A stretch of 53,191 nucleotides of DNA from an uncultured Methanosarcinales archaeon (GTDB taxonomy: Archaea > Nanobdellota > Nanobdellia > Woesearchaeales > CAZPJY01): positions 1-53,191 of the forward strand of contig CAZPJY010000009.1 in assembly GCA_964587045.1 (NCBI GenBank). Reading direction: 5' to 3'. Position 1 is the first letter of the stretch; every line of letters starts with the position of its first letter. Of this stretch, positions 1 to 53,191 are shown one piece after another. A model generated the notes under the pieces. It saw only the letters and a list, made by a program, of their open reading frames with translations, searched no databases and was not told the origin of the DNA. The position numbers were made by a program, and so were the translations under genes.

Positions 1-401
1 ACGTGCAGGAAGACAGAGAGGAAAGAGACGGTGAGGGTCACCAGCTCCCATCTAGAAGGAAACTTCCTCCTTACAAGGTACTTCCAGCCGAGCATCACCG
101 CGAGCGTAACGATAGGCACGACGATCAGCGAAGCCGCTGTGTGGAAGAGGTAGTAGACGTTGTTCTTGGACCAAGGCAGCAGCACCCCAGACAGCGTCCC
201 GTGGTCGATCACGTACGAAAAGAAGTAAGCGGCGTCAGGAAAAGCCGCCGCGACGACAGCCGGCGCGAACACGAACCAGAAGTACTCTAGCTTCGCGCGA
301 AACCTTTTGGGCACGATGAAGTAAGCGACCAGCGCTACAGCGACGCCTGCCAGCACGTCCGGCACGTGCTCGTGCAGCAGGTAGATGTACCAGGGGTCCA
401 T
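1..401 (-). CDS. Membrane protein, possibly YdjM/LexA-binding-type metal-dependent hydrolase (3' end outside window)
   Basis: Not in ORF track. Hand translation from ATG at 401: MDPWYIYLLHEHVPDVLAGVAVALVAYFIV...AAAFPDAAYF...YYLFHTAASLIVV...SVFLHV, open to the window edge. Hydrophobic, with H...PD...H...H spacing. Starts 1 nt after the upstream stop. Confidence 0.55.
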   Translation of the reverse strand, partial: MDPWYIYLLHEHVPDVLAGVAVALVAYFIVPKRFRAKLEYFWFVFAPAVVAAAFPDAAYFFSYVIDHGTLSGVLLPWSKNNVYYLFHTAASLIVVPIVTLAVMLGWKYLVRRKFPSRWELVTLTVSFLSVFLH

Positions 402-402
402 C

Positions 403-837
403 CTAATACTCCCCGCTGAGGAACTCGTCCACGACGCTTTTGAGCTTGTCAGGCATGTTCTCCAGCTGCGCAGTGGGCCTGCTCAGGTCGAAATCAGGCT
501 TCTCCTCAGCCAGGACCGCGTCCTGCGTCTTCTTCAGGACCTCAATCGAGCCTTCCAGCTCGAGCAGGCTGCCCATGGCGAAGGCCTTCTTCTCAGAGCC
601 CAGCACCTTGAACCGCTTGGAAAGCGAGGACGAGAGCTTGACCCTGCGGTCCTCAAGCTTCTTGATCAGCTGCATCAGCAGAACCGACACCTTGCCCTCC
701 TGGCCGACGTAGAACTCGAGCGTCTTCCTCACGACCGCGTTCTCGTGCAGCCGGCCCTTCATCTCTGAGGACAGGAACTGCTTTTTGATGTGCTTCTCCC
801 TCTCCTGGAGAATCGCGGCCAGCTGTTCGAGCACCAT
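403..837 (-). CDS. Hypothetical helical/coiled-coil protein (144 aa)
   Basis: 3' part of the 403..1176 ORF. Start placed at MVLEQL (837) because the longer frame overlaps the divergent gene and a TTTAAATA box lies about 25 nt upstream on the minus strand. Confidence 0.6.
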   Translation of the reverse strand: MVLEQLAAILQEREKHIKKQFLSSEMKGRLHENAVVRKTLEFYVGQEGKVSVLLMQLIKKLEDRRVKLSSSLSKRFKVLGSEKKAFAMGSLLELEGSIEVLKKTQDAVLAEEKPDFDLSRPTAQLENMPDKLKSVVDEFLSGEY

Positions 838-951
838 GGGTGCTGAGGTAGCCTGGAGTCTATTTAAACGTTGTGAAACCGGAATAGTCACGGCGGCCCT
901 TGCGCAACGCTTAAGAAAGCCCTCCGAGCGGTGTTTTCTCCGGAGGTGGGA

Positions 952-1551
952 ATGGTGATGACCAAACGGAAAGTCAGAAGGCTGCTCATGAAAAAGAGCA
1001 GGAAGAGGATACCGCTGCTCGCGCTGATACTGCTCGCGGTGATACTGCCCTTCGTCGCCGCGACCGAGATAACCGAGGTGATGTTCAACCCGCAAGGAAG
1101 CGACTCGGGAAGGGAGTGGGTCGAGGTCGACGGCCCGGCAGACAACCTGACCCTCATCGAGAGCGGCGGCGCGCACGTCGTGTCCTACTACAGCGGGGCC
1201 GGAAGCGTCTCGGTGATAGCTGACGACCCTGCTATGTTCCTCGCGGACAACCCGGGCTACTCAGGCCTGCTGTACCAGAGCTCGTGGACGGCGCTGTCCA
1301 ACTCTGGCGAGGAGATAAGCATCGAAGAAAACGGCACGGTGGTTGACGCGTTCGACTACTCAGGGCTCAGCAGCGCAGAAGGCGAGTCCCTGCAAAAAGT
1401 TGGAGACGGCTGGGTGTCAGCTGCACCCAGTCCTGGAGGGGTGAAGCAGAAATCGGACGAGGTCCCGGAGTTCTCGACGCTCACCGCGGCAATCGCACTG
1501 CTAGCGAGCCTCGTCCTTGTGAAAGTGAGAAAGGTACCAGTCGACTGTTGA
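952..1551 (+). CDS. Secreted lamin-tail-like domain protein with C-terminal PEF-CTERM sorting signal
   Basis: SD GGAGGTG at 941-947. Signal peptide, ITEVMFNPxGSDxxxEWVEV motif typical of lamin-tail domains, C-terminal VPEF + hydrophobic helix + KVRK. Start could be 952, 958 or 988. Confidence 0.75.
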   Translation: MVMTKRKVRRLLMKKSRKRIPLLALILLAVILPFVAATEITEVMFNPQGSDSGREWVEVDGPADNLTLIESGGAHVVSYYSGAGSVSVIADDPAMFLADNPGYSGLLYQSSWTALSNSGEEISIEENGTVVDAFDYSGLSSAEGESLQKVGDGWVSAAPSPGGVKQKSDEVPEFSTLTAAIALLASLVLVKVRKVPVDC

Positions 1552-2490
1552 GGCCACGCCGTCCTCGATGCCGGTCTTGGGGAAAAAGCCCAGGTCGCGC
1601 TGCGCGCGGGTGATGTCTGCGAAGGTCTCGCGCATCTCGTAAGGCGGCGCAGGGGTGTTCAGGCGCTTCGCCTTCCTGCCCAAGCGCGACTCGACGAGCT
1701 CGATCAGCCAGTTGACCTCGATAGGGTGATTATTGCCCAGGTTGTAGACGCTGTAGCCGTCGGCGTTGTCCAGGGCGGATACGACACCTGCCACTATGTC
1801 GTCGATGAAGGTGAAGTCCCTCTTGAGCTTTCCGCCGTCGTAGACCAAGATGGGCTGCCCTTTCATGATGCGGTGCGGGAACAGGATGTTTGCCATGTCA
1901 GGCCTGCCCCAAGGGCCGTACACCGTGAAGAAGCGCAGCACTGTCACGTCGCCGCCGGCGTTGTGGTAGTGGTTGTAGGCCAAGAGCTCGCCTGCCTTCT
2001 TGGTCGCAGCGTACAGCGATACCGGCCTGTCTGTTGGCTGGTCCTCGCTGAAGGGCACGCGGTTGCCGCTGCCGTAGACTGAGGACGTCGAAGCGTAGAT
2101 TACGCGCTTGATCTTGAGCTCGCGGGCGAGCTCGAGCGTGTTCCTCGTGCCTGTCACGTTGCTCCTCTCGTACAGCTCAGGCCTCTTTTCAGAGAAGCGC
2201 ACGCCTGCCTGCGCCGCGAGGTGGATGACGGCGTCGCAGTCGCCGAAGCCTCTCATCAGGTGGCCCAGGTCAGCCTTATTCGCCACGTCGCAGAAGAACA
2301 CAGGCTTGCATTTTCCGAGCATGCTGCTGACGCGCTCCTCCTTCAGCCTTGAGAAGGCCTTGTCCCCGGTGGACACGACGTAGTAGTCGTTGAAGTTGTC
2401 AAGGGCAATGACCTCGTCGCCTCTATCAGCCAGCTTCTTGGCTACGCGGCTTCCTATGAACCCTGCGCCTCCTGTGACAAGTACTCTCAT
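1501..2490 (-). CDS. NAD-dependent epimerase/dehydratase (UDP-glucuronate 4-epimerase-like)
   Basis: VTGGAGFIG Rossmann motif, HLAAQAGVR, STSSVYG, YAATK, LRFFTVYGPWGRPDMA. Confidence 0.92.
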   Translation of the reverse strand: MRVLVTGGAGFIGSRVAKKLADRGDEVIALDNFNDYYVVSTGDKAFSRLKEERVSSMLGKCKPVFFCDVANKADLGHLMRGFGDCDAVIHLAAQAGVRFSEKRPELYERSNVTGTRNTLELARELKIKRVIYASTSSVYGSGNRVPFSEDQPTDRPVSLYAATKKAGELLAYNHYHNAGGDVTVLRFFTVYGPWGRPDMANILFPHRIMKGQPILVYDGGKLKRDFTFIDDIVAGVVSALDNADGYSVYNLGNNHPIEVNWLIELVESRLGRKAKRLNTPAPPYEMRETFADITRAQRDLGFFPKTGIEDGVASTVDWYLSHFHKDEAR

Positions 2491-2616
2491 GGGATAAATG
2501 GATTTGTGGTAATTATTAAGCCTACTGAAAATAAATATACTTTTTAGTATACTGATATACTAATTTATTTATCATTTGGTCAAAGTATTAATACCCAAGA
2601 CCAATCCGGCAATCCC

Positions 2617-3315
2617 ATGCAGATGCGCGACCTCTCACTGTGGTTCCCGAAACAAAAGGTCCTCGTGATTGCTGACCTGCACATCGGAAAGGAGGAGGAG
2701 CTCAACAAAGACGGCCTGCTCGTGCCCCGCACCGCCACGCGCACCATGCGCGCCCGCTTCATGCGCATCCTAAAAGGCATCAGCCCCAAGACCATCGTGA
2801 TAGCAGGCGACCTCAAGCACGAGTTCGGCACCATCTCAGAGACCGAGTGGCGCGACGTCCTGGGCTTCCTGGACCTGTGCCTCCAGCGCTGCGGCGAGGT
2901 CGTCCTCATCAAAGGCAACCACGACACCGTCCTAGGCCCCATCGCCGACAAGCGCAAAGTCACCATCAAACCACACTTCGCAGCCGGAGACGTCCTCATC
3001 ATCCACGGCGATGCTGAGCCGCCACCTGCACTCCTCAAAGGGGTCAAAACCGTCGTCGCAGGCCATAAGCATCCTGCCATCACCCTCAAGGAAGGCGCCC
3101 GCGCCGAGACCTACAAATGCTTCCTCAAAGGGCCCTACAAGGGGAGGGAACTCATGATACTGCCATCATTTTCCCCACTCGCCGAAGGCTCAAACATACT
3201 TGTCAAGAACAGGGTGCGCCCGCTAGTCGACGACGCAAGCGACTTTCGCGTCTACGCAGTCTCAGACAGGACCTACGACTTCGGGACGGTGGGCCGTCTT
3301 CAACGAAACGTTTAA
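2617..3315 (+). CDS. Calcineurin-like metallophosphoesterase
   Basis: ADLHIG, GDLKH, GNHD, HG and GHxHP motifs. Confidence 0.88.
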   Translation: MQMRDLSLWFPKQKVLVIADLHIGKEEELNKDGLLVPRTATRTMRARFMRILKGISPKTIVIAGDLKHEFGTISETEWRDVLGFLDLCLQRCGEVVLIKGNHDTVLGPIADKRKVTIKPHFAAGDVLIIHGDAEPPPALLKGVKTVVAGHKHPAITLKEGARAETYKCFLKGPYKGRELMILPSFSPLAEGSNILVKNRVRPLVDDASDFRVYAVSDRTYDFGTVGRLQRNV

Positions 3316-3350
3316 ATAAACAGTCAAGGAGCGAAACAAGGGGTGGTAAA

Positions 3351-3509
3351 ATGGCCATAGGAACACCGGAGATCTTGATCATTCTGATCATAGTCCTGAT
3401 ACTCTTCGGTCCGCGCAAGCTGCCTGAGCTCGCGAGGGCCGCGGGAGAGTCGGTCCACGCCTACAGGGAAGGCCTGCACGGCAAGCGCAAGAAGAAGCTG
3501 CAGGGCTAG
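3351..3509 (+). CDS. tatA: Twin-arginine translocase subunit TatA
   Basis: MAIGTPEILIILIIVLILFGPRKLPELARAAG, the classic TatA TM + FG hinge + amphipathic helix. Directly upstream of tatC; TTTAAATA box near 3311. Confidence 0.92.
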   Translation: MAIGTPEILIILIIVLILFGPRKLPELARAAGESVHAYREGLHGKRKKKLQG

Positions 3510-3512
3510 TTC

Positions 3513-4193
3513 ATGCTCCTCGAAGAACACCTCGAAGAGCTGAGGAAGCGGCTCCTCCACGTGATAGTCTGGACCGCGCTGCTGTCAGTCGCAGGCCTCG
3601 CCGCGGCGCCCAAAGCGCTGCAGCTGCTGACCTCCCTCTTCCCATTCCCGCTCGTCGCGCTGAGCCCCACAGAAGCGCTGGTAACCGAGATAAGGATAGG
3701 AATCCTCACAGGGGTCGTCCTCGCGTCGCCAGTCATCATCTACCACGGCTTGCGATTCGTCATGCCAGGCCTCACCGCAAAGGAGAGGCAGGGGGTGTGG
3801 CTGATCATGCCCGCAGCCCTGCTGCTCGCGGTGATGGGAGTAGTCTTCTCAGTCTTCATACTGCTGAACATCGGCATGCTGTTCCTGGCCTCGACAGCCA
3901 CCTCGTTGGGGATCCAGAACATGTGGAGCGTCGCGAAGTTCGTGAGCCTCGTAGTAAGCACCTCGCTCATAATGGCCGTGGTGTTCCAGCTGCCCCTGGT
4001 CATGCTCATGCTCAAGAAGCTGGGCATAATCTCCCCGGAGACGATAGCGAAGAGGAGGAGGGAGACCTACGTCGCCATAATGGTGATCGCCGCGATCATC
4101 ACCCCGCCCGACGCCGTCACGCTAGCGCTGGTCTCGATACCCCTGATCCTGCTCTTCGAGGCGAGCGTAGCCATCACTCGCATGTCTCGGTGA
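3513..4193 (+). CDS. tatC: Twin-arginine translocase subunit TatC
   Basis: EHLEELRKRL, PGLTAKE, FQLP, AAIITPPD, LFE motifs; multiple TM helices. Confidence 0.93.
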   Translation: MLLEEHLEELRKRLLHVIVWTALLSVAGLAAAPKALQLLTSLFPFPLVALSPTEALVTEIRIGILTGVVLASPVIIYHGLRFVMPGLTAKERQGVWLIMPAALLLAVMGVVFSVFILLNIGMLFLASTATSLGIQNMWSVAKFVSLVVSTSLIMAVVFQLPLVMLMLKKLGIISPETIAKRRRETYVAIMVIAAIITPPDAVTLALVSIPLILLFEASVAITRMSR

Positions 4194-5019
4194 TGCGGTA
4201 GACCACCCTGCTGCCAGACGTCTCGACCATCCCCGTCTTCTCGACGAAAGTCTTGACAGGGATCTGCACCGTCGGAGGGAAAACCCTGTACCTGGCCGAC
4301 ACGCACGCCCAGAGCTTGCTCATCTTGGGGAACAGAATCGCGTCCTCGTTGCCGATGCCGTACTTGTTCTCGAACTCAATCAGGAAGGGCAGGGTGTTGC
4401 CGGAAAAAGTCGCGCCGAGGTCGCGGTACTTGTAGCACGCGACCGCCTTCTCGAAGCTGACCGTCCCGGTCTCGTCGGGACCGAGCTCGACGACCTTGAC
4501 GTTGTCGCCGTCTCCGATGTAGTAGTCGCTGCCCGACTCGGTGGGAAAGAGGCGCTCGATGGTGAAGTTGCCAGCCCTGCTGTCCGCGTTCCGGATCTCC
4601 ACCTCGTCAACGAGCAGGCTCCTCCCGTCCAGCTCAGCCGTAAACAAAGCGGTGTTGTCCTGGTCGTCCCAGCCAGTTATCACGATGTTTTCGTAGATGT
4701 CCCTGAACCTGTCCTGGTCGAAGTACACGTACAGGGTCTGCCGCTTCTGCTCGAGCACCCTGAACGGGTCGACCATCTCGTACCTGAGCTCGTGGTCCAC
4801 GTAGCTGACCTCCTCGACCTCGTACTTGTCGATCATCGGGTAAGAGAAGTTCTCGATCGCCGCGACGAGCGTGGGAACGCAGGCCGGCTCCTCCGGGACT
4901 GGCTCTGATATTATCTCCTCAACCCCCTCGGAGATGTCCTGGTGCTCCTGAATGATTTGGTCAGAGCTGCAGCCTGCGATCAGCAGCAGCAAGCACATGA
5001 TTGCTAGGTATCTCATCAT
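4174..5019 (-). CDS. Hypothetical lipoprotein
   Basis: N-terminal hydrophobic stretch ending in lipobox IAGC; start overlaps upstream stop. Confidence 0.7.
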   Translation of the reverse strand: MMRYLAIMCLLLLIAGCSSDQIIQEHQDISEGVEEIISEPVPEEPACVPTLVAAIENFSYPMIDKYEVEEVSYVDHELRYEMVDPFRVLEQKRQTLYVYFDQDRFRDIYENIVITGWDDQDNTALFTAELDGRSLLVDEVEIRNADSRAGNFTIERLFPTESGSDYYIGDGDNVKVVELGPDETGTVSFEKAVACYKYRDLGATFSGNTLPFLIEFENKYGIGNEDAILFPKMSKLWACVSARYRVFPPTVQIPVKTFVEKTGMVETSGSRVVYRITETCE

Positions 5020-6470
5020 ACATCACCTTCTGCGAATTCGATAGTGTAATAGCGAAGGACCGTCGGATGCCTCCTCCCCACGCAGTCAGCCTCGAGCCCG
5101 GCCTTGCCGCACAGGTTGGAGAGGAACAGGTCTGTGGTGGGCAGCTGGTCCCACACGCTGGGCAGGTACGTCGCCTGGTACGGCCCCCACCTGAGCACGA
5201 TGCCGTCCTTGCCCGGAACGATCTTCGACACCAGGTCCGCGTAGTCGTCGTACTGCACCTCCTCAGGCGTGGTCAGTATGCTCACGTCGATCACGAGATC
5301 GGGCACCTCGCCGTAAGTCACAGGGGTGAAACGCGCGTCGTTCAAGGCGGCGCTCTTCGCGTTCTGGATAACGCACTGGTACAGCGGCACCTGCGCGACA
5401 ATGTGCCCTATGCAGCCTCGCAACGCGCCGTTCTCGTTGAGGGTGACGAAGCAGCCCATCTTCTCCTTTAGCCTTCCAGGCACCTCTCCCACGTCGGGCT
5501 CCGAGCCGTTGGCGAGCACGTCCTGGATGGTCTCGCGGGCGAGCGTCAGCAAGAAGCGCTTCTCCTCGTCGGTGTACGCGTTGGCGTAGAAGGCGACCGC
5601 GCCGTATCCCACCACGCTGTCCTTGCCGCCTGCGGTGTCGCCGGAGTTGGCGTAGTCGACGAGCACAGGCTGCCAGCCCTTGCGCTTGGCCAGCTCCATG
5701 AGGATGAGCGCTGCGTGCAGGCCGCACATCTCAGACGCGCCAAGCGCGGGCACGTCCATCGCGACTATCGCGTCGAGGCACGACGTGTCCTTGGCAACGG
5801 CCGTGTCGTAAGGGTGGTAGTGGGAGAGGTCCGAGCTGACGACGAACAGCGCGTCGAGGTCCTCGAGCGCGTCCGCGGCCTGGGCGATCATCTCAGCGGT
5901 CATGTAGCCCGTGACGAGCGGAATGACCTCGCCGTCGGGCAACTTCTCTTGCAGGAACGGTATCTCAACCTCGATCACGTGGGTCAGGTGCGCGGCCGGC
6001 ACGTACGAGAACAGCGGGTTTGCGTACAGCTCAACTACCTCGTCAGAGACGGGGTAGTCGCCCAGCGGGGTCCGGAGCGCAGTGGAGTTGTCAGCGCTGA
6101 TGCCTGAGAACATGGCGTCCGCGTTGTGGTTCGATGCCATGACGACCACCAGGTTGTAGTCGTGCTGGATCTGGGCGAAGCCGTCCGCTGCCACCTGGCC
6201 CGAGTAGACGTAGCCGGCGTGGGGGACGATCAGCGCTTTCAGCTCGCCCTCGTGCTCGAGCACCTGAGCCTTGTCCAAGAATCCTTCGACCTCGGCAGAG
6301 AGCTGCGCTTCGCCCGCAGGGTAGAACTGCCCTGCCACGTTGGGCTGCCTCACGTTGGGCTCCCTGACGCTTGGGTTTTCGGAAGGCTGCCCCATCCTGT
6401 GCAGGGTCAGCGCGAGCAGCACTATGAGAAGCATGAATACGACGATTGCGGTCAGGTGTAGCTTAGCCAT
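5016..6470 (-). CDS. AmmeMemoRadiSam protein B (MEMO1)-protein A (AMMECR1) fusion with N-terminal TM helix
   Basis: MEMO motifs VAGQFYP, PHAGYVYSG, SSDLSHY, VVGYGA followed by AMMECR1 motifs GCFVTL, LRGCIG, ATYLPSVW, LCGKAG. Confidence 0.9.
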   Translation of the reverse strand: MAKLHLTAIVVFMLLIVLLALTLHRMGQPSENPSVREPNVRQPNVAGQFYPAGEAQLSAEVEGFLDKAQVLEHEGELKALIVPHAGYVYSGQVAADGFAQIQHDYNLVVVMASNHNADAMFSGISADNSTALRTPLGDYPVSDEVVELYANPLFSYVPAAHLTHVIEVEIPFLQEKLPDGEVIPLVTGYMTAEMIAQAADALEDLDALFVVSSDLSHYHPYDTAVAKDTSCLDAIVAMDVPALGASEMCGLHAALILMELAKRKGWQPVLVDYANSGDTAGGKDSVVGYGAVAFYANAYTDEEKRFLLTLARETIQDVLANGSEPDVGEVPGRLKEKMGCFVTLNENGALRGCIGHIVAQVPLYQCVIQNAKSAALNDARFTPVTYGEVPDLVIDVSILTTPEEVQYDDYADLVSKIVPGKDGIVLRWGPYQATYLPSVWDQLPTTDLFLSNLCGKAGLEADCVGRRHPTVLRYYTIEFAEGDV

Positions 6471-6729
6471 TTTTTATCCTGTTGAAGGAGAGGAACTCGG
6501 CTGCGGAGAACATCCTCTTGCAGGAGTCGCACTGGAAGACCATCTCGCCGTCGGGCATGGGATAACCTGAGTCCCGGATCCTGGTCTTCCCGCACTTGGG
6601 GCATCGCAGCTCGACCCTGCCGACCGATAAGAAGGTATCGCACTCCTTGCAGTAGTACATGTCTGATTCTACGAGGACCATCTTGTGCGAGCCTGCGTCG
6701 CAGTAAGGACAAAAGTTTACCCCTGCCAT
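6463..6729 (-). CDS. Small double zinc-ribbon protein (88 aa, four CxxC)
   Basis: MAGVNFCPYC...CKEC...CPKC...CDSC. Start placed at 6729 after a purine-rich SD-like run; stop overlaps the start of the MEMO-AMMECR1 gene. Confidence 0.75.
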   Translation of the reverse strand: MAGVNFCPYCDAGSHKMVLVESDMYYCKECDTFLSVGRVELRCPKCGKTRIRDSGYPMPDGEMVFQCDSCKRMFSAAEFLSFNRIKNG

Positions 6730-6828
6730 TCTCCCACCCTCCAATTCCCTGCCCGTATTTATAAATGTTATTATTGCCGAAGAATTTTTATAGGGCGCAC
6801 ACCACTTTCCCATCAAAGAGGTGAACCC

Positions 6829-7917
6829 GTGATAAATCCGCAGCTCGTACAGTACATACGCCAGCAGCTGGCAAGCGGATATTCTGTCGAGCAGATCAGG
6901 ACCTACCTCTACAATTACGGGTATCCCATACAGGACATAGACGAGTGCATCAACTACATCTACTACCCGCCGCAGGCAGCGCGGCAGCCTGAGCCCAAGA
7001 CGCACGGCCTGGCCATAGCCCTCGTCGCAGCAGTCTTGCTGGTGCTCGCCGGCGGAACCGCTGGCTGGTACTTCTTCCTGCGGCAGCCAGCGACCCTACT
7101 CGACGTCGAGACTGACGCGGTAACAGACAGCGTCATGCCGGGCGAGGACCTCAGCTTCATAGTTGAGCTGACCAGCCTCGGCCGCGCCGCGAGGTTCGAC
7201 GTCACCCTCAGCTACGAGATGATGAAGCAGGGCGGGCAGAGGATCGGCCAAAAGGAGGAGTCTGTTGCGATAGAGACCTCAGCCTCCAAGAGGGTCGACA
7301 TGCAGGTGCCAAGCGACGCGTCCCCCGGCACGTACACCCTCAGGACGACTGCCCAGTACGGCGGGCAACGCGCGGTGGCCTCGTTCAGCTTCAGGGTCGA
7401 AGGGACGCTGCCGGCAGAAGAGCCTGAGACCCCGCCCGAAGAGGAGCCCGAACCTGAACCTGAAACGCCGCCCGAGGAAGAGACGCCGCCGGAGGAGGCG
7501 CCGCCTGAAGAGGAGCAGCCCCCAATCACGCTGTCGCTTACGACCGTACGCGAGATGCTGGATGAGGCCAAGGCCGAAGCCAGGAGCAGCCCGCGCGAAG
7601 GGCTGGACTACTGCCGCGCCATAGACGACTCGAGGACGCGGGACAGCTGCATGAGGATCATCGCCGAAGCGACGGAGAACCCCGTCTTCTGCGACGAGAT
7701 AGAGGTGCCCAACAAGCGCGACTCGTGCTACATGGCCTTCGTCATGCGCGGCGACGAAAGGAGCTGCGACAAGATCTCCAACCCGAGCCTAGTTCCCACA
7801 TGCCAGGCCATGAACACCTTCACGGCGGCTATGGATGAGAACGCTGACCCAGACGAGCTCATGGAGATGCTCAACATAACGGTGACCAAATATGAACAGA
7901 AGAACCCGCTCGACTAA
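6829..7917 (+). CDS. Single-pass surface protein: small N-terminal helical domain, TM, Ig-like domain, Pro/Glu linker, Cys-pair repeats
   Basis: GTG start after SD GAGGTGA. NPQLVQYIRQQLASGYSVEQIR N-terminus, TM helix, beta-rich segment ending PGTYTL, EEPETPP linker, C-terminal C..I....RD.C repeats. Confidence 0.75.
   Translation: MINPQLVQYIRQQLASGYSVEQIRTYLYNYGYPIQDIDECINYIYYPPQAARQPEPKTHGLAIALVAAVLLVLAGGTAGWYFFLRQPATLLDVETDAVTDSVMPGEDLSFIVELTSLGRAARFDVTLSYEMMKQGGQRIGQKEESVAIETSASKRVDMQVPSDASPGTYTLRTTAQYGGQRAVASFSFRVEGTLPAEEPETPPEEEPEPEPETPPEEETPPEEAPPEEEQPPITLSLTTVREMLDEAKAEARSSPREGLDYCRAIDDSRTRDSCMRIIAEATENPVFCDEIEVPNKRDSCYMAFVMRGDERSCDKISNPSLVPTCQAMNTFTAAMDENADPDELMEMLNITVTKYEQKNPLD
7417..7525 (+). 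repeat. Low-complexity Pro/Glu coding repeat (EEPETPPEEEPEPEPETPPEEETPPEEAPPEEEQPP)
   Basis: Degenerate repeats of (E)TPPEE within the 6829..7917 CDS. Confidence 0.7.
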
Positions 7918-8377
7918 GGCAGAACTGCACGGCCAGGTCTTCAGCTACGTGCTCGCATTCATACTGGTGGTGCTGCTCCTGGTCTTCGGATTCCAGGGCT
8001 TCTCGACCATGCAGGACGCGTCGCTCGACCAGCAGGCGCAGGAGTTCATCGAGCTGCTCTCCCAGACCATCGACGCGAACGCGCGGCAGATCGGGAAGGT
8101 CAGCGCGGTCACGTTCTCCATCGACCACGACTACCTCTGCCTCGCCGACTACGACGCGCCGGCCTTCCCGCCGCCAGTGATACCAGACGAGATGGTCAGG
8201 GCGCTGATACGGGACCAGCAGGGCAGCGGGGACAACGCGTTCCTGGTAAAGGACCTCAGCGTGTGGTCGTTCTCAGTCCCCAAGCTCCAGCTCGAGCAGA
8301 GGGTGCTCTGCGTCGAGGGCGGCACGCAGCTCTCGTTGGAGGGCACGGGGCCAACCACGGTGGTGAGGGCGGGATGA
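7892..8377 (+). CDS. Pilin-like protein with class III signal peptide
   Basis: Basic N-terminus MNRRTRSTKA, then ELHGQVFSYVLAFILVVLLLVFGF hydrophobic helix and a small globular domain. Confidence 0.6.
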   Translation: MNRRTRSTKAELHGQVFSYVLAFILVVLLLVFGFQGFSTMQDASLDQQAQEFIELLSQTIDANARQIGKVSAVTFSIDHDYLCLADYDAPAFPPPVIPDEMVRALIRDQQGSGDNAFLVKDLSVWSFSVPKLQLEQRVLCVEGGTQLSLEGTGPTTVVRAG

Positions 8378-9621
8378 GGGCGCCGTTGCTCCCGGTCTTG
8401 CTCCTCCTGCTGGCGCCAGCCGCCCTGGCTGAACACGTGGTCCTCGAGCCGGCGGTGGCGGCGACCATCTCCAGCGGCGAGCCCGGCAGCCTCCTGTACG
8501 GCTCAGTGCTCTGCGAGGGCAACGTGACATGCATGGTGGTCGCCCAGTTCGCCTACGGCCAGAGCCTCAAAGAGCCAGTGCTCGCGGTGGAAGCCGACGC
8601 GAACGTACGCGTATACCCGCTGAAGGGCGTGCCTGCGCGCCTGGACTGGAGCACTACCTACCCCCTAATAGACTTCTCGAGGAGCGTCGAGGTGCAAGGC
8701 GGCACGGCCGACCTGTCAGGCCTCTTCGCACCTTCGCAGCTGATCGGCATAGCTCTCGCGCTCGAGGGGGAAGGGACAGCTGAGGCGACGGGCATCACGC
8801 TTTCTGCTGACGCCGAGTCCGAAAGCTGCGAGGTCTCGGGAGCGGCGTGGTCCAGCGACTCCATAGAGCTGGGAGATTACGTATCGCTGCACGCCCGGGT
8901 CAGGGGCTGCGAGGGCTCAACAGCTGCAATAGAGGTCTACCAAGACAACATGCTGCTCGACTACTTCATCAACCGCTTCGACGTTCCGGTAGAGGACGGC
9001 GGGGTTTCGCTGCTGCTGGACACTGGGAGGGAGCGCTTCATAGCAGGAAGCTCCAGGCTCTACTTCACAGTGACCGCCGGCGACGTCAAGACCAGGTCCG
9101 GAACCATAGAGGTCAGGTCGTTGGGGTACCAAGACGTGATAAGGTCCATCGAGAGCGACTCGCCTTACGCGAGCCACAAGAAGGTGATGACCCTCGCCAG
9201 GCGCAACCCGAACATGGCATCGAGCCTGTGCGACTCCTTCTCCGAAGCCTACCAGCAGGACCTGTGCCAGTCCGAGGTGGCGCGCATATCCAGGAACAGG
9301 AAGTTCTGCGGGCTCATCGGGAGCGACGGCCGGAAGGACCTTTGCTACGCAGAGCGCATGATGAGCGACGGCGACTCGTACTCCTGCACCTTCATCGGGG
9401 ACGCATCCCTATCGAACGCCTGCTTTGCCATGGGGCTCATCCAGATGGTGATGAACTACGCCCACGGCGCTGAGACGGTCAAGGAACTGAACATCACCCA
9501 GGAGCTGTTCGGGGCAGAGCCTCCCAAGAGCCGCGACTCGCTGGCGCTCGCCATATTCGCGGTGCTTGCCATCGGGGCAATCGTGCTCATCCGCTGGATG
9601 TGGGTGGCTAGGAGAGGGTGA
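8374..9621 (+). CDS. Secreted surface protein with Cys-pair repeats and C-terminal TM anchor
   Basis: ATGA overlap with the upstream stop. Signal peptide MRAPLLPVLLLLLAPAALA, Cys repeats similar to those in 6829..7917, C-terminal TM + RR. Confidence 0.75.
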   Translation: MRAPLLPVLLLLLAPAALAEHVVLEPAVAATISSGEPGSLLYGSVLCEGNVTCMVVAQFAYGQSLKEPVLAVEADANVRVYPLKGVPARLDWSTTYPLIDFSRSVEVQGGTADLSGLFAPSQLIGIALALEGEGTAEATGITLSADAESESCEVSGAAWSSDSIELGDYVSLHARVRGCEGSTAAIEVYQDNMLLDYFINRFDVPVEDGGVSLLLDTGRERFIAGSSRLYFTVTAGDVKTRSGTIEVRSLGYQDVIRSIESDSPYASHKKVMTLARRNPNMASSLCDSFSEAYQQDLCQSEVARISRNRKFCGLIGSDGRKDLCYAERMMSDGDSYSCTFIGDASLSNACFAMGLIQMVMNYAHGAETVKELNITQELFGAEPPKSRDSLALAIFAVLAIGAIVLIRWMWVARRG

Positions 9622-12600
9622 TGCCCATCTGCGGCGAGTAGTACCCGATCAGAGAAATCTCCCGCAGGTCCTCCTGCTTCTCGGGCGTCGGCAGCCTAAC
9701 CAGACCGAAAACCGCCTCGTGGTCTTCCAGGCCCATCAGCCTGGCCCTGCTGACGTACCAGTACCCCGTATCGTTGTTGAGCGTAAGCCCCCCGCTCTGC
9801 CAGAACTCCATGGGAAGGCTCGGTATGTTGATGCACTCCTCGCCGCCGAACGGGTTCAGCGGCTCCCTGTCGTAGCACTGCGGGTCGGCCCACAGCGAGA
9901 TGGGCTCGTCCCTCCAAAGCGTCCCCTCGACTGTGTAGAAGCCAGGGCGCAGGTCGAAGGTCTGCACTGTCGGGATGAGCGGGTTGGTGTTGTCGATTAT
10001 TATGGTCTGCGAGTCGAAGTACTCGAACCGGTCCTCGGGGACCCTGGTGATGGTCAGGAAGAGCTGGTTGTGATCGTCGAGCGGGACGCTCGCGTTCGCC
10101 AGGGCGTAACCGGTTATCACGCGCAGGCCTGAGATGTACTGCTGCAGCCTGCTGACCTGGTACTTGACCGCAGTCACGTTTACAGCGGTCTTGGGCTCGA
10201 GGTAGACGTCTCCTAAGTTGAGGTCCCTTCCGGGCTCAGTGTCGACGGCGACGACCTTCCTGAAGTAGCCGTCCCTGCTAAGGACCAGGTAGCCGCCCAC
10301 GCAGACAGGCAGGGTGGAGTTGAACACGTTGCTCTGGTTCACGGTCGCGCCGCCCGGGCAGATCGCGTAGGCTCCGCACCCGAACACCACATTGACTTCC
10401 GGCAGCGGCTCCCAAGTCATGCGGTCGTAGGTCTTGAACACCACATCGCCGCTTATCCTCTGGTCGCACATCAGCACGACCTCCTCTTCTGAGTCGATGG
10501 TCTGCACCTCAGGCGGCAGGAGCTCGTCGAAGTCTATCCCGGTGGTCTCGTCAAGCACCTCAGGCGGCAGCTGGGAGATGACTGAGTTGGAGAGTCCGGC
10601 CTCTACCGCGTACTCCCCTCTTATGACCGGGATGTTGAGGTCTGAGGGGCCCAGGGTGCCGTTGCCCTGGTTCCACTGCAGCAGGTTCTTGTTGTTCCTG
10701 ATGTTTGCCTCGAGCGCGAAGAAGAAGGAGTACCCCTCGCCGTCGAAGGCCTCGGTGTCCCGGATCTCCACGACGACTGGCAGGGAGATGTCGTAGAAGA
10801 ACTTGTACGAGTTGATGGTCTGCCTGGACAGCTGGTAGTCGCCCTTGTGGACGTCGCCCTTGAGCAGCTGGCCGTCCCTGGGCGTGATGTCGAAGTGGAT
10901 GGGCCAGTCCAGGTACCAGAACCTGACCAGCTGCCTCGGGTACGCTGGCCTGATGTCCCAGTTCAGAGAGTTGAAGAAGGCCTGAAGCACCGGGAGCTCG
11001 TCCGGGATGGTGTAGTCGGCGCTGTTGCCGGTCCCGTTTATCCTGATGAGGGGGACGTACCTCATGAATATGCTCCGAAGCGTCCGCTCCACCATGTTCA
11101 CGTTCCACATCACCTGGCTGTTGCGGTCGTCGACCACCAGGTAGGGCGGCGGCAGGTCGTTCGGGGTCGTTCCCGCGTAGTTGGATATGAGGTTGGCCGT
11201 CACGAACTCGAGGGCCTGGTAGTTCGCCTCCACATGCGTTATGTTCCTGGCCAGCAGGTAGATGTCGTTGAAGCCGAACGGGACCTCCTGGATGAAGTCG
11301 CTGACCTCGGTCGAGGATGTCTCCCTCTGCAGCAGCAGCGGGTAGTTCACCTTCACCGTGACGCTGGAAGCGCCTACCGTGACCTCGGTGGTTATGTTGC
11401 CCTCAGGTATCACGTCGTACCTGCCCTGCTCCTCGAGGGCGCTGAAGCCGTCGAGGCACACCTCCAGGTTGGTGCTCACGTAGCTTGCGACCTCCTCTTC
11501 GACCCGCTCAAGCGTCGGCATGTTGGATGCCATCACGCAATCGGTGCAGGTCGACGGGGACTCAAGATACCACCAGTACGGAACGAAGGAGCCCAGCAGG
11601 GAGATCCCGTCTGACTCTGTGGGGTAGTCATCCTCCTCGTAGAAGTTGAGGGAGGTGTAGCCGCCCTGCATCCCAGCCTCCTCAAAGCCGTCCTGGACGA
11701 CGCTCCTCATGCATCCCCTGACGAAGTTGTCAAGGGGCTGCAGCTCCAGCGGAACCTCCTCTGTGATGGGCTCAGTGACCACGGTCTCGTCGAGCTGCGT
11801 GGTCCTAAACACTATGAACAGGGCTGTCGCGATCACTATGAGCAAGCCCAGTATTATGAAAACCGAGAGCTGGCCCTTCCTCCCCTTCCCTTTAGGCTCA
11901 ACGTAAAGGCACTGCTTGAACACCGCGTGGGCGGCGAGCAGAAGCGCCAGCCCGGTCACGAGGGCGACCGGCGCGGACACCGAGCCGAGCAGCGCGACTA
12001 CCACCGCGACTAGGAGCAATGCGGCGATTCCGGCAAGCACCGCCTGCAGCAGCCTCTTGGCCTTGAAGCGGAACGCTGAGCCGAGCTCCTTCCAGAAGCT
12101 CTTTTTGCCAGTGAACGCTGGGTAAACCAGGATGGACGCCAGGATGAAGACGACGGTCACCACCAGCCATATTACCGCGATTGCTATCAGGCGGGAGCTC
12201 AAGAAGGCCAGCCACATCAGGAACAGGTAGGAGGAGAAGAACAGCGCGTTGAGGGCCAGCATGCGCAGGTACACCCCGAGGGTCATCTTCTGCCTCCTGA
12301 TCAGGCACCACCCCCACCCTTTGAGCAGGGTCCATGCGAGCAGGAAGACAGCGTAGGTGACGAGGAGGAGCGCTGCCAGCTTGAAGTATATGCCGATGAG
12401 CATGTCCCTTGCGAAGAACACCTCATCCTTGTACTCGGAGACAGGCACGTTCTCCTGCAAGGCCTGCTGGGTGTTCTGGATGATGCTGGTCACGTCCTGC
12501 ATGGGCTCTGCGATGCTCACGGCGAAGTAACCGCTGCCTGATATCAGGGCCAAGACTGACGCGTAGGCCAAGACGTCCAGCAGTATGACCAGCAGCAGGA

Positions 12601-12631
12601 CAGGTCTTAGGTGTTGCTTGAGCTTTCTCAT
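9608..12631 (-). CDS. 1007-aa protein: N-terminal polytopic membrane domain fused to a class III signal-bearing extracellular protein
   Basis: Continuous ORF with about 6 TM helices, then KGKGRKG|QLSVFIILGLLIVI at residue ~253 and a long soluble region. ATGA overlap with the upstream gene. Confidence 0.75.
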   Translation of the reverse strand: MRKLKQHLRPVLLLVILLDVLAYASVLALISGSGYFAVSIAEPMQDVTSIIQNTQQALQENVPVSEYKDEVFFARDMLIGIYFKLAALLLVTYAVFLLAWTLLKGWGWCLIRRQKMTLGVYLRMLALNALFFSSYLFLMWLAFLSSRLIAIAVIWLVVTVVFILASILVYPAFTGKKSFWKELGSAFRFKAKRLLQAVLAGIAALLLVAVVVALLGSVSAPVALVTGLALLLAAHAVFKQCLYVEPKGKGRKGQLSVFIILGLLIVIATALFIVFRTTQLDETVVTEPITEEVPLELQPLDNFVRGCMRSVVQDGFEEAGMQGGYTSLNFYEEDDYPTESDGISLLGSFVPYWWYLESPSTCTDCVMASNMPTLERVEEEVASYVSTNLEVCLDGFSALEEQGRYDVIPEGNITTEVTVGASSVTVKVNYPLLLQRETSSTEVSDFIQEVPFGFNDIYLLARNITHVEANYQALEFVTANLISNYAGTTPNDLPPPYLVVDDRNSQVMWNVNMVERTLRSIFMRYVPLIRINGTGNSADYTIPDELPVLQAFFNSLNWDIRPAYPRQLVRFWYLDWPIHFDITPRDGQLLKGDVHKGDYQLSRQTINSYKFFYDISLPVVVEIRDTEAFDGEGYSFFFALEANIRNNKNLLQWNQGNGTLGPSDLNIPVIRGEYAVEAGLSNSVISQLPPEVLDETTGIDFDELLPPEVQTIDSEEEVVLMCDQRISGDVVFKTYDRMTWEPLPEVNVVFGCGAYAICPGGATVNQSNVFNSTLPVCVGGYLVLSRDGYFRKVVAVDTEPGRDLNLGDVYLEPKTAVNVTAVKYQVSRLQQYISGLRVITGYALANASVPLDDHNQLFLTITRVPEDRFEYFDSQTIIIDNTNPLIPTVQTFDLRPGFYTVEGTLWRDEPISLWADPQCYDREPLNPFGGEECINIPSLPMEFWQSGGLTLNNDTGYWYVSRARLMGLEDHEAVFGLVRLPTPEKQEDLREISLIGYYSPQMGITLS

Positions 12632-13134
12632 GTTTCCTTCTCCATTATTGGGAAGTTGGTGTACTCTCCGAGCGGGAAGCGGAAGGTCAGCCTGGTCCAG
12701 CCCGGCTGGCCCAAGAAGGCCTTGTAACCCCTGCCCGCCTTGGAGTGGGAGAACACATCGTTGGTCACGATGGGCATGCTCGTGCCGTTATCTGCGTCGA
12801 TCGTTATGTTGTACATGTACTCCTGCTCGTTGAGGGTGTGGACGTACCAGGCCACCTCGTACAGCACGGTGCCGTCGGGGTAGTCGGTCTTCTCGCCGCT
12901 CATGGTAAAGGTCAGCGTCGCCAGGAACTGGTTGCGCTGGCCGGACTCGTCGGTGATGGGCGAGAGGGTGCCTCCGTCCTTTACGCAGTACTCTATCTCC
13001 CACGGCTCGAGAGGGTACCACCCGCTTATGACCGGCTCGGCCCTCCACTGCCCGCCCATGAAATCCCAGAAGCTGTAGGCGGAGGCCGCAGGAATGATTA
13101 TGATGAAGAGCAAAGCGAGAACTGACTTATCCAC
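12628..13134 (-). CDS. Hypothetical secreted protein
   Basis: GTG start (VDKSVLALLFIIIIPAASA signal peptide) after GAGGGGG, overlapping the upstream stop at 13127. Confidence 0.7.
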   Translation of the reverse strand: MDKSVLALLFIIIIPAASAYSFWDFMGGQWRAEPVISGWYPLEPWEIEYCVKDGGTLSPITDESGQRNQFLATLTFTMSGEKTDYPDGTVLYEVAWYVHTLNEQEYMYNITIDADNGTSMPIVTNDVFSHSKAGRGYKAFLGQPGWTRLTFRFPLGEYTNFPIMEKET

Positions 13135-16100
13135 TGTAATCAACCCCCTCGCACTGGTCGTAGGACTCAAGCTGTCCCTCGTAGACCGAAAAGTCGTAGC
13201 CGTTGGTGAGTATGTCTTCGTTTTCCATGATCTGCAGGATGACCCCCCAGATGCCGCACAGGGGAGAGTACCACGAGAATATCCAGAAAAACTCACATGA
13301 GCCTGAGCTGGATGCTTCACAAACCTCCTGCCAGTTTTCATTGCTGCTACCGAAGATATATTGATCACCAGTTCCGCCACCGCACACGGCCTGGTAAGGT
13401 ATCGCAGCTATGCTCACGGGTAGTGATGCTATGATGAAATCCAGCAGGCCCTGGAAGATCACAGCGACCCCTTTGGGCCCCTTGCCCATGGCCCGCCAAG
13501 CTGCTCCGTCGACGTACAGGCAGGTCTGCTGGTCGTAGGCCTCGTCGCAGACTGTCGAGGGCAGCCCCATGGAAACAGCGTTCTGCAGGCACTTTACGTA
13601 GACGCATTCCACCTGGCGCTCCTTTCGGAGGTTGTACAAGCCCCCTGGCAGGCACAGGCACAGCGGCGGCACGTGTATGCTCTTGTACGGGTCCCAGTCG
13701 TAGACCAGCCCGTCGGACCAGCTGTCCACTTTGGTCTCAACAGGCGCAGACTGCCACTGCCCGCCTGTCAGGTCGCCAGCAGAGGCGGTGACCTGGGTGT
13801 CGTCAGAGGAGAACACGCTAGAGGTCACCTCCACGAAGTTCGATATGTGGCAGAGCCTGCAGCTGTAGATCATGCACAGCGTCTTGATCCACATGCCCAG
13901 CTTGCCCCAGTTGTTGAAGAAGCCCGGAGTCCAGACGTACTTGTTCACGAAACCGTGGCTCGCGTCGCCGCCATAGCACGCCGCCCTGCCCCACAGCGTC
14001 GTTACGAGGAAGTCTACTATCTTCGAGACGCCAGTCCATGAGACGAGCTCCAAAATGAGGCAGATGGCAGCGACCACCACCCAGATCGCTGTCTTAATCA
14101 TCTGCAGCATCGCGTTGGCCTTGACCAAGTAGTCGGCTGTCGTGCATATGAACTTGAGCACTCCGTTGATGTCATCCCACGTCTCTATGCTCTTGTCAAG
14201 GTCCCGAAGCTTGGCCTTGTGGTCGTTGATGTTCTTCCTGACCTTTACGTCGACTCCTCCCAGGGGCCAGTCGGTCAGCGGGATGGGGATGGAGATCTCC
14301 TCGACCTCTGAGCGCAGGTACACCCGAAAGCCTGAGCGCACCCTCATACTAAGCGTGCAGTTGACCACGAAGCTGTCCTGGGCGAGCACCTCATCGTCGT
14401 TCAGGAGGAGGCTCAAGGATAGTAAGGTGCTGCCCTCCTCACCCTCGCCCGGTGGGATGTGAAGGAGGTAAGGCCTGTCGTTTGGGTCCAGGTATGGGCT
14501 GATGGCGCTGCAGTCAGGCTCGTCGAACGCCATGATATCGGATCCGCTCTGCGGAGCGAACGAAAGTCTGATGAAGTGCTTGGAAGGCACTCCGTCGGTG
14601 TTCGAGGCCAAAGTCCGGTCGATGGAAGGGGGCATGACGCCGAGCACATCGAAGTCCACCACGTTGGGCACTGTGTTTGGGTCTGGCATGCACACATCCA
14701 CGTCAGGGCTGAAGTGGCCCACGTTGCCTGCGATGTCGTAGAGGGCGATGCCAAGCTTCTTGGTGCCTGCGATCGAGCGGATGGCGCCGATCTCGACATA
14801 GCATTCCCACACGCCGTCGCCGAGGTCCTCGCAGCTGCCTTCGAAAGGGTCGTACGACGTCGATATCTCGCTTGCGTCAGCGACGACGCGGTCCATGCCC
14901 GATGCGCGCTCTGTCACGTTGAACCTGACGCCCAAGGTCTCGCCCGAGACCACGCAGGAGGTCGAAAGGGAAAGTTCGCCAGGCAAAAAAGCAGGGGCCA
15001 CTGAGTCGAAGACGTGCACGTCCGTATATCCCTGAACCAGGTTGCCGACGTCATCAGAAGAGGGGTATACCACGGTTACAGGTATGGTGGTGCCGCTGGT
15101 CAGGCTTGCGGTGACGTTCGCCAGCCCGACGCAGGTCCACATCCCGTCCCCCTCCTCGCAGACAGGCATCCGCATGGGCTGGACGTACGCGCTGTTGAGC
15201 CTCGAGAGGTCCAAGAACACCTTCCTGTCCTCGAACCCGACGCCGGAGTCGTCGATGTCCGCGTAGAACGTGTTCGCTCCCGGCTTGATGAAGCTCCTCC
15301 CGTCCCCGTCGGTCTTCCTGGTCCCGACGTACAGCACGGTCGGCACCGAGTTGTCCACCTCGAACGTGAGCGGGCAGGTGACCTGAGACTGGTACCCGCC
15401 GGAGTCGACGACAGTCACGTCGTAGTCGGCCTCGCCGTCCAGCAGGTCCAGGGTGATGTCAGTGAACCTGCACTCCAGGCCGCCAGTGATGTTGATGCAG
15501 GTGATGTGGTCTGTGTTGGCCCCGGACCAGGTTATGTCCCTGTAGTTGACGTTTATGTGCGCGTTGTAGTTGAGCCTTGATAGGTCGCCCGAAACCCTCG
15601 CGACCTTGCCTTCCGAAACAGTGAACCTGACCTCGGCATGGTCGATGAAGCTGAGCGGGCCGGTGGTTGAGACGTATTCTATCGGCCTGTTGTTGAGGTA
15701 GGCGATGTCGCACGTGACCCCTGGGGCCTCGCGGTCGATGTAGAAGGGTATGCAGCTCTGCGACGCGTGGGTCGAAAGCGGCATGCCTGAGGTGATCTGG
15801 TCGTACGCGACCAGGCATAGCTCGACGTCGTCGACGCTCCCCTGCGGTACGGGGTTTTCGACGGTGATCCTGCCTGAGTAGGTGCAGTTTGGGGCGTACG
15901 AGCCTATGTCGACGCCCGCGAGGGGGGTTAGCGTGCCCCGCTCCCTGACCTCCACCCTGCGCAGGCCTGAGCAGACCGAGCCGTCATCGTCGTGGGAGTG
16001 GTCGACGACCGCGTAGGTGAAGTTGAGGAGCTCAGCAGACATGGGCCCGCCCTCGTAGCCGAAGTCCTCGATCTCAGGGGCCATGTCGTCGACGTTGATC

Positions 16101-16456
16101 GAGACGCCCAGGTGCTCCACAGGGTTTCCGTTGACGTCGATGATTGAGAAGTCGTACGCTTCCTGCCCCATGGGCAGAACGCTCTGCTCGAAGAAAAGGC
16201 AGCTGTACGTCAGAGGGACAGACCCGGCCACCTCGGTGCATACCGGGTTCTTGGTCTGGTCCTCGGCGTTTATCACCCTCTCCGAGCTGGTGTTGAACTC
16301 GATGCTGGTGAAGTCGTCCCGGCCCCTGTAGCCCTCGATGTCGTCCATGCCGTGGACCTTGACGAGGTTCATCTCCGCATAGACTGTTGCTGAGAAGAAC
16401 GGGATGGTCAGGATTAGCCATATCATGAACAACGCAGCTGATACTATCCCCCTCAT
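13127..16456 (-). CDS. Large secreted protein (1109 aa) with tandem beta-sandwich domains and a Cys-rich, membrane-associated C-terminal region
   Basis: Signal peptide; repeated D..AP / D..GN Ig-like junction motifs; coiled-coil followed by hydrophobic segments and many Cys (e.g. CLCLPG...CVYVKC...CLY). Confidence 0.8.
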   Translation of the reverse strand: MRGIVSAALFMIWLILTIPFFSATVYAEMNLVKVHGMDDIEGYRGRDDFTSIEFNTSSERVINAEDQTKNPVCTEVAGSVPLTYSCLFFEQSVLPMGQEAYDFSIIDVNGNPVEHLGVSINVDDMAPEIEDFGYEGGPMSAELLNFTYAVVDHSHDDDGSVCSGLRRVEVRERGTLTPLAGVDIGSYAPNCTYSGRITVENPVPQGSVDDVELCLVAYDQITSGMPLSTHASQSCIPFYIDREAPGVTCDIAYLNNRPIEYVSTTGPLSFIDHAEVRFTVSEGKVARVSGDLSRLNYNAHINVNYRDITWSGANTDHITCINITGGLECRFTDITLDLLDGEADYDVTVVDSGGYQSQVTCPLTFEVDNSVPTVLYVGTRKTDGDGRSFIKPGANTFYADIDDSGVGFEDRKVFLDLSRLNSAYVQPMRMPVCEEGDGMWTCVGLANVTASLTSGTTIPVTVVYPSSDDVGNLVQGYTDVHVFDSVAPAFLPGELSLSTSCVVSGETLGVRFNVTERASGMDRVVADASEISTSYDPFEGSCEDLGDGVWECYVEIGAIRSIAGTKKLGIALYDIAGNVGHFSPDVDVCMPDPNTVPNVVDFDVLGVMPPSIDRTLASNTDGVPSKHFIRLSFAPQSGSDIMAFDEPDCSAISPYLDPNDRPYLLHIPPGEGEEGSTLLSLSLLLNDDEVLAQDSFVVNCTLSMRVRSGFRVYLRSEVEEISIPIPLTDWPLGGVDVKVRKNINDHKAKLRDLDKSIETWDDINGVLKFICTTADYLVKANAMLQMIKTAIWVVVAAICLILELVSWTGVSKIVDFLVTTLWGRAACYGGDASHGFVNKYVWTPGFFNNWGKLGMWIKTLCMIYSCRLCHISNFVEVTSSVFSSDDTQVTASAGDLTGGQWQSAPVETKVDSWSDGLVYDWDPYKSIHVPPLCLCLPGGLYNLRKERQVECVYVKCLQNAVSMGLPSTVCDEAYDQQTCLYVDGAAWRAMGKGPKGVAVIFQGLLDFIIASLPVSIAAIPYQAVCGGGTGDQYIFGSSNENWQEVCEASSSGSCEFFWIFSWYSPLCGIWGVILQIMENEDILTNGYDFSVYEGQLESYDQCEGVDYSG

Positions 16457-16491
16457 ACCGAGAGAAAGTGGCCTTGCTCCTATATAAACCT

Positions 16492-17079
16492 TTATGCTCT
16501 TGAGAGCAGCCTCTCGACCTTGTAGCGAGGCAGGTACTGGAACCTCAGGATGTCGTCGAGCCGGTTGATGCCCTTCTCGTTCAGGATGCCGAGCAGGTTG
16601 ACCAGCACCTGCGATGTTGCCTTTGCGTCAGCGAGGGCGCGGTGTGCGCTAACGTTTGAGATCTCGAAGTGGCTGCACAGGGATGAAAGTCTAAAGGAGG
16701 GCAGGTCCAGCAGTCTGTTCCCGAGGCGGCGCGTGCACAGCGAGTCGTGCTCAAACGGCCTGTTCAGGTGGAGCTGCGCGTTGTGGCTGATGAAGCCGTA
16801 GTCGAACGCCGCGTTGTGCGCCACGAAGACCCCCCGGCCCATGAAGCGCAGGAGCTTGGGCAAAGCCCTGTCGATGGTCGGCGCGTCCCTTACCATGCGG
16901 TCGTTGATGCCCGTGAGCCTGGTGATGAAGGAGGGTATGTGCTCCTGAGGATTCACGAGCGTCTGGAACTCCCGCCTGACCTCTCCGTCCCTGAGCCTGA
17001 TCGCGGCCAGCTCGGTTATGCTGTTCCTCCTGGCTGAAAGCCCTGTGGTCTCTATGTCCACTACCACGAAATCGCGCAT
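16492..17079 (-). CDS. Stand-alone DEDDh 3'-5' exonuclease (DnaQ/PolC-exo-like)
   Basis: VVDIETTG, AHNAAFD, HRALADA motifs. Start placed at MRDFVVVD. Confidence 0.9.
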   Translation of the reverse strand: MRDFVVVDIETTGLSARRNSITELAAIRLRDGEVRREFQTLVNPQEHIPSFITRLTGINDRMVRDAPTIDRALPKLLRFMGRGVFVAHNAAFDYGFISHNAQLHLNRPFEHDSLCTRRLGNRLLDLPSFRLSSLCSHFEISNVSAHRALADAKATSQVLVNLLGILNEKGINRLDDILRFQYLPRYKVERLLSRA

Positions 17080-17117
17080 CCATTTACCAAAAGGCAACAC
17101 CTTAATATGTCTTTTTA

Positions 17118-17187
17118 TTACAACTATATGACACTATTTTATGCAGTAAATAAGTCATTTTTTACAACTCTATGTAATATTTACAAG
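17118..17187. promoter_or_regulatory. AT-rich divergent promoter with repeated candidate operator
   Basis: TTACAACTATATG (17118-17130) and TTACAACTCTATG (17162-17174), plus inverted repeat TGTAA-TAT-TTACA (17173-17185). Confidence 0.4.
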
Positions 17188-17223
17188 GAAATAGGGCAGA
17201 AAACCCTGAGATCAAGGGAGAAG

Positions 17224-18516
17224 ATGATACCAGACGTCGTAAAGATCGAGCGCGAAGGCCGCCACTACCTGCTGTTCAACAGGAGGGGGATGGTGCTCGA
17301 GCTGACAGCGTGTGAGTACGCCATCTTCAAAGAGCATGCCGCAAAGAGGAGGTTTCCCAAGGAGCACGCGGAGTTCTTCAACAGGCTGTGCTGCTACGAG
17401 ATGACCTCATTCGAAGGTTACACCCCCAAGCCCGTCCGCGTCGAGTACACGCAAAAGCTGCTGGGTCACGACTCAGGCGAACCGCTGTTTGCTGCGCCCA
17501 TCGTCGCCCACCTGGGGATAACAGGAGCCTGCAACATGCGCTGCTCATACTGCTCGGTCCGGAAGCCGTACTCAGGCAAGGGCGAGCTTTCGAAAGATCA
17601 GTGGAAGACCGTGATAAGCAAGCTCTCAGAGATGGGCGCGTTCCAGATCGGGTTCACAGGAGGGGAGCCCACCCTGCACAACGACCTGGTCGAGCTGGCT
17701 CAGCACGTCACGCGCTGCGGCTGCACCTTCAACCTCACCACCAACTGCTGGAACCTGGACGAGGCGCTGGTCAGGCAGCTAAAGGAGGCAGGCATGCGGC
17801 AGTGCCAGGTCAGCCTGGACTCGCACGTGCCCCAGACCAACGACGAGCTACGCATGAGAGGCTGCTTCTCCCGCGTGCTCCGCGCCATAAGGATGCTGCA
17901 CAGGAACGGCATAACAGTAGGCATCGACTGCGTGCTCACGTCAAAAAACATAGGAGACATCCCAGGCTTCGTCACGTGGCTCTCGAGGATGCGCGTCGGC
18001 TACCTCACCCTCATCAAGGTCAAGCAGGGAGATCTCGACATTAGGACCTTTCGGTCCCTGCTGCCAGGGCACGAGGAGTACTCGAGGCTGCTGGACTTGC
18101 TCTGCAAGCGGAAGAACCAAAACCCGTGCGTGACGATCGACTGCGGCTCCGTCTGCAACCTCGAACAGGTCCTGCGGGACGGCGAGCTCACCCAGGTTCC
18201 CATCGCCGGCTGCCCGGTCGGCCACACCCTGCTCTCGATCGCGCCCAACGGCGACATATACCCCTGCGTAGCGCTGAGCCAGGAGCAGTTCAGGATCGGC
18301 AACGCGCTTTCCGACGACCTTAGAGATGTATGGCAAAACAGCCCCGCGCTGAGGCAGCTGCGGGAGGTAAAGAGCCGCATCAAGGGGAAGTGCTCATCCT
18401 GCAGGCGCCTGGACCACTGCAGGGGAGGATGCAGAGGCATCGCCCTCTCCCTTACCAAAGACCTTTGGATCAGCGACCCAACATGCGGAGGTGAACCACA
18501 TGGAAGTGAGAGCTGA
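17224..18516 (+). CDS. Radical SAM/SPASM protein with N-terminal RRE (PqqD-like) extension
   Basis: CNMRCSYC, FTGGEP, QVSLD; SPASM CPVG...NGDIYPC...CSSCxxxxxCRGGC...DPTC. About 65 extra N-terminal residues (YLLFNRRGMVLELT...FFNRL). Start at MIPDVV after GGGAG. Confidence 0.88.
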   Translation: MIPDVVKIEREGRHYLLFNRRGMVLELTACEYAIFKEHAAKRRFPKEHAEFFNRLCCYEMTSFEGYTPKPVRVEYTQKLLGHDSGEPLFAAPIVAHLGITGACNMRCSYCSVRKPYSGKGELSKDQWKTVISKLSEMGAFQIGFTGGEPTLHNDLVELAQHVTRCGCTFNLTTNCWNLDEALVRQLKEAGMRQCQVSLDSHVPQTNDELRMRGCFSRVLRAIRMLHRNGITVGIDCVLTSKNIGDIPGFVTWLSRMRVGYLTLIKVKQGDLDIRTFRSLLPGHEEYSRLLDLLCKRKNQNPCVTIDCGSVCNLEQVLRDGELTQVPIAGCPVGHTLLSIAPNGDIYPCVALSQEQFRIGNALSDDLRDVWQNSPALRQLREVKSRIKGKCSSCRRLDHCRGGCRGIALSLTKDLWISDPTCGGEPHGSES

Positions 18517-18574
18517 CAAGTTCCTGAGCGGGCACTACGCGTACTTCGCGGAGCTCCCCGAAAGGGAACAGTAA
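18500..18574 (+). CDS. Putative RiPP precursor peptide, 24 aa: MEVRADKFLSGHYAYFAELPEREQ
   Basis: Not in ORF track. Perfect SD GGAGGTGA (18487-18494) 5 nt before ATG; overlaps the end of rSAM-1 and lies between two SPASM enzymes; codons mostly end in G/C like host genes. Confidence 0.72.
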   Translation: MEVRADKFLSGHYAYFAELPEREQ

Positions 18575-18614
18575 AAAAAAACTGGGCGCCTGGGGGCAAG
18601 ACCCCCAAGGCCCC
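18573..18614. terminator. A-tract plus GC-rich hairpin between the peptide ORF and second radical SAM gene
   Basis: A9 (18573-18581), then GCC-TGGGGG-caaga-CCCCCA-a-GGC (18588-18611). Orientation and function uncertain. Confidence 0.45.
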
Positions 18615-18632
18615 TTCTAGGGAGGTATGAAA

Positions 18633-19643
18633 ATGCGCAAGCTAGTAGAGGTAGCCTACGAGATAACCCACCGATGCAACCTGCACTGCGCGCACTGCTA
18701 CCAGGGGCTGCCCAAAGAGGAGATGGGCTGGGAACAGATCGAGGACGCATTATCGCAGATGCACGAGATGGGTGTGGAAAAGCTCAAAATCGGAGGGGGC
18801 GAGCCCCTGCTGCACCCCCACCTCTTCGACGTGACCGACCGCGCGCTGGAGCTGGGCATGGAATGCGTGTTTTCCACCAACGGCATCCTGGTCGAGGACA
18901 GCCTGGAAGCCATGCTCGCACACCGCGTCGGCAAGGTGCAGGTCAGCCTGGACAACGTGGGCGAGAGGCACGACAGCTTCCGCGGACGCCAAGGTCTTTT
19001 CGAGATCGTCGACCGAGCGCTGTCCCTCCTATACGACGCCGGCATCTCAGTCAACGTCGCGACCACCCTCACAACGCAAAACCACCGCGATCTCGGACGC
19101 GTCCGGACCTACGTCGAAAAGAAAGGGGTGAAGCGTTGGAAGGTCCTCAAGTACATCCCCAAGGGGGCGGGCGACCCGCTGATGCTCGCGCCCGAAGACT
19201 ACCGCATCGCGGTCACAGCTCTTCTTGGCAGCCTGAAGCAGCCCAACGAGAATCCTGAAATCATCGTCGCCCGCGAGTTCGACCTCGTGCATGAGGATCC
19301 CGACTACAACGACATGCAATGCTTCGGAGGAAAGAGCTTCGCAAGCCTCAAGCCCAACGGCGACGTCTCTCCCTGCTCGTACCTCGACTTCGTCTGCGGC
19401 AACCTGACCGAAAGGCCCCTAAGGGAGATCTGGGAGGGCGCACTCATGGTGATGTTCTCGCGCGACCACGGCGACCCCTCCTGCGTGTGGAGGAAGCGGT
19501 GCAATGGGGGCTGCAAGGCGGTCGCCCACTACGTCACCCGCGAGTGGGGTTGCGACCCCTACTGCTGGGCGAAATCCAGCGAGTACCGCGCAAAGAAGTG
19601 GATGGAGTGCAGAGGCGGCACATTCATAAAGATGGGAAAATAA
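18633..19643 (+). CDS. Radical SAM/SPASM protein without N-terminal extension
   Basis: CNLHCAHC, GGGEPLL, STNG, QVSLD; SPASM-type CFGG...NGDVSPC...CxxxxxCNGGC...DPYC. SD GGAGGT (18621-18626) favours ATG 18633 over 18627. Confidence 0.88.
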   Translation: MRKLVEVAYEITHRCNLHCAHCYQGLPKEEMGWEQIEDALSQMHEMGVEKLKIGGGEPLLHPHLFDVTDRALELGMECVFSTNGILVEDSLEAMLAHRVGKVQVSLDNVGERHDSFRGRQGLFEIVDRALSLLYDAGISVNVATTLTTQNHRDLGRVRTYVEKKGVKRWKVLKYIPKGAGDPLMLAPEDYRIAVTALLGSLKQPNENPEIIVAREFDLVHEDPDYNDMQCFGGKSFASLKPNGDVSPCSYLDFVCGNLTERPLREIWEGALMVMFSRDHGDPSCVWRKRCNGGCKAVAHYVTREWGCDPYCWAKSSEYRAKKWMECRGGTFIKMGK

Positions 19644-19653
19644 AAAAAAACAA

Positions 19654-21750
19654 TTAGTACACCGGCATGCTCCCGCCCGTGACCTTCAGGTCGATGTCCT
19701 TGATCGGGTGCAGGTCCTCTAAGCTGTTGATGCGCAGCAGGTTGGGGCTCTTGGTGTACAGGTCGTCCTCGATGTAGAGGCTCCTCTCGACGCTGGGCGA
19801 GTACCTGTCGCCTGTCGAGTGGTCGATCAGGCCGCGGAGCTCTATGTCGTCAGGGGTGATCCTGAAGACCAAGGCTCCGTTGTAGGACTCGTCCTCGTTT
19901 TGCCAGTCGTAGTAGTAGGCCGGCAGCACAAGCAGCTCCTTCTCCTTCGAAAACAGGAAGGCGCGGTGCTCGTACAGCACGTTCGAGCTGGAGTACCTGT
20001 CAGGCGAGACCCACGAGGCGACCTCCTTAGGGTCAGATACGTCGCTGACGTCGAAGAGGGATATCTTCAGGCCGCGCGTCCTGCCGGTCTCGGATGCGTC
20101 CTGGCCGATGCCGATGATGAGGTTATCATCGTACGGGTGCAGGTACCTCGAGAAGCCTGGTATCTTCAGCTTGCCCAGGCTGCTGATGTGCTCGGGGTCA
20201 GAGAGGTCGATTACGAAGAACGGGTCGACCTGCCTGAAGGTGACCATGTAAAGCCTGTCGCCCATGAAGCGCGTCGAGTAGATCTGCTCGTTCTCCGCCA
20301 GCCCCTCAAGGCTGTCCATCACGTTCAGGTCCTCGTCCAGCGTGTAGACGTTGTTGCTCATCTGGGTCTGCTGGCCCTCGAACCTGTCCCACCTCGCGCT
20401 GAGGGTTGTGGCTATCCTGAACACGCCGTCGTACTCGTCCATGGAGAACTGGTTGTTGACGTAGCCCGGAACCTCGCCGTTGGCCGCGACCCTTATCTCG
20501 CCGTCTTTTACGCTGACCTTGTTGATCACCGTGTACTCGAGGTGCTCCATCGCGTCGAGCCTCTCCTTGAGCAACTCGTCTGCCTTGTCTGTGATCTCCT
20601 CCTGCTCGTCCTGCGGGAGGTAGTTCATGTAGCTCGCGTAGATCGAGTAGATCTTCTGCGTCTTCTCGTTCTTGTTCAGGATGTCGTCGTCGACCTTCTT
20701 GATCTTGTCGATGAGCTTTCGGTCGGAATCAGTCAGCTTGCCATCCAGGAGGTCCATCAGGATCTCCTGCTGGATCTGCCACTCGTTGACCCTCTTGGTG
20801 TAAGTGATGTAGATGTTGTCCTCTGACATGTACAGGTTCTGGCTGGACTCGACCGCGAGCGTCGCGGAATCGGTGATCTCCGCGTCCTTTATGTCGATCG
20901 CGTGGACTGTCACGAACTGGGTGCTGTCGTACGGTATGGGGAAGTAGTACACCCTCGATACCGGCACGTGCTTGACATCAGCTCCCTCAATGAACACAGG
21001 CATGGGAATCGGCCTGAATTCAGGGTAGCTCGTGGTCACGTAGTAGACGTAGTCGTCGACCATGCGGGCCCTGAAGTACCTGCCCTCGAACTTCATCTCC
21101 TCCTCAAGCTGCGGGTCTGACCTGTCCGAAACGTCGTAGATGTCGAAGAAGCTCATGCCCTGCGTGGGCCTGAAGTCGACGCCTTTGAGGTAGTCGTAGT
21201 TGCTCACCGTGCCGAAGACCGCAAGCTTGTCGCCGTTGATGAAGAGGTCCTCAGGCCTGTTGTCGAGGGTGACGGTCGAGAGGATCTCAGCTTCCTCGCC
21301 CGGGTACGCCTTTATTATATAGAGCGTGTTGCCTGATAGGGTGTAGATGTACTCGCCGTCGGTCTTGATCAGGTCTGCCTCGTCGACCGACTCGACCTGG
21401 TTGTTGGTCTGCGAGTAGTCCCAGTCGTCGGCTGCCTTGACCTGCGGCGCAGACTGGGCCATCCCCGATACAGCGGTCTCCATCATGGGCTCAGCTGTCC
21501 TGACAGCGTCGAAACCTGCTGCCAGGTATGCGAAGTTGCTTCCCTGGTTTTGGGAGACGAAGCTCGCCAGCTCGTCTGGGCTGCCGAACGTCTTGGCAGC
21601 AAGGTTTGCGTCCGGGTTGAAGTTTTCCAGATCGTACGAGCCTGTCAGCGCTGTTCCCTCATCGCTCCCGGCAGGCGGTACCGTGCCTGGCGGCACTTGT
21701 GCGCATCCCGCAATCAGCAGGAGCGCCAGTATGAATGCTATGTATCTCAT
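19654..21750 (-). CDS. Beta-propeller domain lipoprotein (COG4880-like)
   Basis: Lipobox IAGC; TNNQVESVDEADLIKTDG, NQFSMDEY, YMVTFRQVDP, GKLKIPGFSRYLHP motifs; SD GGAGG. Confidence 0.88.
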   Translation of the reverse strand: MRYIAFILALLLIAGCAQVPPGTVPPAGSDEGTALTGSYDLENFNPDANLAAKTFGSPDELASFVSQNQGSNFAYLAAGFDAVRTAEPMMETAVSGMAQSAPQVKAADDWDYSQTNNQVESVDEADLIKTDGEYIYTLSGNTLYIIKAYPGEEAEILSTVTLDNRPEDLFINGDKLAVFGTVSNYDYLKGVDFRPTQGMSFFDIYDVSDRSDPQLEEEMKFEGRYFRARMVDDYVYYVTTSYPEFRPIPMPVFIEGADVKHVPVSRVYYFPIPYDSTQFVTVHAIDIKDAEITDSATLAVESSQNLYMSEDNIYITYTKRVNEWQIQQEILMDLLDGKLTDSDRKLIDKIKKVDDDILNKNEKTQKIYSIYASYMNYLPQDEQEEITDKADELLKERLDAMEHLEYTVINKVSVKDGEIRVAANGEVPGYVNNQFSMDEYDGVFRIATTLSARWDRFEGQQTQMSNNVYTLDEDLNVMDSLEGLAENEQIYSTRFMGDRLYMVTFRQVDPFFVIDLSDPEHISSLGKLKIPGFSRYLHPYDDNLIIGIGQDASETGRTRGLKISLFDVSDVSDPKEVASWVSPDRYSSSNVLYEHRAFLFSKEKELLVLPAYYYDWQNEDESYNGALVFRITPDDIELRGLIDHSTGDRYSPSVERSLYIEDDLYTKSPNLLRINSLEDLHPIKDIDLKVTGGSMPVY

Positions 21751-21811
21751 TGTGATAACCTCCTAGGTTGATGTTAATGGGTTGTACTTACCTTTATAAT
21801 TGTATTTCTTT

Positions 21812-21860
21812 GATTTCAATCCGGATTGAAGTCTTGACCGGTTAAAGATTAGGTTTATAA
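21812..21860. promoter_or_regulatory. Tandem CCGG-centred palindromes and TATA box upstream of msrA
   Basis: Perfect 16-bp palindrome TTCAATCCGGATTGAA (21815-21830), imperfect TTGACCGGTTAA (21834-21845), TTTATAA (21854-21860) ending 22 nt before the msrA ATG. Confidence 0.5.
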
Positions 21861-21882
21861 CTGCTCGAGCCACCCTGACCAT

Positions 21883-22497
21883 ATGAAGCGTGTGACACTG
21901 GCATTCCTCGTATTACTTGTGCTGGCAGGATGCGCGCCGGGTGAGACCGTGGAAAAGAAGGAGATACCTGCAGATGCCGCCGTGGCAACCTTCGCAGGCG
22001 GCTGCTTCTGGTGCATGGAGGCCGGCTTCGAGGCTCAGGACGGGGTCTATGAGGTGATTTCGGGCTACACCGGAGGCCACGTGGACGACCCGTCCTACGA
22101 GGAGGTCTCGGCAGGAACCACAGGGCACTACGAGGCTGTGCAGGTGTACTACGACCCTTCAAGGATCAGCTATGAGAAGCTCCTGGAGGCCTTCTGGATC
22201 CAGATCGACCCGACCGACGCCGGAGGTCAGTTCGCAGACCGCGGCACGCAGTACAGGACCGCGATATTCTACCAAAACGAAGAGGAAAAGGCGGCTGCGC
22301 AGAAGTCGATCGACGAGGTGGCCAAGAAGTTCGACAAGCCCATCGCGACCCAGCTGCTGCCTGCGCAGAGGTTTTGGCCTGCTGAGGAGTACCACCAGGA
22401 TTACTACCTCAAGCAGCAGGCGCGCTACAAGACCTACGAGAAGCTCTCCGGAAGGGAGGCCCAGATCAGAGAGAATGAGGAGCGCTTCGGCACATGA
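21883..22497 (+). CDS. msrA: Peptide-methionine (S)-S-oxide reductase MsrA, lipoprotein
   Basis: FAGGCFWC, SGYTGG, GQFADRGTQYRTAIF, AEEYHQDYY; N-terminal lipobox LAGC. Confidence 0.95.
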   Translation: MKRVTLAFLVLLVLAGCAPGETVEKKEIPADAAVATFAGGCFWCMEAGFEAQDGVYEVISGYTGGHVDDPSYEEVSAGTTGHYEAVQVYYDPSRISYEKLLEAFWIQIDPTDAGGQFADRGTQYRTAIFYQNEEEKAAAQKSIDEVAKKFDKPIATQLLPAQRFWPAEEYHQDYYLKQQARYKTYEKLSGREAQIRENEERFGT

Positions 22498-22505
22498 TGA
22501 TGGGT

Positions 22506-24164
22506 TTAGAAGTTACGCTTCGAATACACTATGTACTGCGCAGTCTCAGGGATCATTTCCACCTCAAACCGGCCTAGGAATAGTGATATCTGGAACTTCG
22601 CAATATCTGACCTTCTCACCTTTAAGGAAGCCTCTTTGTCGTCTTTCAATTTTTCGAGCGCTACCGCGGCTGCGTATTTTATGTCTTTTTTTGACACATC
22701 GCCCCAGATCTTCTCAGAGACATCCTCCTTTTGGGATGCATCCATGCGCTCGCTGGGTGCGAAGGGGATGAATCCCTTCCCGCTTTCCAAGCCAGCCCTT
22801 ATAGATATGGAATCTTTATATTTTTGTTTGAATTCGGTTTTAAGCACAACATGCAACCGTTTTATGTACATTTGTTCAAATTCGCTGCTTGACTGTAATC
22901 TGTCCCTCAGGCCTGAGGATTTCAGATTTTCCCAAATCATATATTCGAGATAGTCATAACCGCTTGGCACCTCTTTGATTGGGATACCCATATTCTTTAG
23001 CCTGACTTCGTCATAAGGGATGAATTTTCCAAGCACCTTATCAGCGACAAGTTTGGTCCCGATCATCGCTGCCAGGAAAGCCCCGTAGCTGACAGGCTCA
23101 GGCCAGATGGGCGCGACATGCGAATAAGCCTCCAATCCTGCATATAGCATTCCGTTGAATGAGGCGAAATGCCTCAATGTCTTTGAAGGATGGATTCGGG
23201 GTCTGGTTCCTTTAGTGTCCTTCCTCCTGTCCCCGACCGCCCTCATCACCCTTTTCTGCAGGCGTTGCCTGCTGATGTAATAACCGCCCAGGATGTAAGT
23301 GAGCAGGGCCGGTATCAGATAACGGTTGAATTGCCATTTGTCGCCATCGCCCATGAACTCCCTGGAATACTTTGTGGCCTGCCATTCCTTGTAGATTATA
23401 GTTGGTGGGAAAAAGTTTGTGAGGCTGTATTCCCAATCGGAGCTGAAGCGCTGGAAATCCTTGTGATGCCCTATCTCATGGCCGGATATTGCCTTGACAT
23501 TGCTGTACAGGATTGCGGTCTGATGCAGGGGAATATAGCAGTCGCCCCTCCTCAGCTCTGCCTGTAGCTCTCCAAAAAAGGCTGAGGGCACTCCCAAGAA
23601 CAACCGGGCCAACCAATTGTTCCTTTCCTCCACGTTCTTATCGGCGAACAGTCTGTAGGTGTCGTAGAAGGTCTCTGTATGGTTGATCCTTACCGTAATG
23701 CCTTTTAGGTCCTTGTTCTCCTCCAGGATTGAAAGTACGGTCCTCGATTGGTTCGCGTCCAGGCCCCACCCGACATCCCAATCCCAAAAGAGCAGCTTTG
23801 TTATCATTGAATTCAGGTGCCCGATCTGCCTTGAGGGCCACCAGTCATCGGTCTTGATTAGGTTGTACCTGTCAGTCTTGATATAGAAATCCTTTGAGAA
23901 ATCGATGTCCGAAGTCCTGACAATTTTTTCAAGGTCGACCTTCTTTTCAGTACTACCATCTTCCCTTTTTGAGAACCTAACTTTTTCCCTGACCTTGTGG
24001 GGTATTGATGTCTCGATGACCTTTATCTCAGCTGGCAGAGGATCTGCTTTCGGGACCGACTGCTCAGGGGTCGGGCTGACATGCGAATACCATGCTGCCA
24101 GGCCTGCTGCCATGAGCCCAAGTTTCATCCAGCGCTTGATTTTTGACTTCCTGTATAAAGACAT
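22506..24164 (-). CDS. Hypothetical membrane protein with HExxH (HEIGH) zincin-like motif
   Basis: 552-aa ORF; N-terminal hydrophobic segment, GHEIGHHKD then downstream E (KEWQAT), further TM segments; visibly lower GC than its flanks. Confidence 0.65.
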   Translation of the reverse strand: MSLYRKSKIKRWMKLGLMAAGLAAWYSHVSPTPEQSVPKADPLPAEIKVIETSIPHKVREKVRFSKREDGSTEKKVDLEKIVRTSDIDFSKDFYIKTDRYNLIKTDDWWPSRQIGHLNSMITKLLFWDWDVGWGLDANQSRTVLSILEENKDLKGITVRINHTETFYDTYRLFADKNVEERNNWLARLFLGVPSAFFGELQAELRRGDCYIPLHQTAILYSNVKAISGHEIGHHKDFQRFSSDWEYSLTNFFPPTIIYKEWQATKYSREFMGDGDKWQFNRYLIPALLTYILGGYYISRQRLQKRVMRAVGDRRKDTKGTRPRIHPSKTLRHFASFNGMLYAGLEAYSHVAPIWPEPVSYGAFLAAMIGTKLVADKVLGKFIPYDEVRLKNMGIPIKEVPSGYDYLEYMIWENLKSSGLRDRLQSSSEFEQMYIKRLHVVLKTEFKQKYKDSISIRAGLESGKGFIPFAPSERMDASQKEDVSEKIWGDVSKKDIKYAAAVALEKLKDDKEASLKVRRSDIAKFQISLFLGRFEVEMIPETAQYIVYSKRNF

Positions 24165-24278
24165 GGAAAAGGTGAATAATCCCTAATTTAAAAATTTTCC
24201 TATATGTAACTACAAATAAGTAATAACATATTAACGGGGGCTTAAACATCAAATTCATAAAAGGAAGAGCTGTCTCTT

Positions 24279-24764
24279 ATGGGTATGCGAGCCGATATAG
24301 CCCTGATCACGCTGATGCTCCTCAGCGGATGCGCGCAGCAGGGGATGGAGGACACGACCTTGAAAGACAAGCTAACGCCCATGCAGTACAAGGTGACCCA
24401 GCTGGAAGGGACAGAACCTGCATTCCAAAACGAGTACTGGGACAACCACGCAGAGGGCATCTACGTCGACGTGGTCTCGGGCAAGCCCCTCTTTTCTTCC
24501 ACGGACAAGTACGACTCAGGCACCGGCTGGCCCAGCTTCACCAAGCCCATTGACGACGCAGAGATTGTCGAGAAGAAGGACATGACGCTGGGCATGCCAA
24601 GGACTGAGGTGCGTACCGAGACCTCGCACTTGGGCCATGTCTTCGACGACGGCCCTGCCCCGGCAGGCGAGCGCTACTGCATCAACTCAGCGGCGTTGAG
24701 GTTCATCCCAAAGGAGGACCTCGAAAAGGAGGGGTACGGCCAGTACCTCAAGCTGTTCGACTAG
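24279..24764 (+). CDS. msrB: Peptide-methionine (R)-S-oxide reductase MsrB (zinc-free type), lipoprotein
   Basis: [35 protein letters not shown]; no CxxC zinc ligands; lipobox LSGC. Confidence 0.95.
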
Positions 24765-25210
24765 CCGGTCGATCCCATCCCGCCTTTCCTCTTAGGATTG
24801 ATGGGCTCATCACCGTCAGCCAGAAGTATTTTCTTGAAGACCGCCTGACAGAAGCGGTCGCCTTTCTTGATCACAAGGTCCTTTCCGGACGTGTTCATAA
24901 GGGCGACGACCATCTCGCCCTCGTTGGACTCGTTGTCGTAGTAGTCCGCGTCCAATAGCCCGACAGAGTTCTTGAGGCTGATGCCGTGCTTTATGGCCCA
25001 GCTGCTCCGGGGGTAGATGAACAAGCCCTCGTCGTCTTGCATGTAGGGCTTGATGCCTGTCTTTACCAGCAGCTCCCCTTTGGCTGGCAGGGCAGCATCG
25101 ACCGGGGAGAAGAAGTCGTAAGCCATGCTTTTAGGGGTGGCTCTGCGCGGGAGGATGACATCTGGATTGTCCTTTTGTGAGGAAACCTTCTCGAATCCGC
25201 GAACCTTCAT
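24761..25210 (-). CDS. dut: Trimeric dUTP diphosphatase
   Basis: [26 protein letters not shown] motifs. Start placed at MKVRGFEKV. Confidence 0.92.
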
Positions 25211-25234
25211 GAAAGAAACGAACATGCAACTGGT

Positions 25235-26440
25235 TTATATTGATTGCGAATCAGCCAAGTTCTCGGCAAATTCCGGACCGATATCAACGTCTTCAGGCTC
25301 GAACCAGTAAGGGTTGCATTTTGAGGGGTCGTAGAAGACCAGGTTTCCGGTGAGCTCGCTTTGCTTGGCAGAATGGTAACGCAGCACCACCTCCCTGCTG
25401 TTCCTCGGATTGAGCCCCAGTATCTCCATCTTGCCGCCAGGAGTCGACATCGCATACCTAACCTTGTGGATGCCGGTGGTCATCTGGTTAAGCTCCTCGA
25501 CTATCCTCACACCATCGGCCAGTTTCACCTGCATGTCCCTGGAACCCATGACAGGACGGCACTGGAAGAGGTAATAGGGCCTCACGCCGTGCTTTGCGAG
25601 CTTTTCGAAGAGCTGATGCAGCACCTGCGCATCGTCGTTGATGCCTGCCAATAGCACTGTCTGGTTGTACATCTCGATGCCGTGCGACCTCATCAGTTCC
25701 AGCGCCCCTATGCTCTGCTCTGTGAGCTCGCGCGGGTGCTCATAATGTACGCACACGTGGACGCTCTTGCCTGATCTGTTTGAGAAATCTGCGAGGATGG
25801 CACAAAGCTCCTCGTCAATCCTTTGCGGGTAGAATGCCGCAACCGTGGTTCCGAAGCGGACTGTCCGGAGGTGGTTCAGCTGAGGACTGTCAAGGTATGA
25901 TAGCAGTTCCTTTATCGAGTCGTTGGCAAGCATCAGCGCGTCTCCGCCTGAGAGCAGGATGGTGTTTATCTCGCGGTGTTCCCTTAAGTATTCAAGTGCG
26001 TCATCGTTTGGGAAGGTGGTTTCTTTGGGCCCGTTTGCGTCCTTGATGAACAAACGCTTTCTGAAGCATTCCCTACAGAGCCCAGCGCAGGCGTTGCTGA
26101 TCAGCGCGAGCGCTGTTGGCGTGTACTTGTGCTGCAGTCCCGGAGCCTTGACGTTGATGCTCTCGCCGCTCGTGTCGAAGCATCCGTTCTCCTGGGACGC
26201 ACCTTCCATGTAGGATAAAAGTTCCTGCTTCGTGGGCAGTATGAGCGATCTGATTGGGTCCTTTCTGTGCTTAGGATTTATCAGCCCTGCGAAGTAGGAA
26301 TTGGTCAGGATTGGGAAGGCGATGCCGTGCCTGTCCCGGAAGGCTATCAGGTCTTGGACCCCTGGGAGGAGCCGAAACTGCTCAAGCCTCGTGAGAGGTG
26401 CCTTCATCTGCACATATTTTGGTCTAAATCGCATATCCAT
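25235..26440 (-). CDS. KamA-family radical SAM protein (lysine 2,3-aminomutase-like)
   Basis: GLQHKY, CAGLCRECFRKR, LLSGGDAL, HPREL, NQTVLLAGIND, PYYLFQC, GGK (PLP lysine position). Start uncertain (26440/26434). Confidence 0.88.
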   Translation of the reverse strand: MDMRFRPKYVQMKAPLTRLEQFRLLPGVQDLIAFRDRHGIAFPILTNSYFAGLINPKHRKDPIRSLILPTKQELLSYMEGASQENGCFDTSGESINVKAPGLQHKYTPTALALISNACAGLCRECFRKRLFIKDANGPKETTFPNDDALEYLREHREINTILLSGGDALMLANDSIKELLSYLDSPQLNHLRTVRFGTTVAAFYPQRIDEELCAILADFSNRSGKSVHVCVHYEHPRELTEQSIGALELMRSHGIEMYNQTVLLAGINDDAQVLHQLFEKLAKHGVRPYYLFQCRPVMGSRDMQVKLADGVRIVEELNQMTTGIHKVRYAMSTPGGKMEILGLNPRNSREVVLRYHSAKQSELTGNLVFYDPSKCNPYWFEPEDVDIGPEFAENLADSQSI

Positions 26441-26536
26441 CCCTGAAAAATAGCTATACAAAAAGGTAATATCGAGATATTTAAAAAAGTGCGGACTAAA
26501 ATTTTTAAAAAAATAAGGAAAATATTATAAATAATT

Positions 26537-27547
26537 ATGTTATTATTAAAAAACATGCCAAAAATTAACAAAGTTAAGCTTCATCAGCTTGACATGAAGG
26601 ACAGACGGATTCTCACCCTCCTCGACGAGGATTCCAGGCAGCACGACACTAAGATAGCCCGGGAGATCCAAAAGAGCCCCCAGTTCGTGCGTTACAGGAT
26701 ACTGCAGCTTCAAAAGAACGGAGTGATAATCGGCACCAATGCCGTAATCGACTATCACAGGCTGGGCCTGAGCAAGCACAGGCTCTACATCAAGCTACAG
26801 AACGCCTACCCAGAAAAGGTCGGGGAGATAGCGGCCTACTTCGTCACGAAACGGTCAACCAACTGGGTGGCCCAGCTGGACGGCAGCTGGGATCTCGGAG
26901 CGGTCTTCCTCCTGCCGCAGGCCTCGGATTTCATGGAGATCTGGAAAGAGTTCCGGACGAGGTTCGGCGAATTCATCAACTCGTACATGATGTCTATTAT
27001 ATATGAGTATGAGCTTTATCCCAAGAGGTTCCTCTACCCATCGGCAGAGCCCAAACCCCCTCTGGTTATCACCCAGGAGGGCGATAGGACGAGCCTCTCA
27101 AGGACGGAGCAGAGGCTCGTCACGCTTCTTGCAGGCGACTCGAGGCTCAGTCTCATAAGCCTAGCCAAGAGACTGGGAATAAGCTCGACCTCTGTCGCAG
27201 CCAAGATCAGGAAGCTGGAGCGGCAAGGCATCCTCCTAGGGTACAGGACCAACATCAGGTACAAGACCATCGAGCATTACCAGTACCGGATTAACGTCAC
27301 GCTCAACGACATGGGGGCAAAGCAGGCCCTGAAGCAGTACATGATCCAAAGGCCTGAGCTGGCGCAGATCCAGGAGGTGTACAACGGTGCTGACTTCGAA
27401 TGCTCTGTGATAATGAAGGGGCACAGCGAGTTCCTGAGCCTTATGGCAGATGTAGAAGAGCAGTTCAAGGCAAGCATAAGGACATTTACCTATTACAGGG
27501 TGGTCAGGTTCTACAAGTCGCAGTTCATGATAGGCGGATATGATTAG
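26537..27547 (+). CDS. Tandem (double) Lrp/AsnC-family transcriptional regulator
   Basis: Two HTH+RAM units: LDMKDRRILTLLDEDSR...RILQLQKNGVI and LSRTEQRLVTLLAGDSR...KIRKLERQGIL. Divergent from the KamA gene. Confidence 0.87.
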   Translation: MLLLKNMPKINKVKLHQLDMKDRRILTLLDEDSRQHDTKIAREIQKSPQFVRYRILQLQKNGVIIGTNAVIDYHRLGLSKHRLYIKLQNAYPEKVGEIAAYFVTKRSTNWVAQLDGSWDLGAVFLLPQASDFMEIWKEFRTRFGEFINSYMMSIIYEYELYPKRFLYPSAEPKPPLVITQEGDRTSLSRTEQRLVTLLAGDSRLSLISLAKRLGISSTSVAAKIRKLERQGILLGYRTNIRYKTIEHYQYRINVTLNDMGAKQALKQYMIQRPELAQIQEVYNGADFECSVIMKGHSEFLSLMADVEEQFKASIRTFTYYRVVRFYKSQFMIGGYD

Positions 27548-27659
27548 CATACGGTCTTGAAAACAAAAGATAGTTTTACCACTTATTAGTTATTACAATT
27601 CGAAAGTTTTTTATATTACTTGTCGCTCGTAATTCCGAAAGAAAAATGGAGGCTTCAAG

Positions 27660-27995
27660 ATGAGCGATTTAGGAGAAGTGTTGAAGAGGATCGGCGATGA
27701 GTTTAAGGATGAAATTCTGCCGACCGCAAGAACGTATTGCGCTGTCAATATCGGAAAAGCTGCTGAAATTGTCGGAAAACCGCGATTGAAAGACAAGTAT
27801 CTCAGTTCTGTTGCAATTGTTCCGCTACGAAAAGTGGAGGGCGGAATAAATGTTGAAATAGATGGAAATACCCTTTCCAACTTTGCCCAGCTTGATTCAG
27901 GTATCGCTGTTTCAGAATCCATAGCAAAAGAATCGGGGCTTCCATACAAGCCCTACAAGCCACAGCAGAGCATGCTTCTGAATCTTCGTTGTTAA
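27660..27995 (+). CDS. Hypothetical protein (111 aa), AT-rich
   Basis: SD GGAGG upstream; AT-rich codons and flanks; no recognised motif. Confidence 0.65.
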   Translation: MSDLGEVLKRIGDEFKDEILPTARTYCAVNIGKAAEIVGKPRLKDKYLSSVAIVPLRKVEGGINVEIDGNTLSNFAQLDSGIAVSESIAKESGLPYKPYKPQQSMLLNLRC

Positions 27996-28082
27996 ATTTT
28001 CATCTTCCTTTATTAGGCTCAACTGTGAAATTAACGGTTTCTACATATTGAAACATATAAATTCGAATATTAAGCGAGGGTT

Positions 28083-29279
28083 ATGCTCATAGAAGTTTTG
28101 ATAGCCGTTTGCTCAGGAGTACTCGCAGGCATCTTCACAGGCCTCATCCCAGGCATCCACATCAACCTAGTCGCACTGGGACTGCTCACAGCGTCGCCCA
28201 TTCTTCTCAGGCACATCTCGCCCCTGCCGCTTGCATGCTTTGTCATTGCCATGTCAGTCACCCACAGCTTCCTCGACTTCATCCCTTCGGTCTACCTAGG
28301 AGCCCCTGACCCAGACACCGCCCTCTCCATACTTCCGGGGCACAAGCTGCTGCTCGCTGGCAAGGGCTACGACGCGGTGCGCCTGACCCTCATCGGAAGC
28401 CTCATCTCCCTGGTGCTCTGTGTCATACTCACCCCGCTGCTACTCGTTGTCTTTCCGATCATCTACCCATTCTTCTCAGAGCACATGGCCCTGCTTCTGT
28501 GCGGCATCATCCTCTTCCTCGCAACAAGGGGGCCGTTCTTCCTGAACCTCGCCGTCTTCCTAGCAACAGGACTGCTGGGGCTCGCTGTCCTTTCCCTGCC
28601 AAACCTCCCTAACCCTTTGTTCCCCCTCCTTTCCGGGCTGTTTGGTGTCTCAACTCTCCTGCTCTCGCTGAACAGCGATTCCAAGCTTCCGGAGCAGACG
28701 ACTGAGGCAAGCGTCATGATAGACCAGCCGACGACTCTCAAGGCCGCGGGTCTCGCGACAATCGCAGGCAGCCTGACAGGGCTGCTGCCCGGGCTCGGCG
28801 CTGCCCAAGGAGCTGCGCTCGCCACGACGTTTGCCAAAGGCCTGGGCGAGTTCGGCTTCATGATAATGCTTGGGGGCATCAACACCGCCAACTTCGTGGT
28901 GAGCCTCGCCACGTTGCTGACGATGGGCAAGGCGAGGAACGGTGCTGTGATAGCTGTCTCGCAGCTGCTGGAGATGGACAAGGCAGTGCTGGTCGTCTTC
29001 CTCGCCGTGGCAGTCATAGCCGGAGCCGCTTCTGTGTTCATAGCTATCGGGATTTCCAAGCAGTGCTCCAAGGCGTTTTCCAGGGTGCCTTACAAGAAAC
29101 TGGTGATGGGAATCATCATGCTGCTGGTGGCGATGACGTTTGGCTTTTCAGGATTCCTTGGGCTGCTTGTGCTGTTGACGTCGACCGCGATAGGTCTGAT
29201 AGCGCCGCTCAAGGGGGTGGGCAGGCATTTTGCGATGGGCTGCCTGATCCTGCCTGTGGTAGTGTTCCTATCTAGCTAG
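28083..29279 (+). CDS. TctA-family (tripartite tricarboxylate transporter-like) permease
   Basis: GIFTGLIPGIHIN, HSFLDFIPSVYLGAPD, LPGH, PLLSGLFG, GLLPGLG; very hydrophobic. Confidence 0.88.
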   Translation: MLIEVLIAVCSGVLAGIFTGLIPGIHINLVALGLLTASPILLRHISPLPLACFVIAMSVTHSFLDFIPSVYLGAPDPDTALSILPGHKLLLAGKGYDAVRLTLIGSLISLVLCVILTPLLLVVFPIIYPFFSEHMALLLCGIILFLATRGPFFLNLAVFLATGLLGLAVLSLPNLPNPLFPLLSGLFGVSTLLLSLNSDSKLPEQTTEASVMIDQPTTLKAAGLATIAGSLTGLLPGLGAAQGAALATTFAKGLGEFGFMIMLGGINTANFVVSLATLLTMGKARNGAVIAVSQLLEMDKAVLVVFLAVAVIAGAASVFIAIGISKQCSKAFSRVPYKKLVMGIIMLLVAMTFGFSGFLGLLVLLTSTAIGLIAPLKGVGRHFAMGCLILPVVVFLSS

Positions 29280-30056
29280 GTTCGGATGGGTCAATGCCAG
29301 ACGATTATAAAGGTAATGGCCCATCTTCTCTGCCGGCCAGATATTGCCGTTGATTCCATCAATAAGGGAGTTGACCTCGCTGATGAAATCAGAAAGTCTG
29401 GCGTTGCCAGTTTCCCTTGAGTATTTAGCAATCCTTTTGACTTTGAACAGCTCTTCTGATTCGAAGACATTCTGGCCACGGGTCATGACCAGGCGGAATT
29501 TTGGCTCATCGGGCGCGATACACCCCAGGTAGTCAGCAAGCTCTTTTGCGTGATTCATGAACAGTCCTAATGTCAGGTAACCATCAAGGATGATTTCGTT
29601 GTTGTTCTTCCAGGAGTTGAATAAACGGATATCATGATAGTACAGCGCGTTCTTCAGGCCTTCTCTGACCACTGAGGGGAGCGGGTCATAGCTTGATTCC
29701 GCATAAACGTTGAAAGGGTTGGGTATCAGTTTTCCAAGATCTGTATTCCTAATAAGGTAAGCGAGGTCGATGTCAGTCTTCTTCAGAACTTTTAGAATGT
29801 GCGCTTTTGGAACTTCTGCAATACGTGGATTGAATCCATGTGTAAATCTGATGTGATCAACATACTCGGCAATATGATGCGGATCATAATATTTTGATGC
29901 AGAACAATACGAGTATTTCACTATCTGCATTAGGCACGGCCGCACGTCGAAAACTGAAAGCTTCTTCTCCTTTTTCGGCTTTTTAGGAGCTTTCTGTTTA
30001 GGAGCTTCCTCGCCTGATGCGAATTCCAGATCCTTTCCTCTGATTACTTGGTTCAC
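29268..30056 (-). CDS. MoxR/vWA-operon paralog 3 (N-terminal tag family)
   Basis: GTG start in GTGA overlap with the upstream stop; begins (M)NQVIRGKDLEFASGEE. Confidence 0.75.
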   Translation of the reverse strand: MNQVIRGKDLEFASGEEAPKQKAPKKPKKEKKLSVFDVRPCLMQIVKYSYCSASKYYDPHHIAEYVDHIRFTHGFNPRIAEVPKAHILKVLKKTDIDLAYLIRNTDLGKLIPNPFNVYAESSYDPLPSVVREGLKNALYYHDIRLFNSWKNNNEIILDGYLTLGLFMNHAKELADYLGCIAPDEPKFRLVMTRGQNVFESEELFKVKRIAKYSRETGNARLSDFISEVNSLIDGINGNIWPAEKMGHYLYNRLALTHPNLAR

Positions 30057-30826
30057 GCGCCCCACTTGGTTTTGTACTCTCTCTTTACCCTTTTGAAATC
30101 CTCAAGCATCGGCATCAGAGCTGTTATGTTGTAAAGCCTTGCGAACTTGGTGAGGGACTCTAGGCTAGGCATGGATTTCGTTATGATCTGCTCAATATCA
30201 TCCTTCCACCGCTTATCACAGGATTCAGTCTTTGTTATTTCCAAATCGTCGTTGTCAATTCCGACCTTGATAGCCAGAGCCATCATCGGGCGGTATTCAA
30301 TCTTCATGTCCATGACGTAGACGAGAGGGTGATACGTGGTTATTTCTCGCCTGGTGACCAGCAGGTCTCTTTGCATCTTCTCAAGATCCGGTATGAGCGA
30401 AAACAGGTACTCCTTGTTGGACAGGTCATCATCAATGCTTTTTACTATGTCTGTTTCCAGTATGTAGTCGTCCCCTACCAGCTCGCGGAGCATCTGGACC
30501 AGGTGCTTCTTTTCTATGGTCCTGCTCCAAACCACGCTGTGATGTATCCCATTGTTATAAGCTAATGGTTCGATATCGAAGAGGTAAATACCTGAGTACC
30601 TGACGGCATTTTCATATTTCGGGCTCCAGTCTGCCCCACCAGTTTGGCCCGGCACAAGACCCTGAAAGTATTTCACCAGGAAGTCCCCGATGACCTTTCC
30701 GCCTTCCTCCCATATCTTGCCGAGGCCGCTTTCAGGCTTTTTCTCCTCGACTTCTGGAGTCTCCTCTTTAGGGACTTCTTCGCCAGATGCGAATTCCAGG
30801 TCCTTTCCCTTGATTACCTTGTTCAT
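29997..30826 (-). repeat. Two copies of a 60-bp 5' coding segment (29997-30056 and 30767-30826)
   Basis: Hand alignment gives 50/60 identical nt, including shared GATGCGAATTCCAG. Encodes the N-terminal tag of paralogs 2 and 3. Confidence 0.85.
30053..30826 (-). CDS. MoxR/vWA-operon paralog 2 (N-terminal tag family)
   Basis: ATG 2 nt after the upstream stop; begins MNKVIKGKDLEFASGEE. Confidence 0.78.
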   Translation of the reverse strand: MNKVIKGKDLEFASGEEVPKEETPEVEEKKPESGLGKIWEEGGKVIGDFLVKYFQGLVPGQTGGADWSPKYENAVRYSGIYLFDIEPLAYNNGIHHSVVWSRTIEKKHLVQMLRELVGDDYILETDIVKSIDDDLSNKEYLFSLIPDLEKMQRDLLVTRREITTYHPLVYVMDMKIEYRPMMALAIKVGIDNDDLEITKTESCDKRWKDDIEQIITKSMPSLESLTKFARLYNITALMPMLEDFKRVKREYKTKWGA

Positions 30827-30828
30827 GC

Positions 30829-31566
30829 TTACCACATGTTTTGATAGTCTAATACCCTGCTGTTGATGTCCTCGATGATCGTCCGCAGTTGCCTTACCCC
30901 GTACCTCTTGGCCTCTTGGGCTAGCAGGGTGAGGGGCACCGTCGCGTTGGATACCTGAGAGATCCTGTCCGCATGATTGAAAGGCTCTCCCCGCATCATA
31001 CCGCTCTGCAGGCCTTCCCTGATTGCCACCGCGACAAGAGGCCTGTTCTCAGGCTCAAGCCCCATGCACAGTATGTAAGGGTGCACTGAAATCCCCTGCT
31101 TGGTGGAACCGGCCAGAAGTTTCGTGGCTGCTGTGAAACTGGGTATTATCTCATCGATGTTAGGTTCGTCTCCTATCAGGTCAGTGTTGTTGATTTCGTC
31201 GCCATACACGCTTTCCAGCACCTTGAATAGGAACTGGTAGTTCGGCATTATTATATCCACATTTTGTGAGGCTCTTTCTGGTGACCGGCTCCAGGCAGGA
31301 TATATTTTCAGGACGAAGGGCCCCATCCTCGTAATGAACTCCTTCATCGACGGTCCTAGGTTCCGTCCCCATGACTTATTGTTCAGATTGCCTTCGAAGT
31401 AGTCCACCAGAGCTTCACCCAGGTATTCCTGTGCGTCCTTGATGAGGTTCAGACCGCTTCTGGTCTGCCGACTGACAGTCTCCTCCAAGGATGATTCCTC
31501 CTGTCGGGGTTCCTTATTTTCAGAGCTGAAGTCCAGCTCCTCGTTCGATCTTATAACCTTGCCCAT
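30829..31566 (-). CDS. MoxR/vWA-operon paralog 1 (N-terminal tag family)
   Basis: TGATG overlap with the vWA gene; begins MGKVIRSNEELDFSSE; body aligns by eye with paralog 2. Confidence 0.78.
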   Translation of the reverse strand: MGKVIRSNEELDFSSENKEPRQEESSLEETVSRQTRSGLNLIKDAQEYLGEALVDYFEGNLNNKSWGRNLGPSMKEFITRMGPFVLKIYPAWSRSPERASQNVDIIMPNYQFLFKVLESVYGDEINNTDLIGDEPNIDEIIPSFTAATKLLAGSTKQGISVHPYILCMGLEPENRPLVAVAIREGLQSGMMRGEPFNHADRISQVSNATVPLTLLAQEAKRYGVRQLRTIIEDINSRVLDYQNMW

Positions 31567-33743
31567 CAGCTGTCACCGGTGTATTTGATCAGCACTTCGC
31601 CCAGCACCTTCTCGACGTCCTTGACAGATCCGACTATCCTTCCCTGGACGTTTGGGTGCTTTGACGCTAAATTTTGGATATGTGAATAGTATGAACCTCC
31701 TGATCTTACGCCTATGAAGAGGATGCTCCTGTCCGGCTTGTTGGCTATCTCCTCGATCTTCCTCATGTTGCCTGACACATCACCTGTTATATCGCCGTCT
31801 GAGACTATTGTGTAGACTGCCTTGCCGTGCTTGACGTCCTTTTCGCACTTGTCAAAAACCGACGTCTTGATGGCCGTGCCGCCCCACTGGGGGATCAGCT
31901 GGACCTTCTTGAAGAAGCTTGAGTGGTCCTTGTACACCGACTCGAGGTCGAATACGCCTGAGTAAACGGTCGAGTTGGAGAACTGCACCGCCCCGACGTT
32001 GACTGGTATGCCCATTTCCTTTGCGACCGGGTAGATTGCCTTCATCCACCCGTAGTCTATCCTGTTGAGCTGGTCGAACTTGTTCTCTGAGCCGAGGTAG
32101 CCTGAGCTGCTGGACTTTCCTCCTTCATTCATGCTCCCTGAGACGTCGTTGAACATGAACCAGTACTCAGGCAGTTCTATCCCCGACTTCTCATAGTTGA
32201 TGGCCCTCACAGGTATTTCATTGACTTTGTATTCGTAGTAGTAGGTAAGGTTGGTGGCCTTGTCGTGCCTGAGCATGGGTATGCCTGACGCCTGCTGCAG
32301 CGCTAGTATGTGCTTGATGTTGAAAGTTGCCAGGTCACTTGGCGTGAGCAGGTGGGTTGTCTTGTAGACGAGTATCTTCCGGTTGCCCAGGTTCTTTGAT
32401 ATCACTCGTGTGTGCGGGCTCCTCAGCTTGATGGGAACAGCGTTCTGCCTGTAGAACTCGTCAGCAGCCTGCACCGCGAGGTCTAGCTTGACCTGCTTGC
32501 CTGACGGCTCGCCTGCGCCGTTGCCTCCCGGGCTTGGAGTGCTTCCTCCTGACAGCTCCTGCTGGGCCGCGTTGGCCACTTCCGTGAGAAGGCTCTGCGC
32601 TTCGCTCTCGTCGCCTTCCTCAGCCAGCGCTTCCAATATGTTGGCCAGGGCTTCGCTTGCGTTGCCGCCTGTTCCTCCCATCGAAAAACGGCCCTCTTCC
32701 TGCTGCGTGGAGATGAGGTCTGCGAAGGACTGCACGAAACCCCTGAACAGGTCGTAGCGCAGCTGGTCCTTCTCAAGCATGGTCATCATAGTGCTCAGGG
32801 CTGTGTCGCGGGCAGCTAGGTAGTTGCCCTCGCCGTCGAACAGCGAGTCCACCGCTTTCAGGTAATCGTCCCTGTTAAGGTTATAAGCCTTCATTGCCTT
32901 AGCGTCGATTTCCTTTACCACGCCTTCCAACGCATCCTTCGCCCTGTTTTCCGGGTCGAATCTACCTGACGCTGCCTGCTGCGCCTTCTTCTCAAACAGC
33001 TTGTTCACGTTCTCCCTGACCTCTTCGTCGTTGATGAACAGCTTTCCGTAAAGTATCCGCGACAGTGGGTATGTGGGTGAAGGCTGGCTTCTGGAGTGGT
33101 GGAACTCGACTATGTCCCATATCGGGACGACCGCGTCCGGAAGGTTGCGGATGTTTTCCTGCAGCAGCTTCACTGCTTCCCTGCCGTACACCGTCTCAAT
33201 AGATTTCGGGAGAGTGATGTCCATCTCCTTCATGGCATAGAAGGTGCAGTCGTCCCCGAAATCGTGTATCAGGTTCCTGATGTTACCCACCTTCCTGAGT
33301 ATGTCCGCCCTGTTGCCAGGTGCTGCCTCCTTGATACCCCTGTACAGCGCTAGGTCGATTCTTTTTGCGTCCTTCCTTCCCCTGGGGATGTCCGTGTCGT
33401 GGATCATCTCGTGGAAGAACAGGTAGACAAAGTTGTCGCGTGCCAGGCTCTCCACCAGCTCTTTTTCGTCCTTGCGGCCGGGAACAGCGCTGTTGCCGTA
33501 CAGCTTTGCGATCCTTTCCCTTCCGAACAGCGGTATTACTGCCTTGATTAAGCCCTCCTCAATCGCCTTTGGGTCATTGATTTGTGCGATGTATTTGGAG
33601 TGGTCGTTTGCAAAGAGCCACATGTGACCGCCCTGCTGGGGCTTCTTGTCGACAGGCCAGTCCTTGCGAAGCGGGTTCTCCAAGGTGATGATCTTCCTGA
33701 AGAGACCCTCTGCACGGTCCAGCTGTTCGCGTATGATGCTCAT
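31566..33743 (-). CDS. vWA-domain protein with N-terminal HExxH metallopeptidase-like motif
   Basis: FFHEMIHD near the N-terminus, Gly/Ser-rich linker, MIDAS FNDVSGSM ... GGT ... IVSDGD. Confidence 0.82.
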   Translation of the reverse strand: MSIIREQLDRAEGLFRKIITLENPLRKDWPVDKKPQQGGHMWLFANDHSKYIAQINDPKAIEEGLIKAVIPLFGRERIAKLYGNSAVPGRKDEKELVESLARDNFVYLFFHEMIHDTDIPRGRKDAKRIDLALYRGIKEAAPGNRADILRKVGNIRNLIHDFGDDCTFYAMKEMDITLPKSIETVYGREAVKLLQENIRNLPDAVVPIWDIVEFHHSRSQPSPTYPLSRILYGKLFINDEEVRENVNKLFEKKAQQAASGRFDPENRAKDALEGVVKEIDAKAMKAYNLNRDDYLKAVDSLFDGEGNYLAARDTALSTMMTMLEKDQLRYDLFRGFVQSFADLISTQQEEGRFSMGGTGGNASEALANILEALAEEGDESEAQSLLTEVANAAQQELSGGSTPSPGGNGAGEPSGKQVKLDLAVQAADEFYRQNAVPIKLRSPHTRVISKNLGNRKILVYKTTHLLTPSDLATFNIKHILALQQASGIPMLRHDKATNLTYYYEYKVNEIPVRAINYEKSGIELPEYWFMFNDVSGSMNEGGKSSSSGYLGSENKFDQLNRIDYGWMKAIYPVAKEMGIPVNVGAVQFSNSTVYSGVFDLESVYKDHSSFFKKVQLIPQWGGTAIKTSVFDKCEKDVKHGKAVYTIVSDGDITGDVSGNMRKIEEIANKPDRSILFIGVRSGGSYYSHIQNLASKHPNVQGRIVGSVKDVEKVLGEVLIKYTGDS

Positions 33744-35638
33744 CAGTTGTTCCTCCCTAATGTCCTTGGAAGCCTTTGGATGTATACTCCGGGGAAGGTG
33801 ACGGTGCCTATCTTGTCCCTCTTTTCAACATATATCTTGCCCAGCTCCTCGAAGACCGATCCGACCAGTCCTTTGGACCCCTTGCCTGCGAGCTTGGAGA
33901 GTCTCTGGTCTATCGTGCCCTTGTATTTGTCCATGAATCCGGCGAGCGTGGCGAGGTCAGAAGCGCTGTGGTTTATGATCAGGCGCCTCACCTGGCTCCC
34001 GTTGTCGAGGGACTGCATAGATGACATCTGTGAGTAGAGGTTCTTGATGATCGTGTCGACGTTAAAGGAGTCGGAATGCTTGGCGGAGTGGAGAGCCTTC
34101 TTTATTGCCAGATTCTTGATTCCGCTGTCAGGGTCGTCCATCGAAAATTGTCTGCTGGTGTCGCTGAAGAGCTTCTGCTCGTACTCTGTCGCGAGTTTGG
34201 TGTATTCGATGATGGTCGTATTGATGGCATTCAGCGGTTCCTTTCCGGGCTGGCCGTCCTTGTTCTTGGCCAGTATTGCGGCGGCTATCGAGACGTCGTC
34301 GACTTGGAGCGTGTCCTCGTTTTTGAGGTAGGCCTCGAACGGGTCATCCAAATTGAACACCCGCATGATCTCCTTGATGGTGGATATCACGTCACCGAGG
34401 TCCTGCAGCTGGGCTATGTCCCTGGGCACTATCGTGGTGTTGAACTTGACTATCCCCTCGAGCACCTGCAGGTCGTTGTCGGTTTCGTCGATCGCCTGCA
34501 GGGCCGGAGCTGTCACCTGGTATTTGGGTCCCAGCACTTTAGTCCTGTTTTCCACAGTCTGGGCATCTACTGCCGCGGTCTGCTTGAGATCACCAGACAG
34601 CACCTGTACAAAGAGGTCGCCCAGTTCCAGCGCCGAGTAGTATATGTTCTTGTCGGTGCGCCTCGGATCGAGTGTATAGGCGTATATCGAAAGCCAATCC
34701 CTATCCACCTCTGAGTAGATTTCGTCCTTCTCCATCCCGAAGATGTTTGATACTACCTCACACCACTTGTCAAGCATCCTCTCATACTGGTGGTCCTGGC
34801 CGTTCGCGAGCCAAATAGAGGTTCCGAAGGCCTTGGCGGCGTTGGGCACCTGTTCCTTGATCATCCTGTTGAGCGAGGCTGCGTCGAGCTCCTGACTCTG
34901 GGTGAATTTTGCGTCGACGCTCGCCGGCGGGTTGGTCGAGCAGGTTACCTGGACCTTCTTCTTCCTGCGAGTGTCCTGGATTCCTTCGTTGGTGAGCTCT
35001 GGTACGTACGGCCCGATATCTGCCTTCTGGTGGCCTGCGGTGTCTATGCGCGCCTCTATGATCTGCATCATGGCCTGTGAGTCGCCCCTGCTTGCCTCGT
35101 CGATGTGGATGCGAGCCGTCTTGTCCAGGGCTTCGTGCTGGATTACGGTTTCGAAGTTGCCGTCCTCATCGACCCTGGTCTTAACGAAGTATGAGAGCAG
35201 GTTGTTCTGCATCGGGTTTCCCGAAAGCCTGACGTTTTGGTAGTTGTCAGGTGCCAGCACGGTCTTGTTGTACTCCTCAGCTGCAAAGGTCTTGCCTGCG
35301 CCTGTATCTCCCATCTGCAATATCTGCGTGCTTCGCATGTCGAAAGCCACGAGGAAGTCGATTGCCTTCATGTCGAGAGCTCCATCGACCTCTTCAGGGC
35401 AGTACCCATTCCGTTCCTTGAACATCAAGGTGTTGGTATCCGGGTCGTACCGTGCATGGAATATGGAATTGGGCCAGACCTGAGACGCCATCGTGTCGTA
35501 TACCGCTTCGATGAATCCGATCAGACTTGCGGTGTACACATTCTTGTCAACCTCGACGAGCTCGGTTATGCCCATCTCCCGGACCTTGTCCGCTATTTTG
35601 TCTAGAGTGTGTTTTGATAAGGTGGATTTAGTTGCCAT
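33743..35638 (-). CDS. MoxR-like AAA+ ATPase with long C-terminal extension
   Basis: Walker A GDTGAGKT, Walker B IHIDEASR, sensor STNP, LDAASLNR arginine finger. Coupled to the vWA gene; SD AGGAGGAG. Confidence 0.82.
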   Translation of the reverse strand: MATKSTLSKHTLDKIADKVREMGITELVEVDKNVYTASLIGFIEAVYDTMASQVWPNSIFHARYDPDTNTLMFKERNGYCPEEVDGALDMKAIDFLVAFDMRSTQILQMGDTGAGKTFAAEEYNKTVLAPDNYQNVRLSGNPMQNNLLSYFVKTRVDEDGNFETVIQHEALDKTARIHIDEASRGDSQAMMQIIEARIDTAGHQKADIGPYVPELTNEGIQDTRRKKKVQVTCSTNPPASVDAKFTQSQELDAASLNRMIKEQVPNAAKAFGTSIWLANGQDHQYERMLDKWCEVVSNIFGMEKDEIYSEVDRDWLSIYAYTLDPRRTDKNIYYSALELGDLFVQVLSGDLKQTAAVDAQTVENRTKVLGPKYQVTAPALQAIDETDNDLQVLEGIVKFNTTIVPRDIAQLQDLGDVISTIKEIMRVFNLDDPFEAYLKNEDTLQVDDVSIAAAILAKNKDGQPGKEPLNAINTTIIEYTKLATEYEQKLFSDTSRQFSMDDPDSGIKNLAIKKALHSAKHSDSFNVDTIIKNLYSQMSSMQSLDNGSQVRRLIINHSASDLATLAGFMDKYKGTIDQRLSKLAGKGSKGLVGSVFEELGKIYVEKRDKIGTVTFPGVYIQRLPRTLGRNN

Positions 35639-35783
35639 TTTGCTCCTCCTTTAGAACGTCGATTGTTATCTGGACGATGGTGTTGGGCGGAAGCTGGTCC
35701 TGTAGAATCCTAGGTATGACTATGATGGCCTGCTTGCCGTGCTTCGCGATCTTCTTGGTGATGGTGAAGGATTTCTTGTCCAT
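35628..35783 (-). CDS. Small AbrB/MazE-like (swapped-hairpin) DNA-binding protein, 51 aa
   Basis: Not in ORF track. MDKKSFTITKKIAKHGKQAIIVIPRILQDQLPPNTIVQITIDVLKEEQNGN; K-I-x-K-x-G...I-x-IP pattern; stop overlaps the ATPase start. Confidence 0.75.
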   Translation of the reverse strand: MDKKSFTITKKIAKHGKQAIIVIPRILQDQLPPNTIVQITIDVLKEEQNGN

Positions 35784-35803
35784 CGTTGATGACTCTGATT
35801 TTA

Positions 35804-35844
35804 TGTATAAACTATACAGTGGTAATACACTACAGCTATATAAA
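35804..35844 (-). promoter_or_regulatory. TATA box and candidate operator of the AbrB-MoxR-vWA operon
   Basis: TTTATATA on the minus strand (35837-35844); inverted repeat TGTATA-aac-TATACA (35804-35818) near the expected transcription start. Confidence 0.5.
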
Positions 35845-35942
35845 TCTTTCTATTTTTTATCACTTGTTGGTGGTAACATTTATATGATTAGTAATGGATT
35901 TGGCCCCAGCGATACATTTAAAAAGCCCCTAAGTTTCCCTCG

Positions 35943-36206
35943 ATGAGTATGGAAGCAGTGATCATCAATTTCAGAAGGAGCAAGACGCGCGCCTCGCCCA
36001 ACCATATGATCCTCGAGGCCAAGGAAGTGAAAACCAAGGCCGCAGCTGAAAAGCTCGTCGGAAAGAAGGTCACTTTCACCACGCCTGCCAAGAGGACCAT
36101 AACAGGCAAGGTAGCTGCTGCCCACGGCAACTCAGGCGCTATGAGAGCCATCTTCGAGAAGGGCATGCCCGGACAGGCCATTGGCCAGAAAGTGTCGATT
36201 GAATAA
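35943..36206 (+). CDS. rpl35ae: 50S ribosomal protein L35Ae
   Basis: VIINFRRS...LVGKKV...GKVAAAHGNSGAMRAIFEKGMPGQAIG; TTTAAAAA about 25 nt upstream. Confidence 0.93.
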   Translation: MSMEAVIINFRRSKTRASPNHMILEAKEVKTKAAAEKLVGKKVTFTTPAKRTITGKVAAAHGNSGAMRAIFEKGMPGQAIGQKVSIE

Positions 36207-36231
36207 TTCTAAAAAGAAAAAAAATTGGCGT

Positions 36232-36621
36232 TTATATGTTCATATTGAATGCCGCGATTATCAGAAGGATTCCCTCGATGAGGAAAAGGATCTGATAGAC
36301 TATAAACGGCACAGGTATGGAGAAGCCAATAACGCCGAATTGGTACAGCAGAGGAATCAAGCCTACGGCCAGAATTATCAGGCCCACAATAAGGCTCGCC
36401 TTGCCAGGGCCCTCATGGAGGCTCTCCATGAAGGCGTTCAGGATAAGGTACAGACCCGCTCCTGCAGCAATGTATATCACGATTCCTGAGACTACACCAG
36501 TTATCAACCCAGCGGCTTCCGGCAGGTCGACTCCGAACAGCGCGAGCACAGGCAGAAGCCCCGTAGCGAAAAGGACCAAGCCAATGATTAGCGCCGGCAA
36601 ACTTTTAGGTGTTTCCCACAT
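36232..36621 (-). CDS. Small 4-TM membrane protein with internal duplication
   Basis: SD GAGGTGA 5 nt before ATG 36621; halves LIIGLVLFATGLLPVLALFGV and LIVGLIILAVGLIPLLYQFGV. Confidence 0.75.
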   Translation of the reverse strand: MWETPKSLPALIIGLVLFATGLLPVLALFGVDLPEAAGLITGVVSGIVIYIAAGAGLYLILNAFMESLHEGPGKASLIVGLIILAVGLIPLLYQFGVIGFSIPVPFIVYQILFLIEGILLIIAAFNMNI

Positions 36622-36734
36622 GAGCATCACCTCAAACGGTTATGGGATAGATTCTGGTTCTGCTCCTATTTAAAAGTTTCTATGCCGAAAATTATTTATA
36701 ATAGTAAATCGAGTTTTTAAGGGAGGACTAAGGG

Positions 36735-38282
36735 ATGAGATTCAAGAGGATTGCCCTGTTATCTAACATCGCCCTATTCTTGCCCCTGCTCGCGAGTCTC
36801 GTTTATGCAGGGTTCACAGACCCTATCAGCTCTGTGCTAAGCGTCTTCGGCGACTTCAACGTCTATGACATCTACCAAAACTACTGGGGCATCATCGACT
36901 TCATCCTCTACCTTATCATCTTCATTGGCCTGTCGCAGCAGACCCTGGGCAGAAGGTTCCAGGGCCGCGCCTCCTCGTCAATATCCACTGGAATCGGCAT
37001 CGCGCTCGCGATAGCAGCTGCATTCGGCGCCAGGCAGTTCAACTTCAGGCTTGGCGACATGGCGCCCATCGCCCTCCTCATCTTCATCCTGCTCATCGCG
37101 ATGGAGATGGCATACGTCACCCACAGGCTCATCGGCGACTGGAAGCCGGCCATCGCCGCAGCCTTCCTGCTCACCTACTTTGCCATCAACGCTGTCGCGC
37201 CGTTCATCATGGACTGGCTCAGGGAGCGCGTCCCCTTCATAGCGAGCGTGTTCTCAATCCTCGTCATAATCGCGCTGATATCGGTCTTCGCCTTCGTGCT
37301 GAAAATCAGGAGGAGCGGAGGCGGAGCGACCATGGGTGACGTGGCCAGGGGGGCCAAGAGCGGCTGGAGGACAGGCAGGGACGAGCACGCAGCAAAAGTT
37401 GCCAGGAAGAAAGCCCTCAAGCAGGAGGACGAAGCCAATAAGGATGATGAGTTGAGCACGAAGCTCACAGCAGCGGAGATTGCAGCGTTGAATGCAGAGA
37501 GGGGGCCTGAGCATGAAGCGTGGGAAGAACTTCGCAGGGAGAAGTGGGACGTCGACAGGATCAAGGAGATCGTCCAGCGGGTGGATCAGGCTGAAGAGCT
37601 CATAAACCAGTACCAGCAGAAGGTAGACGCCGCACACGAAGACGCCCGCAAGCACGGCATGAACGATGAAAGGAGGGAACTCATCAAACGCGCTGAGGCG
37701 TACATCGGACAGCTTAAGGATCACAAGATGCAATTGGAAAAAGCGGCTAGCCAACCTGTGGCCGACTCCGCAGTACAACAGGGTAAAAAGGAGAAGGAGT
37801 CAGAGAAGCTCCAAGAGCTAGACAAGCGGGCGCTCAAGATTGCAGAGATGGACAAGGATGCTCTGGAGGAGGAGATAAAACATCTTAACAAAGAGCTCAA
37901 CGCAAGGGCGGATGAGCTCAGGAATGAGGGCGTAACAGATTACTCTTCCGATGAGAAAATGAAGCACCTTCAATCACGCATTGCCCTCCTTAACATCGCA
38001 ATAAGGGATATAAGCAAGGTAGTTGACGACGACAAGCGTCAGATACTGCTTGACAAGATGGAAAGGAAACTCGAAAGAAAAGAGCACAAGGATATCGTCG
38101 AGATGTACGCTTTGTTCAATGATATGAACAACCCGAGTAGGGAGGAAGCGGCAATCCACAAACTAAAATCAACAATCGGCGACCTCGACAGCGAAGTAAT
38201 AAAAGAAGCCAAGGTTGAACACGAGAAAAAAGAGTCCACTGAAAACGCTACAGAAGAATCCAAAAACGCTCAAAAGAAATAA
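36735..38282 (+). CDS. Polytopic membrane module + coiled-coil tail (array member 1)
   Basis: IDFILYLIIFIGLSQQTLGRRFQGR module, then a charged helical C-terminus. Confidence 0.78.
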   Translation: MRFKRIALLSNIALFLPLLASLVYAGFTDPISSVLSVFGDFNVYDIYQNYWGIIDFILYLIIFIGLSQQTLGRRFQGRASSSISTGIGIALAIAAAFGARQFNFRLGDMAPIALLIFILLIAMEMAYVTHRLIGDWKPAIAAAFLLTYFAINAVAPFIMDWLRERVPFIASVFSILVIIALISVFAFVLKIRRSGGGATMGDVARGAKSGWRTGRDEHAAKVARKKALKQEDEANKDDELSTKLTAAEIAALNAERGPEHEAWEELRREKWDVDRIKEIVQRVDQAEELINQYQQKVDAAHEDARKHGMNDERRELIKRAEAYIGQLKDHKMQLEKAASQPVADSAVQQGKKEKESEKLQELDKRALKIAEMDKDALEEEIKHLNKELNARADELRNEGVTDYSSDEKMKHLQSRIALLNIAIRDISKVVDDDKRQILLDKMERKLERKEHKDIVEMYALFNDMNNPSREEAAIHKLKSTIGDLDSEVIKEAKVEHEKKESTENATEESKNAQKK

Positions 38283-38324
38283 TCCAAACCTTTAAATATC
38301 CTTTTCCCCAATTTCTCGACTTAG

Positions 38325-39959
38325 ATGAAGCGATTAGGCCAGATTAACCTATTTCTGTTGCCAATCCTAGCTACTGCCGTAGCCGGTGGGGGAACAGACC
38401 CCATATCCAGTGTTCTATCAGTCTTCAGGAACTTCAGCCTCCCAAACGTCTACCAGGGCAACATCGCTCACTTCATCGACTTCATAATCTACCTGATAAT
38501 ATTCATCGGCCTCTCGCAGCAGACCCTGGGCCGCAGGTTCGAAGGGCGTGGCGGCTCCGCACTGACGACAGGCATGGGTTTGGCATTAGGCATAGCCGCA
38601 GCAGTCGCAGAGTACTACTTCGACTTCGTGCTGGGGAACCTCGCTCCGTTAGCTCTTGCCATACTCATCATAGTCGTGTCAATCATGCTCTTCACAGTCC
38701 TACTGGCCCTCGGGCTTGATAAATTCACAGCGACTTCAACGACCTATGTCACAATGTACTTCATGTTCTTCGCTGTCGCGCCTGAATATTTCGACTGGAT
38801 GAGGCAGCAGTCGAACGCGCTCCTCGGAATCCTGTCCATAATCCTCCTAATCGCTATATGGCGCATGTTCCAGGGATTGTGGTACGCTTTCAGGCCGCAT
38901 ACAGAAGGCGCAGGAGAAGGTATCGCCAACAGGCTGAGCAACCTGGATAACCGTGACACCACAGATTACGGCTCATTCGCCGACGACTACAGGGAGGCAA
39001 GACAGAAGAAGCAGGAAGATGTCGAAGATCTCGAGAAGAAGCGTCGGTTCGAGCACATCAACAAGGTAGAGGACGCCGCGTTCAACGACATCAGGACAGC
39101 GGTTGCCGAATGCAAGCACTACATCATGAACATCATATCGTACAACCAGAAACCAACGCCCGAGATCTACGACACCATATTCAGCTACGTGGCAAAGATC
39201 AGATCGCTTTTCAGGGACAGGATAAATGAGATAACAGAGGAGAGGAAGCAGCACCTGAAGGAGCTCAAGCAAAGTGCCGATACAGACATCAAGCGTCTTG
39301 AGAAATTGCTCAAAGGCAACAAAAAGGAAGGAAATATCGAAGGTAAGGAGTCCCGCAAGGCTGAGGAACAAAGAGATATAATCAACGAGGAGATGAAGAA
39401 AGCCAGGAGTATAACATACGATAAAGCCAGAGAGAAAATACTTGCTTACCTTGATCGCATCGACAAGGAGCTAAAGGAAGTCGAGCAAGAAGCGAAGCAG
39501 ATGAAGGAGCTCACCCTCAGAGTTATCAACTCAACGCCTGCCTGGATTGATTTCCACAGGCAAATGAGCCTGCGCCTCATGTCTTACTTGGACCATTTCA
39601 AGAGTCTGGAAAAAAAGCACCAAACCATCAGCAAGATATTGAACATGCTTGAAAACGTCCTGAAGGACCTGGAAAAGATGCCCCTCTCCCAAAGGCAAGT
39701 GCAAGTGGTCAAGGAGGAGTTCGAGGCGCTAGAAGGACACATCACAGACATCCAGACCGCGCTGAGGAAGGTCAGGGAAGTCGAGTCCGTAGAGTTCAGG
39801 TCAAAGGAGCAGGAGTTCGAACGCCTAACCAAAGAGCTCGAGCGGTGGAGCGCCCGGAAGTACCAGCTTGCTAGCCGTATCAAGACTGTTAAAAAAGCTC
39901 TTAAGAAAGATCTTGAGCAAGTCAAGGAGCAAGCAGAAAAAGATGAGTCACAGCTTTGA
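38325..39959 (+). CDS. Polytopic membrane module + coiled-coil tail (array member 2)
   Basis: IDFIIYLIIFIGLSQQTLGRRFEGR module and a different charged helical tail; own TTTAAATA box near 38291. Confidence 0.78.
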   Translation: MKRLGQINLFLLPILATAVAGGGTDPISSVLSVFRNFSLPNVYQGNIAHFIDFIIYLIIFIGLSQQTLGRRFEGRGGSALTTGMGLALGIAAAVAEYYFDFVLGNLAPLALAILIIVVSIMLFTVLLALGLDKFTATSTTYVTMYFMFFAVAPEYFDWMRQQSNALLGILSIILLIAIWRMFQGLWYAFRPHTEGAGEGIANRLSNLDNRDTTDYGSFADDYREARQKKQEDVEDLEKKRRFEHINKVEDAAFNDIRTAVAECKHYIMNIISYNQKPTPEIYDTIFSYVAKIRSLFRDRINEITEERKQHLKELKQSADTDIKRLEKLLKGNKKEGNIEGKESRKAEEQRDIINEEMKKARSITYDKAREKILAYLDRIDKELKEVEQEAKQMKELTLRVINSTPAWIDFHRQMSLRLMSYLDHFKSLEKKHQTISKILNMLENVLKDLEKMPLSQRQVQVVKEEFEALEGHITDIQTALRKVREVESVEFRSKEQEFERLTKELERWSARKYQLASRIKTVKKALKKDLEQVKEQAEKDESQL

Positions 39960-40031
39960 CTCCTTAACCTATTTCTCCTCTATAAGCAATCCAAACATTT
40001 TTATAGGAGTAAAAGCAAAATATGGACTATT

Positions 40032-41393
40032 ATGGATAAATACCGCACAAACCGTGCGCTCAAGCTAGTTTTACCTTTGATAGTTCTATTTTCGAGCATC
40101 CCAGCGGCGCTCGCAGACATCTACGGCTGGCTGTACGCGTGGCAGAGGATAGACTTCGGCTCCTTCTACATGAGGGCTGCAGGCTTCGTGGACTTCTTCG
40201 TCTACCTGCTCATATTCCTGGGGCTAGCCCAGTTCACCTTCGCAAGGCTCTATGAGGGCAGGTCCGGAAAGGCAGTTGCGATCGGAGTGGGCACAGCCCT
40301 TGCGATAGGGGCGGTAGTGGCAGAGTCGATGTTTGGCTTCAACCTGGGCTCGCTTGCCCCGATAGCCGTCATCCTTATCATAATCCTTCTGGGAATCGTC
40401 GTCTTCATGCTCTTCAAGAGCATGGACATTTGGACTGGTGCAGCGCTCTCGTGGACCTACATGATCATGTACTTCATATCCAAGGCAATGTTCCCCGGCT
40501 TCTGGGCCTGGATGTACTCGACCCAGTACGGGCGCGGCCTTGACGGACTGCTGGGCATCGCGCTGCTGCTTGCGATTTGGCGTGGCATCCAATCTGTCTG
40601 GATCGGTTTCAGGGTCGAGGACCCGGACAAATCGCCGCCAGACCCATACAGGGATCCAGAACCGTTCCCTGCAGACGATACACCTCGCCAGCCCAGGCAG
40701 AAGAAGTACCTGCCCAGGCCTCCCATGAACCTGAAGGCCATGCCCAATCCCGAAACAGGCCAGATCGAGGTGTCGTGGCAGCCTACTCCCAGCTCCGACA
40801 ACGTCAACCTCTACGAGGTCTACCGGATGCCCGGGCGCTCCAAGCAAAAGAAGTTCGAGCAGGTGGGATACGCAGAGCCGCCAAGCACGAGGTATGTGGA
40901 TGAGATAGTCCAGCCGGGAGAGAAGTACACCTACTACATCAGGGCCGTAAACGAGTTCGGTAGGAGCAACCCGTCAAATTATGATCACGCGACAGTCCCT
41001 GACCGGCCCGGACCGTCACCTCCACACAAGCCCACAATTGAGCCCGACGTCGCGAACAACAGGCTGCTGGTCAGCTGGAAGCCGAGCGACAAGGCTGGAG
41101 AAGAGCATGTCGTAGGCTACGAAGTCTTCAGGTTCCCAAACAGCAAGCACAAAGAAGAGTACGCCCAGGTACCAAAGGAAAAAGATGTCCTCAAAGGGAA
41201 TGAATATCACGATTCCAACGTCAAGAGAGGTATCACATACAGCTATAGGGTGAGGGCTGTAGACAAAGAGGACAGGAGGGGAGGCTTCAGCGACCACGAG
41301 GAAGGCACGCTCCCTGGAGTCCCCGACCTGACACCGAAGCTTCACATCAAGCACGGGGAGAATGAAGTAGTGCTGAGCGGAAAACTAGAATGA
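40032..41393 (+). CDS. Polytopic membrane module + two fibronectin type III-like domains (array member 3)
   Basis: VDFFVYLLIFLGLAQFTFARLYEGR module; PPMNLKA...VSW...YEVYR...YTYYIRAVN and a second copy ...YSYRVRAVD. Confidence 0.8.
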   Translation: MDKYRTNRALKLVLPLIVLFSSIPAALADIYGWLYAWQRIDFGSFYMRAAGFVDFFVYLLIFLGLAQFTFARLYEGRSGKAVAIGVGTALAIGAVVAESMFGFNLGSLAPIAVILIIILLGIVVFMLFKSMDIWTGAALSWTYMIMYFISKAMFPGFWAWMYSTQYGRGLDGLLGIALLLAIWRGIQSVWIGFRVEDPDKSPPDPYRDPEPFPADDTPRQPRQKKYLPRPPMNLKAMPNPETGQIEVSWQPTPSSDNVNLYEVYRMPGRSKQKKFEQVGYAEPPSTRYVDEIVQPGEKYTYYIRAVNEFGRSNPSNYDHATVPDRPGPSPPHKPTIEPDVANNRLLVSWKPSDKAGEEHVVGYEVFRFPNSKHKEEYAQVPKEKDVLKGNEYHDSNVKRGITYSYRVRAVDKEDRRGGFSDHEEGTLPGVPDLTPKLHIKHGENEVVLSGKLE

Positions 41394-44300
41394 GCGACAA
41401 GACCAACATGTTCATGAGGTACGCGAGAAGCGGTATGGACGAGAGGCAAGTCTTCGACCTGCTAGACGGGTTTAACTCCTCAAGCGGGAAGTGGACCGAC
41501 GAAGAGGTCAAGGCCATCGTCAAGGAGTACTCGGCATACTGGCGCAACTTCAGGGTGCTCATGGAGTTTCGGAAGCGGACCAATGAGCACGTGCAGAGCT
41601 TCAACGAGGCCGCTACAGAAGCATTAGGCCTGCAGATTGATGAAACCACACAGAACGTAAAAAACCTGCACGCTGCGGCAAAGGATTGTGCAGGAGAGCT
41701 CCTGAACTCCATACGTACATCAAAACTTGTGGACCCTGAACTGGACTTGATGTCAGACGACTTGGATAAGGGCTTGGAAATCTTCTGGAAGGCAGTATCC
41801 GAAGCTTCGAAGAAGAGCAAGAGGGTGGACAAGCTCAGGAATACTGCCAAGGACGAACTGTTTGGTAAGGATGAAGACCAGGAAGAAAATCTTAAAATCT
41901 ATAGAGGGAACAAGGAAATCTTCGCCTCTTACGCCAAGACGCGGGATCTAGCCACAAAGCTTGCGGAATCGGTTAAAGGACTTCAAGCGGCCAAAAACGA
42001 GGTCAACATAGCAGCTAATCACATTACGCTTGAGACCAAAAATACCTCAAAGAAGATAGGCAAATGGGAGGCGAAACCCTCCAAAGCAGATCAGGACCAG
42101 CTTGAGAAGAAAGAGAAGAAAAAGAAACTGTTCTTCTGGCGCAAGGACAAGGAAGACAAGGAAAAGGTCAAGGAAGCCAAGGAAAAGGGCCCAGAGCCGC
42201 CCAAGCCCCCCAAGCTAAAGGGCGAAAAGTTCCAGGGCATTCTGTACAGGTTCAAGGACCAAGACGAGTACAACGCGTTCAGGAACTCTTATCACACGCA
42301 TGACAAATCCTTGAAGGTGAACAAGGATCAGATACTCAAAGAACAAGAGTTCAAGCACGACGCAAACGTCATCCTCGAGATTAAGGAGCATTCTAAGAGG
42401 TTCCCTCCGAGCAAGACCGAGCATTACATTGGTTTTGGGGTGAGACCCGTAAGCGAGCCTGGCGACTTGGCGCATGACTGGATGTGGGCTAACGGACCGG
42501 ACGTGGTCGCGTACTTCTGCACTGTGCGTCTCGAGAACCCGCCTGACACGGTCGAGCTCCACAAGCTGACAGAGACACCATTCAAGTGCGTGATCGAAGG
42601 TCATGTCAGGAGGTGGTCCTGGCACTTACAGGCAGAGGGCTCAGGCAGGACATTCGGGCCGTATGCCACCAACAAGGAGGAGTTCATAATACCCACACAA
42701 GCAGTGACAGATGTCCAAGACGACGTGTTCAAGGTTGGCGTCGTGGCAGAAGGCAGCGAGGGCTTCAAGGCAACAACCCACGTCAAGGTTAAGGTTAAGA
42801 GGGATAAGGTGCCGGAAGGGCACGTGAGGGTCATCTTTTCAGTCAAGAGCTCTTTCGAAGACCGGCCCTTGGAAGACTGCTCAATAGTCAAAAATAATCA
42901 AACACACTCTCCTTTTAAGACGGACAAGAAGGGACTAGCTGAGCTCCACCTAAAGCCCGATAACTACCAATTCACCATCACCTACCTAAAGAACGTCCCG
43001 ACACACCACTCAGCTGAGGTCAATATCGCTAAGAAGGAGCTAGAAGGCAAGGAGTTGGTGGAAAAGCAGGTGAAGCTCGAGCTCATCGAGCACGAGGTCA
43101 GGATAGTGGTGAGGGATGGACGCGGCCAGCCAGTAAAGGCTCATGTGCACCTAAAACATCCTGAGACCTGGCCTGACAGGAGCACTGTGGAAAGGCAGGT
43201 GGATGGGTCGGATGTGTTCAAGCTTCCAGTATCAAACAAGCAAGTCATCGCCAAAGCCAAAGCAGAAGGCTATGAGGACGCAGAGGAAAGGTTCAAGGTC
43301 GATCAGGACAAACCCGTCACAATCACCTTGAAGAAGGTTGCCGACGGCCCAGTCATCGAAGGATTGGTCCTAAACGAGCTCACCAATAGAGGTATTTCGA
43401 ACGTGATGATCAAGATTCACCCCGGAACCGGTAAGGACGCGGATCCAACATGGCATCCGGTGATAAGCGACAACTCCGGCAGGTTCTCCTTCGTCGTGCA
43501 TCCCGCAGAGGAGAAGGTGACATATGTCGTGACCGCGCAGGGGAGCAAGCAGTTCCAGCGAATAAGCGACGCAGTTGACATAACCGTTATTACCAAGGGT
43601 AAACAGCCTGTTATAAAACCATCCCCTGTTAAGGTCTACCTAAAGCCTGAGATATTACATATCCCCCAGGTCAGGAGAATAGAAGCCAGACAGATCATGA
43701 CTGACAAGCCCAAGGTAAAACTTGTATGGGAGGTCGATGAGCCCGAGTTGCTAGTCATGAAACAGATGGGGATGTACTTCTCCATCTACCGCAAGGTTGA
43801 CAATGGCATGCTGGTGTGCCTACCTGACAAAGTAAAAATACTCCCCTACAAGTCTAAGCTCTTCTCCTTCGTTGACACCTTCAAAGACATTAGCCTTACA
43901 AAAAAAGATTTCGAGCACACTATCGACTACTGCATCAAAGTCTCCCATCCAGGTAAGGACGAGCACAACAAGCATTTCCTCAACCAGGGGGAAACTTCGC
44001 CCTTCGCCAGTGTGATACTACGAAATATTCCAAAGAAGCAGCTGGAACTGATAAAGAAGGCCGTAGAAGACCTGACAGAAAAATTCTCCCGCAAGAACTT
44101 GGTAACGATAAGCCAGGAGCTTGCTGATGATGTGATGAAATTATACAAGGAACAGCTGGAAAAGGACACAACCGCCGACAAGCTGATAAAGGCCTTAAGG
44201 GAAGACAAGGACGCCACCACGAAGAAACTCATCAAAGAGTTACACACGAAAATCGCCAAGATAATGCTAAAGCATGTGGAGAGCAGGCTGTCCAAACCAT

Positions 44301-44650
44301 TAGAAAAGATTATTGAACCCTTAAAAGGAAAGATTAACAACCAGCTATGGTCCACTCTAGAAAACGACCTGAAGACCGTGATTGCAAAGTGCGAGAGCCA
44401 ATCCGACGAGATAGCCGAGAAATTGACCAAGAAATTCATGTTCCAACTTGACATCATAATAAACCAAGCCGAAGGCAAGGCCCTGCCCAACTCCAAGGAA
44501 TGGAAGAAGGTCGTAGGCGAAAACCTCGATGTGGAAAGCGAGAGAAAGAGCCTCCTGAAGTACTACGCCGGTCTGGTCCTCGACACGGTCGATCATGTCC
44601 ACAAGATGCTCAAGGTTGTCGACGAAAAAGTCATACATGAAATTAGGTGA
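41390..44650 (+). CDS. Large Lys-rich protein (1086 aa): helical N- and C-termini with central beta-sandwich (carboxypeptidase-regulatory-like) repeats
   Basis: Long ORF in ATGA overlap; TDKKGLAEL, SDNSGRFSF and AKAEGY motifs; no signal peptide or TM. Confidence 0.72.
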   Translation: MSDKTNMFMRYARSGMDERQVFDLLDGFNSSSGKWTDEEVKAIVKEYSAYWRNFRVLMEFRKRTNEHVQSFNEAATEALGLQIDETTQNVKNLHAAAKDCAGELLNSIRTSKLVDPELDLMSDDLDKGLEIFWKAVSEASKKSKRVDKLRNTAKDELFGKDEDQEENLKIYRGNKEIFASYAKTRDLATKLAESVKGLQAAKNEVNIAANHITLETKNTSKKIGKWEAKPSKADQDQLEKKEKKKKLFFWRKDKEDKEKVKEAKEKGPEPPKPPKLKGEKFQGILYRFKDQDEYNAFRNSYHTHDKSLKVNKDQILKEQEFKHDANVILEIKEHSKRFPPSKTEHYIGFGVRPVSEPGDLAHDWMWANGPDVVAYFCTVRLENPPDTVELHKLTETPFKCVIEGHVRRWSWHLQAEGSGRTFGPYATNKEEFIIPTQAVTDVQDDVFKVGVVAEGSEGFKATTHVKVKVKRDKVPEGHVRVIFSVKSSFEDRPLEDCSIVKNNQTHSPFKTDKKGLAELHLKPDNYQFTITYLKNVPTHHSAEVNIAKKELEGKELVEKQVKLELIEHEVRIVVRDGRGQPVKAHVHLKHPETWPDRSTVERQVDGSDVFKLPVSNKQVIAKAKAEGYEDAEERFKVDQDKPVTITLKKVADGPVIEGLVLNELTNRGISNVMIKIHPGTGKDADPTWHPVISDNSGRFSFVVHPAEEKVTYVVTAQGSKQFQRISDAVDITVITKGKQPVIKPSPVKVYLKPEILHIPQVRRIEARQIMTDKPKVKLVWEVDEPELLVMKQMGMYFSIYRKVDNGMLVCLPDKVKILPYKSKLFSFVDTFKDISLTKKDFEHTIDYCIKVSHPGKDEHNKHFLNQGETSPFASVILRNIPKKQLELIKKAVEDLTEKFSRKNLVTISQELADDVMKLYKEQLEKDTTADKLIKALREDKDATTKKLIKELHTKIAKIMLKHVESRLSKPLEKIIEPLKGKINNQLWSTLENDLKTVIAKCESQSDEIAEKLTKKFMFQLDIIINQAEGKALPNSKEWKKVVGENLDVESERKSLLKYYAGLVLDTVDHVHKMLKVVDEKVIHEIR

Positions 44651-44656
44651 ATGATC

Positions 44657-45364
44657 ATGATAAGCACGAAGAAAAAGATTACCAACCCGATAATCATTGA
44701 AGGCTTCCCAGGCTTCGGCCTCGTAGGGACCATAACGACCGAATGGCTGATGCAACACCTCAAGATGGAGCTCATCGGCTCACTCAACTTCGACGACATG
44801 CCGCCAATGGTCGCGGTGCACGGAGGGAAGGTCGTGCAGCCTATAGGCATATACTACAACGCACAGCACAACCTCATCCTGGTCCACGTCCTGACCAACG
44901 TGAAAGGGATGGAATGGAAGGTATCCAAACTCATAATGGACCTGGCCAACGAGTTCAAGGCCAAGGAGATCATAAGCCTGGAGGGCATAGGCGCAACGCA
45001 GCCCTCAGACGATCCGGCCGTTTACTACTTCTCAAACGACAAGGAGCGCAAGGGCAAGCTGACCGACATAGGGCTCCCGCCTCTCAACGAGGGCATCATC
45101 ATGGGAGCGACTGCTTCGGTGATGCTGGAGGCAAAAAACCTGCCTCTGACATGCCTCTTTGCTGAGGTTCACACAGAGCTTCCGGACTCCAAGGCAGCAG
45201 CCAAGATAATAGAGGCATTGGACAAGTACATGGGGCTGAAGGTCGACTACGAAGGGCTGTACAAGCAGGCTGAGGTGATGGAGGCCAAGCTCAAGGGCAT
45301 CATGTCCCAAAGCGCGCAGGCTGAGAAGGCTGCCAACGAAAAGGCCATGAGCTACGTCGGCTAG
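44657..45364 (+). CDS. PAC2-family proteasome assembly chaperone
   Basis: IIEGFPGFGLVGTI, IISLEG, GIIMG, PDSKAAA motifs; SD AGGTGA favours ATG 44657. Confidence 0.9.
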   Translation: MISTKKKITNPIIIEGFPGFGLVGTITTEWLMQHLKMELIGSLNFDDMPPMVAVHGGKVVQPIGIYYNAQHNLILVHVLTNVKGMEWKVSKLIMDLANEFKAKEIISLEGIGATQPSDDPAVYYFSNDKERKGKLTDIGLPPLNEGIIMGATASVMLEAKNLPLTCLFAEVHTELPDSKAAAKIIEALDKYMGLKVDYEGLYKQAEVMEAKLKGIMSQSAQAEKAANEKAMSYVG

Positions 45365-47697
45365 GTGCTCAGAATCTCCTTTATCCTATTATAGACCTCA
45401 GGATGCACTGCCGGATCGAGCATGAGCGAGTGCAGAAGCTTAGTCCTCGAGGGGCACCTCCCGAACACGTCCATGTTCTCAGCACCCTCAATAGGGACGT
45501 TAGCCGAAAGAACGATCCCATCCCCGTCGCTGCCGCCCATATCGCAGCCCATGCCTGTGAAAGTGAACTGGAACACATCCCTTGGCTGGTTGTTCGGGTC
45601 GTTTAGTTTCTTGAGGAAGATGCTCCCCTTGGTCATGTCCTGGCACTCAAAAGAGGAGCCCAGCACCGGACAGAGCGTGTCCACCTGCCCGACAATCCCA
45701 TAGTTGGGTGTGCCAACCATGATCAGTGTGTGGACGCTCGCATCGCCGAAAATCTGCAAGTACCTCCTAGCGACAAGACCTCCCATGGAGTGCGCTATGA
45801 CCTTGACCTGGGGCTTGCCAGTCATGAGCTTTGCGGTGTCTATGATGTCCTTCAGGCGGACAGCGTAAACGTCGATGCGCTCGCTCTTCTGCGGAGTCAG
45901 GACGTACTCGCCCTGGTCGTTATAGACGTCGAAGTAGTAAGAGACCTTCACGACGACGGGCTTGCCCGAGAGCCCCCACTCCCCCTTCTCGCCCTTGTCA
46001 GCAGGGCTTATGAATCCTGCCGGCAGGAAGCCGTCCGCCACCAAGTGCTCCTCCAAGCTGTCGAATACTGTCAGGGAGTAGAGCGGCGAGACGCGCTCGT
46101 TTACGGCGTGGCCGTGTACCAGGAGTATTGGGAAGGTGGCAGGGTCGTTTGCGCACGACTCGTCCGAGCAGCAGGGCTTGCAGTCGCCGAACACGCAGCA
46201 CACAGGCAGGTTCTCTGAAAGCACGGTGCCGATCGGGGACGCGGGATGCGAGAAATTCAGCGTGAGGTTTCCCACTCCGACGACGCTGGGGACGACCACA
46301 TCCTCAAAGGCGGATTGGCAGTGGGAGCCGACGAACTTTTCATAGCCGGCCGAAGGGATTATGCTGCTCCCGGACGCAATCTCATAGAAAGTCACCGTGC
46401 GGTTGTCCACATCCGCCTCAAACGGTGCGAGGTTGCCGTTCCTCGCTTCTGCCTCGAAGCGGCTGACAGCGGCTTCATAATCTGGCTCCCCGACCAGATC
46501 GGTGATGTTGGCATCGAAGGGTGATGTGTAGTGCAGTCCGAGAAGGCCTGAGCAGACGGCATCCAGATTGTTGGCCACTTCAGAGCCGCAGCTGTAGTTG
46601 TAGGCCAAGCACAGGACCCGGCTCTCTTCATCATAAATCATCGATCCCTCACTGGTCAGGTTCGATAGCACCACTAACAGCGTCTTCAGGCTCTGGTTGG
46701 TATCGCGAGAGAGGGAGTCGAGGCCAGCGGATATGTGACTGTAGCTCTGTCCCCCGGTCTGGAAGTCAGCGACAAGGGATGAAAGCGTCGATGCGCTCAC
46801 CGTGGGCGAAAGCACAGTTCCCAGGCGGTCCGCCACAGATATCGCCTGGGCCAATGCTGTCCTGTTGAAGGCGGCCAGCCTGGATAGCAGGGCGTTGTGT
46901 TCGGCCTCCAGGTCGTGCATCTGCTGGCGCACGTCGCTTGCGTTGTTGAAGAGGTCCCACGCCTCCGAAAGTGGAGGAAGCTCCATATAAAGCTCCAGGT
47001 ACCTCTCTTCCTCCCAAAGCTGCCTGTAAGACTCAAGCCTCGTGACCCACCTGTCCAGCTCCTGGATTAGGATTATTGTGCGCGTCCTCACCTCTGCATC
47101 CTGGAACGATGGAGGAACCCCTGCCAGCGCATGCTCTATGCCCATCATCTCCTCATCAGCGCGGGCAGCTGCGTATAGCATGAGGGAAAGGTTGGATTCT
47201 ACATACCCTATTATGTCCTCCTCCTCAGGCGAAGGCCCGTAGTTCAGGGTGAGGAAGGCCCTCCTACTCGCTGCCTCCCCCAGCGTCAGGCACAGGGCCG
47301 AACGCTCGTGTACGCATGAAACCGAGAAGTCGTACAGCTTCTGGCCCTTGCCGAAGAGCGGAGCCTCCATAGTGGCGCTGTACCTGTAAAAACCTTTTGG
47401 CGGCAGTTCGAAGCTGCCGTTCGCTATGATCTGCCCTGATGACAGGTCTGTGTAACGGAACTCGCACGAGGAAGTGCACAGGAATTCGTCTTCGGTGGTT
47501 ATCTCGAAGGTCTTCTCCGCGATCTCGCCGTGGTACAGGGAAACCTTGCTACTGTCGTAATCCAGGTGTACCAAGAGGTCCTCGCCCACTTGGAAGGCTG
47601 CCCAGAGCGCAGCATACGCAGCTGCAAGCAGGACTGCCAGAAGGATTAGAGAAGCAAGCCCCCACTTCCACCAGGATCTGCGCTTCTTGCGTGCCAT
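45361..47697 (-). CDS. Membrane-anchored protein with C-terminal alpha/beta hydrolase (lipase-like) domain
   Basis: N-terminal TM; PILLVHG, IAHSMGGLVAR nucleophile elbow, GTPNYG, DGIV, terminal His. Confidence 0.85.
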   Translation of the reverse strand: MARKKRRSWWKWGLASLILLAVLLAAAYAALWAAFQVGEDLLVHLDYDSSKVSLYHGEIAEKTFEITTEDEFLCTSSCEFRYTDLSSGQIIANGSFELPPKGFYRYSATMEAPLFGKGQKLYDFSVSCVHERSALCLTLGEAASRRAFLTLNYGPSPEEEDIIGYVESNLSLMLYAAARADEEMMGIEHALAGVPPSFQDAEVRTRTIILIQELDRWVTRLESYRQLWEEERYLELYMELPPLSEAWDLFNNASDVRQQMHDLEAEHNALLSRLAAFNRTALAQAISVADRLGTVLSPTVSASTLSSLVADFQTGGQSYSHISAGLDSLSRDTNQSLKTLLVVLSNLTSEGSMIYDEESRVLCLAYNYSCGSEVANNLDAVCSGLLGLHYTSPFDANITDLVGEPDYEAAVSRFEAEARNGNLAPFEADVDNRTVTFYEIASGSSIIPSAGYEKFVGSHCQSAFEDVVVPSVVGVGNLTLNFSHPASPIGTVLSENLPVCCVFGDCKPCCSDESCANDPATFPILLVHGHAVNERVSPLYSLTVFDSLEEHLVADGFLPAGFISPADKGEKGEWGLSGKPVVVKVSYYFDVYNDQGEYVLTPQKSERIDVYAVRLKDIIDTAKLMTGKPQVKVIAHSMGGLVARRYLQIFGDASVHTLIMVGTPNYGIVGQVDTLCPVLGSSFECQDMTKGSIFLKKLNDPNNQPRDVFQFTFTGMGCDMGGSDGDGIVLSANVPIEGAENMDVFGRCPSRTKLLHSLMLDPAVHPEVYNRIKEILST

Positions 47698-47725
47698 GCA
47701 GATTGATGTGGCATATTGGTATTTA

Positions 47726-48646
47726 TTACTTGCTGAATAGGCCTGTCGAGAGGTACCTCTCCCCAGTGTCGGGGAGTATCACGACGAGGCTCTTGCTCTC
47801 CCCCTTCCCCCTAGCTACCTGCACTGCTGCGTGCACAGCGGCCCCGGACGATACGCCCGCAAGTATGCCCTCCTCTGCTGCGAGCCTCTTCGCCATTTGC
47901 ATTGCATCTTCGTCCGAGACCTTGATCACCTCGTCGTAGACTGAGCGGTCCAGGATTTCAGGCACGAAGCCCGCCCCGATGCCCTGTATGGCGTGCTTTC
48001 CAGGCTCACCTCCTGAGAGAACGGGTGAGGACTGAGGCTCCACTGCGTAGACCTTCAAGTTGGGGTATTGCCTTTTCAGGTAGCGTCCTGCGCCTGTTAT
48101 AGTCCCTCCTGTGCCGATCCCTGCCACGAAATAATCAAGACCGTCAGGGAATTCCCTGGCTATCTCTGGGCCTGTGGTTTTCGCGTGGGCAGCAGGGTTT
48201 GCGGGATTCTTGAACTGCTGAGGCATGTAGTACCCCTTCTCGCCTACCAGCGATTCGGCCCGCCTGATGGCACCGGTCATCCCAGGCCCCTCCTCTGCAG
48301 GGACGAGGAGTACCTCTGCTCCGAAAGCCCTCAAGATGTCCCTGCGCTCCTCCGAGACGCTCTCTGGCATGGTGAGCACCACCTTGTACCCCCTGACTGC
48401 GGCGACCATGGCAAGGCCTATGCCTGTGTTGCCGGAGGTCGGTTCCACTATGGTGTCGCCGGGCTTGATTCTGCCCGCTTTTTCAGCAGCCTCTATCATG
48501 GATAGCCCTATCCTTTCCTTGATGCATCCTGCCGGGTTGAAGGACTCTAGCTTGGCCCATACAGCGGAAGAGTCCCTGTCCACCACCCTGTTGAGCCTGA
48601 CCAGGGGGGTGTTTCCGATGAGCTGGGTTATGTCGTCCGCTTTCAT
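47726..48646 (-). CDS. cysK: Cysteine synthase A (O-acetylserine sulfhydrylase)
   Basis: IGNTPLV, KLESFNPAGCIKER, EPTSGNTGIGLA, GIGTGGT, IQGIGAGF, PDTGERYLST. Confidence 0.96.
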   Translation of the reverse strand: MKADDITQLIGNTPLVRLNRVVDRDSSAVWAKLESFNPAGCIKERIGLSMIEAAEKAGRIKPGDTIVEPTSGNTGIGLAMVAAVRGYKVVLTMPESVSEERRDILRAFGAEVLLVPAEEGPGMTGAIRRAESLVGEKGYYMPQQFKNPANPAAHAKTTGPEIAREFPDGLDYFVAGIGTGGTITGAGRYLKRQYPNLKVYAVEPQSSPVLSGGEPGKHAIQGIGAGFVPEILDRSVYDEVIKVSDEDAMQMAKRLAAEEGILAGVSSGAAVHAAVQVARGKGESKSLVVILPDTGERYLSTGLFSK

Positions 48647-49509
48647 CGCTTAACACCATTCTTGAGTTTTTTCAGCTTGGGGTGATCGGATATGTAAACA
48701 GTCGTGCGTTCCGGCACGTCCTCAGTGATCCACGCGTTGGCGCCCACGCTTGCGAAGTCGCCTATGACGCACGGGCCCAGTATCTTCGCCCCAGCCCCCA
48801 CAACCACGTGGTCGCCCAGGGTAGGATGCCTCTTGTACCCTTTCTTCAGCCCCTCCTCGCCCTTTTCGAAGTGGAGCACCCCCAAGGTCACGCCCTGGTA
48901 GAGCCTCACCCAGTCCCCTATCTGGGCCGTCTCGCCCAGGACAACGCCGTTGCCGTGGTCTATGAAGAAGTGTTTCCCAATCTCGGCTCCTGGGTGTATG
49001 TCTATGCCGGTCAGAGAATGCACACCTTCTGTCAGCTCCCTCGGGTAGGCCGGAACCTTGAGTTCGTAGAGCACGTGGGCCACGCGCTGCATGAGGATGG
49101 CCTTGAAGCCTGGATAGGTCCTGATTACCTCTGTATAGTCGCGAGCCGCAGGGTCTCCCTTGTAAGCTGCCTCCACATCCATCTTCAAGAGCTCCCTTAT
49201 GTCAGGGAGGCGGTTGATCACCTCGGTGACCGCGTGCTCAGCATCGTCTTCGGGAAGGAAAGCGGAGACCCCTTTGAAGAGCAGCTGTCCTAGCTCATCC
49301 ACGAATGCTGAGAGCTTCTTTTCGTCCTTGGTAAGCTCCCCCCTGTTCCAGTAGTACGGGAAGAAGACCACTTTCAGCACGTCCAGCTCGGCGATACACG
49401 TCGACCTGGTGGGGAACAAGACCGTGCTTGTCAGGAACAGGCCTGAATCCTGGCCGTAGCTGTGCATCAAACGTTCAACCGCTTTTCCTTTGTATTGGTA
49501 TGCCATCAT
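48643..49509 (-). CDS. cysE: Serine O-acetyltransferase
   Basis: GDPAA, TGIDIHPGAEIG, FFIDHG, LYQGVTLG, KRHPTL hexapeptide region; coupled to cysK. Confidence 0.93.
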   Translation of the reverse strand: MMAYQYKGKAVERLMHSYGQDSGLFLTSTVLFPTRSTCIAELDVLKVVFFPYYWNRGELTKDEKKLSAFVDELGQLLFKGVSAFLPEDDAEHAVTEVINRLPDIRELLKMDVEAAYKGDPAARDYTEVIRTYPGFKAILMQRVAHVLYELKVPAYPRELTEGVHSLTGIDIHPGAEIGKHFFIDHGNGVVLGETAQIGDWVRLYQGVTLGVLHFEKGEEGLKKGYKRHPTLGDHVVVGAGAKILGPCVIGDFASVGANAWITEDVPERTTVYISDHPKLKKLKNGVKR

Positions 49510-49567
49510 AAACCACCTTAGACTATGAAAAAGAATTCTAACAACAACAGCACTCTGTCATAGCCTA

Positions 49568-52234
49568 TCAGCTTTTTGTGTGGATATATAAACTTTTTGT
49601 TGAAAGCGTGATCTTGCTCAGCTCCATGAGCAGGAATCCTGTAAAGGATACTCCTATTATCAGTCCCCAGTCGGCAAGGGAGATCGGTACCGTGCCGAAA
49701 ACAGGCTGGAGGAACGGAACGTATATGACGAGCAGTTGGATAGCGATTGAGATGCACACAGCGCCGAGCAGCCAGAGGTTCGAGAACGGGTTCAGCTTCC
49801 TGAAGGGCATAAGCGACCTGTTGCCCAGCACCGCGAACATCTCGAAACACACAAGAGTCGTGAAAGCCATGGTCTGCGCCTTGACCAGGTCGTCGAAGAG
49901 GTGGAAGACGAACAGCGTCCCAACTCCCATGAGCAGTCCGAACATCACAATCACAAGCAGCGTGTTCTTGGTGAGCGGGTGGTCCGAGGGGTCGCGCGGC
50001 GGCCTCTTCATCACGTCCTCGTCCGAAGGCTCGTATGACAGGCCCAGGGCTGGCAGCCCGTCGGTGAGCAGGTTCATCAGCAGTATCTGCAGAGGTATCA
50101 AGGGCAGAGGGAACCTCAGTATAACAGCCAGGAAGACAGAGACTATCTCTCCCATGTTGCACGACAGAAGGTACTTGGTGGACTTGATTATCTTGTCGTA
50201 GATGTTCCTGCCTTCCTCGACCGCATTCACAATGGTTGCGAAGTTGTCGTCTACCAGGATGCCCTTCGCCACTTCCTTGGAGACGTCTGTTCCGGTGATG
50301 CCCATCGCGATGCCTATGTCAGCCTTCTTCAGCGCCGGCGCGTCGTTGATGCCGTCGCCGGTCATCGCCACCACGTGGCCGACACGCTTCAGCGCGTCGA
50401 CGATGCGTGACTTCTGGATGGGCCTGGCCCTTGCGATTATCGAGATGTCCCGCAGCATCGAGTCCAAACGCTTGTCGTCGATCTTCTCCAGCTCCGCGCC
50501 TGTTATCACCAGATCGTTCTTCCTGTACAGGCCGATCTCCTCAGCGACGGACTTGGCAGTGTCCGGGTGGTCTCCGGTTATCATGATTATCTTGATGCCA
50601 GCCTCCCTGCACTCACGCACTGCGGCCTTTACCTCTTTCCTGGCAGGGTCTATCATCCCTGCAAGTCCGACAAACACGAGGTCCCGTTCGACCTCCGCTG
50701 GCGTTAGGTCTCCTGCTTTTTCGATGTCCCGGTAAGCAAAGCCCAGCACCCTCAAGGCCTGGCTTGCGTATTCTGAGTTCTTGTCCAGAACCGCCTTCTT
50801 GTCCCTGGGCGAGATGGTCCTCGCCATCCCGTTTATCAGGATGCGGTTGCAGTGCTTGAGCAGGATGTCAGGAGCACCTTTTACCAGGGCCTTTCTGTCC
50901 TTGCCCCTCCTGGCGACGACGCTCATGAGTTTCCTTTCGGAGTCGAAGGGCAGCTCAGCCTCAATCTCGTGCTTACGGGCCAGCTCGTCCTCCTTGAGAC
51001 CGCCTTTCCGGGCCAGCACCAGCAAAGCGCCCTCTGTCGGGTCCCCGACGATCGACCATTCCTTGACGTGCTGCAGCTCTGCGTTGTTGCAGAGCACGCA
51101 GGTGCGCAGGAGCATCTCGATGCTATTGGTCGGCACCCTCTTACCGTCCTTTTGTATTGAGCCCTCAGGCTTGTAGCCTGTGCCCTCCACGGTGTAGTCC
51201 TCGTTGTTGGCAAAGACCCGTGTGACCGTCATCTCATTCTTGGTGAGCGTGCCGGTCTTGTCTGTGCAGATGACCGTCGTCGAGCCCAACGACTCGGTGG
51301 CAGGGAGCTTCTTGATTATCATGTTCTTCTTGGCAAGCGTCTTGGCGCCCATGGAAAGGCCTATGGTCACTATCGCCGGAAGCGAGCTCGGGACCGCAGC
51401 AACGGCCAGGCTAAGGGCGAATATCAGCAGGTCAGGGGCTGAGGTGTCTCCCCGTATGAGGCCTGCCACGAAGACGATCGCTACCAGGATTATCACCCCA
51501 AACCCTATCTGCCTGGCCATCCTGGCGAACTTTTTCTGCAGGGGCGTCTTGACATCCTTGGTTGCCTGAAGGGTGGCGGCTATGGTGCCCATCTCGGTGC
51601 TCATCCCTGTCGCGACTACCGCCGCCTCGCCAGAGCCGTAGGTGACCACTGTCCCCATGAACGCCATGTTCTCCTGGTCAGGCAGGTGCGTCTCTTTTGG
51701 GAAGGGATCAATTACCTTCTTGGAAGGCACTGACTCGCCCGTTAGGGAGGCCTCGTCGATGTTGAGTCCTGATTCCTTGATGATGCGAGCATCGGCAGGC
51801 ACGACGTCCCCAGCTTCCAGGAGCAGTATGTCGCCCGGCACCACCTCGCTTGCTGGAATCTTCTCGACCTTGCCGTCACGCCTCACCCGCGCGTGCGGTG
51901 CTGATATCCTTTCCAGCGCCTCCATGGCCTTCTCTGCCTTGTATTCCTGGACGAAGCCAAGGGCCGCAGCCAGCAGCACTATCGCTATCATCGCTGCGGC
52001 GTCCAGCATCTCGCCCAGTATCAGGCTTATTACAGTGGCGACGAGCAGGAGGAGAATCAGGAAATCCGAGAACTGGGAAAAGAATATCTTCAACGGCGTG
52101 GTGTGGCTCTTCTTGTCAAGCTCGTTTCTGCCGTACTGCAGACGCCTCGAGGCCACTTCCGCTCTCGTGAGCCCTTCGGGTTTGGTGCGCAGGTTGAAGA
52201 GCACGTCCTTGACAGGAAGAGAGTAGTAATCCAT
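49568..52234 (-). CDS. Type II (Ca2+-like) P-type ATPase with atypical TM4 motif
   Basis: LTGES, DKTGT, KGAPD, MITGD, TGDGINDAP, NLLTDGLPA; TM4 reads PSSLP instead of PEGLP. Start placed at MDYYSL. Confidence 0.92.
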   Translation of the reverse strand: MDYYSLPVKDVLFNLRTKPEGLTRAEVASRRLQYGRNELDKKSHTTPLKIFFSQFSDFLILLLLVATVISLILGEMLDAAAMIAIVLLAAALGFVQEYKAEKAMEALERISAPHARVRRDGKVEKIPASEVVPGDILLLEAGDVVPADARIIKESGLNIDEASLTGESVPSKKVIDPFPKETHLPDQENMAFMGTVVTYGSGEAAVVATGMSTEMGTIAATLQATKDVKTPLQKKFARMARQIGFGVIILVAIVFVAGLIRGDTSAPDLLIFALSLAVAAVPSSLPAIVTIGLSMGAKTLAKKNMIIKKLPATESLGSTTVICTDKTGTLTKNEMTVTRVFANNEDYTVEGTGYKPEGSIQKDGKRVPTNSIEMLLRTCVLCNNAELQHVKEWSIVGDPTEGALLVLARKGGLKEDELARKHEIEAELPFDSERKLMSVVARRGKDRKALVKGAPDILLKHCNRILINGMARTISPRDKKAVLDKNSEYASQALRVLGFAYRDIEKAGDLTPAEVERDLVFVGLAGMIDPARKEVKAAVRECREAGIKIIMITGDHPDTAKSVAEEIGLYRKNDLVITGAELEKIDDKRLDSMLRDISIIARARPIQKSRIVDALKRVGHVVAMTGDGINDAPALKKADIGIAMGITGTDVSKEVAKGILVDDNFATIVNAVEEGRNIYDKIIKSTKYLLSCNMGEIVSVFLAVILRFPLPLIPLQILLMNLLTDGLPALGLSYEPSDEDVMKRPPRDPSDHPLTKNTLLVIVMFGLLMGVGTLFVFHLFDDLVKAQTMAFTTLVCFEMFAVLGNRSLMPFRKLNPFSNLWLLGAVCISIAIQLLVIYVPFLQPVFGTVPISLADWGLIIGVSFTGFLLMELSKITLSTKSLYIHTKS

Positions 52235-52263
52235 CACTATGTTAAGGGAGCATCCCACTTATA

Positions 52264-52422
52264 TTATTTGCCTTTGAGAATGCGTTTGAGCTTGTTCTCG
52301 TCCGCTTTGAACCTGCGGTCCTCTTCCTCGAGCTTCTTGCCTTCGAGGGGTTCCTTCTTGGACTCGAGCTCCTTTGCCTTATCCAGCGCGGCTTTGCGTT
52401 TGATCCAGTAGAGTATGCCCAT
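52264..52422 (-). CDS. Small charged hypothetical protein (52 aa)
   Basis: MGILYWIKRKAALDKAKELESKK...; G/C-ending codons; TTTTATA just upstream. Confidence 0.55.
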   Translation of the reverse strand: MGILYWIKRKAALDKAKELESKKEPLEGKKLEEEDRRFKADENKLKRILKGK

Positions 52423-52454
52423 ATGACAGTTTAGAAGAAGGAAGTATAAAAGTT

Positions 52455-52907
52455 TTACCTGTTGATGACCCTGTTGTACCCGTTCATTCCTAAGAGGAAG
52501 TTGTCCATCAGCACGCTCGGGCATTGGTTGGGTATCCTGAACTCGGGATGGTCCTTCAGCGCTGCTGCGACCTCGCGGTGCTCGAGATAGGCGGCTGCAG
52601 CTTCGTTTACCTTACCCTCACTTTCGAGCCTCTTAGCATCCCTTGCCATGCACGAGAATGCCTTATTGGCCTCCTCAAAGTCTCCGACCCCCACCAGGAA
52701 CGCTGCTTGCTCATAAGCGTGATTAGGGTATGTCAGTTCCTTTTCGAAGATCTTGTATATATAATCAATACTGTCAAACTCAATCTTTTTGAAGAGGGCT
52801 GCCAGACTCCCTTCGGGAACGTCTGCGAGAAGCTCTTCAATTTTGTTGCCGTCATCAAACAGGTTTCTTCCGATTTGGTAGCTTATTTCGATTTTATTCA
52901 GGTCCAT
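52455..52907 (-). CDS. Hypothetical helical protein (150 aa)
   Basis: Open frame with TTTATAAA about 25 nt upstream; no recognised motif. Confidence 0.6.
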   Translation of the reverse strand: MDLNKIEISYQIGRNLFDDGNKIEELLADVPEGSLAALFKKIEFDSIDYIYKIFEKELTYPNHAYEQAAFLVGVGDFEEANKAFSCMARDAKRLESEGKVNEAAAAYLEHREVAAALKDHPEFRIPNQCPSVLMDNFLLGMNGYNRVINR

Positions 52908-52974
52908 TTTAGTCGAGGGGACTTTATCTTTTATAAATAGCTTTCTCTACAAACCCGGGAACTCTCACTTTTGG

Positions 52975-53150
52975 TGCGGATTCAATAAAAACAGCCGGAT
53001 TTATTTCGCTATTTTAATATATATTTTTAAATAGATAGTTAATATTTTATATACTGTATCAATATTATTGTAATATGCCTTTTTTAAAGTATTCTATAAA
53101 AAATATATAACAAAATATAGAATAAAACTTCTAATCGTAGATGAAATATT
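52975..53150. other. Very AT-rich non-coding tract
   Basis: Almost entirely A/T, in contrast to the GC-rich coding regions. Confidence 0.6.
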
Positions 53151-53191
53151 TTATTTTGCCTTTTTCTGCTTTGCAGTTTCGCTCACTTTGT
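53151..53191 (-). CDS. Possible 3' end of a gene entering from the right edge (...KVSETAKQKKAK*)
   Basis: 13 codons ending in TAA; too short to confirm. Confidence 0.3.
   Translation of the reverse strand, partial: KVSETAKQKKAK

Follow-up and report, generated by a model that had tools for sequence, protein, structure and literature searches.

The closest described counterparts of the locus analyzed here are found among the radical SAM RiPP enzymes, which have repeatedly yielded new bond-forming chemistry. SuiB/StrB (streptide; PDB 5V1T; TIGR04080) has an RRE + radical SAM + SPASM layout and a short precursor with an aromatic residue; in the excerpt of PMC6231123 its peptide is described as making no contact with the RRE, and its auxiliary clusters as fully ligated, unlike those of the thioether-forming CteB. 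The triceptide synthases (HtkB, HaaB, YhhB and ChlB) link a ring to a C-beta in aromatic-X-X motifs (excerpt of PMC11499958), and the dynobactin enzyme DynA cross-links His with Tyr and Trp with Asn (excerpt of PMC10288494). Two radical SAM enzymes accompanying a single peptide are known from the HxsB/HxsC, ScmE/ScmF, thuricin CD and RumC systems. PqqE and MftC belong to exporter-less systems with precursors of about 24 aa, PqqA bearing the motif ExxxY and MftA the motif IDGxCGVY, and the His and Tyr of dynobactin are spaced H-x-Y.

Within the window, as the whole 53,191-nucleotide stretch of DNA analyzed is called below, two plus-strand genes, A and B, both exceeding the Pfam cut-offs for Radical_SAM and SPASM, flank a short ORF (Table 1), and the locus thus offers what is expected of a radical SAM/SPASM RiPP system, i.e., CxxxCxxC + SPASM enzymes, whose cysteines are conserved, and an adjoining short peptide. 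The ORF, its SD and its position between co-oriented radical SAM/SPASM genes read as the earlier note had claimed, except that the ORF is not free-standing, as it shares its first 17 nt with the 3' end of A (stop at 18516). The start of A at 17224 matches the ortholog starts, the frame being open already from 17107, while the most likely start of B is 18633 (preceded by an SD at 18621-18626; database protein of 336 aa). A hairpin following the peptide gene might possibly act as an attenuator or stabiliser, although its folding z-score of only -1.36 is not significant. It is highly probable that this three-gene cassette represents an undescribed radical SAM RiPP family, which, by analogy with the systems above, probably cross-links aromatic residues of its peptide.

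Table 1. Features of the cassette and of the region upstream, in window positions.
Feature	Position	Strand	Remarks
Paired direct repeat, predicted operator	17118..17173	+	12-mers at 17118-17129 and 17162-17173; 44 bp apart
Enzyme A gene	17224..18516	+	430 aa; RRE-like domain + radical SAM + SPASM; Pfam
RRE-like N-terminal domain of A, ~residues 1-63	17224..17412	+	Secondary structure, fold matches
SD GGAGGTGA of peptide gene	18487..18494	+	5 nt 5' of ATG, within the last codons of A
Precursor peptide gene	18500..18574	+	24 aa: ~10-residue leader, core, L-P-x-R follower
G-H-Y-A-Y-F core of precursor peptide	18530-18547	+	
GC-rich hairpin between peptide gene and B	18584..18614	+	Inverted repeat; weak
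Enzyme B gene	18633..19643	+	336 aa; radical SAM/SPASM, without N-terminal extension

Neither A nor B reaches any of the curated NCBIfam cut-offs, and each of the described systems is approached only in part. A shares the domain layout of SuiB, which is also the best whole-protein fold match (E 1e-19, TM 0.68, 466 columns) of its structure model (pLDDT 93), and all eight of its SPASM cysteines, kept in 80-81 of 81 sequences, align with those of SuiB; however, the identity in the structural alignment is 18%, the TIGR04080 score is 82.8 vs. 500 bits, the Lys-x3-Trp (KxxxW) of streptide is absent from the precursor, a second radical SAM enzyme is usual here, and a conserved transporter is not seen. 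In the peptide, H-Y-x and Y-x-[YF] form overlapping aromatic-X-X motifs of the kind given for triceptides in the source cited above, and such aromatic-X2-X3 motifs occur in 40/40 peptides, which is weak evidence because they are common; ChlB is only distantly similar to A (37.7 bits), and the single non-repeated core, the very short leader and the fused RRE set the present system apart. With DynA it shares the involvement of His and Tyr, both invariant here, yet they are adjacent rather than spaced H-x-Y, Trp is found at none of 24 aligned positions in 40 peptides, and against the NF041298 cut-off of 450 bits A scores 91.3 and B 67. The best sequence matches of A are PqqE (TIGR02109; 149.6 vs. 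381 bits) and MftC (TIGR03962; 152.8 vs. 265 bits), from whose systems the locus differs in the RRE fused to A and in having no conserved pathway partners. As had been stated earlier, the peptide resembles neither PqqA (no ExxxY) nor MftA (no IDGxCGVY, nor the C-terminal GVY) nor a sactipeptide, Cys occurring at core position 14 in only 2/40 peptides; two of the three bacterial-type peptides carry Cys. Among the systems with two radical SAM enzymes, SynChlorMet is matched at 116 (ScmE) and 84 (ScmF) vs. 400 bits, the HxsB/HxsC models are not among the best 25 NCBIfam matches, and the His-x-[A/S/C] motif recalls the His-Xaa-Ser systems (excerpt of PMC9062424), although there are no repeats here and most precursors lack Cys. 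A sactipeptide/ranthipeptide assignment was rejected on the scarcity of Cys and on the retention by A of the eight SPASM cysteines as in SuiB, and a viperin assignment because PADLOC gave only generic barrel matches and the SPASM domain of A is complete.

A description of the system was not found in the literature searched, which did not extend to the radical SAM RiPP atlases in subscription journals; the matches listed for the peptide motif were all unrelated, and it was not found in the searched supplements of PMC9062424 or PMC10288494. Since the latter compendium gives its ~14,550 enzymes by UniProt id only, enzyme A may sit there unnamed. The invariant Gly-His-Tyr core was thus not matched by any system in the searches run.

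As judged from its conservation, the 24-aa ORF is a real gene, which is under coding constraint and travels with enzyme A. A search for small ORFs carrying a conserved GHYxY-like core, which had been proposed as a check, found one at 18 of the 21 distinct A loci (duplicates collapsed; 27/30 rows) vs. 0/145 other radical SAM loci (1.17 Mb); contig ends explain two of the three A loci without it, and 7/7 genome loci outside the 11-peptide alignment also had it, many of the peptide loci being mutually related. Third codon positions are the most variable, both in the closest clade (158/115/472 mismatches at the three positions) and over all peptide pairs (1103/836/1827). In a six-frame search of the 1.6-Mb genome, the peptide profile, which includes the window's own peptide, scored 57.6 bits at the locus vs. 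12.2 for the next best; scores of the loci from which the profile was built are circular. As the SD falls within the last codons of A (Gly-Gly-Glu), it could, taken alone, be due to chance; GAGGT nevertheless precedes 16/18 peptide genes (by eye) although the tail of A differs, compared with 166/1308 long ORFs in this genome (crude test). At one locus (L180) the peptide gene lies upstream of both enzymes with an SD of its own, so that it is no by-product of the tail of A.

The motif shared by the peptides is G-H-Y-x-[YF]-[FLY]-x-x-L-P-x-R, in which G, H, Y and L are the same in 40/40 distinct peptides. The H-Y-A-Y-F stretch singled out as the core in the earlier note does belong to it, but conservation is wider than that, extending over residues 1-22 and taking in Gly11 and the C-terminal L-P-x-R. 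Beyond these, an unconserved tail of 0-50 aa follows, the C-terminus being variable: database peptides (n = 31) are 24-72 aa long, and all 22 matches among 1.84 billion representatives 24-66 aa. Neither Pfam nor NCBIfam held a family matching the peptide. RiPP precursors typically combine invariant aromatic residues with a free tail.

Homologs of A (~107 matches at 38-63% identity) are separated from other proteins by a steep score drop. Its N-terminal extension, which had been proposed to be an RRE, is predicted to adopt an RRE-like fold in which three strands combine with two helices, a loop taking the place of the middle helix that RREs typically have. The top VIA fold matches are mostly RREs at Z 4.4-6.1, including TigE (Z 6.1, rmsd 3.3, 68 aligned), lasso B1 (5.5, 3.0, 63), TbiB1 (5.4, 3.2, 64), MibB (5.3, 2.2, 59) and PbtF (4.6, 2.7, 63); such Z values of 4-6 are middling, and 5.5 is also reached by 2xdv, a chain that is not an RRE. 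For this domain, Foldseek returned nothing at E<=0.001, though TbiB1 ranked first, Pfam PqqD matched none of 17 N-terminal domains (other matches being scattered and weak), and a single cluster from the ESM atlas, with 25% PqqD at 0.90, is a lead only.

Modelling of the peptide together with A, also proposed beforehand, was done on the close ortholog pair L017 rather than on the window's own 24-mer, and passed its controls, scoring 0.77 vs. 0.02 for the best of them, a mark reached by 116/157 solved complexes and by 2/215 mismatched pairs. At least 82% of the contacts agree between runs, with a partner pLDDT of at least 62. The modelled leader lies on strand beta-3 of the RRE, unlike the SuiB peptide, which stays off the RRE according to the excerpted source, and the peptide runs into the radical SAM barrel, where the residues it touches (H96, Q141, Q195, D235, T262, T304 and D306) are invariant in 81/81 sequences; in the basal subclade of A, represented by a single locus (L028) without a downstream peptide, six such barrel positions differ. 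Because the complex resembles the solved RRE-leader complexes of SuiB and CteB, the pass may partly reflect memory. A leader-binding RRE in A is thus predicted, and A is the putative dedicated maturase of the peptide, the two forming the core of the system.

B is the usual, not universal, partner of this pair. It lies 3' of A/peptide at 10 loci and 5' of them at 8, besides one partial case, and was not found in G650, a genome that is 89% complete, the best match there having E 6e-55 vs. 3e-97 to 5e-130 for true partners. Its homologs (~28 matches at 37-55% identity) likewise end in a steep score drop. At bacterial-type loci, B bears an N-terminal extension of its own according to the alignment; the B groups are only 22-27% identical to the window's B, and join with weak support (78, quick tree).

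Taken together with the analogous systems, the model suggests a possible course of maturation. The RRE-like domain of A would bind residues 2-6 of the leader along its strand beta-3, while the remaining conserved peptide would enter the barrel. There, by analogy, the 5'-deoxyadenosyl radical would take H from a carbon in a side chain, most likely a C-beta, either that of residue 14 or that of Tyr/Phe15 (positions suggested by the analogous systems only, rather than by sequence or model), after which the radical carbon would couple to the His12 or Tyr13 ring. Provided that the product is a RiPP, we lean slightly towards such a cross-link (-2 Da), comparable to the ones formed by SuiB, the triceptide synthases or DynA; that B would modify the same peptide a second time seems fairly likely. 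The unconserved tail, and probably also the leader, would be trimmed by general proteases. No conserved protease, transporter/exporter or immunity gene was seen at the A loci compared, which agrees with the earlier remark that neither protease nor exporter is adjacent, and, as no exporter is conserved, the product probably stays inside the cell.

The system had been taken for an archaeal one, but is not confined to archaea: A forms a tight family found in Woesearchaeota/Nanoarchaeota, CPR Portnoybacteria and gut Clostridia, the bacterial genome contexts amounting to 3 loci. An ortholog of A was not found among the 60 nearest relatives (best 33%), a contig scan with a single protein gave only one locus, unrelated (25% identity), the best-scoring match on viral contigs was 29% identical among at least 87 confirmed stretches listed, and plasmids held only PqqE/MftC-level matches; the viral and plasmid searches thus gave no sign of a mobile carrier. 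Members of this small-genome archaeal group seem to keep an Fe-S-costly peptide maturation shared with bacteria, in the form of a compact enzyme-substrate set, comprising two enzymes and a peptide conserved over 22 residues with 44 natural variants, which fits no curated family and is invisible to genome mining dependent on a transporter or an annotated precursor.

The cassette also appears to be regulator-controlled, with a predictable operator: the repeat at 17118..17173 is a putative operator for a TrmB-like regulator encoded away from the cluster, on contig C5. A matrix whose training set was confined to the regulator promoters of genomes lacking the cluster scored the repeat above 60/60 shuffles and gave it the top rank in the genome by a narrow margin (21.9 vs. 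21.7), and was marginal at this genome's own regulator promoter (2/60 shuffles as high); it failed at L181 (6/60), at L022 (53/60) and at three bacterial loci. In two loci (L025 and L027), NrtR, a Nudix-type regulator, is encoded directly upstream, and control is probably exerted by the TrmB-like regulator in archaea and by NrtR in bacteria.

These regulators bear on a variant of the RiPP reading, compatible with it though rather unlikely, in which the peptide is a PQQ/mycofactocin-like precursor of an intracellular cofactor or signal tied to nucleotide/NAD status, His12 and Tyr13 being joined, excised and finished by B. The short precursor with its dispensable tail, the missing exporter, the best NCBIfam scores of A (GeoRSP, MftC, PqqE) and the upstream NrtR would all suit it, as would, by eye, the neighbors of the archaeal regulator in cluster-free genomes (AAA_28, MazG-like, HIT, HD and Nudix look-alikes) and its distance of 1.6 kb from NAD-salvage-like genes in this genome. 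The neighbors of a regulator, however, do not define the product, no peptidase, oxidase or client dehydrogenase is conserved at the loci, the MftC (153 vs. 265) and PqqE (150 vs. 381) scores are far under the cut-offs, and the peptide has neither the PQQ nor the mycofactocin motif. An intracellular His/Tyr-derived cofactor or signal made by new chemistry (e.g., a His12-Tyr13 bond, or one from Gly11 C-alpha to an aromatic ring, with the second radical SAM enzyme finishing), shared across domains in small-genome lineages (DPANN, CPR, gut Clostridia) and switched by two unrelated nucleotide-sensing regulator types, is a doubtful prospect.

Less probable still, and by a clear step, is that the peptide is a non-substrate partner or regulatory subunit seated on the RRE-like domain, with A and B acting on another protein or a small molecule, e.g., a nucleotide. 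Nucleotide-kinase-like AAA_28 genes, present at 3 loci by Pfam and at 2 more by eye, would fit this reading, given the radical SAM + kinase pairs of prokaryotic viperin systems (PADLOC model names), as would the missing protease and exporter; but AAA_28-like genes also lie opposite the regulator in cluster-free L183 and L186 (by eye), and may therefore follow the regulator, the pVip scores are low (77-90 bits, barrel only) while A has a full SPASM, and the modelled interface takes in barrel-lining residues besides the RRE, the invariant aromatics and free tail being, again, those of a RiPP precursor. Finally, that A and B are housekeeping heme enzymes of the AhbC/AhbD/NirJ type, with the ORF a chance overlap at the end of A, is barely tenable and was rejected: AhbD is the top NCBIfam match of B, some databases label orthologs “AdoMet-dependent heme synthase”, and the SD coincides with Gly-Gly-Glu codons, yet all scores are far under cut-off (<=137 vs. 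500-650 bits; AhbD 137 vs. 500), so that the clustering with these families raised beforehand as a check gave no assignment, ALAD and an AhbA/B-type domain were not found in this 100%-complete genome (search controls positive in 11/14 and 3/14 genomes), and the ORF, besides being conserved in both archaea and bacteria, may also lie upstream of the enzymes.

The three-gene arrangement proposed in the earlier note, with a hidden peptide gene between two radical SAM/SPASM genes, is confirmed on the window sequence, being flanked by a divergent DnaQ-like exonuclease gene on one side and a convergent beta-propeller gene on the other, and the cassette stands for a real and well-delimited radical SAM RiPP family that is apparently undescribed.

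Coordinates of the cassette genes in the window
Feature	Position	Strand
Enzyme A	17224-18516	+
Peptide gene	18500-18574	+
Enzyme B	18633-19643	+

As the last codons of enzyme A contain the peptide's SD and first 17 nt (in a shifted frame, the C-terminal tails of several A orthologs give the peptide), conservation was needed to judge whether the gene is real, and judged by conservation, it is. The small reading frame with a GHYxY-like core expected beside A orthologs was found at 18 of the 21 distinct A loci (30 rows of metagenome and genome DNA before the by-eye removal of duplicates), with two of the others (L030 and L031) terminating within A and the third, L028, belonging to a basal subclade and offering just 430 nt upstream. 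Across 145 loci of other radical SAM genes (1.17 Mb), no match exceeded 10.8 bits with a profile derived from the same A loci that it scores. The motif was also present at all seven genome loci outside the first peptide alignment, and at L180 the peptide lies upstream of both enzymes and is preceded by an SD of its own. Database matches to the peptide were small proteins only (31, plus 22 among 1.84 billion representatives), and in the peptide genes the third codon positions are the most variable. In 40 distinct peptides (21-72 aa), G11, H12, Y13 and L19 are invariant, positions 14, 15 and 16 are A/S/C, Y/F and F/L/Y, respectively, P20 is seen in 38 and R22 in 36, and the tail is unconstrained; four further peptides all keep GHY, one having Glu at position 14 and two having Ile at position 19. 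The leaders show clade-specific differences.

The model of enzyme A (pLDDT 93) has SuiB as its top PDB match, and its N-terminal domain is modelled as three strands and two helices. The reading of this extension as an RRE held up at the level of prediction, the top matches among 48,161 chains being mostly RREs (TigE, Z 6.1; lasso B1, 5.5; TbiB1, 5.4; MibB, 5.3; PbtF, 4.6; McbB, 4.4), with one non-RRE chain equalling Z 5.5 and all of the Z values being middling; Pfam PqqD was not detected in the domain. Leader binding by A is likewise predicted: a complex of the L017 ortholog of A with residues 1-32 of the L017 peptide scored 0.77, the best control scoring 0.02; among solved complexes, 116 of 157 attain this value, and among mismatched pairs, 2 of 215. 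Between runs, at least 82% of contacts agreed, with a partner pLDDT of at least 62. As similar complexes have already been solved, this model speaks for likeness rather than binding. Leader residues 2-6 pair in it with residues 22-26 and 73-76 of A; the modelled interface reaches barrel residues that are near-invariant outside the basal subclade (L028:1-1929; P0095, P0104 and P0105), in which six interface barrel positions are changed; the subclade may use another precursor, possibly as a sister system. At L028, an AAA_28-like gene, not the peptide, lies directly downstream of A.

Enzyme B is found downstream at 10 loci and upstream at 8, L028 has a partial upstream SPASM gene resembling B, the L098 sequence stops just past the peptide, and in another genome, G650 (89% complete), A and the peptide are present and no clear B was found; A and the peptide are, therefore, the core, and B is the usual partner. 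A quick tree gives good support to the downstream and to the upstream B group, and a support of only 78 to the node that joins them. Window-type B is without one cysteine of a CxxC pair and has an extra cysteine ahead of DPYC, and bacterial-type B carries an N-terminal extension. P0067 (685 aa) has a truncated A, its SPASM incomplete, fused to a full B, which could reflect deletion or misassembly, and at L020 only, a third radical SAM gene (L020:2747-3568) directly follows B.

Neither A nor B reached the cut-off of any of the best 25 NCBIfam models listed, nor did five orthologs for the models listed, and the peptides had no NCBIfam match. ALAD and an AhbA/B-type domain were not found in the host genome (1.6 Mb, 100% complete), which argues against heme synthesis, and a heme-synthesis role was rejected on both counts, leaving the enzymes outside AhbC/AhbD/NirJ, the families that the earlier note had named as contrary to its proposal. 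A search of the literature and paper supplements (subscription papers and one SI PDF being beyond reach) found no description of the cassette.

The conserved peptide gene, its linkage to A and the domain content are established by sequence comparison. As to the chemistry, the eight SPASM cysteines of A, retained in 80-81 of 81 sequences, line up with those of SuiB, both auxiliary clusters of which are fully ligated, as opposed to the open site of the thioether-forming CteB (PMC6231123), which by analogy favours non-thioether chemistry in A. The enzyme would abstract H from a side-chain carbon of the peptide, and the abstracted site would then be coupled to His12 or Tyr13. The core has two overlapping aromatic-X-X motifs, the type described for triceptides (PMC11499958), and a His-Tyr link has precedent in DynA (PMC10288494). 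Tyr13 is fixed, whereas position 15 alternates between Tyr and Phe, suggesting that the hydroxyl of residue 15 is dispensable. The main variant of this proposal has the product as cofactor-like or nucleotide-linked.

The A family is tight (about 107 of the best 120 matches listed at 38-63% identity, followed by a sharp fall in score), with close homologs labelled Nanoarchaeota or Woesearchaeota, labels that suggest a DPANN placement for the host genome. The cassette is rare and patchy. Among 400 other genomes from the order, 2 have it; a class sample gave 3 in 400, and a sister order 6 in 240, of which two are also in the class sample. By sequence likeness, it is also in bacteria: judged by eye, A of L024-L026 matches a cluster that carries the label Ca. 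Portnoybacteria and A of L027 resembles P0081 (labelled Ca. Scatovivens, a Clostridia genus), and the quick tree places the unlabelled L023 with these bacterial-type loci.

No protease or transporter recurs at the cassette loci, in keeping with the earlier remark that none is adjacent; an M20 peptidase, together with GNAT, is near the cassette at L027 alone. AAA_28 genes occur at three loci (Pfam), and NrtR lies directly upstream at two of three bacterial-type loci; the window's genome has an NrtR-like regulator (G000:C21:19830-20516), 38-42% identical to those upstream of bacterial clusters. At 8 of 18 archaeal-type loci, an HTH protein of 280 aa is encoded divergently within four genes; atlas features and structure mark it as TrmB-like, and it has no convincing Pfam match. 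As it is also present in 10 of 60 cluster-free relatives, it is not dedicated to the cassette. A candidate operator motif, a paired 12-mer with 42-45 bp spacing, was derived from nine cluster-free genomes, using 10 regulator promoters and leaving out the window's own genome and a split gene (training total of 192 versus 124-144 in five shuffled sets). Of 10 archaeal cluster promoters, 8 have a predicted operator that exceeded 60 of 60 shuffles, the window's among them (evidence that is not independent beside the regulator); of three bacterial cluster promoters, none does. In its own genome, the site in the window comes first of 97, by a thin margin in an AT-rich background.

In the window's genome, this regulator (G000:C5:5282-6136) lies 1.6 kb from an apparent NAD salvage set (C5:7771-11980; by eye, a Nudix-containing gene, NAD synthetase, nicotinamidase and nicotinate phosphoribosyltransferase). 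L182-L193 represent a family of TrmB-like regulators in DPANN that is uncatalogued and has a predicted paired 12-bp operator; the neighbouring genes often look nucleotide-handling (AAA_28, MazG-like, HIT, HD and Nudix, by eye). Elsewhere in the window, by eye, a KamA-like radical SAM gene is divergent from a tandem Lrp/AsnC-type regulator, adjoined by dUTPase-like and MsrA/MsrB-like genes (25235-27547), and a MoxR-like AAA+ ATPase shares its orientation with a VWA-domain protein and two uncharacterised small genes (30053-35638). At 36735-44650 lie three adjacent genes whose N-terminal membrane domains are alike and lead into coiled-coil or fibronectin-like regions; with a 1086-aa protein after them, they resemble a surface-protein paralog array.

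Follow-up and report, generated by a model that had tools for sequence, protein, structure and literature searches.

The window (the whole 53,191-nucleotide stretch analysed) carries an operon of six ORFs, all on the minus strand, a reading that was confirmed on the window sequence. The genes overlap or abut as the sequence-only reading had described, the junctions being an 11-nt overlap, TGATG, TGATG, a 2-nt gap and GTGA, and the single TATA box placed 5' of the operon is present (35844-35837), together with a purine-rich BRE. The features are as follows:

35857..35876, minus strand: imperfect inverted repeat directly upstream of the BRE, candidate operator to which the AbrB-like protein would bind
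35837..35851, minus strand: archaeal promoter, purine-rich BRE and TATA box (from the sequence; the arrangement recurs at homologous AbrB genes)
35628..35783, minus strand: AbrB/SpoVT-like small regulator, 51 aa (family profile against PDB 2GLW)
33743..35638, minus strand: divergent MoxR/dynein-clade AAA+ ATPase, 631 aa, with a long helical C-terminal region (alignment and profiles)
31566..33743, minus strand: 725-aa partner with an N-terminal HExxH metallopeptidase-like domain, a helical region, a long beta-hairpin finger and a C-terminal vWA/MIDAS domain (alignment and AlphaFold model)
33399..33413, minus strand: HExxH motif, H111-E112-H115 (residues 111-115; 34 of 34 aligned homologs)
32184..32414, minus strand: predicted two-stranded finger, residues 444-520, ahead of the vWA domain (model)
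32133..32147, minus strand: MIDAS DxSxS, residues 533-537 (alignment)
30829..31566, minus strand: P1, 245 aa, tagged, family A body, helical alpha/beta with no catalytic signature (alignment with P2)
31522..31566, minus strand: N-terminal tag of P1
30053..30826, minus strand: P2, 257 aa from ATG, tagged, family A body (alignment, model)
30773..30826, minus strand: N-terminal tag of P2 (compared with the P3 tag)
29268..30056, minus strand: P3, 262 aa from GTG, tagged, different body family (body homologs)
30003..30056, minus strand: N-terminal tag of P3 (compared with the P2 tag)

The profile of the AbrB-like family matched PDB 2GLW, which we take to be AbrB-like, with an E-value of 0.004, while Pfam returned no match for the 16 members. 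Homologs of this gene occur at 17 of 57 non-redundant loci; at some loci a different small protein, RHH-like by eye, occupies its position. A repeat similar to the candidate operator lies in the same place in most of the 19 printed upstream regions of AbrB-bearing loci, judged by eye and unscored. Self-regulation, as had been suggested, is judged likely, the AbrB-like protein probably acting on the promoter of the operon that encodes it. A sigma-70 promoter scan is inapplicable to an archaeal locus.

The GC content of the ATPase, vWA, P1, P2 and P3 genes is 0.542, 0.547, 0.519, 0.483 and 0.454, which corresponds to the 41st, 49th, 23rd, 6th and 2nd percentiles among the 1028 genome ORFs of at least 200 aa. 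The higher AT content attributed to the small genes is thus clear for P2 and P3 and only slight for P1. All six proteins fall below the family cut-off in Pfam, PADLOC and NCBIfam, and none of the six matched a catalogued anti-phage system in PADLOC 2.0. The family set contains no close relative, and two DNA runs gave fragmentary contigs in which no joints were seen.

The ATPase and its HExxH-vWA partner

The MoxR clade is marked by a helix-2 insert, a pre-sensor-1 hairpin and a repositioned lid. In an alignment of 39 ATPase sequences, the Walker A, Walker B, sensor-1 Asn and arginine finger are all in place, and G110, G113, G115, K116, E181, N236, P237 and R258 are invariant. The window ATPase by itself has no Pfam match; in its family, AAA_5 matches 16 of the 39 members and bpMoxR matches two, and the best match of the ATPase profile in the PDB is Midasin (E 6e-16). 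These invariant motifs and profile matches, with the linkage of the two genes, support the earlier identification of a MoxR-type ATPase beside an HExxH/vWA partner.

The partner had been said to combine an HExxH motif with an intact MIDAS, and both were confirmed, at H111-E112-H115 and at D533-x-S535-x-S537 plus T624 and D649. Across 34 vWA-protein sequences H111, E112, H115, N157, D161, D533 and S535 are invariant, so that the HExxH motif and the downstream N-x-x-x-D helix (N157, D161) are found in 34 of 34, and the window and most long-clade rows have the MIDAS Thr, short-clade rows having a different loop there. An N-terminal HExxH followed by an N-x-x-x-D helix is the signature of DUF2201, and the DUF2201 profile found no match among the 34 members. 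The vWA domain reaches the C-terminus of the protein, whose homologs are 598-784 aa long. In the AlphaFold model (pLDDT 85, pTM 0.82) the finger strands span 444-466 and 499-520, and the predicted finger is analogous to the one proposed for MoxR-partner vWA proteins in the relevant part of PMC9976466. The top structural match of the model is Rea1-MIDAS/Rsa4-UBL (Z 15.6, rmsd 3.4, 208 residues aligned); other vWA domains score within about 1 of the Rea1-MIDAS Z of 15.6-15.8, but with 30-40 fewer residues aligned. With the N-terminal domain included in the query, the fold lists were filled by vWA matches. When the vWA protein and full-length P2 were modelled as a complex, without the ATPase, the score was 0.00.

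In Woesearchaeales-type relatives (17 of 401 genomes, about 4%) the ATPase gene is accompanied by the HExxH-vWA gene, which is present at 31 of the 32 ATPase loci that have at least 4 kb downstream, and 13 of 17 well-supported splits of the ATPase tree are repeated in that of the vWA protein. We dropped L099-L103 and L105 as weak false matches, and of two loci found on viral contigs one is real.

A shared tag on unrelated bodies

The sequence-only reading had taken the three small genes for diversified paralogs. This applies to P1 and P2 (23% identity, E 8e-20), but the body of P3 is unrelated: its alignment with P2 is confined to the first 21 residues, pairwise comparison with P1 gave no match, and hhalign of the P3-family body profile against that of P1/P2 gave a probability of 0.3%. 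A single-linkage join of the P3 body to family A was rejected; it ran through L037:4633, which had been absorbed into the family A profile, and was gone once L037:4633 and L038:2401 were omitted. Homologs of the P3 body are tagged proteins of L037, L038, L021 (two) and L109, with E-values of 2e-4 to 2e-6 when about 90 bodies were compared. No further database match was found for P3, for which the Atlas search was blank, and word-indexed protein searches were nearly blank for both P3 and family A.

What P1, P2 and P3 have in common is a peptide of some 15 residues at the N-terminus. The tag DNA of P2 and P3 is identical at 44 of 54 nt, falling to 24 of the 54 beyond it, and in the 11 central codons there are three synonymous and zero amino-acid differences. 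By these comparisons, the link among the small genes is a short N-terminal tag in common, not paralogy. The same plan, a locus-specific tag, a flexible linker and then unrelated bodies, was found in the tagged proteins of other loci, where the body may be an unmatched helical fold, an LRR, a repeat or a C-type lectin. Tag similarity is 42.4 within loci versus 5.7 between loci (98 tags), a single tag sits on unrelated bodies within one locus in the window, L021, L039, L068 and L086, and the tag's residue pattern is retained even in single-copy loci with ATPases distant from one another. An automated screen returned 63 tag pairs, 28 with unrelated bodies; because some six of the pairs are false, owing to low complexity, and several others join remote paralogs, we used the set curated by eye.

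On that basis tagged genes occur at 33 of 37 full-vWA loci, with 1-8 per locus and at least two at 21; four loci have no recognisable tagged gene and many have one only. In held-out loci picked on vWA alone, the tag was found in five of six, and one of these, L109, shows a new tag variant on three different bodies. The core pairs do co-occur with the P1/P2 family, as well as with other tagged genes, whereas the sequence-only reading had named a lack of such co-occurrence as grounds for refuting it; family A bodies recur beside most long-clade ATPases. The proposal of a variable cassette in a DPANN host is likewise supported. Family A has no invariant residue apart from Met1, and in 44 of 45 pairs its bodies have diverged more rapidly than either core protein. 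In the P2 model (pLDDT 83, pTM 0.77) residues 1-33 are unstructured; the best PDB match of the fold has a Z of 4.2, which does not prove a new fold, and no viral structure matched at E 0.001 (best E 0.2). Pfam matched none of 39 cassette proteins to a characterised enzyme family. Since the recognisable scaffolds are lectin, LRR and repeats and no catalytic residue is conserved, the bodies look like binders rather than enzymatic effectors.

The tagged proteins of a sister clade belong to the AvpA-like lectins (E 4e-9, with a terminal RFxGV motif) and are targets of a DGR: 171 of 180 TR-VR mismatches fall at template adenines, counted over 14 pairs from 7 loci. Of 14 loci with an RT that were examined, 8 yielded a TR (one of them a near-duplicate), while contig ends cut several of the remaining six. 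At the window's locus we found no DGR, no TR for P1/P2 and no lectin gene, and the window's genome gave no RT or lectin-family HMM match.

Proposed function and relation to known systems

The changing set of tagged binders beside a motor and a protease-like partner suggests a machine that is re-aimed by swapping its recognition modules. We favour, with confidence that is about evenly balanced, a cytoplasmic adaptor-programmable machine for remodelling and cutting, on which tagged binders dock and deliver variable, probably foreign targets. By analogy with NorQ-NorD and Rea1, the ATPase would form a ring with one HExxH-vWA subunit on top and its finger in the pore. Each small protein would be a recognition module whose N-terminal tag docks on the machine and whose variable body, carried on the flexible linker visible in the sequences, would bind the target. 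The target or the module would then be gripped at the MIDAS metal, opened by ATP-driven pulling and cut at the HExxH site. Specificity may shift through the gain and swapping of tagged genes observed in the window's clade and the DGR hypermutation observed in its sister. The likeliest targets would be viral proteins or those of other mobile elements, a defence role having only indirect support, from the sister-clade DGR link, the fast divergence and the patchy distribution. Against this reading count the absence of a PADLOC match, the lack of an obvious killing effector encoded in the operon, the setting of long-clade loci amid housekeeping genes and not in defence islands, the many loci with one tagged gene and the 4 of 37 full-vWA loci with no recognisable one, and the fact that lectin-type DGR targets elsewhere have extracellular ligands. 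Co-variation of the tag with core domains is weak (partial r of 0.16-0.17 with the ATPase lid/C-terminal region and at most 0.10 with vWA parts, from non-independent pairs), and we do not count it as support. It is possible, at clearly lower confidence, that the system performs an intracellular antibody-like surveillance, in which interchangeable binders plug via a 12-residue peptide into a split Midasin-like motor and protease; the binders would be fixed paralog arrays here and DGR-hypermutated lectins in the sister clade, and captured proteins would be unfolded and destroyed. Such surveillance would amount to programmable targeted proteolysis that relies on neither ubiquitin nor the proteasome, and would explain what one class of archaeal DGR targets does.

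The tagged proteins could also be cargo, the tag being an address or pro-peptide read and removed by the machine, and the binders being folded, loaded or displayed on a surface, virion or secretion device for host attachment. The same core architecture has been proposed to act in virion protein assembly and processing in jumbo phages, according to the section of PMC7824862 describing it, and short-clade loci adjoin capsid, portal and terminase genes (L025) or PrgI/VirB4-like and pilin genes (L051); DPANN archaea are moreover host-dependent, and AvpA-like proteins have been proposed as symbiosis aids in the relevant passage of PMC5006420. However, a strongly hydrophobic 19-residue stretch occurs in just 2 of 98 tagged proteins, so that membrane segments are nearly absent, the loci share no conserved structural or secretion gene, and the long-clade loci, the window's included, have only housekeeping neighbours; we consider cargo unlikely. 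Less probable still are latent toxic effectors held by the machine or released on infection, for which the bacterial MoxR-vWA ternary proposal, as outlined in PMC7159879, is a precedent. The invariant peptidase site, the variable cassette and a glycine-rich hydrophobic segment in one tagged protein of L020 would fit, but the recognisable bodies are binding scaffolds (lectin, LRR, short repeats), and neither the Pfam search nor family A offers an enzyme or a conserved catalytic residue. Finally, the tag could be a genetic by-product, a 5' cassette (overlap, ribosome site and first codons) reused by incoming genes, with the core acting on a fixed housekeeping client. The similarity of the P2 and P3 tag DNA (44 of 54 nt) is in line with this, and locus-specific tags are expected from duplication and conversion; yet the differences in the tag core are synonymous, the pattern is kept in single-copy loci with distant ATPases, and a core found in only about 4% of sampled genomes is unlike a housekeeping system, which makes this explanation highly improbable.

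In regards to known systems, the MoxR-vWA ternary systems, as far as the consulted parts of Kaur et al. 2020 (PMC7159879) and Dore et al. 2024 (PMC10907252) describe them, likewise join a MoxR-vWA core to variable partners; a subset has DGR-diversified lectin domains, as in the sister clade, and neighbouring copies of their adaptors (EADs) are most alike, as are the tags here. They differ in having a third component (VMAP, iSTAND, FtsH or beta-propeller), which is absent here: the other operon genes encode 51-262 aa, the small ones have no Pfam match to any of these, and the vWA model has no propeller. Their effector domains lie C-terminal to the vWA, where there are none in the window's protein, which instead has an intact peptidase at the N-terminus. 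EADs are folded adaptors, one copy of which is fused to the core, whereas the tag peptide is short and linear, lacks structure in the P2 model and is not joined to a core gene at 28 of 29 loci (the exception being an ATPase extension at L046). The ternary conflict systems described are also bacterial, and the host here is a small archaeon.

Compared with the AvpA-class DGR targets of DPANN archaea (Paul et al. 2015, PMC4372165; Handa et al. 2016, PMC5006420), the sister-clade tagged proteins are likewise AvpA-like and show adenine-specific TR-to-VR mutation, but the published accounts, in the portions consulted, give no ATPase or vWA partner. AvpA itself leaves no room for a tag and linker, since its lectin fold begins at residue 8, and the window's locus differs from this class in having neither lectin gene nor RT. 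The purpose of DPANN DGRs has been an open question since 2015; a set of lectin targets is now placed within an ATPase-peptidase operon, and these targets have a docking-like tag in common with binders that are not hypermutated.

The architecture had been thought undescribed. This stands for the tag cassette, of which the searched literature (without Paul et al. 2017) holds no example, but not for the core, as the MoxR AAA+/metallopeptidase-vWA pair of jumbo phage group 2.2 (Iyer et al. 2021, PMC7824862) is the same two-gene core, presented in the section concerned with no tagged cassette, regulator or DGR. Among viral structures, Foldseek matched the vWA model best to long phage VWFA/CobT-like proteins (E as low as 8e-8, but TM-scores of only about 0.2). 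Neither PHROG nor DUF2201 profiles matched the core, which therefore represents a separate, divergent clade. Should the tag prove to be a portable handle, Midasin-type force transmission could be studied here in a compact model, and the system might also become a tool for retargetable protein degradation. A further parallel is Rea1/Midasin, the best ATPase profile match, whose MIDAS is also the best match for the vWA domain with its preceding helix and hairpin, and which pulls several clients by a common handle (PMC6624252). Compared with Rea1 and NorQ-NorD, as covered in the relevant parts of PMC6624252 and PMC9976466, the system here has a peptidase site, and its genes are split, unlike in Rea1; the handle would be a short peptide on interchangeable variable proteins, whereas in Rea1 it is a UBL domain on fixed factors.

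The operon and its core pair

In the sequence-only reading six genes were described with tight junctions, a TATA box, an HExxH motif and a MIDAS, and all of these were verified at their positions, on the minus strand. The features of the window are listed here.

29268-35844, minus strand: operon encoding an AbrB-like regulator, the ATPase, its vWA partner, P1, P2 and P3
29268-29279: 12-nt overlap of the 3′ ends of P3 and a convergent TctA-family gene
36735-44650, plus strand, just upstream of the operon: three adjoining genes (515, 544 and 453 aa) with a common hydrophobic N-terminal domain of about 190 aa, and then a gene for a protein of 1086 aa containing a carboxypeptidase-regulatory-like domain
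9608-16456, minus strand: a pair of large ORFs, 1007 and 1109 aa long, unmatched in Pfam at E 0.001

The operon is flanked by an L35Ae ribosomal protein gene on one side and the TctA-family gene on the other, and occurs once in the 1.6-Mb genome, whose completeness is rated 100% and in which our own RT profile found no match. None of its six proteins reached the Pfam, PADLOC or NCBIfam cut-offs. A conserved BRE-TATA element with an adjoining inverted repeat precedes the AbrB-like genes, which is consistent with autoregulation. The plus-strand array is a second constant-head, variable-tail set: its N-terminal domains share 46% and 26% identity with that of the first gene, and its tails are charged, coiled-coil-like (by eye) or FN3.

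A search of 1.84 billion representatives returned 63 relatives of the ATPase at E ≤ 0.001. The Walker A, Walker B, sensor-1 and arginine finger residues are invariant in a 39-sequence alignment, 16 of the 39 members match AAA_5, and Midasin is the top PDB match of the family profile. In the vWA partner, the HExxH motif, N157, D161, D533 and S535 are unchanged across 34 sequences, and the model (pLDDT 85) shows an N-terminal HExxH domain, a helical part and a long hairpin, with the vWA domain at the C-terminal end. Its best structural matches are ligand-bound Rea1-MIDAS structures, about 1 Z unit above ordinary vWA domains and additionally covering the preceding helix and hairpin; fingers of MoxR-partner vWA proteins have been proposed to enter the MoxR pore (Kahle et al., PMC9976466). 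Since the literature already describes a MoxR and metallopeptidase-vWA pair in jumbo phages (PMC7824862), the core belongs to a known type.

Of 401 genomes sampled for each rank, 14 for the order, 10 for the class and 17 for the phylum gave matches; this genome is counted every time, and the phylum figure also includes an unpublished genome that was left out of the later analysis. The named records are for the most part Woesearchaeota or Nanoarchaeota. Non-redundant loci with an ATPase of at least 400 aa number 57; of the 32 that have at least 4 kb downstream of the ATPase, 31 contain the vWA gene, and 13 of 17 supported splits agree between the two gene trees. These comparisons show that the predicted motor and the putative peptidase-vWA protein are co-inherited with their sites intact. 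The ATPases fall into a long clade (at least 590 aa), which includes that of the window, and a short clade.

A shared N-terminal peptide on different bodies

The three small genes had been taken for AT-rich paralogs. Against 1028 ORFs of the same genome, P2 and P3 are indeed AT-rich (6th and 2nd GC percentile) and P1 only slightly so. P1 and P2 can be aligned over their full length at 23% identity, whereas P3 is not a paralog: its match to P2 is confined to its first 21 residues, and profile comparison found no relation between the body families. The expected association of such a family with homologous MoxR-vWA pairs was borne out, family A (P1 and P2) being the usual partner in the long clade; the P3 family occurs in four other loci.

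By eye, small flanking genes within one locus start with 12-15 near-identical residues, in which a basic residue and two hydrophobics precede a Gly or Pro turn, then an acid and a hydrophobic, often Phe. In a set of 98 tags curated by eye, mean similarity was 42.4 within loci versus 5.7 between loci. Tagged genes were recognised at 33 of 37 full-vWA loci, with two or more at 21, and one locus (L037) carries eight in tandem running to the contig end; the four loci where no tag was recognised by eye and the many with a single tagged gene speak against universality. Six further loci, held out and picked by the vWA gene alone, had the ATPase in five of the five with room and the tag in five of the six, including a new variant carried by three different bodies (L109).

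In tagged proteins a Pro-rich linker follows the tag, and residues 1-33 are unstructured in the P2 model. This family A model has a confident fold, with no match found among PDB or viral structures. The family alignment contains no invariant residue beyond Met1, and in 44 of 45 locus pairs the family diverges faster than either core protein. Other bodies include an LRR protein (L068), a repeat with a 19-residue unit, beta-helical by eye (L021, L109), and several unclassified types. A strongly hydrophobic segment is found in just 2 of 98 tagged proteins; the sole clear membrane candidate (L020, 8785-9552) has a terminal glycine-rich one. At locus L046 a copy of the tag stands at the start of the ATPase ORF (9860-11836), as a fusion or as the remnant of a gene since deleted, and two upstream tagged proteins (6840-8631) look beta-propeller-like by eye.

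The short clade and its DGRs, and gene neighbours at other loci

Short-clade tagged proteins are for the most part AvpA-like C-type lectins. An RT match lies within the retrieved sequence at 17 of the 33 loci with a short ATPase (counting L048, a split long-type ATPase whose RT match is provisional) versus 0 of the 24 with a long one. The template repeat was located in 8 of the 14 RT loci examined, and 171 of 180 mismatches (14 pairs, 7 distinct loci) fall at template adenines. The comparison shows that fast-changing tag-linker-body proteins flank the core pair and are diversified through gene turnover in the long clade and through DGRs in the short one. Phage or conjugation genes adjoin two short-clade loci, so the DGR-bearing systems at these two may be carried by proviruses and conjugative elements. 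Individual loci, these two and others, are given below.

L025, 600-17048: system with DGR beside terminase, portal and capsid genes
L025, 11728-13401: reverse transcriptase of the DGR, about 557 aa long, with a C-terminal HTH_40 domain; several relatives are equally long and others about 370 aa
L051, 4480-9344: system with DGR beside pilin and PrgI/VirB4-like genes
L078, 6512-7675: protein kinase gene upstream of the ATPase
L042, 1380-2639: DnaJ-domain gene upstream of the ATPase, with a similar gene in L047

In one sub-clade (L043, L044, L076, L077, L015) the ATPase gene is preceded by thymidylate-synthase-like and QueC-like genes (Pfam, one example each) and by two conserved genes, of which one is tagged; this may be a nucleotide-modification module.

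Proposed working and relation to known systems

We give an even chance to a reading in which the tag would dock binders onto the ATPase/peptidase-vWA machine, which would remodel and cut the proteins they capture, probably foreign ones. That the tagged proteins are instead cargo, processed for display or assembly, seems to us unlikely, if the strongest of the alternatives, and that they are latent toxins is less probable still. Least credible is a tag arising as a purely genetic by-product: the P2 and P3 tags show synonymous changes alone across their 11 central codons, and identity collapses past the tag, which favours selection on the peptide.

The sequence-only reading had held the architecture undescribed; this no longer applies to the core pair, and stands for the tagged cassette, for which a full-text search found no description in main texts, although neighbourhood figures in supplements could lower its novelty. 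No such operon was found in the available text of Paul 2015 (PMC4372165), whose main text lacks the word ATPase, of Handa 2016 (PMC5006420) or of Roux 2021, whose main text has neither ATPase nor vWA. Dore et al. (PMC10907252), as far as available, report that conflict-system domains are missing from their CPR/DPANN clade 5F DGRs; for fusions of lectin and AAA domains in CPR bacteria they refer to Paul 2017.

The suggested likeness to bacterial MoxR-vWA conflict modules extends to the MoxR-vWA core, but the window system lacks their third component (VMAP, iSTAND, FtsH or propeller), their C-terminal effector and the folded EAD on a core gene. In its proposed working it resembles Rea1, which acts on shared handles, and also the DGR-linked systems among them. 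The system is real, conserved and more sharply defined than in the sequence-only reading; it is a MoxR-vWA variant, new in being built on a short peptide handle with a putative docking role.

Follow-up and report, generated by a model that had tools for sequence, protein, structure and literature searches.

On the minus strand of the window (the whole 53,191-nucleotide stretch of archaeal DNA analyzed here), five translationally coupled genes lie in the order ATPase-vWA-A-B-C. The first (33743..35638) encodes a 631-aa MoxR-like AAA+ ATPase (AAA_5/dynein-related) whose Walker A (G110-T117), Walker B (D180-E181), N236, and R258 residues were invariant across 13 homologs, consistent with sensor 1 and an arginine finger. 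Its nearest ESM Atlas clusters were all AAA_5 (score 0.94-0.95); Pfam matches among the homologs were weak (AAA_7 in 5 of 13, AAA_5 in 2 of 13), the window ATPase itself had none, and a profile of the ATPase found no match among PDB sequences at E<=0.01. The second gene (31566..33743) encodes a 725-aa HExxH-peptidase/vWA protein, hereafter the adaptor, which combines an N-terminal helical HExxH domain, a beta-ribbon finger, and a C-terminal vWA domain. In its AlphaFold2 model (pLDDT 82.8) the finger is a long ribbon spanning residues 445-519, the vWA domain has a complete MIDAS (D533-x-S535-x-S537, T623, D649), and the best Foldseek match was to Rea1-MIDAS (PDB 6qt8, E 3.8e-4). Residues H111, E112, H115, D161, D533, and S535 were invariant in 26/26 adaptor homologs, and by its motif the HExxH domain is metallopeptidase-like, with putative catalysis. 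Three smaller genes follow: A (30829..31566, 245 aa), whose ATG start overlaps the vWA stop codon (TGATG), B (30053..30826, 257 aa), which belongs with A to one family (A/B) and has a mostly helical body, and C (29268..30056, 262 aa), which represents a C family and whose GTG start overlaps the stop codon of B.

The operon is chromosomal and lies among cellular genes. None of its five proteins matched Pfam, NCBIfam, or PHROG at curated cut-offs, and 44 neighboring proteins, searched together with A, B, and C, matched no Pfam family at the curated cut-off, a result that leaves room for remote homology. With the vWA protein as the single query we found no relative on viral contigs, and given the chromosomal context, the lack of PHROG matches, and this one-query search, we dropped a reading of the genes as prophage-derived. 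Two DNA sequencing runs gave patchy contigs over the locus, with neither joints nor informative variation. The host archaeon has a small genome, likely leads a symbiotic life, and is probably of the DPANN type, as related tagged systems occur in Woesearchaeota or Nanoarchaeia.

Proteins A, B, and C begin with a shared N-terminal tag, encoded on the minus strand by 16 codons in A (31519..31566) and by 20 codons each in B (30767..30826) and C (29997..30056). All three sequences were exactly as an earlier note on this DNA had written them, and its count of 50/60 identical nucleotides between the B and C tags, a DNA copy common to the two genes, was reproduced when counting from the start codons. 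The core of the A tag is one residue longer, and it aligns to the B and C tags only with a one-residue gap. The tag itself, approximately 10-16 residues, has no secondary structure and a pLDDT under 55 in the model of B, and the linker after it is likewise of low confidence and disordered-looking (pLDDT 47-53 over residues 1-30). When the 29,271 candidate ORF starts of the 1.6-Mb genome (G000) were scored with the tags themselves as queries, only A, B, and C reached 50-54, a range that includes alternative starts of the same ORFs, and the next-best start scored 29. The pattern KVIxxx[DE]L[DE]F, suggested earlier for a proteome search, proved too strict, matching B only; a looser pattern recovered A, B, and C and nothing else, and a six-frame pattern search of the genome gave no tag site beyond these three. 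We rejected a chance match as an account of the tag.

The bodies behind the tags had been described as otherwise divergent, sharing only scattered motifs. For the window this description understates the kinship of the bodies, which are distant paralogs: with residues 1-40 removed, A and B still show homology (phmmer E 7.6e-11), and C is a remote relative, its family matching that of A and B across 142 body columns in a profile comparison (hhalign 92%, E 6.7e-7). In other genomes, unrelated bodies are tagged. In the window, common descent of the paralogous bodies accounts for part of the likeness of the tags. An exhaustive profile search placed 240 clusters in the A/B family; a word-based homolog search with B returned B alone, and the ESM Atlas gave no usable match to the B body. 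The closest relatives of A and B (P0026, P0024) both carry one 14-residue tag unlike that of the window. The structural model of B has a confident helical body behind the unstructured tag and linker, with no clear fold match (best VIA-align Z 4.1); Foldseek returned nothing at E<=0.001, which neither proves nor denies a new fold, and CLec was absent among the fold matches of the window bodies.

Of 401 genomes sampled from the phylum, 17 held a vWA homolog, a tally that counts G000 and the unpublished genome G395, the latter entering no other result, and a vWA profile matched 18/401 genomes of the order and 11/240 of a sister order (that of G166), the genome samples behind these counts overlapping. 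The earlier note had made its docking idea depend on conservation of the tag in orthologous operons, and tags were present there: window-type tags occurred on flanking genes in 15 genomes, from one per operon up to seven (G322), with several further loci sitting on contigs too short for tags to be judged. The consensus reads basic-hydrophobic-hydrophobic-x-G/P-x-x-hydrophobic-x-F/L. We chose 47 tagged ORFs by eye among the operon neighbors, and the statistics use the 21 that body clustering assigned to the A/B and C families. The loci that we retrieved held 20 distinct A/B or C-family genes outside the window; two were cut by a contig end or a run of N, and the 18 with a readable 5′ end all carried a tag. 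In G135, a different ATPase and vWA enclose ten tagged genes, and 10/10 tag matches fall in this one operon; tags were restricted to cis positions in G000, G135, and five sister-clade genomes (seven genomes). The tag is real and general. One A/B gene (G528, locus L068) had no recognizable tag and no adjoining vWA. Weak vWA matches in G415, G407, G340, G573, and G244 belong to other systems and showed no tag array by eye. A further pattern search gave nine matches, three rows of which are a single contig; four were bacterial records, and the three of these that were inspected held no tagged gene or machine and were set aside as chance.

Comparison of tags and bodies across genomes separates their histories. 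Best 10-mer tag identity was 6.7 for pairs from the same genome but different subfamilies (n = 7; such pairs are few and not independent) and 3.1 for pairs from different genomes but the same subfamily (n = 124), while body identity was about 21-22% in both classes. Judged from these sequences, the tag tracks the genome or system and not the body. The best 150 of the 240 A/B homologs comprised 75 with tag type 1, 31 with type 2, 5 with type 3, and 39 with none, where the loose type-1 pattern also matches 16% of shuffled type-1 termini. The type-2 tag (PIDDAL/AIDDAI) is wholly different from type 1 and is found on both A/B and C bodies. In G331 and at locus L072, type-2 genes adjoin a different MoxR and a distant HExxH-vWA subfamily, which matches the window-type profile at E 3e-4 to 1.5e-3 and retains HExxH; eight type-2 pattern matches stand behind the vWA gene in G331, and L072 has three such matches. 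As far as these alignments tell, tag type switches with machine type. In a body tree of 34 rows (20 type 1, 14 type 2) picked from the 150, B had one type-2 group as its sister (95/92) and A a different one (90/89), although support was starred for B only and an AU test keeps a single type-2 clade (p 0.056). These separate type-2 sisters of the A and B bodies suggest that the cargo set was re-tagged on changing machine. In both G768 and G769 the type-2 tags are spread across several contigs, and our queries detected no vWA and no ATPase in G768, a genome whose completeness is not given.

We used codon identity at conserved residues to separate copying of the DNA from selection on the peptide, listing 41 pairs that are not independent and whose P values are uncorrected. 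Among the identical residues of the window B and C tags, 13/17 share a codon when 7.7 are expected (P 0.006), and with 5′-end codon usage the count is 13/16 versus 6.5 expected. The tag pairs of G636 gave 19/20, 16/18, and 17/18 same codons versus about 9 expected, whereas the G636 bodies were at chance (33/61 versus 31.8), and an excess of synonymous identity was also seen for tags in G135 and G208. This excess in the tags, set against bodies at chance, indicates that in the window B/C pair and in G636 the bodies had long since diverged when the tag DNA was copied, and the suggestion that the 5′ end serves as a recombination handle is borne out to this extent, with copying supported in window B/C, G636, and G135; as the sole function of the tag it is disfavored. 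A different result was obtained for G159 (4/17 same codons versus 7.1 expected), G489 (7/17 versus 6.1), and G322 (9/17 versus 6.3), and for the A tag compared with those of B or C (5/8 versus 3.5 expected; 4/8 versus 3.2, no more than chance). Here the peptide is kept while synonymous sites are at chance, and we therefore infer selection on the peptide itself, in agreement with the constraint proposed earlier, which the peptide retained at saturated synonymous sites in G159, G489, and G322 supports. The codon result explains how the code can drift between genomes yet be uniform inside one.

The core of the operon resembles known pairs of a MoxR-like ATPase and a vWA protein. In the model that PMC9976466 proposes for NorQ-NorD, the MoxR pore is plugged by the vWA finger and the target is bound at the MIDAS; CbbQ-CbbO and RavA-ViaA are discussed there as further MoxR/vWA pairs. 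As in pairs of the NorQ-NorD type, a MoxR-like ATPase stands beside an approximately 70-80 kDa protein with a C-terminal vWA, a full MIDAS, and a finger. Those pairs serve one dedicated target through surface acids, whereas here there are many variable clients and a linear N-terminal tag; the adaptor also contains an HExxH domain, and at 631 aa the ATPase has roughly double the length. A MIDAS that serves two clients is described in the accessible part of PMC6624252, in which that of Rea1/Mdn1 receives Rsa4 and Ytm1 through their UBL domains. The arrangement here would be similar in having one MIDAS adaptor, several clients, and a putative shared docking element, but in Rea1/Mdn1 that element is a folded UBL within a fused eukaryotic machine and here it is a genome-variable peptide of approximately 10 residues. 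The two-gene architecture of the core recurs, as presented in part of PMC7824862, in a jumbo-phage pair of MoxR and a metallopeptidase fused N-terminal to vWA, which is proposed for virion assembly, and for which those pages do not mention a tagged client array. Our operon, chromosomal, free of PHROG matches, and with no viral relative by the single vWA query, shows no viral location or virion-assembly context.

Conflict systems offer another comparison. Ternary MoxR-vWA systems with effector-associated domains (EADs), as covered in sections of PMC7159879 and PMC10907252, share with the present operons a MoxR-vWA core, variable parts whose shared terminal module is most alike inside a genome, and a link to DGR/CLec variable proteins. 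The EAD module, however, folds as a domain and has a copy attached to a core component, whereas here the module is a short peptide with no core copy; EAD systems also have a third component (VMAP, iSTAND, FtsH, or beta-propeller) and enzymatic effector domains, and at the Pfam curated cut-off, which leaves room for remote homologs, we recognized no VMAP-type component and no family in A, B, C, or the neighboring proteins. We rejected EAD membership because the tag is not a folded domain and the core proteins carry no copy of it. The word DPANN is absent from the main text of PMC7159879, and the present host is probably a DPANN archaeon. AvpA, an archaeal DGR variable protein with the CLec fold (PDB 5ioo; excerpted from PMC5006420), provides the link to lectins: a longer tag occurs in five genomes of a sister clade, in two copies per genome, on AvpA-homologous cargo, and one such tagged protein (L031) matches AvpA from residue 49 on (E 5.2e-10), with a tag and linker added, unlike in AvpA, in front of the AvpA-like body. 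The window A, B, and C bodies did not cluster with this cargo and match no known fold. Full-text literature, with subscription journals and supplements outside its coverage, contained no description of tagged MoxR-vWA operons in DPANN, and the main text of Paul et al. 2015 (PMC4372165) does not mention MoxR, ATPase, or von Willebrand, so the operon is apparently undescribed in print. In its logic the system recalls EAD-coupled conflict systems, and it otherwise resembles a MoxR/vWA remodeler that would serve many clients.

Together, these results establish a tag carried by a flexible linker, restricted to this operon, different from system to system, conserved at the peptide level, and copied as DNA onto new bodies. 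We propose, with a probability of roughly 55%, that it is a docking label that would bind the peptidase-vWA adaptor, after which the ATPase would act on the body. Docking on the adaptor is favored because the tag and linker of B are unstructured, because a finger/MIDAS model has been published, and because Rea1-MIDAS provides a precedent for two clients. Disorder of the tag and linker in the model of B is as expected for a peptide that folds on binding, and G331, in which a vWA and a tagged array were found without a close ATPase, hints at the vWA protein as the reader. Counting against docking are tags without an adjoining machine (G768, G769), the untagged gene of G528, and the 39/150 homologs left unclassified. 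As to how the tag might dock, the earlier proposal of an acidic ligand completing the MIDAS metal site finds no support in an invariant acid: acids are common in the tags but occupy no single column throughout, the best acidic column has D/E in 18/31 aligned tags, conservation is much stronger at the hydrophobic anchors, and the tag core of L021 has no acid at all. In the sister clade with lectin-like cargo, most members have lost the MIDAS threonine. Since hydrophobic anchors and not an acid are conserved, docking in a groove or along a strand appears likelier than a pure MIDAS ligand.

Other partners of the tag can be envisaged. The ATPase might engage it directly, by pore-threading or through N-domain recognition as with a degron, the vWA protein merely regulating; a tag that is N-terminal, unstructured, and followed by a long linker would suit this, tagged genes are found next to the ATPase gene no less often than next to the vWA gene, and tag type shifts with the whole machine, so that the two partners are inseparable in these data. 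We consider this unlikely given that the model set out in part of PMC9976466 puts the finger in the MoxR pore and the MIDAS on the target, that our adaptor model has such a ribbon, and that G331 combines vWA and tags with no close cognate ATPase found (with the query used, the best match was 30% over 160 residues). It is quite unlikely that the tag serves chiefly for recognition by the HExxH peptidase, with removal of a pro-peptide maturing or releasing the body and docking being transient: past the tag no scissile motif is conserved, the linker varies freely in both sequence and length, and tags differ wholly between machine types while HExxH is constant. This account nevertheless has in its favor that H111, E112, H115, and D161 are invariant (26/26), that HExxH is found in the distant type-2 vWA proteins as well, and that the jumbo-phage metallopeptidase-vWA and MoxR pair is proposed, in the part of PMC7824862 considered, as a protein processor.

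Two further accounts dispense with the machine. If tags bound each other or a shared cellular structure, as a homotypic assembly or export signal, clients would co-assemble without ATPase or vWA; matching within genomes is also described for EADs (PMC7159879, in part), and tags lie away from a machine in G768 and G769. We judge this improbable, as about ten residues are too short for a folded homotypic domain, tags are operon-confined in seven genomes, and the cognate vWA and ATPase proteins carry no tag copy (one of 31 tags reached p 0.02 versus shuffles, the others did not). The tag could finally have no function as a protein and be a remnant of duplication and gene conversion that acts as a handle for recombination or a cassette for translation initiation. 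The excess of synonymous identity in window B/C, G636, G135, and G208, homology that begins at the start codon, and translational coupling of the genes all fit such an origin, but 17-residue peptides whose identity is kept with synonymous sites at chance (G159, G489, G322), a single hydrophobic pattern in 15 genomes and 75/150 homologs, and the change of tag type with machine type make it very improbable. On the codon evidence and the tag-type switch we rejected a pure recombination handle.

Under the docking reading that we prefer, the tag would be disordered alone and on binding would fold into a short strand-turn-strand, anchored in B by the hydrophobic residues V4, I5, L10, and F12; an acid close by may complete the metal site of the MIDAS. 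In line with the proposal for NorQ/NorD, the vWA finger would be gripped by the ring of the ATPase, and hydrolysis of ATP would pull on, activate, or release the docked client, whose linker the HExxH domain may cut. Unequal crossover or gene conversion within the 5′ ~60 nt likely brings in new clients. A role in conflict or host interaction is likely, since the cargo is hypervariable and some of it is related to a DGR-diversified lectin. More tentatively, and at less than even odds, we envisage a modular plug-in system of DPANN archaea in which each machine reads its own N-terminal code of approximately 10 residues and recombination that supplies a gene with the 60-nt code makes a client of it, hypervariable sensors of lectin fold and a so far undescribed helical family (240 clusters) being among the clients; the codes would be orthogonal, moved cargo would be re-tagged, and the purpose would probably be defense or attack on a host.

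To our knowledge, client choice by MoxR/vWA machines is known for only a few pairs, with one dedicated target each, and a portable tag would make this choice directly testable. If the plug-in interpretation is true, these operons would amount to a naturally occurring collection of orthogonal tag/adaptor pairs with which proteins could be unfolded, cleaved, or released at the expense of ATP. A portable and system-specific tag would also place hundreds of unannotated DPANN proteins in one pathway, and it would tie archaeal DGR-type lectins to an ATP-driven machine, which bears on the role of diversified proteins in episymbiotic archaea.

Beside the MoxR operon of the window, and diverging from it in orientation, stand three tandem forward-strand genes (36735-38282, 38325-39959 and 40032-41393) that share a multi-pass membrane N-domain of ~180 residues, with the second and third 42% and 27% identical to the first. 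Their C-terminal parts are unrelated (charged and coiled-coil-like; FN3-like, with a weak match to CbhB), and the three genes form a second array of constant head and variable body. A minus-strand gene at 45361-47697, close to the large membrane-protein cluster, encodes a protein of 778 aa whose C-terminal domain is of the lipase/alpha-beta hydrolase kind (Pfam Lipase_2).

Among the loci fetched from other genomes, two tagged operons contain a conserved untagged gene of ~250-277 aa (L035:3867-4700 and L059:5225-4470), placed in both between the ATPase and a tagged gene and assigned to no Pfam family. In the sister clade (L030, L031, L032, L048 and L058), the vWA gene is flanked by two genes for AvpA-like cargo, the ATPase is shorter (~525 aa), and the threonine of the MIDAS metal site is mostly lost.

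The largest array met in this analysis, on contig C2 of genome G135 (L066:4210 to L034:7026), runs from an ATPase through 10 tagged genes to a vWA gene; its tag is distinct and helical-looking, and its machine type is distant. Type-2, PIDDAL-type tags in genomes G768 and G769 (L069:8001, L076:6901 and L083-L087) occur on small unrelated genes spread across several contigs. The matching vWA and ATPase of G769 lie on a different contig from the tagged genes; in G768, neither was found with the queries used. Divergent ATPase genes are also paired with vWA-like genes of ~620-780 aa at five loci (L061, L062, L063, L064 and L065), with no tag array evident by eye beside them. Several MoxR/vWA types are held by this lineage.
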